24,339 bases of DNA from Acidimicrobiia bacterium (GTDB taxonomy: Bacteria; Actinomycetota; Acidimicrobiia; Spongiisociales; Spongiisociaceae). Shown piece by piece: positions 1 through 24,339 of this stretch. A model generated the notes under the pieces. The model searched no databases and was not told where the DNA came from. It saw only the letters and a program-made list of their open reading frames with translations. The DNA lies in contig JBFGLM010000063.1 of assembly GCA_041576165.1 (NCBI GenBank), positions 1 through 24,339 of the forward strand, read 5' to 3'. The translations under genes were made by a program, and so were the position numbers. Position 1 is the first letter of the stretch; every line of letters starts with the position of its first letter.

Positions 1-2511
1 GACGTCCACCAGGAACAGCAACAACGCGGCTCCGGCCAGCCACGGCCACAATCCGGTCTCGGCTCTTCCCAGCTGGGCGGCCGGGTCGAAGACGCTTGCA
101 GGTTCGGGATCGAGCCGCCCGCCGGACAGCGCAGCGAGGTCTTGGGCCAGGCCAGGATCGGCGCTACGAAAGGCGAACTCATCGGAGTAGGCGGATACGG
201 CGCCGGAAGACCCGGACGCGATCACCGATCCACCGTCCTCCACAGCCACCGACACCCAGTAGGCACCCAACACCCCGGCGGGGGCGGTTCCCACGAAGTT
301 GCCTTCCGTCCCGCGCGACAGTGGCACGGTGATCGTCTCGCCATCCGGTGCTCGCACGGTGGTGCTCGCCGAAGCCGAGCCGGGCGCATCGGGAGCGGAA
401 TAGGAGATCGCCAGTTCGGCGCCCCTCACCTCGATAGACGGCGGCGTCTCACGCCCCGGTGGAACCACGTCTTCGACCACGGTGCCCCAAAAGTCGACGA
501 ACCCGTCCCACACGATCCAATCCGCCGACCAGCGGGCGGTGGCATCAGAAGTCCACGCCGTCACCCGGCCCAAACCCCGCTGCCACGTGGCGAGCAGCGG
601 GTCTTGTTCGCCGACCACCAGCGGCAGGCGGGCCGTGGATTTCGGGTTGGTGAGTACGAAACCTCTGAGCGGTGGTGAAGTCGTGAGGTCCTCGGTCACC
701 GGCGACGACGCGGCGAGTGCCGGCACGAACGTGCCCTCCTGGGCGAGCCCGCGGGCAACCTGCAGCGTCTCCTCTACGAAGATCTCGGGGATCTCTTCGA
801 GGTTCTCGCCCGCGTAGTATCGCCCGCCGCCGATCTCTGCCATGCGTTGCAGCGTGAGGCCGGGGCCCTCCCCGGTGCCAAGGATGCTGAGGGTGACGCC
901 GGCGTCGGCGATGTCGCGCGCCATCGGGATGAGCGTTGCCTCGTTCGGGTCCCATCCGTCGGTGAAGAGCACGATATGGCGCAACGGCTCCTCGGCCGTT
1001 TGGAGGGCGGCGAGGGCTTCCTCCAAGCCACGGGCGATGGCGGTCGTTTCGCCGACCGGGTCCAGAGTGCCCAGAGCCGCTTCCGCGTCGCTGGACCCAG
1101 GAATCTCGCCCAGCGGAATCACCCAGTCAGCTCCGGCCCCGAACGCCACCACCCCGACCCGATCTTGGGAGGTCAGCGCATCAATGGCCAGCGCTGCCCC
1201 CGCCCGCGAAATGTCGGTCTTGTTGACGCCACCTTCGAGGAACTCGCCATCGTTGCAGTGGCAGCGACCCATCGAGCCGGAGGTATCGATGACCAAGACT
1301 TCGGCGACCGGCTGACGCCGGAGCAGGTCGTCGGGGTTGGATCGCACCGGCAGCAAATCCTCCAGTGCGCTGTCTTCGTACCCCCCCAGCCCGTACGATT
1401 GGTCGCCGCCGATCACGACCAGACCGCGGCCAAGGTCTTCGACGTACGCCCGTAGCCGGTCCACCGCGCCCGGTTCGGGCGCCGGGAGATTCACCAGCAC
1501 CACCGCGTCGTAGCTCAGCAGCTCGGCGTCTTCGGGAATAGCGCCCACCTCAGTCGCCGCCATCCCGGCAGAGCGCAGCGCCGCCACCAGCTGATCCGCT
1601 TCACCTTCCTTGCCTTCCACCACCGCGATAGAGGCGCTCCCCAGCACGCGGGCGACACCCTGAGCCCGATTGTTGGCCGGCTGGCTGTCGAACGGTGCCT
1701 GGATCTCAGCCGTCACGTTGAGAAACCCCTGCTCGGTGACGACCGTCGACACCTCAATCTCGTTGACCCCGGACACGAGTTCGGTCTCGATCACCTGGTC
1801 CGTCTCGCCCATCGCCACGTTGAGGCGGGCCGATCCGGCTTGGTTGGAACGCACCACCACAGTGGCCGTCAAGTTCTCATCGATGCGGGCGACCGGTGGC
1901 AATCGCACCGACTCAACCAGGGCGTCTGGCCCCCGGCCCGTGTCCAGCGTCACGATGTCGACGGCGATCCCACGGTCGGCCAATTCCTGGACCACCGGGC
2001 GGGGATCGCCGGTAGTGGGCACTACATCGGTCAACAGCACGATTCGACGCGACCCGGCGGTGGGCAGGATGGCCGCTCCGGACCTCAGCGCGCCGGCGAT
2101 ATCGGTGCGGCTGCCGTCGATGACGGCTCGGATGGGTGCCGGCTGGCGCGGCGGGGCGAGGCTGGCATCGACTCGCAAATCGGAGCCGAACGCAGCAATC
2201 GCCATCTGGTCTTGCGGCCCGGCAGCGAAAACTGCGTCGGCAACAAAGGCATCTTGGGCGGCCACCGCAGCCGCACTGATCGACTCAGACCGGTCGACCA
2301 TGAACAGCACCGATCGAGTGTCGTCGGCGCGGCGTACGGTCGGCTGGGCCAGGGCGGCGATGATCAAGGCAACCGCCAGAGCGCGCGCAGCAACGGCGAG
2401 GCGGTGCTGGGATCGTGCGACCGGCACCCGGCCCCGGCGCGCGACCAGAAGGACAAAGGCGACACCCACTGGTATGGCCAGCAGCCACTGCGGCTGCTCG
2501 AAGCCGATCAT
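1..2511 (-). CDS. Large membrane-anchored double-VWA protein with a central class I glutamine amidotransferase-like domain (3' end runs off the window)
   Basis: Not in the ORF track because it has no stop in the window. Segments translated by hand from ATG 2511, which overlaps the TGA at 2508-2510: MIGFEQPQWLLAIPVGVAFVLLV...ALAQPTVRRADDTRSVLFMVDRSES (MIDAS DxSxS), GLVVIGGDQSYGLGGYEDSALEDLLPV (GATase1-like), VLVIDTSGSM (second MIDAS), HIVLFTDG, and ETGLWPWLAGAALLLFLVDV at the window edge (C-terminal TM). Confidence 0.88.
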   Translation of the reverse strand, partial: MIGFEQPQWLLAIPVGVAFVLLVARRGRVPVARSQHRLAVAARALAVALIIAALAQPTVRRADDTRSVLFMVDRSESISAAAVAAQDAFVADAVFAAGPQDQMAIAAFGSDLRVDASLAPPRQPAPIRAVIDGSRTDIAGALRSGAAILPTAGSRRIVLLTDVVPTTGDPRPVVQELADRGIAVDIVTLDTGRGPDALVESVRLPPVARIDENLTATVVVRSNQAGSARLNVAMGETDQVIETELVSGVNEIEVSTVVTEQGFLNVTAEIQAPFDSQPANNRAQGVARVLGSASIAVVEGKEGEADQLVAALRSAGMAATEVGAIPEDAELLSYDAVVLVNLPAPEPGAVDRLRAYVEDLGRGLVVIGGDQSYGLGGYEDSALEDLLPVRSNPDDLLRRQPVAEVLVIDTSGSMGRCHCNDGEFLEGGVNKTDISRAGAALAIDALTSQDRVGVVAFGAGADWVIPLGEIPGSSDAEAALGTLDPVGETTAIARGLEEALAALQTAEEPLRHIVLFTDGWDPNEATLIPMARDIADAGVTLSILGTGEGPGLTLQRMAEIGGGRYYAGENLEEIPEIFVEETLQVARGLAQEGTFVPALAASSPVTEDLTTSPPLRGFVLTNPKSTARLPLVVGEQDPLLATWQRGLGRVTAWTSDATARWSADWIVWDGFVDFWGTVVEDVVPPGRETPPSIEVRGAELAISYSAPDAPGSASASTTVRAPDGETITVPLSRGTEGNFVGTAPAGVLGAYWVSVAVEDGGSVIASGSSGAVSAYSDEFAFRSADPGLAQDLAALSGGRLDPEPASVFDPAAQLGRAETGLWPWLAGAALLLFLVDV

Positions 2512-4367
2512 TGCGGTCGCCCCACGTCGACCAGCGGCCGATGGCCCGCGGGATCGTCCCGCACCCTGGCCGTGCGCTGCCGGCGGTGTGTCATTCGCCA
2601 CTCGATGGCGAAGAACAGCAACACCAGCAGAAGCAGCAACGGGGCCACCTCACGAATGCTCGAGCCTTCCCCGCCCACCCCGAGCTCGGGTGGAGTCACC
2701 GGCAGCTCCTGGCTGGCGCCGAGGGATTCAATCGAGGCGAATGCACGAACTTCAGCGGCACCCAGCCGCACAGTGCCGTCCGCGGCGCGGTACGAGACGC
2801 CGTACAGCCCGGGTCGTTCGGTGTCGGAAAAGAGGATCGTTCCCGGACGTAGCTCGATCCGAGAGCCATCCGGCCGGCTGATGATGGGCGTCTCTGTCGA
2901 TGAACCGGTCAGAAGGATCGGCGCTCCGGCCTCAGCCACCACCGGGGGAGCAATGTCGTCACCCGCCAGCCAGTGAAGAATGCGGCTTCCCAGAATCGGA
3001 AACGCCACCTGGACCGGCAGGTTCGACTGAGTGAGGTCGAAGGCGGTGTACACCACCCGCACACCGTCCACCTCACCCAGCAGCACCAGCGGCACATCCC
3101 CGGCACTCACGATCGGCAACCAATCAGGGCCGTCCACAATCTGGGCCTCGCCGATCACCACGTCGGACAGATCCGCCCCATCGAGTATCGGCTCGCCGGG
3201 ACGCTGATATGTGACCGCGGTGTTCTGCACCAGTCCACCCAGGGCCAAACCGGGCGCCGGCGCCGGCGGGCGTATCAGCCAGGTCGGGCGATCGAATGTC
3301 TCGGGCAGCATCCCGTCGGCAACCACGATGTCGCCGTCGACTTCCACGGAGGTGCCGGGCGTCGACTGCAACAGCGCGTTGAGGAAGACCGAACCATCTC
3401 CCTCGACGGCTACGGTCAACTCGGGAGCCGTCGCCACTACGCCCGTCGCCCGGTTGTCCATGTCCAGTCCGTCGTCGAGATCATTGCCGTTCTCGTCGAT
3501 CAGACGGGCTTCGATCACCGAGCCGGCGCCGGCCTCCACCGTCATCGCGTCCCGTCCCCGGCCGCCGGCCTCGGTTTCGATCAGGAACACCTGACTGGGT
3601 ACGCCGTCAACGTCGACGACACCCTCGATCTCGGTGCGGGTGAGAGTGAGGTTCTGTACCTCGATGAAGACCTGCGCGCCCTCCCCCGGCACCACGTCGA
3701 CGGACAGCGAGCTGATCGCCACATTGTCGGCCAGCTGATCGGAGACGAGATGGCGGGCGTCGACAATTGGTGTGTCGAACTGAACCCGTTCGGGGTCGCC
3801 GCCGTCGCTGAACAACAGCAGGCTGGTGGGTCGGTCCGGAGTGGCCAAACTGCGCGCCGTCCGGATCGCGGCGTGGAGGTCAGCCACTCCCCCACCCGGC
3901 TCCAGCGATTCGAGGGCCGCGACCACAACCTCCGACTCGCCCGAGAAGGAGACCCGTACGTCCGGGGCGACGCCGGCCGCCACGACCGAGATCAAGTTCT
4001 CGTCCGATGCGCGTTGGGCCAGCTCGATGGCGTTGTCGCGAGCGCTCTCGAACCTACCGGCCATCCCCATCGACCCCGAGATGTCGATGACGAACACCGT
4101 ATGCGGGCCCAGCACGGTTCGCTCGGATATGAATGGGCGCGCGAGCACCAATACGAACAACGCGAGGATCAACAGCTGAAGAATCAACGGCCAGCTGATG
4201 GGTAGTCGCTGCCAGGGCCGGGCCGAGCTGACCGATTCGAGCGACTCTTCCCACAGCATCGTGCTGGGGATCACCCGCCGGTGGCGGCGGGCGCGCAGCA
4301 TGTAGAGCGCAACCAGAGGTACAGCAAGCGCCGCAAGGGCGAGGGCGGCCGGAACCAGCAGGCTCAC
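2508..4367 (-). CDS. BatA N-terminal domain plus VWA domain membrane protein
   Basis: N-terminal PLVALYMLR...PSTMLW...LQLLILALFVLVLARP is typical of BatA-like N-termini. Has MIDAS VIDISGSM and LFSDG, and a C-terminal TM LLLLVLLFFAIEW. The GTG start overlaps the upstream stop. Confidence 0.88.
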   Translation of the reverse strand: MSLLVPAALALAALAVPLVALYMLRARRHRRVIPSTMLWEESLESVSSARPWQRLPISWPLILQLLILALFVLVLARPFISERTVLGPHTVFVIDISGSMGMAGRFESARDNAIELAQRASDENLISVVAAGVAPDVRVSFSGESEVVVAALESLEPGGGVADLHAAIRTARSLATPDRPTSLLLFSDGGDPERVQFDTPIVDARHLVSDQLADNVAISSLSVDVVPGEGAQVFIEVQNLTLTRTEIEGVVDVDGVPSQVFLIETEAGGRGRDAMTVEAGAGSVIEARLIDENGNDLDDGLDMDNRATGVVATAPELTVAVEGDGSVFLNALLQSTPGTSVEVDGDIVVADGMLPETFDRPTWLIRPPAPAPGLALGGLVQNTAVTYQRPGEPILDGADLSDVVIGEAQIVDGPDWLPIVSAGDVPLVLLGEVDGVRVVYTAFDLTQSNLPVQVAFPILGSRILHWLAGDDIAPPVVAEAGAPILLTGSSTETPIISRPDGSRIELRPGTILFSDTERPGLYGVSYRAADGTVRLGAAEVRAFASIESLGASQELPVTPPELGVGGEGSSIREVAPLLLLLVLLFFAIEWRMTHRRQRTARVRDDPAGHRPLVDVGRPQ

Positions 4368-5233
4368 CGCAGGACCTCGAGGCGAGCCATGTCGGCGAGC
4401 GCGTCATCGAGGGCCCGGTCGCCGGCCAGCGCCGTGATGTATTCCATCCCGGCCCGGCGCGCCCGGGCCGCCACGTCGGTGAGGAACCACTCGGCCCGGT
4501 CCACATACGCGTCGATCGTGCCGTAGGAGGTCGATATGTCGACCGCCCGCTCATTCTCGGCGTCGACCAGCCGTAGATCACCGGCGACCGCCGGATCGAG
4601 TTCCGAAGGGGCGAGCACATGGAGAACCAGGCCGCCGCTGGCAACGCCGACACCGGCGATCAGGTCCTCCCAGCCTGGGACCATCAAATCGGAAACGAGG
4701 ACGACCGGACCACTCACCCGGCCTTCGAGAATCACTCGTCGTAGCACCGAACCGTGCGGCACCTCGCCGCCGGGCTCGAGCGACTCCAGCCAGGCTTCCA
4801 GGGCGGGCCACGACGCCAGGTGGCGACCGGTCGGGCCACGGGCGATCGGCTGCGCTCCCGGTCCAGGGACGGCGTGCGGCACCACCCGATCGCCGCCGGC
4901 GAGCGCCGCGAAGGTCACGGCTCCCGCGAGCTCGCGGGCTGTCTGCATCTTGCGTTCGAACGCCATCGACCCGGAACGGTCGATGAACACCCGCACGGGC
5001 AGCTCGTCCTCGGATTCGAACAGCCGGATCAGGGTCACCCCAAGCCGGGCGCGCATATGGTGATCGATGCGTCGGTAATCGTCGCCCGGCACGTAGGGCC
5101 GGTAGTCGGCGAAATCGAGGCTCTCGCCGTAGCGATGTGAGCGGTGGCGACCAGCAAAACGACCCCGCACTCGCCGCCGAGACGCCAGCGCCATCCGTTC
5201 GAGACGAGCGCGGGTCTCGGCATCGAGGATCAT
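4364..5233 (-). CDS. DUF58 domain-containing protein (MoxR-associated, VWA-like)
   Basis: G.HRS...G.SLDFADYRPYVPGDDYRRID signature, FIDRSGSM and LVSD. Directly downstream of moxR. Confidence 0.92.
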   Translation of the reverse strand: MILDAETRARLERMALASRRRVRGRFAGRHRSHRYGESLDFADYRPYVPGDDYRRIDHHMRARLGVTLIRLFESEDELPVRVFIDRSGSMAFERKMQTARELAGAVTFAALAGGDRVVPHAVPGPGAQPIARGPTGRHLASWPALEAWLESLEPGGEVPHGSVLRRVILEGRVSGPVVLVSDLMVPGWEDLIAGVGVASGGLVLHVLAPSELDPAVAGDLRLVDAENERAVDISTSYGTIDAYVDRAEWFLTDVAARARRAGMEYITALAGDRALDDALADMARLEVLR

Positions 5234-6198
5234 GCCGGGACCGTCGGCATCGGATGGGCCTGGAGCACCGCCCCTACCAGATCGTCCGGCGATACCCCGT
5301 CGGCGGTCGCCTCATAGCCCAACACGAGGCGATGGCGGATCGACGATGGTGCGACCGCCCATATGTCCTCGGCCGCCACGTTGGGTCGCCCCTCCATCAA
5401 CGAGTTGGCCTTGCCGCCCAGTATCAAGGCTTGCGCCCCCCGAGGGCTGGAGCCGTATCGCACATAGCGGCGCACCAGCTCAGGTGCCTCCGGATTGTCG
5501 GGATGGGTGGCTCGCACCAGCCGGGCGGCATAGCTGAGCAGGTGAGAACCCACCGGCACCTCGCGGACCAGCCGGGCCATGTCGATCAAGGCCTTGCCAT
5601 CGGCCACCGCCTCCACCTGTTCTTCCCGATCGGACGTGGTTCGCTGCAGAATCTCTACCAGATCTTCGACCTCGGGCATCGTTACCAAAGCCTTGAAAAG
5701 GAACCGGTCGAGCTGCGCTTCGGGCAGCGGGTAGGTGCCTTCCATCTCGATTGGGTTTTGGGTGGCCATGACGAAAAAGGGTTCCGGCAGCGAGTGGGTT
5801 TCACCGCCCAGCGTGACCCGACGCTCCTGCATCGCCTCGAGCAGAGCGGACTGGGTCTTGGGGGTGGCCCGGTTGACCTCGTCGGCCAGCACCAGATTGG
5901 AGAAGATGGGTCCCTCGTGAAACTGGAATCGACCTTCGACGAGGACGTTGGTGCCCAGAATGTCCGCGGGCATCAGATCAGGTGTGAACTGCACCCGGCC
6001 GAATTCGACCGACAGCACCGAACCAAGCGTGTACAGCAGCTTGGTCTTACCCAGGCCCGGCACCCCTTCGAGCAGGACATGCCCTTCGCAAACCACCGCC
6101 CGCAGCACGGTGTCGATCAAGGCCCGCTGGCCGACGATCACCTTGCCCAGCTCGGAGCGGATGGCGTCGAAGGTGGTTGTGAAGTTTTCTGGTGTCAT
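5230..6198 (-). CDS. moxR: MoxR family AAA+ ATPase
   Basis: Walker A GVPGLGKT, RVQFTPDLMPADILG, Walker B LADEVNRATPKTQSALLEAMQE, and ATQNPIEMEGTYPLPEAQLDRF. Confidence 0.96.
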   Translation of the reverse strand: MTPENFTTTFDAIRSELGKVIVGQRALIDTVLRAVVCEGHVLLEGVPGLGKTKLLYTLGSVLSVEFGRVQFTPDLMPADILGTNVLVEGRFQFHEGPIFSNLVLADEVNRATPKTQSALLEAMQERRVTLGGETHSLPEPFFVMATQNPIEMEGTYPLPEAQLDRFLFKALVTMPEVEDLVEILQRTTSDREEQVEAVADGKALIDMARLVREVPVGSHLLSYAARLVRATHPDNPEAPELVRRYVRYGSSPRGAQALILGGKANSLMEGRPNVAAEDIWAVAPSSIRHRLVLGYEATADGVSPDDLVGAVLQAHPMPTVPA

Positions 6199-7730
6199 GG
6201 CTCCAAGCTCGTGAAGTAGTGGCGGACGATGTCTTCCAGTTCGACGGGGATCGGCGAACGTTGGAGGGTATCGATGGCGGTCTGCTGGTATTCGGCGAAG
6301 CGGTCCACGTAGGGAGACACGGGCACGTTGCGCAGGCCCGTGCCCTCCACCTCATCCACGATGTCCCCGGGATCATTGCCGTCGACCCGCACCCGCACTT
6401 CGTCACCCACCGAGAAATCAACTGGGTCGAACACATCGGTCCGGCCTACCGGCGTCGGCGGCCCGTCGGGCGTATTGCCTTGCACTGATCCGGAACCGAC
6501 CCCACCCTGGGTAGGTGCCCCCTGGCCGCCCCCGCCCGAGACATTTCCGCCCGGTTGGCCCTGACCTTGCCCCTGGCCCTGCCCCTGCCCCTGGCCCTGG
6601 CCCTGCCCCTGGCCCTGGCCCTGACCTTGGCCCTGGCCCTGACCTTGGCCCTGGCCGGATTGGGCAGCCGCCAGTGCTCGTTGCGCATCCGACAACGCCC
6701 GCTGGGCCTGGGCTGCGTCGGCGGCGGTCCGGACCTGCTGCTCGAGCTGGCGCACCCGCTCGGACGCCCCGCCCAGCGCGGCGGTCGGATCACCGCCCTC
6801 ACGAAGGGCGGCCGCGGCCGCATTCAGCTGCGAGGCCAGCTGAGCGTCGGTCGTCTCCACCTGACGAGCCATGCCTTCGAGCTGTTCGGCTGCGGCCGAC
6901 TTCTGCGCGGCCGACATGCCCGCTGCGGCCTGCGCCAGCGCATCCAGTTGACTGCTGAGTCCCTCAGCTCCGGCCGTGAGCGGCGACTCGGCGACCGACC
7001 GTTCCAGGGCTGCCAGCGCCGTGGCGACGGCGGGAGTGGTGGGGTCTTCGAGGGCGGAAAGCGCCTGGCGTCCAGCGGCCAGATCCGTCAGTGCCTCGTC
7101 CAGGTCTTCGGCCGCGCGGAGCTCTTCGGTGAGTTCAGCGACCTCCTCCCGGACATCTTCGCTGAGCGCTTCCGTGCGGTCCTCGATGTCATCGGCAACT
7201 GCGTCGACCACGGCGGCCACCGCCTCCCGGGCCTCGGCCTCCCGGTCCGCCGGCGACGGCACCAGCGCCAATAACAAGGAGCCGGCCACTGCCAACCCAA
7301 CCAGCCCGAGCATCCGGACGTTCGGTCGCACAGGGACGGCTCCGGTCGCCTTGCGCGCCTCGGCCCAAGCCCCGGCCTGAGTGACCTGGCGCTGCTGGGC
7401 ATCCGTCGCCGTCTCGACGCTGCTCAGCTCTAGTGCCGTGGACAGCCGGTCGTAGCCACCAAGAGCCCTGTCGGCTACCAGCGCCGCCGCCGCGCGGGAC
7501 GGCGGGCGCAGGATCGTCCAGCCCAGCGCGACGGCCATCAGGCCGGCCACCAAGGTGATACTCAGAGGTTTTGCCCACGGAAGCACGACGTGACGGGCCG
7601 GCCCCAGCACCGCGGCCGCCAGACCGGCGCCGATGCCAAGTGCCGCCAGCATCCGGCGCCCGGCAGCCTCCAACACGAGCCGCATCCGGACGGCCGAAAT
7701 CAGGTGGGCGATCGACTCAGGCAGCGGCAT
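6195..7730 (-). CDS. Membrane-anchored coiled-coil protein with a Gly-Gln low-complexity tract
   Basis: About three N-terminal hydrophobic helices with DRALGGYDRLSTALE, a long Ala/Glu/Gln-rich helical region, (GQ)17, and C-terminal PIPVELEDIVRHYF. Start moved from 7802 to ATG 7730 (MPLPES), which overlaps the end of the permease gene. Confidence 0.8.
   Translation of the reverse strand: MPLPESIAHLISAVRMRLVLEAAGRRMLAALGIGAGLAAAVLGPARHVVLPWAKPLSITLVAGLMAVALGWTILRPPSRAAAALVADRALGGYDRLSTALELSSVETATDAQQRQVTQAGAWAEARKATGAVPVRPNVRMLGLVGLAVAGSLLLALVPSPADREAEAREAVAAVVDAVADDIEDRTEALSEDVREEVAELTEELRAAEDLDEALTDLAAGRQALSALEDPTTPAVATALAALERSVAESPLTAGAEGLSSQLDALAQAAAGMSAAQKSAAAEQLEGMARQVETTDAQLASQLNAAAAALREGGDPTAALGGASERVRQLEQQVRTAADAAQAQRALSDAQRALAAAQSGQGQGQGQGQGQGQGQGQGQGQGQGQGQGQGQGQPGGNVSGGGGQGAPTQGGVGSGSVQGNTPDGPPTPVGRTDVFDPVDFSVGDEVRVRVDGNDPGDIVDEVEGTGLRNVPVSPYVDRFAEYQQTAIDTLQRSPIPVELEDIVRHYFTSLEP
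6555..6656. repeat. 17 tandem degenerate 6-bp units (YTGVCC on +) encoding (Gly-Gln)17 on the minus strand
   Basis: Counted directly: contiguous ttggcc/ctgacc/ttgccc/ctggcc/ctgccc units from 6555 to 6656. Confidence 0.95.
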
Positions 7731-8784
7731 CCGCTGTCTCCACAGCCGGCGCTCGATCCCGGCGGCGGCGGGCGAGCAGGCGCGGCCGGTCGGGCGCGGC
7801 AACTGCCCGGGCCCCGAACCAAACCGTCAAGGCGATGGTCACCAGGTAGATGATGACGCTCCGGATCCAGATCGGGCCTCGCAAGACCTCCTGATCGGGC
7901 TGATCTCCGGCGAAGAGTTCCTCCTCAATGACGACGCCCTGACCAAAGGGTATTTCGCGCGCGACCTCAAAACCGCCGAAAATACGGTCGCCCTGTCGGC
8001 GGGACAGCAGCTCCCCGGCCGTCATGAACGGCGTCCCGAAAATCACCCCACCCTGTGACTCGACCGGTTCATTGACTGCAGAAACCATTGCTACGTACGG
8101 ATTGGACCAGACCGAGTAGAACTCGCGGCCCTCCGCACCCCCGCCCGGGGTGCCGCCGGGCTGGATGAGGAGGATCTCCGCGACCAGCAGCATCATGGTC
8201 CCGGCGGCCAGTATGAAAGCCCACAGGTAGGAGCCTGCCACCGCTCCGCGAGTGGTTTTGGCCCGGGCCGACACCCACAACGAGATCGATCCGACGGTGA
8301 CCGCCACCAGCAATGTGATCCCCAGCGCGGCGAGTGCATCCGCCAGCCGCACACCTCCGATGATGACCGGCAGCATCAGCACCGGTCCCGCCGCCAGGAT
8401 CAACAAGAGCACGTACGCCAGGCCCGACGCCAGTTTGCCGAAAATGATCTGCAGTGGGCGGAGCTGGCTGATCTGGAGCAGCTTGAGGGTCAGGCGCTCG
8501 CGTTCGCCTACGACGGACAGTGCCATCACGCCGGGAACGATGAAAAGCACTGCGGTCATGATCAGGATGGCGGTCAACTCGAACATCATCCGACCCAGCG
8601 CAGCCGACGATGCGAACGCCCCGATCCCGAACCCGCCGAACGATTGGGCGAAGGCCCGGCCCGCAAGAAAGATCAGGTATGCAAAGGCGCCGACAATGGC
8701 CAGCCACAACGTGAAGAAGACCGGCGCCCGGCCACGCCGGAAGCGTTGCCGCAACTCTCGTGATAGGACCGGGTTGATCGTCAT
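7717..8784 (-). CDS. ABC-2 type transporter permease
   Basis: MTINPVLSRELRQRFR, multiple TM helices, and ERERLTLKLLQISQLRPLQIIFGKL, the E.E..T..LL..P......GK motif of ABC-2 permeases. ATG 8784 overlaps the ATPase stop (ATGA). Confidence 0.9.
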   Translation of the reverse strand: MTINPVLSRELRQRFRRGRAPVFFTLWLAIVGAFAYLIFLAGRAFAQSFGGFGIGAFASSAALGRMMFELTAILIMTAVLFIVPGVMALSVVGERERLTLKLLQISQLRPLQIIFGKLASGLAYVLLLILAAGPVLMLPVIIGGVRLADALAALGITLLVAVTVGSISLWVSARAKTTRGAVAGSYLWAFILAAGTMMLLVAEILLIQPGGTPGGGAEGREFYSVWSNPYVAMVSAVNEPVESQGGVIFGTPFMTAGELLSRRQGDRIFGGFEVAREIPFGQGVVIEEELFAGDQPDQEVLRGPIWIRSVIIYLVTIALTVWFGARAVAAPDRPRLLARRRRDRAPAVETADAAA

Positions 8785-9710
8785 TCGGTCCCCTTGGTCA
8801 GCTGGAGGAACAACTCTTCGAGCCCGGCAGATTCGACCCGCCACTCCCAAACCGCCACCCCTGCCTCGACCAGCGTCGCCAGGGCGGCGGCCAAGTCTGC
8901 CTCTCCGCCCGGCAGATACAGACCGATGTGATCTCGCTCAACCACGATGTCGTGGGCGTCCGTCTGCTCGCGCAGCAATGCCTCGGCGATCTCGAGCTGG
9001 TCCTGAGGGGCCCGAAGGACAACCGCGGTGGACCCTTGGAGGGCGACCCGGATGTCGCTGACGCTGCCCTGGGCGACCAGCTTGCCGTTGTCCACAATGG
9101 CCAGATGCGAGCAGATGCCCTGGAGCTCGGACAGAATGTGGGACGAAATCAAAACCGTCTTGTGCATGCGGGCCAGTTCGCCTATCAGCTCGCGGAAGTG
9201 AACTCTGGCGCGGGGATCGAGGCCGGACGCCGGCTCATCCAGGATCAGAAAATCGGGATCGTGCACCAACGCCCGAGCGAGTGACAGGCGTTGTTTCATC
9301 CCGCGGCTGAGCCCGTTGACATCGGCATCCGCCTTGTCCTCGAGGTCGACCAACGCGAGCAGATCGGCGACTACCCGCGGCCGCGCCTCCCGGACGACGC
9401 CCGAGGCGGCCGCGAAGAAGTCCAGATATTCACGGGAGACCAGGTTCTCATAGACGCCAAAGAAGTCGGGCATGTAGCCGACCTCCGCCCGGACGGCGCG
9501 AGGATCGTCCTTGGGATCATGCCCGGCGATGCGAACCCGACCCCCATCCCGGGCGATGAGGGTGGCCATGATCTCCATCGAGGTCGTCTTCCCTGCGCCG
9601 TTGGGGCCGATCAGACCGGTGATCGAGCCCTCCTCGATGGTGAGCGTGACGTCGTCGAGTGCGACGATGTTGTCGTAGCTCTTCGAGACGTTTTCGAACT
9701 CGACGATCAT
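8781..9710 (-). CDS. ABC transporter ATP-binding protein
   Basis: Walker A GPNGAGKTT, signature LSRGMKQR, Walker B ILDEP and H-loop SSH. ATG 9710 overlaps the upstream stop (ATGA). Confidence 0.95.
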   Translation of the reverse strand: MIVEFENVSKSYDNIVALDDVTLTIEEGSITGLIGPNGAGKTTSMEIMATLIARDGGRVRIAGHDPKDDPRAVRAEVGYMPDFFGVYENLVSREYLDFFAAASGVVREARPRVVADLLALVDLEDKADADVNGLSRGMKQRLSLARALVHDPDFLILDEPASGLDPRARVHFRELIGELARMHKTVLISSHILSELQGICSHLAIVDNGKLVAQGSVSDIRVALQGSTAVVLRAPQDQLEIAEALLREQTDAHDIVVERDHIGLYLPGGEADLAAALATLVEAGVAVWEWRVESAGLEELFLQLTKGTE

Positions 9711-11737
9711 GCGGCCTCCCACTCGAGCCGGAGCGCGTTGACCATCACCTCGGTCTCGAACCCGCCCGCAATGAGCTGCATCATGACCTCGCCGGCGGGC
9801 GAGGTATACGGTCCGGACGGGAACGGTTCACGTTCCTCGATTGCGACGAATGCCCCGGCCTGCCAATCGTATACCTCGATGCGTTCGAGCTGCCCGAGGC
9901 CCGGACCGCCCGCATTGGTCAACGTCAGCTGGCGGCTGCCGTTGGGTACGACGAAACGCACACCTACAGAGTCGGCCCCGTAGACAAAACTGGGTCCGTA
10001 CTGTTCGATCCAATCTGCCCCAGGTGCCGTAACCAGCTCCGCGGTGGCCGATCCCGGCTCGGTGATCGGGCCGGACTCGGTCTCAACGACGATCAAACTG
10101 CGACCGGTGGCCACCTGATCGCTGCCATCCGCCACCACCGGGAGACGCACGTCGTCGGTGAAGCCAAAGAAGTACGTACCATCCAGCACGAGGCCCTCGT
10201 TCAACTGGGTGGCCGCCCAGGAGAGCGGCCAGATGGAGTTCTCCGAGCCGTCGAATTCGACGAACGGGCGGTTGAAGAAGGCGTCGGCAATCGGGCTCTG
10301 CGAAAAGACTTCCTCCGGGACCCGGACAGCCGGGCCCAGCCCGGCCGAACCCCCGGCTGGGAGCGGGCCGTCGGACACGGCGAAGCCTTCTGCCGTTCGC
10401 ACCCCCCAACGATCGAAGTCCCAGTCGGTGAGGTTGTGGATCGTGTCGTCCTCGAGGCGGATCCCCACCGAGGCAGGCGCCCAGCTGGCTCGGGCCGAGC
10501 CCACCCCGAGGCTGGCGAGTTCGAACGCCACCTCCGGCCGGCCTCGTTCGTCTATGCGGATCTCCGTTTCGGTGCGTCCTCCCGAGCCGAACCAGTTGGC
10601 CGCATCGAAAGGCGTCAGCGTCACGGCCTCGGAGAAGGCGAGCCGGTGCTCACCTTCGGTACCGCCGGCAAGGACGAAGCCGGTTTCGGCCCGGATGGAA
10701 GCCCGATCCTGAACCACGACACTGGCGTGGCGGACGTCGATGGAGCTGGCGTCGCTCCCACCGACAAGCCAGAAAGCGAACATTCCGGCAATGCTGAGAA
10801 CGGGGACGGTGATCCACGCCCAATCGCGCCGGTTCATGCGGGCCAGGACGAAGAAGTTCACGGGCCCGACGACTGCCACGTAGAGCACGAGTGCCGTGAC
10901 CAGCCAGCCGAAGCGCAGGTCCTCGCCCTGCTGCCCGAACGAGGCTGCCTCGAACAGAGTGGAGCCGAGCTGTGACGGCTCCCCGCCCGACCCGGCGATG
11001 AAGCTCGCCGGCGGTACGGACGTCAGGGTGAAGGCACCTTCGCCGGTTGCGGTCAGAGGATCGATGTTGACGACGCCTGCGCCGACGACCTGTTCGCGGC
11101 CGTTGGCCGGCAACAGGCCGACGGCTGCAACTGCCTCAGCGGTTCCGATCAGCCGGCCGCCGTCTTCCACCCAGCGCGTCACCCGGTCGGATACAGGCAC
11201 CTCGGGCGCGCGCTGCATGATCAGGTAATCGAGAACGTCAAAACCGCCGGCGAGGGTCGCGTCATCGATGGCGACTGCGGCCACATCGAGCGCGAAAGGG
11301 ACCGTCGCGGCCGTATCGACAGCACTGACCAGCGCGGCATCTCCGAGGACTCCTGCGATGATCTCTTCCAGGGGAACCCGAGCGTTTGTGCGGACATCAG
11401 CGACCGTCTTGCCCCGGTCATCCACCACGGCCACCACTGTCGTGCCACCCCGCTCAGCCGGAGGAAAGTCGAGGCTGTACACCTTGGTCGTCGCGGCCGG
11501 GACCTCGATTGGAGTCGAGAGGGTTGACCGGCCCATCGTCACCTTCAGGCTTCCTACCGTCAGAACGTCTGAGGTCAGGGCCACCCGCACCGGATTGGCG
11601 CTATCGGTCGTGATGAAACCGCCGATCCCCACTTCTGGCTCGATCTGGATTGGATTCTGCGCAGACGCAGGCTGCGCCCCGAGCGCGACCAGCAACCCGA
11701 CCGCCGCCACAATCCGACGCACGTCGATCCCTCTCAT
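9707..11737 (-). CDS. Secreted/membrane hypothetical protein, first gene of the MoxR/VWA/ABC operon
   Basis: Signal-peptide-like N-terminus ending in A-S-A, a GATase-like WVEDGGRLI segment, and a central TM hairpin LYVAVVGPVNFFVL...WAWITVP. Coupled to the ABC ATPase gene. Confidence 0.8.
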   Translation of the reverse strand: MRGIDVRRIVAAVGLLVALGAQPASAQNPIQIEPEVGIGGFITTDSANPVRVALTSDVLTVGSLKVTMGRSTLSTPIEVPAATTKVYSLDFPPAERGGTTVVAVVDDRGKTVADVRTNARVPLEEIIAGVLGDAALVSAVDTAATVPFALDVAAVAIDDATLAGGFDVLDYLIMQRAPEVPVSDRVTRWVEDGGRLIGTAEAVAAVGLLPANGREQVVGAGVVNIDPLTATGEGAFTLTSVPPASFIAGSGGEPSQLGSTLFEAASFGQQGEDLRFGWLVTALVLYVAVVGPVNFFVLARMNRRDWAWITVPVLSIAGMFAFWLVGGSDASSIDVRHASVVVQDRASIRAETGFVLAGGTEGEHRLAFSEAVTLTPFDAANWFGSGGRTETEIRIDERGRPEVAFELASLGVGSARASWAPASVGIRLEDDTIHNLTDWDFDRWGVRTAEGFAVSDGPLPAGGSAGLGPAVRVPEEVFSQSPIADAFFNRPFVEFDGSENSIWPLSWAATQLNEGLVLDGTYFFGFTDDVRLPVVADGSDQVATGRSLIVVETESGPITEPGSATAELVTAPGADWIEQYGPSFVYGADSVGVRFVVPNGSRQLTLTNAGGPGLGQLERIEVYDWQAGAFVAIEEREPFPSGPYTSPAGEVMMQLIAGGFETEVMVNALRLEWEAA

Positions 11738-11745
11738 CCTCTACA

Positions 11746-11772
11746 GACGCCGCTGCCCCACCGTTTGGTTCC
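11746..11772 (-). promoter_or_regulatory. Putative ECF sigma-factor promoter GGAACC-N17-CGTC
   Basis: The minus strand reads GGAACC aaacggtggggcagcgg CGTC tgtagagg ATG, matching the GGAAC...CGTY pattern of actinobacterial ECF sigma factors. It ends 8 nt before the start codon. Confidence 0.55.
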
Positions 11773-11913
11773 CTTCCGTTTGAGAGTATTCGCACGGTCC
11801 CCTGCTGGCGGGTCCCCATCCACAGTCTCCTTGCCAGAGCCTCGAAGGCGGCTGAGGCGACATAGGAGCCGCCAGGGCCCGCGCCGCACAGCCTCCCTCC
11901 CCTAGCGAACAGA

Positions 11914-11950
11914 GGGTCTGCAGACCCCGGCGCACGACGCGGATGCGCCG
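11914..11950. terminator. Palindrome plus hairpin downstream of the acyl-CoA dehydrogenase gene (possible terminator)
   Basis: Perfect 14-bp palindrome GGGTCTGCAGACCC (11914-11927) adjacent to CGGCGCA-N9-TGCGCCG (11928-11950), about 20 nt after the stop. No U-tract. Confidence 0.35.
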
Positions 11951-11969
11951 CCCTCCGCGGCAACTCGAA

Positions 11970-13214
11970 TCAGAGATCGCCGTCTTCGTAGAGCGGCGGA
12001 ACATGGCCGGGCTCGTAGCGGCGGAGTTCACGGCGTGCGAGCGAACGCTTGTGCACCTCGTCGGGACCGTCGGCGATCTGAAGGGTCCGGACGTGTGCAT
12101 AGAGGGCCGCGAGGGGGAAATCGTCGGTGACACCGGCTGCGCCGAACAGCTGGATAGCCCGGTCGAGCACATATTTAGCCACCCGAGGTGCGATCACCTT
12201 GATGGCGGAAATCTCCACCCGGGCGTTCCTGACCCCGACGGTATCGATCAGCCAGGCCGTCTTGAGCACCAAGAGGCGGGCCTGTTCGATCTGCATGCGG
12301 GATTCGGCGATCCAGTCCTGCACCACACCATGGTCGGAGACCGGCTGGCCAAAGGTCTCCCGGGCCTTGGCTCGCGAGCACATCAAATCGAACGCCCGCT
12401 CCGCCATCCCGAGCGCACGCATGCAGTGGTGGATGCGTCCCGGGCCCAGCCGGGCCTGGGCGATTGCGAAACCGCCGCCTTCTTCGCCCAAGAGGTTCGA
12501 TTTCGGGACGCGCACGTTGTCGAAGTGAATGGTCGGGTGGCCGCTGCGGTCGTGGTAGCCAAACACCGTCACGTCGCGCTCGATGGTCACACCGGGCGCG
12601 TCCATGGGCACGATCACCATGGACTGGCGTCGGTACGTGTCGGCCTCGGGATTCGTGACACCCATCACGATCGACAGCGTGCACCGGGGTGACGCGGCGC
12701 CGCTCGAGAACCATTTCCTGCCGCGGATCACATACTCATCGCCGTCGGAGTCGATCCGGGCCCGGATGTTGGTGGCATCCGACGAGGCCACATCCGGCTC
12801 GGTCATGGAGAAACAGGAGCGGATCTCACCCTCGAGCAGCGGATAGAGCCACCGTCCCTTCTGCTCGTCTGTGCCGAACATGTGAAGAATCTCCATGTTG
12901 CCGGTGTTGGGCGCGTCACAGTTCATGGCCTCGGGCGCCAGGTTGGGTGACCGTCCGCTGATCTCCGCCAGGGGGGCGTAGTCGAGCACCGACAGCCCAG
13001 CACCGTCCTCGTCGTCTGGCAGGAACAGGTTCCAGAGTCCGCGCGACCGAGCTTCCTTCTTCAGATCCTCGATGATGGCCGGATGATGGTTTGGATCGCC
13101 CGATTGCTCCATCTGTTGCCGATATACGGGTTCGGCTGGATATACGTGCTCGTCCATGAAGTCGAGCAGCCTGCCGCGATACTCCTCAGCCTTGGCGCTG
13201 AATGCGAACTCCAT
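11970..13214 (-). CDS. Acyl-CoA dehydrogenase family protein (ACAD10/11-like)
   Basis: NCDAPNTGNME, CFSMTEPDVASSDATNI, GRKWFSSGA, AQARLGPGRIHHCMR and IADGPDEVH. GGAG RBS upstream. Confidence 0.95.
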   Translation of the reverse strand: MEFAFSAKAEEYRGRLLDFMDEHVYPAEPVYRQQMEQSGDPNHHPAIIEDLKKEARSRGLWNLFLPDDEDGAGLSVLDYAPLAEISGRSPNLAPEAMNCDAPNTGNMEILHMFGTDEQKGRWLYPLLEGEIRSCFSMTEPDVASSDATNIRARIDSDGDEYVIRGRKWFSSGAASPRCTLSIVMGVTNPEADTYRRQSMVIVPMDAPGVTIERDVTVFGYHDRSGHPTIHFDNVRVPKSNLLGEEGGGFAIAQARLGPGRIHHCMRALGMAERAFDLMCSRAKARETFGQPVSDHGVVQDWIAESRMQIEQARLLVLKTAWLIDTVGVRNARVEISAIKVIAPRVAKYVLDRAIQLFGAAGVTDDFPLAALYAHVRTLQIADGPDEVHKRSLARRELRRYEPGHVPPLYEDGDL

Positions 13215-13338
13215 CGATCATCTCCCAGTGTCTCTGGCTCCACCCTAGAGCGAGAAGCCCGGCCCCGAACCGCCGAATACGTCACGTGTCCGGGGCTGGG
13301 GGCGCTCATGAGGTTGCGGAGGTAGCGAAGGATGTCAC

Positions 13339-13368
13339 TTGACGAACCATGGCATTGGGCCAAAGACT
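13339..13368 (+). promoter_or_regulatory. Possible housekeeping-sigma promoter for a leaderless GNAT transcript
   Basis: TTGACG-N18-AAGACT-N6-ATG(13375), with no RBS before that ATG. The -10 element lacks the first T. Confidence 0.35.
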
Positions 13369-13374
13369 GACCCC

Positions 13375-13854
13375 ATGGCAGACGTGCGACGCCTCCGTGT
13401 AGAAGAAGCAGAAGCAACTACCAATCTGTGGGCTGCATACGCATCCGAGCTTGCAGAGCCTCGCGACGGCCTCAGCGATGAGTCGCGCAGTGCAATAGTC
13501 GAACACCTGCGGGCCAATTCGACGCACCCCCAGGCGACCTGTCTCGTTGCCGTCGAGGACGGCGGCATCGTGGGCTTTGCGACCGCCGCCACCTTCACCC
13601 ATCCCACCCTCAGCGGGGTGCTGGGCGAGATCGAAGAGATCTATGTGGCTCCGGCTCATCGCCGCAAAGGATTGGGAACGGCGCTGGCGGAAGCCATCCT
13701 CGACTGGATCGACGATCAGGGTGGCAATGTGATGAAGGTCCGCGTCGGCCGCGGGTTGGGCGAGCCACGGGCGATTGCGTTCTGGGAATCGATGGGCTTC
13801 GAAGCCGACATGGTTGAGTGTTCGCTCTACCCGGCGGCGGCGCGCGTGCGCTGA
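13375..13854 (+). CDS. GNAT family N-acetyltransferase
   Basis: LVAVEDGGIVGF, IEEIYVAPAHRRKGLGTAL (motif A, R-x-x-G-x-G) and AIAFWESMGF. ATG 13375 is preferred over TTG 13339. Confidence 0.9.
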   Translation: MADVRRLRVEEAEATTNLWAAYASELAEPRDGLSDESRSAIVEHLRANSTHPQATCLVAVEDGGIVGFATAATFTHPTLSGVLGEIEEIYVAPAHRRKGLGTALAEAILDWIDDQGGNVMKVRVGRGLGEPRAIAFWESMGFEADMVECSLYPAAARVR

Positions 13855-13876
13855 CCCGCGCCGAGGCGGCGTTTGG

Positions 13877-13910
13877 ACCACTGGCTCTAAGACACCACTG
13901 GCTCTGAGAT
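13877..13910. repeat. 17-bp tandem duplication in a convergent intergenic region
   Basis: ACCACTGGCTCTAAGAC / ACCACTGGCTCTGAGAT, 15/17 identical. Confidence 0.8.
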
Positions 13911-13983
13911 GACTTCCGTACGACGCGTCGTCTCCTCCCGAGGACGCGCCGCAACGACTCGCCGGCGCCGGGCGCGGGCGAAC

Positions 13984-14385
13984 TCAGCCGCCGCCGATGT
14001 CTTGATCGAATGCGTCGTAGACGAGTTCAGCGCTCCGCGCGCAGTGGCCGTCGATGGCGTCGGCCAGGCGAGAAATCCAACCCCGATGGTCGGCGGGATC
14101 GTGAAACTCCTCCAAGACTCCAATATCCTCTTCGAGTTCGAGGTGCTGTTCCCGCAGGCGGGCGACTTCACCGGACAGCCGGGGAGCGCCCTCTTCGAGC
14201 ATTTCGAACAGACCGCCCGGCCCCTCAACCTGGCTGCGGTGCTTCTCCCACGAGCTGCGAAGTTCGTCGAGTGGGAACGCCTTGAGCCCGTCGCCGTCCA
14301 GCCACCCCCGCAACAGCCGGCCCATCTGCCGGAGATCGGGGCAATCGCCACGGATGAGTGCGGGTTTTGACTGTGGATAGGACAT
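13984..14385 (-). CDS. Small helical protein resembling actinobacterial hemerythrin-like (HHE) proteins
   Basis: HRSQVEGPGGLF...APRL...RLREQH...GHCARSAELVYDAFDQDIGGG. Recognised from memory of the family pattern, not from a search. Confidence 0.65.
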   Translation of the reverse strand: MSYPQSKPALIRGDCPDLRQMGRLLRGWLDGDGLKAFPLDELRSSWEKHRSQVEGPGGLFEMLEEGAPRLSGEVARLREQHLELEEDIGVLEEFHDPADHRGWISRLADAIDGHCARSAELVYDAFDQDIGGG

Positions 14386-14500
14386 ACCGCAACTTGAGCG
14401 GGGAGTCCGCGGACAGCCCAGGGTCGAAGGTCACGATTAGTCACTTTTCCGGCGAGTCGAGACCGAATGCCACAGCCGGCGCGGTCTGCTCCGCCGGCGA

Positions 14501-14525
14501 TGGGGCGTCGTATACTACGGCCCCA
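14501..14525 (+). promoter_or_regulatory. TATACT -10 box inside an imperfect inverted repeat upstream of the STAS gene
   Basis: TGGGGC-GT-CGTA-TAC-TACG-GCCCCA, with TATACT at 14511-14516. Confidence 0.4.
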
Positions 14526-14544
14526 CTCTCCACGAGCTGGACCA

Positions 14545-14883
14545 ATGACGACACATCTCGAGATCGAACGATCAGAACGGGCTGACGCAGTAGTTGTGGC
14601 AGCAAGAGGTGAGATCGACCTCGCCTCAGCGCCGGAGCTAGAGCGTCATCTGAACGACGCTATCGGCGACGGGCATGTCGTGATCGACTTGCTGGGAATC
14701 ACGTTTGTCGACTCGACCGGCCTACGCGCTCTGATCATGGCGGACGAACGAGCACGGGAGAAGGGCGGCCGGCTGACACTCGTGCTCGCCCCTGGGCCCG
14801 TCACCAAGCTGTTCGACATCACGGGCGTCGATCAGCACCTCACGGTCACGGATTCGGTCGACTCCGCCCTGGCTGCGACCTGA
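14545..14883 (+). CDS. STAS domain anti-sigma factor antagonist (RsbV/SpoIIAA-like)
   Basis: GEIDLASAPEL, VVIDLLGITFVDSTGL (phospho-acceptor Ser in DSTG) and LFDITGV. Start reassigned from 14467 to ATG 14545. Confidence 0.93.
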   Translation: MTTHLEIERSERADAVVVAARGEIDLASAPELERHLNDAIGDGHVVIDLLGITFVDSTGLRALIMADERAREKGGRLTLVLAPGPVTKLFDITGVDQHLTVTDSVDSALAAT

Positions 14884-14893
14884 CACTCACCGG

Positions 14894-15382
14894 TTACCCC
14901 CCGGCGGCGACCCGGCGCAACTCATCTACGGCTCGATGAACCTCGTCGAGTGCCCTCCGAACGGCGTCGGCCACCGCTTCGGGTAGCGGCTGGTCGAGGG
15001 CGGCTTCGAGGTCGTCAATTGCCTCTTCCTCGCCTGTGATCGCGGATTCGACGATGGCCTGGTCGCCGGCGACGGCTCCCTCGAGTTTGATCCAACCTCG
15101 ATGGATCGCTCCGGGCACCGTCCCGCGCAGGCCCTCCGGCTCTGCGGACAGCTCCTCTGCTGCGACCCGCACCACGTCAGCCCGGGCTGTCTCGCGGCGA
15201 CGCCCGAGATCACGCAACAACGCGGTGACGACCGGGTCGCTGGTCTCCTGCGCGGCGGTTTCGTAGCCCCGTACTCCGTTCTCGAGTGCTTCGAATACCT
15301 TGCTCAAATCTGGATCGAAAGGGGCCTGATCGGGGCTTGCGGCCACCGATGCGGCAACCTCTGCTCCGTGACGATCCACCAT
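14894..15382 (-). CDS. PA2169/DUF2383 family four-helix-bundle (ferritin-like) protein
   Basis: NGVRGYETAA...GTVPGAIHRGWIKL...GEEEAIDDLEAAL...LP pattern. GAGGAG RBS. Confidence 0.82.
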   Translation of the reverse strand: MVDRHGAEVAASVAASPDQAPFDPDLSKVFEALENGVRGYETAAQETSDPVVTALLRDLGRRRETARADVVRVAAEELSAEPEGLRGTVPGAIHRGWIKLEGAVAGDQAIVESAITGEEEAIDDLEAALDQPLPEAVADAVRRALDEVHRAVDELRRVAAGG

Positions 15383-15413
15383 GCGCTACTCCTCAGCTCG
15401 ACTCCGGGCGGGG

Positions 15414-15440
15414 ATACCCAATCGTGCACGCCTCCAAACC
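15414..15440 (-). promoter_or_regulatory. SigB/SigF-type promoter GGTTT-N16-GGGTAT
   Basis: The minus strand reads GGTTT ggaggcgtgcacgatt GGGTAT, about 31 nt before ATG 15382. Confidence 0.8.
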
Positions 15441-15455
15441 CCCAACCCACGCGGA

Positions 15456-15483
15456 CGGGCCGCTCCGGTTGAGGAGCGGCCCG
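15456..15483 (-). terminator. GC-rich hairpin, probable terminator of the GlsB/YeaQ gene
   Basis: Perfect 11-bp stem CGGGCCGCTCC-N6-GGAGCGGCCCG, 30 nt past the stop at 15514. Weak U-tail. Confidence 0.6.
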
Positions 15484-15513
15484 GCGGCGTCAGCGTCGGG
15501 TATGGGAGGAGAG

Positions 15514-15777
15514 TCAGACGGTGACGCTGTTACGGCTACTGACAGCTCGGTACACGAGCAGCGCGACAACTGCGCCGATGATCGAACCGACGATGCCCGA
15601 GGCGTTCAGATCCAGGTTGCCCTCGAAGATGAGCGCACCTAGGAATCCACCTACGAACGAGCCGACAATACCTAGAACCATCGTCGCGAGAATGCCCATC
15701 GGGTCAGGACCCGGAACCAGCAGCCGAGCGACGAAGCCGGCGATCAAGCCGACGATCAGAAACACGATGATGCCCAT
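15514..15777 (-). CDS. GlsB/YeaQ/YmgE family stress-response membrane protein (transglycosylase-associated)
   Basis: MGIIVFLIVGLIAGFVARLLVPG...LGIVGSFVGGFL...SIIGAVVAL. AGGAGG RBS. Confidence 0.93.
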   Translation of the reverse strand: MGIIVFLIVGLIAGFVARLLVPGPDPMGILATMVLGIVGSFVGGFLGALIFEGNLDLNASGIVGSIIGAVVALLVYRAVSSRNSVTV

Positions 15778-15808
15778 TGATTACCTCCTATCCGTGTCTG
15801 CGGGTCAT

Positions 15809-15834
15809 ATTCCCCGGCCCGGGGCAGTCCAAAC
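15809..15834 (-). promoter_or_regulatory. SigB/SigF-type promoter GTTT-N16-GGGAAT
   Basis: The minus strand reads GTTT ggactgccccgggccg GGGAAT, about 31 nt before ATG 15777. Confidence 0.75.
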
Positions 15835-16074
15835 ATCCCAATGTCGTTTTTCCTCACGGGCACCGCAGTGGCGGTCCCCAGGCGCGAAACACCGGTCTCG
15901 AGAGCGGCCGCACGCGACTCGAAGGGCATAGCACTTATGCTCCACCGAGCACAGTGGGCTCGGGTGATCAACGTCGTCCAGCCGCACAGCTCGGGGGCTG
16001 GCCGTCCGAAGCGCGGGCCCGGCGCAAGGTCGGGGGTTGACGGGTCGGCGATCCGTGGGTGCGGCAGCGAGGCG

Positions 16075-17301
16075 TCAGAATTCGCGGCGTACCGGCAGCA
16101 GAAGCTTGGCCACGAGCCGCTCAGACAGCGACGGTTCGGCCCGGGTGCCGACCATCGGCAGGCTGGCTGCGACATCGTCGTCGAAATGCGCCATGAGCGT
16201 ACTGACGACATCCGGGTCGAGTGTGATCACCGCGACCTCTTCGTCCTTCTCGACCGAGCGGCGGTTGACGTTCACCGAACCGATCATGGCGGCGACGCCG
16301 TCTACCAGCATCGCTTTGACGTGCATCATCGTGGGTTGATACTCCCAAACCCGAACACCGTGATCGACCAGCGACGCGTAGTTGTCCTTGGCGACGATGC
16401 GGCTCACCCGCTTGTCGATGTGCGGTCCCGGGACGACCAGGTCCACCTCGACCCGACGGCGGCGCGCCTCGATGAGCAAGCCCACCAGCTCATCGGTTGG
16501 ATTGAAATACGGCGTCTGGATTCGGATGCTTCTATGCGCGGCAGCAACCAATGCCTCGATCGCTCGCTCGGCATCGTTGACACCGATCTGCGCGGAGCCG
16601 TCGATGACGGCCAGCTTGGTCGAGCCGCACTCCTCGGGTTTGTCCACGTCGATGTCGGCGATATCGATTCTGTGGCCGGTGTCCCGCCAGTCCGTGATGA
16701 ACGCGGCCCTGAGTCCCAGCACCGCCGGGCCTCGAATCTCAAAGTGCGTGTCGCGCCACTCGCTGGGATTACGAGCGTCGCCTTCCCATTCCGATGCGAT
16801 CCCCACCCCGCCGGTGAACGCCACCTTGTCGTCACACACCAGGATCTTGCGGTGGGTGCGGTGATCGGACTCCCATAACTTCCAACGGACAATCGGACGG
16901 AATCGTTCAACGACGGCCCCCGCCGCTCGCATGTCCTCAATGAGTTCCTGCCTCATCGGCAACGACCCGAATCCATCGAGAATGACACGCACCCGCACCC
17001 CGTTGCGGGCCTTTTGGGCCAGCGCGGAGGCGAAACGTCGCGCTATCTCACCGGTCCAGTAGACGAACGTCACGAAGTCGATCGATCGCTCCGCTTCCTC
17101 GATCGCGGCCAGCATTGCCGGGAAGATCTCGTTTCCATTTCGCAACACGCGCAATTGGTTACCGCCCACAAAGACGTTGCCGAGGACTGATTCCACCGCC
17201 CGCTGGACGTGGCGGACGTCGTCGGCATCAGGGGTCGGCGAGCTGATTGAGAACTCGCCACCCGGCTCGTCACGCAGAGGTGATAGGTGCGAGGCGCTCA
17301 T
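16075..17301 (-). CDS. cls: Cardiolipin synthase / phospholipase D family protein (ClsB-like, no N-terminal TM)
   Basis: Two HKD motifs (HRKILVCD, HVKAMLVD), GNQLRVLRNGNEIFPAML, WRDTH and IQTPYF. Confidence 0.9.
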   Translation of the reverse strand: MSASHLSPLRDEPGGEFSISSPTPDADDVRHVQRAVESVLGNVFVGGNQLRVLRNGNEIFPAMLAAIEEAERSIDFVTFVYWTGEIARRFASALAQKARNGVRVRVILDGFGSLPMRQELIEDMRAAGAVVERFRPIVRWKLWESDHRTHRKILVCDDKVAFTGGVGIASEWEGDARNPSEWRDTHFEIRGPAVLGLRAAFITDWRDTGHRIDIADIDVDKPEECGSTKLAVIDGSAQIGVNDAERAIEALVAAAHRSIRIQTPYFNPTDELVGLLIEARRRRVEVDLVVPGPHIDKRVSRIVAKDNYASLVDHGVRVWEYQPTMMHVKAMLVDGVAAMIGSVNVNRRSVEKDEEVAVITLDPDVVSTLMAHFDDDVAASLPMVGTRAEPSLSERLVAKLLLPVRREF

Positions 17302-18131
17302 GCCGGATCCTCCAGCGCGGCCCGTAGGGCGTCGAGGTCCAAGTCAGGCTGGGGGTAGGACAAGTCCATGTCTTCCCACGATTCGATCAGCAACCGCGCG
17401 ACAGCCCAGTTGCGATACCACTTGTGATCTGACGGGACGATATACCAGGGTGCGTCCTCGGTCGAGGTCTCCTGGACGACCCGTCCGTACGCCAGCCGGT
17501 ACCGATCCCACAACCTGCGGGTGTCAAGGTCGCTCTCCCGGAACTTCCAGCGCTTGTCGTGACGGCGGAGCCGCCGCAGGAAGCGCTCCCGCTGTTCGTC
17601 GTACGAGATGTGCAGGAGGCATTTCACCACGGTGACGCCGCGGTCCACGAGGTCGGCTTCGAAACTGCGGATCTCTTCGAAACGTTCGGCGACCGTGTCG
17701 TCATCGAGCGTCTGTTCGGCAATCGGGACGAGAACGTCCTCGTAATGCGAGCGGTCGAATACACCGAGCATGCCCGGTCCGGGCACCTCCCTTTTGATCC
17801 GCCACAGGAAATGATGTTGTTTTTCCTCTTCGGTGGGCTCGCCAAACGACGCGATCTTCACACCGGCCGGGTTGACGAGCCGCACCACGTGCTTGATCGT
17901 GCCGTTCTTGCCCGAGGCGTCGGTACCTTGCAACACCAGAAGCACCGCCCGTTCCTTGGCCGCGAACATCATTTCGTGCAGATCGAAGAGCGCGTCTTCC
18001 ATGTCGTCGAGTCCGTCCTTGGCGTCGTCCTTGGAGGAGATGAACGGGGTTTCACTCTCGGGATACGCAGCGAGCGTGAACGCGTCATCGACGACCTCGG
18101 CCCGCAGGGCATCGCGTACGGAGTCAGTCAT
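17298..18131 (-). CDS. ppk2: Polyphosphate kinase 2 family protein (class III-like)
   Basis: LQGTDASGKNG (Walker A), HHFLWR, FDRSHYEDVL (Walker B), KRWKFRESDL and APWYIVPSDHKWYRN. Confidence 0.93.
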   Translation of the reverse strand: MTDSVRDALRAEVVDDAFTLAAYPESETPFISSKDDAKDGLDDMEDALFDLHEMMFAAKERAVLLVLQGTDASGKNGTIKHVVRLVNPAGVKIASFGEPTEEEKQHHFLWRIKREVPGPGMLGVFDRSHYEDVLVPIAEQTLDDDTVAERFEEIRSFEADLVDRGVTVVKCLLHISYDEQRERFLRRLRRHDKRWKFRESDLDTRRLWDRYRLAYGRVVQETSTEDAPWYIVPSDHKWYRNWAVARLLIESWEDMDLSYPQPDLDLDALRAALEDPA

Positions 18132-19072
18132 GCCGGCACCACCTCTCGCGCACCATCAACGGACTCGTCTTGGCGTGGTTCACACACGCCCGCCCGGGCG
18201 GCCTCCAGCTCGGCAGCCACCGCCAGACCGTAAAAGATGGCAATGGCGGACAGCTGCGCCCAGAGCATGAAGCCGATCACGCCGGCCAAAGGACCATAAG
18301 TATCACCGAACGATCCGCTGGCGTTGAGATAGAAAGCAAGCAGGACCGACACCGCGAACCACAGAATCACCGCAACCGCACCACCCACTGCCAGCCAGCT
18401 CACGGTCGGCTGACGGCGGTTGGGAGCAGCTTTGAACAGAAATCCGAAGGCGATCGGCAGGATCGCCAGCCCCAGTGGCCACCGCACCCAACGCCACACC
18501 GCCAAGAGCTCGTCCTCAAAATAGGGATTGAGTCCGGCGCCGATGGCAGTGAGTACGAAAGCGACCCCGATCAGTGTGCCGGCGGTGAGGGTGAGGACAG
18601 TCGCGAGACCGTAGCGCTCGAATGTGGGGCGGTCGCTGTCGACCCCGTAGATCCTCGACGCGCCTCGCTGCAACTGAGCCATGGCCGTGACGGCGCCCAC
18701 CAGCATGGCGACGCCGCCCACGATGATCGCCGTGAGGTTCCCACCTGACCCGGCAGCGGCGCCTTGCTGGAACACCTGCAGGAACATCTCGGCGGCCGGC
18801 TTCGGCGTGAGGCTCTCGATCACCGCGGCCACCATGCTGCGCAGTTGCCCCTCGCCCAGGCGGGCGGCGAGTGCCACGATGAAGATGATGCCGGGGATCA
18901 CGGCCAGCACGACCTGAAAGGCCAGGGATCGTGCGAACGAGAAGCCGTCCGCGTAGCGAAGACGGATGAATGCGTTCGAGAACAGCTTGCCGTATCCGGT
19001 CCGGCGAGCGGTCTCGGGCGCGTCGCTGCCGTCGAGACCGACGGTTTCGGGGACGTGGGTGACGGTGCTCAT
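18128..19072 (-). CDS. YihY/virulence factor BrkB family membrane protein
   Basis: About six TMs, ARSLAF...IPG, RWP, APNR and YGPLAGVIGFMLW...G. Confidence 0.9.
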   Translation of the reverse strand: MSTVTHVPETVGLDGSDAPETARRTGYGKLFSNAFIRLRYADGFSFARSLAFQVVLAVIPGIIFIVALAARLGEGQLRSMVAAVIESLTPKPAAEMFLQVFQQGAAAGSGGNLTAIIVGGVAMLVGAVTAMAQLQRGASRIYGVDSDRPTFERYGLATVLTLTAGTLIGVAFVLTAIGAGLNPYFEDELLAVWRWVRWPLGLAILPIAFGFLFKAAPNRRQPTVSWLAVGGAVAVILWFAVSVLLAFYLNASGSFGDTYGPLAGVIGFMLWAQLSAIAIFYGLAVAAELEAARAGVCEPRQDESVDGAREVVPA

Positions 19073-19956
19073 TGATCCTCCTCATGGACGCAGACTCGCA
19101 ATGCCGTTGTCTCGACTCCGAACCGCAGTGCGGTGGTGGGCGGTCGTTCTTCACCGTCCAGCTCGTACGGCGTCGGCCGGACTAGATCAATCACGACTTC
19201 GCGCCCCGAGAATCGCTCTACCGGTTCGGTTTCGGTGCCCCAGATCAGGGCCCACCCCGCCGCCAGCCACTCGCGGAGGGTTCGCGGCCGAGCCACCAGG
19301 CCGTCCAGAGCGCCGTCGGTCGGTGATGAGTCAGGAAAGATGTCGAGGCCAGCCTGGATCTGACCGAGGTTGCCGACCAGCACAGTGGTTGTGGGTCCGA
19401 GATGAACGAGTTCTCCGTCGGCGCGGACATGGCTGGGGAAACGCTCGTCGCGCAGGTGGCGCAGCGTGGTCAGGACATACGCAGCCACCCCGAAGCGCTG
19501 TTTCATCTCGCGGCCCGTGTCGTGCATGATTGCCGCATCCAGGCCTACCCCTCCCATGATGGCGAACCGCTCCCCATTGCATATACCCACGTCGAGAGTG
19601 CGGCGACCGGAGCCGAGCGCGATCTCGAGCGCTTCTTTCGTGTCGTCGGGGATGCCCAGATTGCGGGCCAGCAGGTTGCCGGTACCGGCGGGAATCACGG
19701 CCAGGGCCGCGTCCGAGCCGGCCAGGGCTTCCACACAGGCGCGCACAGTGCCGTCGCCACCGCATGCGATCACCAGTTCCGCCCCGGCTGCGAGTGCGGC
19801 CTCCGCCTGTCCCCGGCCGGGATCATCTGGGGTCGTTTCCAACCATGTGACCTCCAGTCCCCGGTCCTCGACGGCAGCCACCAGCCGTTGTGCAACTTCC
19901 TCGTCGGCGACCGGGTTGAGAACAATGGCGATCTGCTGAGTTGAAGTCATATTCAT
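19069..19956 (-). CDS. Diacylglycerol/lipid kinase family protein (YegS/DgkB-like)
   Basis: VLNP, CGGDGT, IPAGTGNLLARNLG, GVGLDA and YELDGE. ATG 19956 overlaps the upstream stop and follows a GGAGG RBS. Confidence 0.92.
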   Translation of the reverse strand: MNMTSTQQIAIVLNPVADEEVAQRLVAAVEDRGLEVTWLETTPDDPGRGQAEAALAAGAELVIACGGDGTVRACVEALAGSDAALAVIPAGTGNLLARNLGIPDDTKEALEIALGSGRRTLDVGICNGERFAIMGGVGLDAAIMHDTGREMKQRFGVAAYVLTTLRHLRDERFPSHVRADGELVHLGPTTTVLVGNLGQIQAGLDIFPDSSPTDGALDGLVARPRTLREWLAAGWALIWGTETEPVERFSGREVVIDLVRPTPYELDGEERPPTTALRFGVETTALRVCVHEEDQ

Positions 19957-20690
19957 CGCACTTCCTCCGGCTGCCTGGGTTCGACCACCCGGTCGGCCCG
20001 CAACGCCCAAACCGCAACACCGAGGCACACAAGACCCAGCAACGCACCTGCCGTGACGTCGGTTATGAAGTGCATACCCCGGTACATGCGAGACAGCGCT
20101 ACGGCGACGGGAGCCAGAATGCCGACCGTCCACGCCATCCCGCGCACGAGCCGGTTTTCGGTGTTCCACGTCACGATCAGCGCCAGGCCGAGGTACAGAG
20201 CCACAGCGGCTGCAGTGTGCCCGGACGGGAAGCTGGCCGTGGGGGGCGAGGGATCGAGTTGTTCCACTGGGGGACGGTCACGGCCGACCAGGAAGGCGAT
20301 GGTCACAAACGTGGTGACTTCGAGTCCCAAGGCGACGACCAGCATCAGCGCCTCCGGCCAGCGTCTCCATACGGCGAGGAATACTGCAACGAGAATGACC
20401 AGCGCGACGACCACCGTGAGGGTGTCAGAGAAGCCCGATCCGATGTCGGACAACAGATCGAGCGTGTCGGTCCGCTGCGCTGCGAACCATCGACTGACCG
20501 AGCGGTCGAACTCGCCGACCGAGGTCGAGGCGAGCGAAGTGACGATCGTGCCAACCACCCATCCGAATGCGACTAGTACTGCAAAGGCGGCTGCGATCAC
20601 TGCCAGCCCCCGGCCGCGCAACGGCCACGGCCCAAACGACCGGTCGGTGTCTCCGCTTCGGCTATCAGCACGAATGTCGAGCGTTGACAT
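19953..20690 (-). CDS. PAP2 family membrane phosphatase
   Basis: RDRP, SFPSGH and SRMYRGMHFITD. Start reassigned to ATG 20690, just after the upstream stop at 20698. Confidence 0.9.
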   Translation of the reverse strand: MSTLDIRADSRSGDTDRSFGPWPLRGRGLAVIAAAFAVLVAFGWVVGTIVTSLASTSVGEFDRSVSRWFAAQRTDTLDLLSDIGSGFSDTLTVVVALVILVAVFLAVWRRWPEALMLVVALGLEVTTFVTIAFLVGRDRPPVEQLDPSPPTASFPSGHTAAAVALYLGLALIVTWNTENRLVRGMAWTVGILAPVAVALSRMYRGMHFITDVTAGALLGLVCLGVAVWALRADRVVEPRQPEEVR

Positions 20691-20697
20691 GGCAACC

Positions 20698-21576
20698 TCA
20701 GCTCGTAACCGGTTCAGGGATGCGCGACGGTTCGGACACCCGCTCCGCCGGTTCACCGAACCGCATGATTCGGCCGCCGAAAGCAACGGCACAGATCGTG
20801 AACCAGGCCCATCCGACGGCCAGCCCGGCCAGGACATCGGTCACCCAATGGACGCCCAGGAGGGCCCGGGTTGCGCCGATCATTGCGGCCAGGAGTGCCG
20901 CTCCCCCGGCCAGCCAGGCCCGGGTTCCGCGACTGGCGCCGATCGACAACACGAGCGCAACCGCGGCGTACGTGGCGGCCCCGGCGGCGGAGTGGCCGGA
21001 TGGGAAGGAGGTCCCGGCCCACCCGGCGAGTTGAGCGATGTCGGGACGTTCGCGTTCGATGAGCAGCTTGAGCCCGTTGCTCACCAAGGCCTGGCCGACC
21101 ACGACCGCGACGATGAAGAGCGCTACGTGGAAGTTCCGGTGGCGGATCCAGCCGTACACAGCCGTGATCAGTGTCACGACGGTGACGACGCCGGTGCCAC
21201 CGAGGTCGGTGATCAGGTTGAGGATCAGGGTGCTCGTGTCGTTTGCGTTCTCCGCGCCCCAGACCGCGACAGATTCATCAAACTGAGCAAAGCCACGTCC
21301 TGTGTCGAGAGTGTCGAACACCCAGCCGGAAAACAACGAGAGACCGAAGACAACCGCCAGCCCAACCGTGAGAAGCAGGCCACCGGCTTTGGTGGGATCG
21401 AGGCGGCGCCGCACAAACCAGGCGAGACGGGGGTATCGGTGCAGCGTTCGTACCAGCCATCGCTCCTCGGCGTCGGGCACGATCGGATCAAAGTCCGTAG
21501 CCCGGGTAAGCGAGAGTGCTATTGCGCCGGCGGCGGCCAGCAACCCGACTATGGAAATGATGATCGTCGTCAACAC
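20698..21576 (-). CDS. PAP2 family membrane phosphatase
   Basis: KLLIERERP, SFPSGH and TRALLGVHWVTD. Start reassigned to GTG 21576 (GGAAGG upstream, directly downstream of the promoter). Confidence 0.88.
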   Translation of the reverse strand: MLTTIIISIVGLLAAAGAIALSLTRATDFDPIVPDAEERWLVRTLHRYPRLAWFVRRRLDPTKAGGLLLTVGLAVVFGLSLFSGWVFDTLDTGRGFAQFDESVAVWGAENANDTSTLILNLITDLGGTGVVTVVTLITAVYGWIRHRNFHVALFIVAVVVGQALVSNGLKLLIERERPDIAQLAGWAGTSFPSGHSAAGAATYAAVALVLSIGASRGTRAWLAGGAALLAAMIGATRALLGVHWVTDVLAGLAVGWAWFTICAVAFGGRIMRFGEPAERVSEPSRIPEPVTS

Positions 21577-21604
21577 AGGCTTCCTTCCGTTGGCTGGCCC
21601 TGGC

Positions 21605-21630
21605 CTACCCCGCCGCCCGAGCCGTAAAAC
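21605..21630 (-). promoter_or_regulatory. SigB/SigF-type promoter GTTT-N16-GGGTAG driving the PAP2-to-cls operon
   Basis: The minus strand reads GTTT tacggctcgggcggcg GGGTAG, about 28 nt before GTG 21576. Confidence 0.72.
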
Positions 21631-21691
21631 ATCCCGAATGCGCCCCCGCTGCTCTGTGAACGGTGTCCCGCCAAAAAGACTCGATTGTGGC

Positions 21692-21717
21692 GTTTGGAGC
21701 CCCGGCTGTACGGGTAG
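21692..21717 (+). promoter_or_regulatory. SigB/SigF-type promoter GTTT-N16-GGGTAG (divergent partner)
   Basis: The plus strand reads GTTT ggagccccggctgtac GGGTAG, 30 nt before ATG 21748. Confidence 0.72.
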
Positions 21718-21747
21718 GCAGTGCCGTAGACGTCGAACCGGACACCC

Positions 21748-22164
21748 ATGACCCCAGTCGATCCTCAACCCGCGTCCTCGACCGGCAACCCGCTAGCGCG
21801 TCTGGCAGCGGCTGTGATGGACCTGATCATCGGTTTGGTCCTGATCGGTCTCGGAGTTGTCGGACTGGTGCTGCCGGTCCTGCCCGGGTGGCTTCTCATC
21901 GGTGCCGGGGCCCTGGTCCTCGCCGGTCGCGTTCCCGCTTTGCGAACAGCGATCGACTGGATGATTGCCCGGCCGTGGGTCCAGGACTCACTCCGGCGAA
22001 TCGCCGCCCGCCGTCAAGGCCGGCGACCGCTGGTTCGTATGCTCAAAATGCCTGTCATCCGCCGAGCGTTGTTCCCTCGCACGCGACGACAGCTCGTCAA
22101 CGACCTGACGCAGTCCGCAGCTGCGAACGCCGGCCCCGATCCTGGAGCCGATCGTGCAGAGTGA
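21748..22164 (+). CDS. Small membrane protein, PGPGW/DUF454-like
   Basis: IIGLVLIGLGVVGLVLPVLPGWLLIGAGALVLA hydrophobic hairpin followed by a basic tail. Preceded by the promoter motif. Confidence 0.65.
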   Translation: MTPVDPQPASSTGNPLARLAAAVMDLIIGLVLIGLGVVGLVLPVLPGWLLIGAGALVLAGRVPALRTAIDWMIARPWVQDSLRRIAARRQGRRPLVRMLKMPVIRRALFPRTRRQLVNDLTQSAAANAGPDPGADRAE

Positions 22165-22714
22165 GCAACCACGGTTCGTCGATCTGAAGTGGGCACTTGC
22201 CGGCGGGGCCCTCACTGCCGCGACGCTCTTTGCTGGAATAGGCGCGGTGGGCCGCATCGGGTCGTTCGAAGCGCTCCGGCTGCTGGAGTCGGTGCTGCCT
22301 ACGGTCAGGTTCTTGACCTCGAGCGTGCTGGCCGCCGGGGTCACGGTCCTCGCGCTGATGCTCACGCTGCTGGGTCTGACGTATTCGACGCAATGGAACT
22401 TTCGGGAAGCCCACTACCGGCGCATCGTGCAAATCTCCACCCTGGCCACGATCACGATTGTCATGTCGATCGGCATCCTGCTCTTCCTCGGCATACCGCT
22501 GGAAGCCGCCGACCGTCTGCGCACCTACTACAACATCGTGTACTACGCAGTGAACGCATCGGCTTCTATCGTGGGTGGAATGCTGGTCAGCACGGTCCTG
22601 ATGTTGCTCCAGACAATTCGTGGACTGGTGGCGATCGGCCACCCGAATTCACAAAGTGATCTGATAGAAGAGGACCCCGCCAAGCCCCAAACTGCCGAGA
22701 TGGAGCAGGTCTGA
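22154..22714 (+). CDS. Hypothetical membrane protein with about four TM helices
   Basis: Four hydrophobic segments and GC-rich third codon positions. Overlaps the upstream stop. Confidence 0.75.
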   Translation: MQSEQPRFVDLKWALAGGALTAATLFAGIGAVGRIGSFEALRLLESVLPTVRFLTSSVLAAGVTVLALMLTLLGLTYSTQWNFREAHYRRIVQISTLATITIVMSIGILLFLGIPLEAADRLRTYYNIVYYAVNASASIVGGMLVSTVLMLLQTIRGLVAIGHPNSQSDLIEEDPAKPQTAEMEQV

Positions 22715-22782
22715 AGATCCCGGCGAACTACTGGATCGGTAGGACTGGGTCTCGCACCATGCCCTTATAGACTGGAAGAGTT

Positions 22783-23721
22783 ATGGACTGGTATCTGGAC
22801 ACCACCGACCGTCAGGCCATCACCTGGCTGCGTCGCGAATTCGAGGCGTATCTGCGCCGGCACGCCGATCAGGAATCCAACATCGATATGGCCGTGCTCG
22901 CATTCGCCGAGCTGGTGAACAACGCAGCCGAGCATGCCACCGGGCCGGTTTGGGTGTCCGTGGACTGGAGTACCGGTCAACCTGTGCTGTCGGTGCACGA
23001 CATGGGTCCATCATTTGAGCTTGCATCGGTGCAGATGCCGTCGCCCACCCAGGAGCGGGGTCGGGGTCTGGCGATTGCTGCGGACGTTGCGGAGCGTTTC
23101 AGCGTCCAGGCCAAAGTCGGCGGTGGATCGAAGGTCGAGGCCGTGCTGCCGGTCGAACGAATGGTCGAAGAGAGCTTCGATCCGGTTCGGCGGACGTTTG
23201 GTGTACTACCCGACCTCGAGGAGGCCGGCCCGGTCGGTTTTGGCAGAGAGTCGTTCCTGCGAGCGCTGATAGTGCAATTGGCCCAAGAACTGGAACGAAG
23301 TCAAGGCCCGGGTGTAGCCCAGGCGGCGGTGGCGCAGGTGGGCATCGACGTCGGATCGCGCATGGAAGAAGAGTTCCGGCTGGCGCGTGAGATCACCGAC
23401 CGGCTGACGCCGGAGCAAGCAGCCGAGTGTTATGTGCGGCTCAAGCACGCGATCGACGGCGATTTCTACGTATTGGAAGCCACCGAGGACCAGATCGTAC
23501 TCGGCAACCGGCAGTGTCCCTTCGGTCTGGCGGTCCAGCATGCCCCGGCGCTGTGCCGGATGACGTCCAGTGTTTTCGGGGGGATCGCCGCTCGTAATTT
23601 TGGCGAAGCTTCGGTCGTACTCGAGCAGCGGATCGCGGTTGGTGATCCTCAATGCCGGGTCGTGGTGAACATCCGACCCAACCCGGGCGAACCCGGGCAC
23701 CGCTACGTATCGCCCGACTGA
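22783..23721 (+). CDS. RsbW-like GHKL ATPase/Ser kinase (HATPase_c_2) fused to a MetOD1/V4R-like domain
   Basis: N-terminal half: AELVNNAAEHA (N box), VHDMGPSF (G1), ERGRGLAI (G2), GGGSKV. C-terminal half: FLRALIVQLA...VLGNRQCPFG...PALCRMTSSVFGGIAA...IAVGDPQCRVVV. TAGACT lies 9 nt before the ATG. Confidence 0.85.
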   Translation: MDWYLDTTDRQAITWLRREFEAYLRRHADQESNIDMAVLAFAELVNNAAEHATGPVWVSVDWSTGQPVLSVHDMGPSFELASVQMPSPTQERGRGLAIAADVAERFSVQAKVGGGSKVEAVLPVERMVEESFDPVRRTFGVLPDLEEAGPVGFGRESFLRALIVQLAQELERSQGPGVAQAAVAQVGIDVGSRMEEEFRLAREITDRLTPEQAAECYVRLKHAIDGDFYVLEATEDQIVLGNRQCPFGLAVQHAPALCRMTSSVFGGIAARNFGEASVVLEQRIAVGDPQCRVVVNIRPNPGEPGHRYVSPD

Positions 23722-24338
23722 GGCTGAGCGGTCTCGGCTCCGGAGCGGAACGCGGCGACGGCCGCTTCGACCATGTCCCGCTCCGACGGCGCTGATTCTC
23801 TGATGGCCACAGCCATGGCATTGCCGATGTGATCACCGGACACGGCGCCCGCCACCTCATGCCGGCGCTGCTGCCACGCCAGCTGGTCCGCCAGGATCGA
23901 CGGATCGGCGCACACCACCGTCGAGCTGAGGGCGCGCACTACCCAGAGCGCATCAGCGATGGGATCCCCCGTCGCGTGCGCCGTCCGCACTGCGTCAACT
24001 ATCCGGTCACATATCTCGGGCAGTCGTGGCTCGAAAATACCGATCCGCCGGGCTGCGTCGTCGGCGCCCGCCCGCGGTATCCACACCTCCATGCCGGCCA
24101 GACGCTCGAGTAACTCGCCGATCGAGCCGGCCAGCGCAACGCCGAACACCTCTGCGCGACCCGGCGCTTGGGTGAAAGCTCTGCCTCCGACGATGATCGG
24201 CACGCGCGCTTCTCGGGCGATCGAGACGACCGAGTAGGCGCGGGCCAGGTTTGCCGGCATTGCGCAGCTGAGAGCGATGACCTCGGGGCCCTCATCATGG
24301 ACGACCGGGATCAGCTGCCCGGCGGATGCGGTGCTGGG
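23703..24338 (-). CDS. Cobalamin (B12)-binding-domain protein with a C-terminal helical domain (5' end outside the window)
   Basis: The frame stays open from 24260 to the window edge: PSTASAGQLIPVVHDEGPEVIALSCAMPANL...VPIIVGGRAF, matching the 3' half of a B12-binding Rossmann fold (..V.LS...GG.AF). Confidence 0.75.
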   Translation of the reverse strand, partial: PSTASAGQLIPVVHDEGPEVIALSCAMPANLARAYSVVSIAREARVPIIVGGRAFTQAPGRAEVFGVALAGSIGELLERLAGMEVWIPRAGADDAARRIGIFEPRLPEICDRIVDAVRTAHATGDPIADALWVVRALSSTVVCADPSILADQLAWQQRRHEVAGAVSGDHIGNAMAVAIRESAPSERDMVEAAVAAFRSGAETAQPQSGDT

Positions 24339-24339
24339 C

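Follow-up and report, generated by a model that had tools for sequence, protein, structure and literature searches.

The window, i.e. the whole stretch of 24,339 nucleotides that was analysed, carries close to its end a forward-strand gene at 22783..23721, stop codon included, for which the list of open reading frames and the translation give a product of 312 amino acids (aa) with an ATG start. The gene occurs as a single copy in the genome and its product combines, according to Pfam, a HATPase_c_2 domain at residues 14-119 and then a MetOD1 domain at residues 158-295, both above their cut-offs, so the fusion of a GHKL kinase with a MetOD1 domain proposed in the earlier note is real. The N-terminus MDW is common to homologues, with W3 invariant and M1 and D2 present in at least 90% of the 31 aligned sequences, and the predicted model of the 312-aa protein has a pLDDT of 92.5 and a pTM of 0.69.

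Directly upstream, after a gap of 68 nt, lies a gene for a 186-aa membrane protein (22154..22714, forward strand), for which no Pfam family scores over cut-off; this gene is syntenic in close relatives and tblastn matches to it are present in 15 of the 80 related loci considered below. A scan of positions 21600-24339 for promoters and terminators found none. At 7.9 kb upstream of the kinase gene, the forward-strand gene 14467..14883 encodes a single-domain STAS protein (Pfam STAS, 6.2e-20), identified as an anti-sigma-factor antagonist since it exceeds the cut-off of TIGR00377 (70.9 vs. 53.45 bits) and carries a conserved phosphorylatable serine, the D-S-T-G phosphorylation motif being identical in all 10 aligned rows. 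This protein, the best STAS match of the genome, is a candidate substrate of the kinase-sensor protein; relatives with 36-57% identity to it are encoded at most 8 kb from the kinase gene in 10 of the 80 loci.

On the reverse strand, 23703..24339 corresponds to the 3' part (211 codons) of a gene for a photocobilin-like B12-binding photoreceptor, recognised by the Pfam B12-binding domain, in convergent orientation to the kinase gene and with an overlap of 19 nt between the two. Its 5' part, together with an upstream PAS-PP2C gene, is found on another contig of the genome (C60), the end of which overlaps the end of the window over 309 nt at 99.35% identity. The contig ends inside the window copy; a full-length homologue at locus L012 exhibits both the B12-binding domain and the C-terminal globin-like helical domain of the photocobilin fold, and superimposes on the photocobilins 8j2x and 8j2y, photoreceptors based on B12 and biliverdin, with TM scores of 0.82-0.85 at 25-26% identity. 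An E-x-H motif is conserved in the photocobilin-like proteins. A stand-alone photocobilin has been linked to STAS, SpoIIE and PP2C, and the function of stand-alone photocobilins was called "less clear" by their describers (PMC10979010); a term search of the main text of that paper returned no occurrence of 'kinase' or 'anti-sigma'.

The GHKL half and its family

The RsbW/SpoIIAB-type GHKL domain spans 22822..23139 on the forward strand (residues 14-119), as indicated by Pfam, a scan of the window's own genome, invariant motifs and a fold match. HATPase_c_2 (PF13581) is recovered with 48.3 bits for a cut-off of 27.4 (E 1.3e-12), and the motifs by which ATP/Mg binding is recognised in GHKL proteins, namely the N-box E-x3-N, the G1 box D-x-G and the G2 box G-x-G, are all present, as E43/N47, D73-x-G75 and G93-x-G95, respectively, and do not vary among the 31 full-length homologues. 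Against the PDB, the family profile retrieves RsbW (6m36, E 3.9e-5), in an alignment that includes the N-box and the G-boxes, as well as Rv1364c (3ke6, E 6.2e-4). Residues 1-127 of the model match the anti-sigma kinases RsbW, UsfX and SpoIIAB in VIA with Z scores of 10.0, 9.6 and 9.4, values just moderately over the background quoted for the tool. As all ATP/Mg-binding motifs are intact, the N-terminal kinase half should bind ATP and phosphorylate a STAS serine, and the strict conservation of the ATP-binding residues argues for catalysis over mere binding.

Regarding distribution, 1274 database proteins match the 312-aa protein at E<=1e-3, and both Pfam domains are found in 120 of the 120 homologues listed. 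Besides, a relative is encoded in 450 of 495 candidate stretches taken from one-genome-per-species contigs, and a full-length copy at E<=1e-30 is present in 7 genomes, that of the window included, out of an even sample of 401 from Actinomycetota. With both domains in every listed homologue and 450 genome loci, the suspicion of a one-off assembly artefact is dispelled. The HATPase_c_2-MetOD1 proteins are a real, unstudied actinobacterial gene family of several hundred proteins, and public databases already carry an automatic annotation of this architecture.

The MetOD1 half and its conserved cysteines

A conserved inter-domain linker (23158..23253, forward strand, residues 126-157), with R126, P134, L142, P143 and F153 invariant in the alignment and a model pLDDT of 74-91, leads to the MetOD1 domain of V4R/Bet3-type fold at 23254..23667 (forward strand, residues 158-295). 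The latter is delineated by Pfam (PF18546, 55.8 bits vs. a cut-off of 23.8, E 6.6e-15, profile positions 1-141 of 142), a genome scan, Foldseek and VIA comparisons, and hhalign. Similarity to the V4R/Bet3/H-NOX-like fold extends over the whole domain: residues 146-307 of the model match MopR (Z 14.6), PoxR (14.5) and DmpR (14.1) in VIA, as well as Bet3 (about 13), MJ1460 (10.1) and H-NOX (9.5), and the Foldseek matches of this half range from E 2.8e-5 to 1e-3, with MopR, PoxR, DmpR, Bet3 and MJ1460 among the Foldseek/VIA matches. The expectation of a V4R-like C-terminal half was thus borne out, by Pfam as MetOD1 and by Foldseek and VIA as a V4R-type fold.

At the level of sequence, the kinship with V4R is weak. 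Pfam V4R (PF02830) matches neither the 312-aa protein at E<=1 nor any other place in the genome, the untrimmed profile-profile comparison with V4R aligned 26 columns with a probability of 3.6%, and searches of family profiles against solved-structure sequences matched the kinase half alone, even at E<=10. When trimmed to the MetOD1 domain, the hhalign comparison gave E 3.6e-4 over 137 columns with 7 V4R rows and E 3.6e-3 with all 15 V4R rows, the best probability being 37%. In a protein atlas, the nearest named clusters are V4R (0.85-0.87), to be taken as a lead only.

Four cysteines had been singled out in the earlier note (AECY, CPF, LC and a terminal C), and all are present on the forward strand, as C216 (AECY, codon 23428..23430), C245 (CPFG, 23515..23517), C258 (23554..23556) and C291 (QCRV, 23653..23655). 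The last three are invariant across the 31 full-length homologues, and 62 of 63 sequences have them when stand-alone MetOD1 proteins are added, a pattern that corresponds to the three highly conserved cysteines of a MetOD1 domain; C216, however, is Cys in 22 of the 31 homologues and 27 of the 63 sequences and is unlikely to be a ligand because it is not conserved. The motif LCRMTSSVFGG around C258 is invariant, and the pocket-lining helix of the domain is made of invariant residues.

The suggested resemblance of these cysteines to V4R ligands holds in part. In the hhalign pairing, C258 corresponds to the first V4R zinc-ligand cysteine (DmpR C151, MopR C155), C291 to the third (DmpR C185, MopR C189) and E281 to the conserved Glu, whereas C245, a cysteine peculiar to MetOD1, matches none of the V4R cysteines, and the middle V4R cysteine is absent, its place being taken by R283. 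The canonical triad, in which about 25 and 7 residues separate the cysteines, was retrieved in 15 of 15 fetched V4R proteins and is broken at this second position in the 312-aa protein. In DmpR, the zinc ligands are C151, E172, C177 and C185, and in MopR about 10 A separate the zinc from the effector pocket (PMC7264223, PMC9556785). The pairing with the DmpR ligands indirectly suggests that C245, C258 and C291 may form one Cys3 site, to which the acidic residue at 281 would probably contribute; by analogy with DmpR, MopR and PoxR, this putative site would most likely hold zinc.

As for the direction of signalling, the MetOD1 family, with its three conserved cysteines, was provisionally termed an output domain (PMC5847659). 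The 84 representatives scanned include, among other bacterial proteins, 12 histidine kinases and 3 sigma-54 activators that carry MetOD1 on their N-terminal side, a placement that makes the domain probably an input, and the view that a methanogen 'output' domain serves here as an input is probably right. In 5 of these 84 representatives, tail variants with GerE or REC plus GerE are found. Some homologues bear the JGI name "predicted ArsR family regulator", which had prompted consideration of a SufR-like [4Fe-4S] identity for the C-terminal domain; this was dropped as unsupported. A literature search returned no paper combining "V4R" and "SufR", and an NCBIfam search of 11 stand-alone MetOD1 proteins returned no family.

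Gene neighbourhoods and a possible mechanism

The neighbourhood census covered 80 related loci, with genes called by a home-made caller in which the kinase gene is fixed. PP2C genes were found in 22 loci, STAS in 15, photocobilin-like in 13 and sigma in 12, with at least one of these in 28; in 52 of the 80, no partner-switching gene is present within the flanks covered, and in most of the family the kinase gene is surrounded by diverse, unrelated metabolic and transport genes. There is no partner gene family-wide. The PP2C/photocobilin linkage comes nearly all from one clade of 22 rows (18 of 22), PP2C being found in 5 of 58 rows outside it, and shared ancestry may account for part of this linkage. 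Where present, PP2C is variously placed, upstream and divergent in L004, L007 and L015, on the same strand in L023, and downstream and convergent in 11 loci; the L023 locus, from Actinoplanes, has the order STAS, PAS-PP2C, kinase, all on one strand. Of the 13 loci with a photocobilin-like gene, 11 have it immediately next to the kinase gene (11 of 80 overall), and the encoded proteins are 34-59% identical to the L012 probe (12 of 13 loci, the probe's own excepted).

In the window's Acidimicrobiia clade, genes for a PAS-PP2C, a photocobilin-like protein, a STAS protein, a SigB-like sigma factor and a degenerate RsbW-like protein occur near the kinase gene. The linked sigma factors have their own small RsbW-like neighbour, in the classical order STAS, RsbW, sigma, and in each of the 10 rows these small proteins lack both the Asn of the N-box and the Asp of G1; as they are degenerate, an intact kinase must come from elsewhere. 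The MetOD1 kinase as the sole intact GHKL protein near the sigma operon was considered and rejected: an intact, stand-alone 151-aa HATPase_c_2 protein is encoded next to the sigma operon in the window's genome, with relatives in 5 of 80 loci (L018, L020, L042, L050 and L062), and could be the STAS kinase instead of the MetOD1 fusion. With PAS-PP2C, STAS, a SigB-like sigma factor and a separate RsbW-like protein nearby, the kinase looks like one in a multi-component partner-switching network.

On balance, we lean towards a gene encoding a sensor-gated partner-switching kinase. The N-terminal 125 residues would use bound ATP to phosphorylate a STAS-type anti-sigma antagonist on its conserved serine, and may also hold a sigma factor. 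Through the conserved linker, the kinase half would be joined to a MetOD1 sensor that is changed either by one pocket ligand common to the whole family or by the Cys site being oxidised or losing its metal, and this change would pass via the linker, raising or lowering kinase or partner-binding activity. As to the signal, a small-molecule ligand, with a structural zinc, has close to an even chance; a thiol/zinc redox switch is conceivable and clearly less probable, an Fe-S or tetrapyrrole cofactor is unlikely, and some other signal somewhat more so. In the window's Acidimicrobiia clade, the kinase would likely be the counterpart of the adjacent PAS-PP2C phosphatase, itself co-transcribed with the photocobilin-like B12 photoreceptor, and STAS phosphorylation, hence the SigB-like sigma factor, would integrate the MetOD1 signal and light. 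A more speculative version, to which we give a slim chance, would split the tasks of RsbW: the kinase-dead RsbW-like protein would hold sigma, the MetOD1 fusion would act in trans as the STAS kinase and the PAS-PP2C, light-switched by the stand-alone photocobilin, would oppose it. In its boldest form, the MetOD1 pocket, of H-NOX/V4R fold, would bind a tetrapyrrole (bilin, corrinoid or haem), which would make both arms of the switch responsive to tetrapyrrole or light status.

The earlier note favoured a one-component anti-sigma factor regulated directly by a small ligand, metal or redox state. On such a reading, the GHKL domain would sequester sigma and a ligand-, metal- or redox-induced change in MetOD1 would free it, with no STAS/PP2C cycle. 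The RsbW-type fold and motifs of the kinase half are compatible with this; the 52 loci with no partner-switching neighbour within the flanks covered would fit a self-contained regulator, and the GerE and REC plus GerE tail variants suggest that the module can be a self-contained sensory unit. Yet a sigma gene lies near the kinase gene in only 12 of 80 loci, the linked sigma is accompanied, in the classical order, by a small RsbW-like protein of its own, and the strict conservation of ATP-binding residues speaks for catalysis; given also the components gathered in the clade's loci, the 'one-component' label is doubtful. Alternatively, the kinase could be unrelated to sigma partner switching, the synteny being inherited gene order, and could phosphorylate something else or switch, in an ATP-dependent way, a different regulator, for instance of the LuxR/GerE type. 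The mostly unrelated neighbours, the concentration of the linkage in one clade and the natural REC-GerE and GerE fusions are in line with this alternative, which is nonetheless improbable in view of the differing PP2C arrangements, also seen in 5 rows outside the main clade, and of photocobilin genes that in 11 of 13 loci remain directly adjacent to the kinase gene despite protein identities as low as those given above. That MetOD1 would be an output or catalytic domain, e.g. an ATC-hydrolase-like C-S hydrolase with GHKL as a regulatory ATP-sensing part, is very improbable: Galperin and colleagues noted the similarity to ATC hydrolase and raised a related enzymatic activity (PMC5847659), homologue P0118 additionally matches PF14196 and conservation around C258 is extreme, but at E<=1 the 312-aa protein does not match ATC hydrolase, its nearest solved folds belong to ligand sensors and the placement before histidine kinases and sigma-54 activators is an input position.

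Partner-switching kinases are usually thought to be under the control of their partners. If the gene does encode a sensor-gated partner-switching kinase, a built-in V4R-type sensor in several hundred actinobacterial proteins would give partner switching a direct chemical or redox input, and MetOD1, until now a provisional methanogen "output" domain, would gain a testable role. Its Cys site, in which V4R cysteines 1 and 3 are kept, the middle one is lost and a new CPFG cysteine is added, would constitute a natural variant of the DmpR/MopR/PoxR zinc site, and the linkage of the kinase to the photocobilin and PP2C gene pair would offer a concrete route to the function of stand-alone photocobilins.

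Comparison with known systems

The known RsbW, SpoIIAB and UsfX proteins are single-domain proteins of about 140-160 aa. The protein described here shares with them the GHKL fold and the N-box, G1 and G2 motifs, as well as, in the window's clade, the proximity of STAS, PP2C and SigB-like sigma genes. It differs by the extra 190 residues of linker and sensor domain and by the fact that the gene adjacent to sigma is not the kinase-sensor gene but that of the degenerate small RsbW-like protein. In the multi-domain Rv1364c and RsbA family, RsbW-like domains are likewise joined to other signalling domains; the match to NCBIfam RsbA_anti_sig (NF041045) is partial, covering the kinase part only with 46.1 bits for a cut-off of 210, which leaves the 312-aa protein outside that family, and, as far as the searches show, none of these actinobacterial partner-switching proteins has a MetOD1 or V4R domain.

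On the sensor side, the phenol-sensing sigma-54 activators DmpR, MopR and PoxR are the best structural matches (Z 14.1-14.6 over about 150 residues), with zinc cysteines 1 and 3 and the Glu aligned, and their V4R is an N-terminal input domain to an ATPase partner, a role to which that of MetOD1 can be likened. In contrast, identity in the fold alignments is 11-17%, C245 is found in the stead of the middle zinc cysteine, and the output would be a Ser kinase rather than an AAA+ activator. In aromatic V4R sensors, the pocket helix varies with the effector, whereas it is invariant in the kinase family. MsvR of methanogens, which combines wHTH and V4R, provides a precedent for redox reading, as three conserved cysteines of its V4R-type domain modulate output by redox state, but with the canonical spacing (C206, C232 and C240) and a DNA-binding output (PMC3729527). 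The MetOD1 response regulators of methanogens, such as MA2445 of M. acetivorans, share PF18546 and the three conserved cysteines; there, MetOD1, a domain whose function is described as still unknown (bioRxiv 10.1101/2024.10.04.616672), follows REC, whereas here, in aerobic Actinomycetota, it follows a GHKL kinase.

The kinase-MetOD1 protein and its family

In the 5.1 Mb genome (161 contigs) of which the window is one complete contig, the gene at 22783..23721 (plus strand) encodes a protein of 312 residues. The domain pairing claimed in an earlier note on this DNA is borne out by two Pfam matches above cut-off, namely HATPase_c_2 at residues 14-119 (48.3 bits vs. 27.4) and MetOD1 at residues 158-295 (55.8 bits vs. 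23.8, profile positions 1-141 of 142). A scan of the genome (completeness 96.5%) found this fusion as its only MetOD1 gene and no Pfam V4R domain. Directly upstream lies a gene for a multi-pass membrane protein of 186 aa without family (22154..22714, plus strand).

The protein was modeled with AlphaFold2 on a 63-row alignment of full-length homologues, divergent members and 23 stand-alone MetOD1 proteins (mean pLDDT 92.5, pTM 0.69). With VIA-align, residues 1-127 matched the anti-sigma kinases RsbW (Z 10.0), UsfX (9.6) and SpoIIAB (9.4, identity 22-24%). By sequence, the family profile matched RsbW (6m36, E 3.9e-5) and Rv1364c (6.2e-4) through the kinase half only, the MetOD1 half having no match among solved structures. 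For the predicted C-terminal half, Foldseek retrieved Bet3/TRAPP subunits and the phenol-sensing V4R domains of PoxR, MopR and DmpR (E 2.8e-5 to 1e-3); VIA-align of residues about 146-307 gave Z scores of 14.6 for MopR, 14.5 for PoxR, 14.1 for DmpR, about 13 for Bet3, 10.1 for the V4R protein MJ1460 and 9.5 for an H-NOX domain. Together with the Pfam match, these V4R-domain fold matches uphold the MetOD1/V4R-like nature attributed to this half.

A large protein collection held 1274 matches to the protein at E<=1e-3, and a 50%-identity library 1427 representatives at this threshold, 52 of them at E<=1e-30. That the fusion could be an assembly artefact is dismissed by the presence of both Pfam domains in all 120 matches listed, with identity down to 55%, and by the relative encoded in 450 of 495 pattern matches on one-genome-per-species contigs. 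The distribution is patchy across Actinomycetota: in an even sample of 401 genomes, seven (the window's own included) encoded the full-length protein (E<=1e-30) and three more a stand-alone MetOD1 protein only. Eighty loci from Acidimicrobiia, Micromonosporaceae, Solirubrobacterales, Gaiellaceae, Nocardioidaceae, Conexibacter and Jiangellales were kept for neighborhood work.

MetOD1 as probable input and its conserved cysteines

Contrary to its name of "output" domain, MetOD1 was proposed to serve here as the input, for which the caveat of Galperin and colleagues, who defined it, leaves room (PMC5847659). In an architecture scan covering 84 of 150 listed representatives, MetOD1 precedes HisKA/HATPase_c histidine kinases in 12 proteins, often separated from them by PAS or GAF, precedes sigma-54 activator modules in three and follows an HTH_3 domain in one; about three dozen consist of MetOD1 alone. 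Such positions are the ones of sensory input, and so the proposal probably holds. Extended variants also occur, with GerE or REC plus GerE added to the kinase-MetOD1 pair in five proteins (P0122-P0124, P0139, P0140) and with a second HATPase_c_2 after MetOD1 in 11 proteins of 440-490 aa (P0165, P0175 and P0185 among them).

Besides the likeness of MetOD1 to HNOB, V4R and ATC hydrolase, a cluster of three conserved cysteines common with V4R was pointed out when the domain was defined (PMC5847659). The four cysteines named from the sequence are present (C216, C245, C258 and C291). In 31 full-length homologues (55-73% identity), C245, C258, C291 and D288 are invariant, as are the LCRMTSSVFGG stretch around C258, the GHKL residues E43, N47, D73, G75, G93 and G95, and the linker residues R126, P134, L142, P143 and F153. 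The three cysteines each occur in 62 of the 63 alignment rows; the fourth, in the AECY motif, falls out of the proposed set, C216 being cysteine in only 22 of the 31 homologues and 27 of the 63 rows.

Zinc in DmpR is bound by C151, E172, C177 and C185 (PMC7264223). In MopR the site is made up of C155, C181 and C189 and lies about 10 A away from the pocket for phenol; the role ascribed to it is structural integrity (PMC9556785). V4R proteins were taken from 301 sampled Actinomycetota genomes, 22 of which had a match, and the canonical triad was found in 15 of 15 aligned proteins. Set against a seven-row V4R subgroup by hhalign, the MetOD1 columns of the 63-row alignment matched across the whole domain (137 columns, E 3.6e-4, probability 37%); the match was weaker against all 15 rows (E 3.6e-3, 9%), and untrimmed alignments paired over 26 columns only (3.6%). 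The claim of V4R-like ligands thus stands for two cysteines out of three: the first V4R cysteine lies opposite C258, the third opposite C291 and the conserved glutamate opposite E281, the 33 residues from C258 to C291 agreeing with the 34 from C151 to C185 in DmpR, but the residue aligned with the second cysteine is R283, and C245 of the CPFG motif, which lines up with no V4R cysteine, appears as a MetOD1-specific substitute. We infer that C245 would occupy the same site as the V4R zinc cysteines, since it leaves the beta-hairpin that borders the zinc site in DmpR (PMC7264223). The invariant S262 and G266, four and eight positions past C258, would likewise fall at the positions of the DmpR pocket residues Y155 and Y159, which suggests the same pocket throughout the family.

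Gene neighborhoods and partner switching

Facing the kinase gene on the minus strand, a stand-alone photocobilin-like B12 photoreceptor gene (B12-binding_2 and B12-binding; 23703..24339) is cut by the window end. Contig C60 finishes with 309 nt that are the reverse complement of that end (99.35%, two mismatches), so the gene continues there (L083:2076-2753) and the assembly break lies within it. Ahead of it, a PAS-SpoIIE (PP2C) phosphatase gene (555 aa, L083:412-2079) has a stop overlapping its start, and the photocobilin-like gene is, as read from this gene layout, co-transcribed after it. The cut gene has the conserved E-W-H motif and is similar to the light module of CarH (NCBIfam, E 4.9e-20). 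The model of a full-length homologue (L012; pLDDT 91) fits photocobilins 8j2x/8j2y with TM 0.82-0.85 at 25-26% identity, whereas its match to CarH is limited to the first 200 or so residues. Possible links of stand-alone photocobilin to STAS, SpoIIE and PP2C proteins are mentioned in PMC10979010, in the main text of which a term search found neither "kinase" nor "anti-sigma".

An orphan gene for a STAS-type anti-sigma-factor antagonist lies at 14467..14883 (plus strand); it scores above cut-off for TIGR00377, is the best STAS match of the genome, and its D-S-T-G motif is invariant. It has no adjoining kinase or sigma gene, and its counterpart in relatives heads a STAS, RsbW-like, sigma operon. 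Elsewhere in the window, an aerotolerance-type (Bat-like) operon of MoxR AAA_3 ATPase, DUF58 and two BatA/VWA proteins (1..6198, minus strand) has next to it a pair of ABC transporter genes and, at 6198-7802 and 9710-11737, two large ORFs that match no Pfam family, and lipid/phosphate genes (PLD-like, PPK2, BrkB/YihY, DAGK/YegS-like lipid kinase, two PAP2 phosphatases) occupy 16078..21768 (minus strand).

Across the 80 loci, tblastn found PP2C in 22, STAS in 15, the photocobilin-like gene in 13 (11 abutting the 3' end of the kinase gene, with gaps of 12-60 nt), a SigB-like sigma factor in 12 and a small RsbW-like gene in eight, at least one of these being present in 28; the 186-aa membrane protein, syntenic in 15 (43-64% identity), is better conserved than the photocobilin gene. 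At L020, STAS, a 120-aa RsbW-like protein, sigma, PAS-PP2C and photocobilin-like genes run on the minus strand, convergent with the kinase gene; at L004, STAS, a 120-aa protein, sigma and PP2C lie upstream of it, and at L023 (Actinoplanes), STAS, PAS-PP2C and kinase share a single strand. A tree of 80 kinase rows was built by a quick maximum-likelihood search (L026 left out for a stop codon in its match). In it, 18 of 23 PP2C-linked rows, the window's own included, fall in a single clade of 22 rows, all from Acidimicrobiia, that is well supported, and the remaining five are among the other 58, so that the linkage may be largely inherited. Outside this clade the neighbors are diverse. In Micromonospora (L029, L031, L033, L041), CrcB lies upstream and a fusion of CbiX with a tetrapyrrole methylase downstream, L029 also having a NicO nickel/cobalt transporter; this second corrinoid-related neighborhood, in a different lineage, may be coincidence.

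The small RsbW-like proteins between STAS and sigma (117-130 aa; L020:12652-13011 and L004:2258-2617, minus strand, L093:1140-1496, plus strand, and seven more loci) match HATPase_c_2 over its N-terminal part only (19.6-31.8 bits, Pfam). In a 14-row alignment, N-box Asn and G1 Asp are missing from all ten, with the G2 region deleted or replaced, and these proteins are probably kinase-dead anti-sigma factors; the motifs are kept by three MetOD1 kinases and a 151-aa stand-alone HATPase_c_2. The RsbW-like and SigB-like pair of the window's genome is on separate contig C26 (L093:966-2683), with the intact 151-aa gene, which has relatives in five of the 80 loci (L018 and L020 included), convergent at its end, just as the MetOD1 kinase gene converges on the PP2C/photocobilin operon. 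A further partner-switching cluster, distinct from this one, was seen on contig C34, where a 536-aa open frame with SpoIIE and HATPase_c_2 matches (3221-4956, minus strand) is followed by two STAS genes. The presence of a PP2C phosphatase means that some substrate is phosphorylated, and the kinase is then to be sought among the intact GHKL proteins, the candidate STAS kinases being the MetOD1 fusion and the 151-aa HATPase_c_2.

A proposed sensor-gated kinase compared with known systems

The best-supported reading, which we consider a little likelier to be right than wrong, is that of a sensor-gated partner-switching kinase. Founded on the observed domains, motifs, fold, conservation and linkage, and conditional as to catalysis, substrate, metal, signal and sign of regulation, it would have MetOD1 sense either a ligand or the state of its thiols or metal, and the conserved linker pass this signal to the RsbW-type kinase, whose activity toward the STAS antagonist would be set in this way; sigma-factor sequestration might be set likewise. 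In the Acidimicrobiia clade of the window, the kinase would oppose a light-controlled PP2C.

The HATPase_c_2-MetOD1 architecture is already annotated automatically in databases, the matches listed bearing such names as "ATP-binding protein" or "methanogen output domain 1-containing protein", and no description of the fusion was found in the literature searched, a scope outside which most subscription journals fall. The novelty would lie in the built-in sensor, of a sort not described before in a partner-switching kinase. Regarding the cysteines, known V4R systems offer precedents for two readings: in MsvR they act as a redox switch (PMC3729527), whereas the zinc of MopR is purely structural (PMC9556785).
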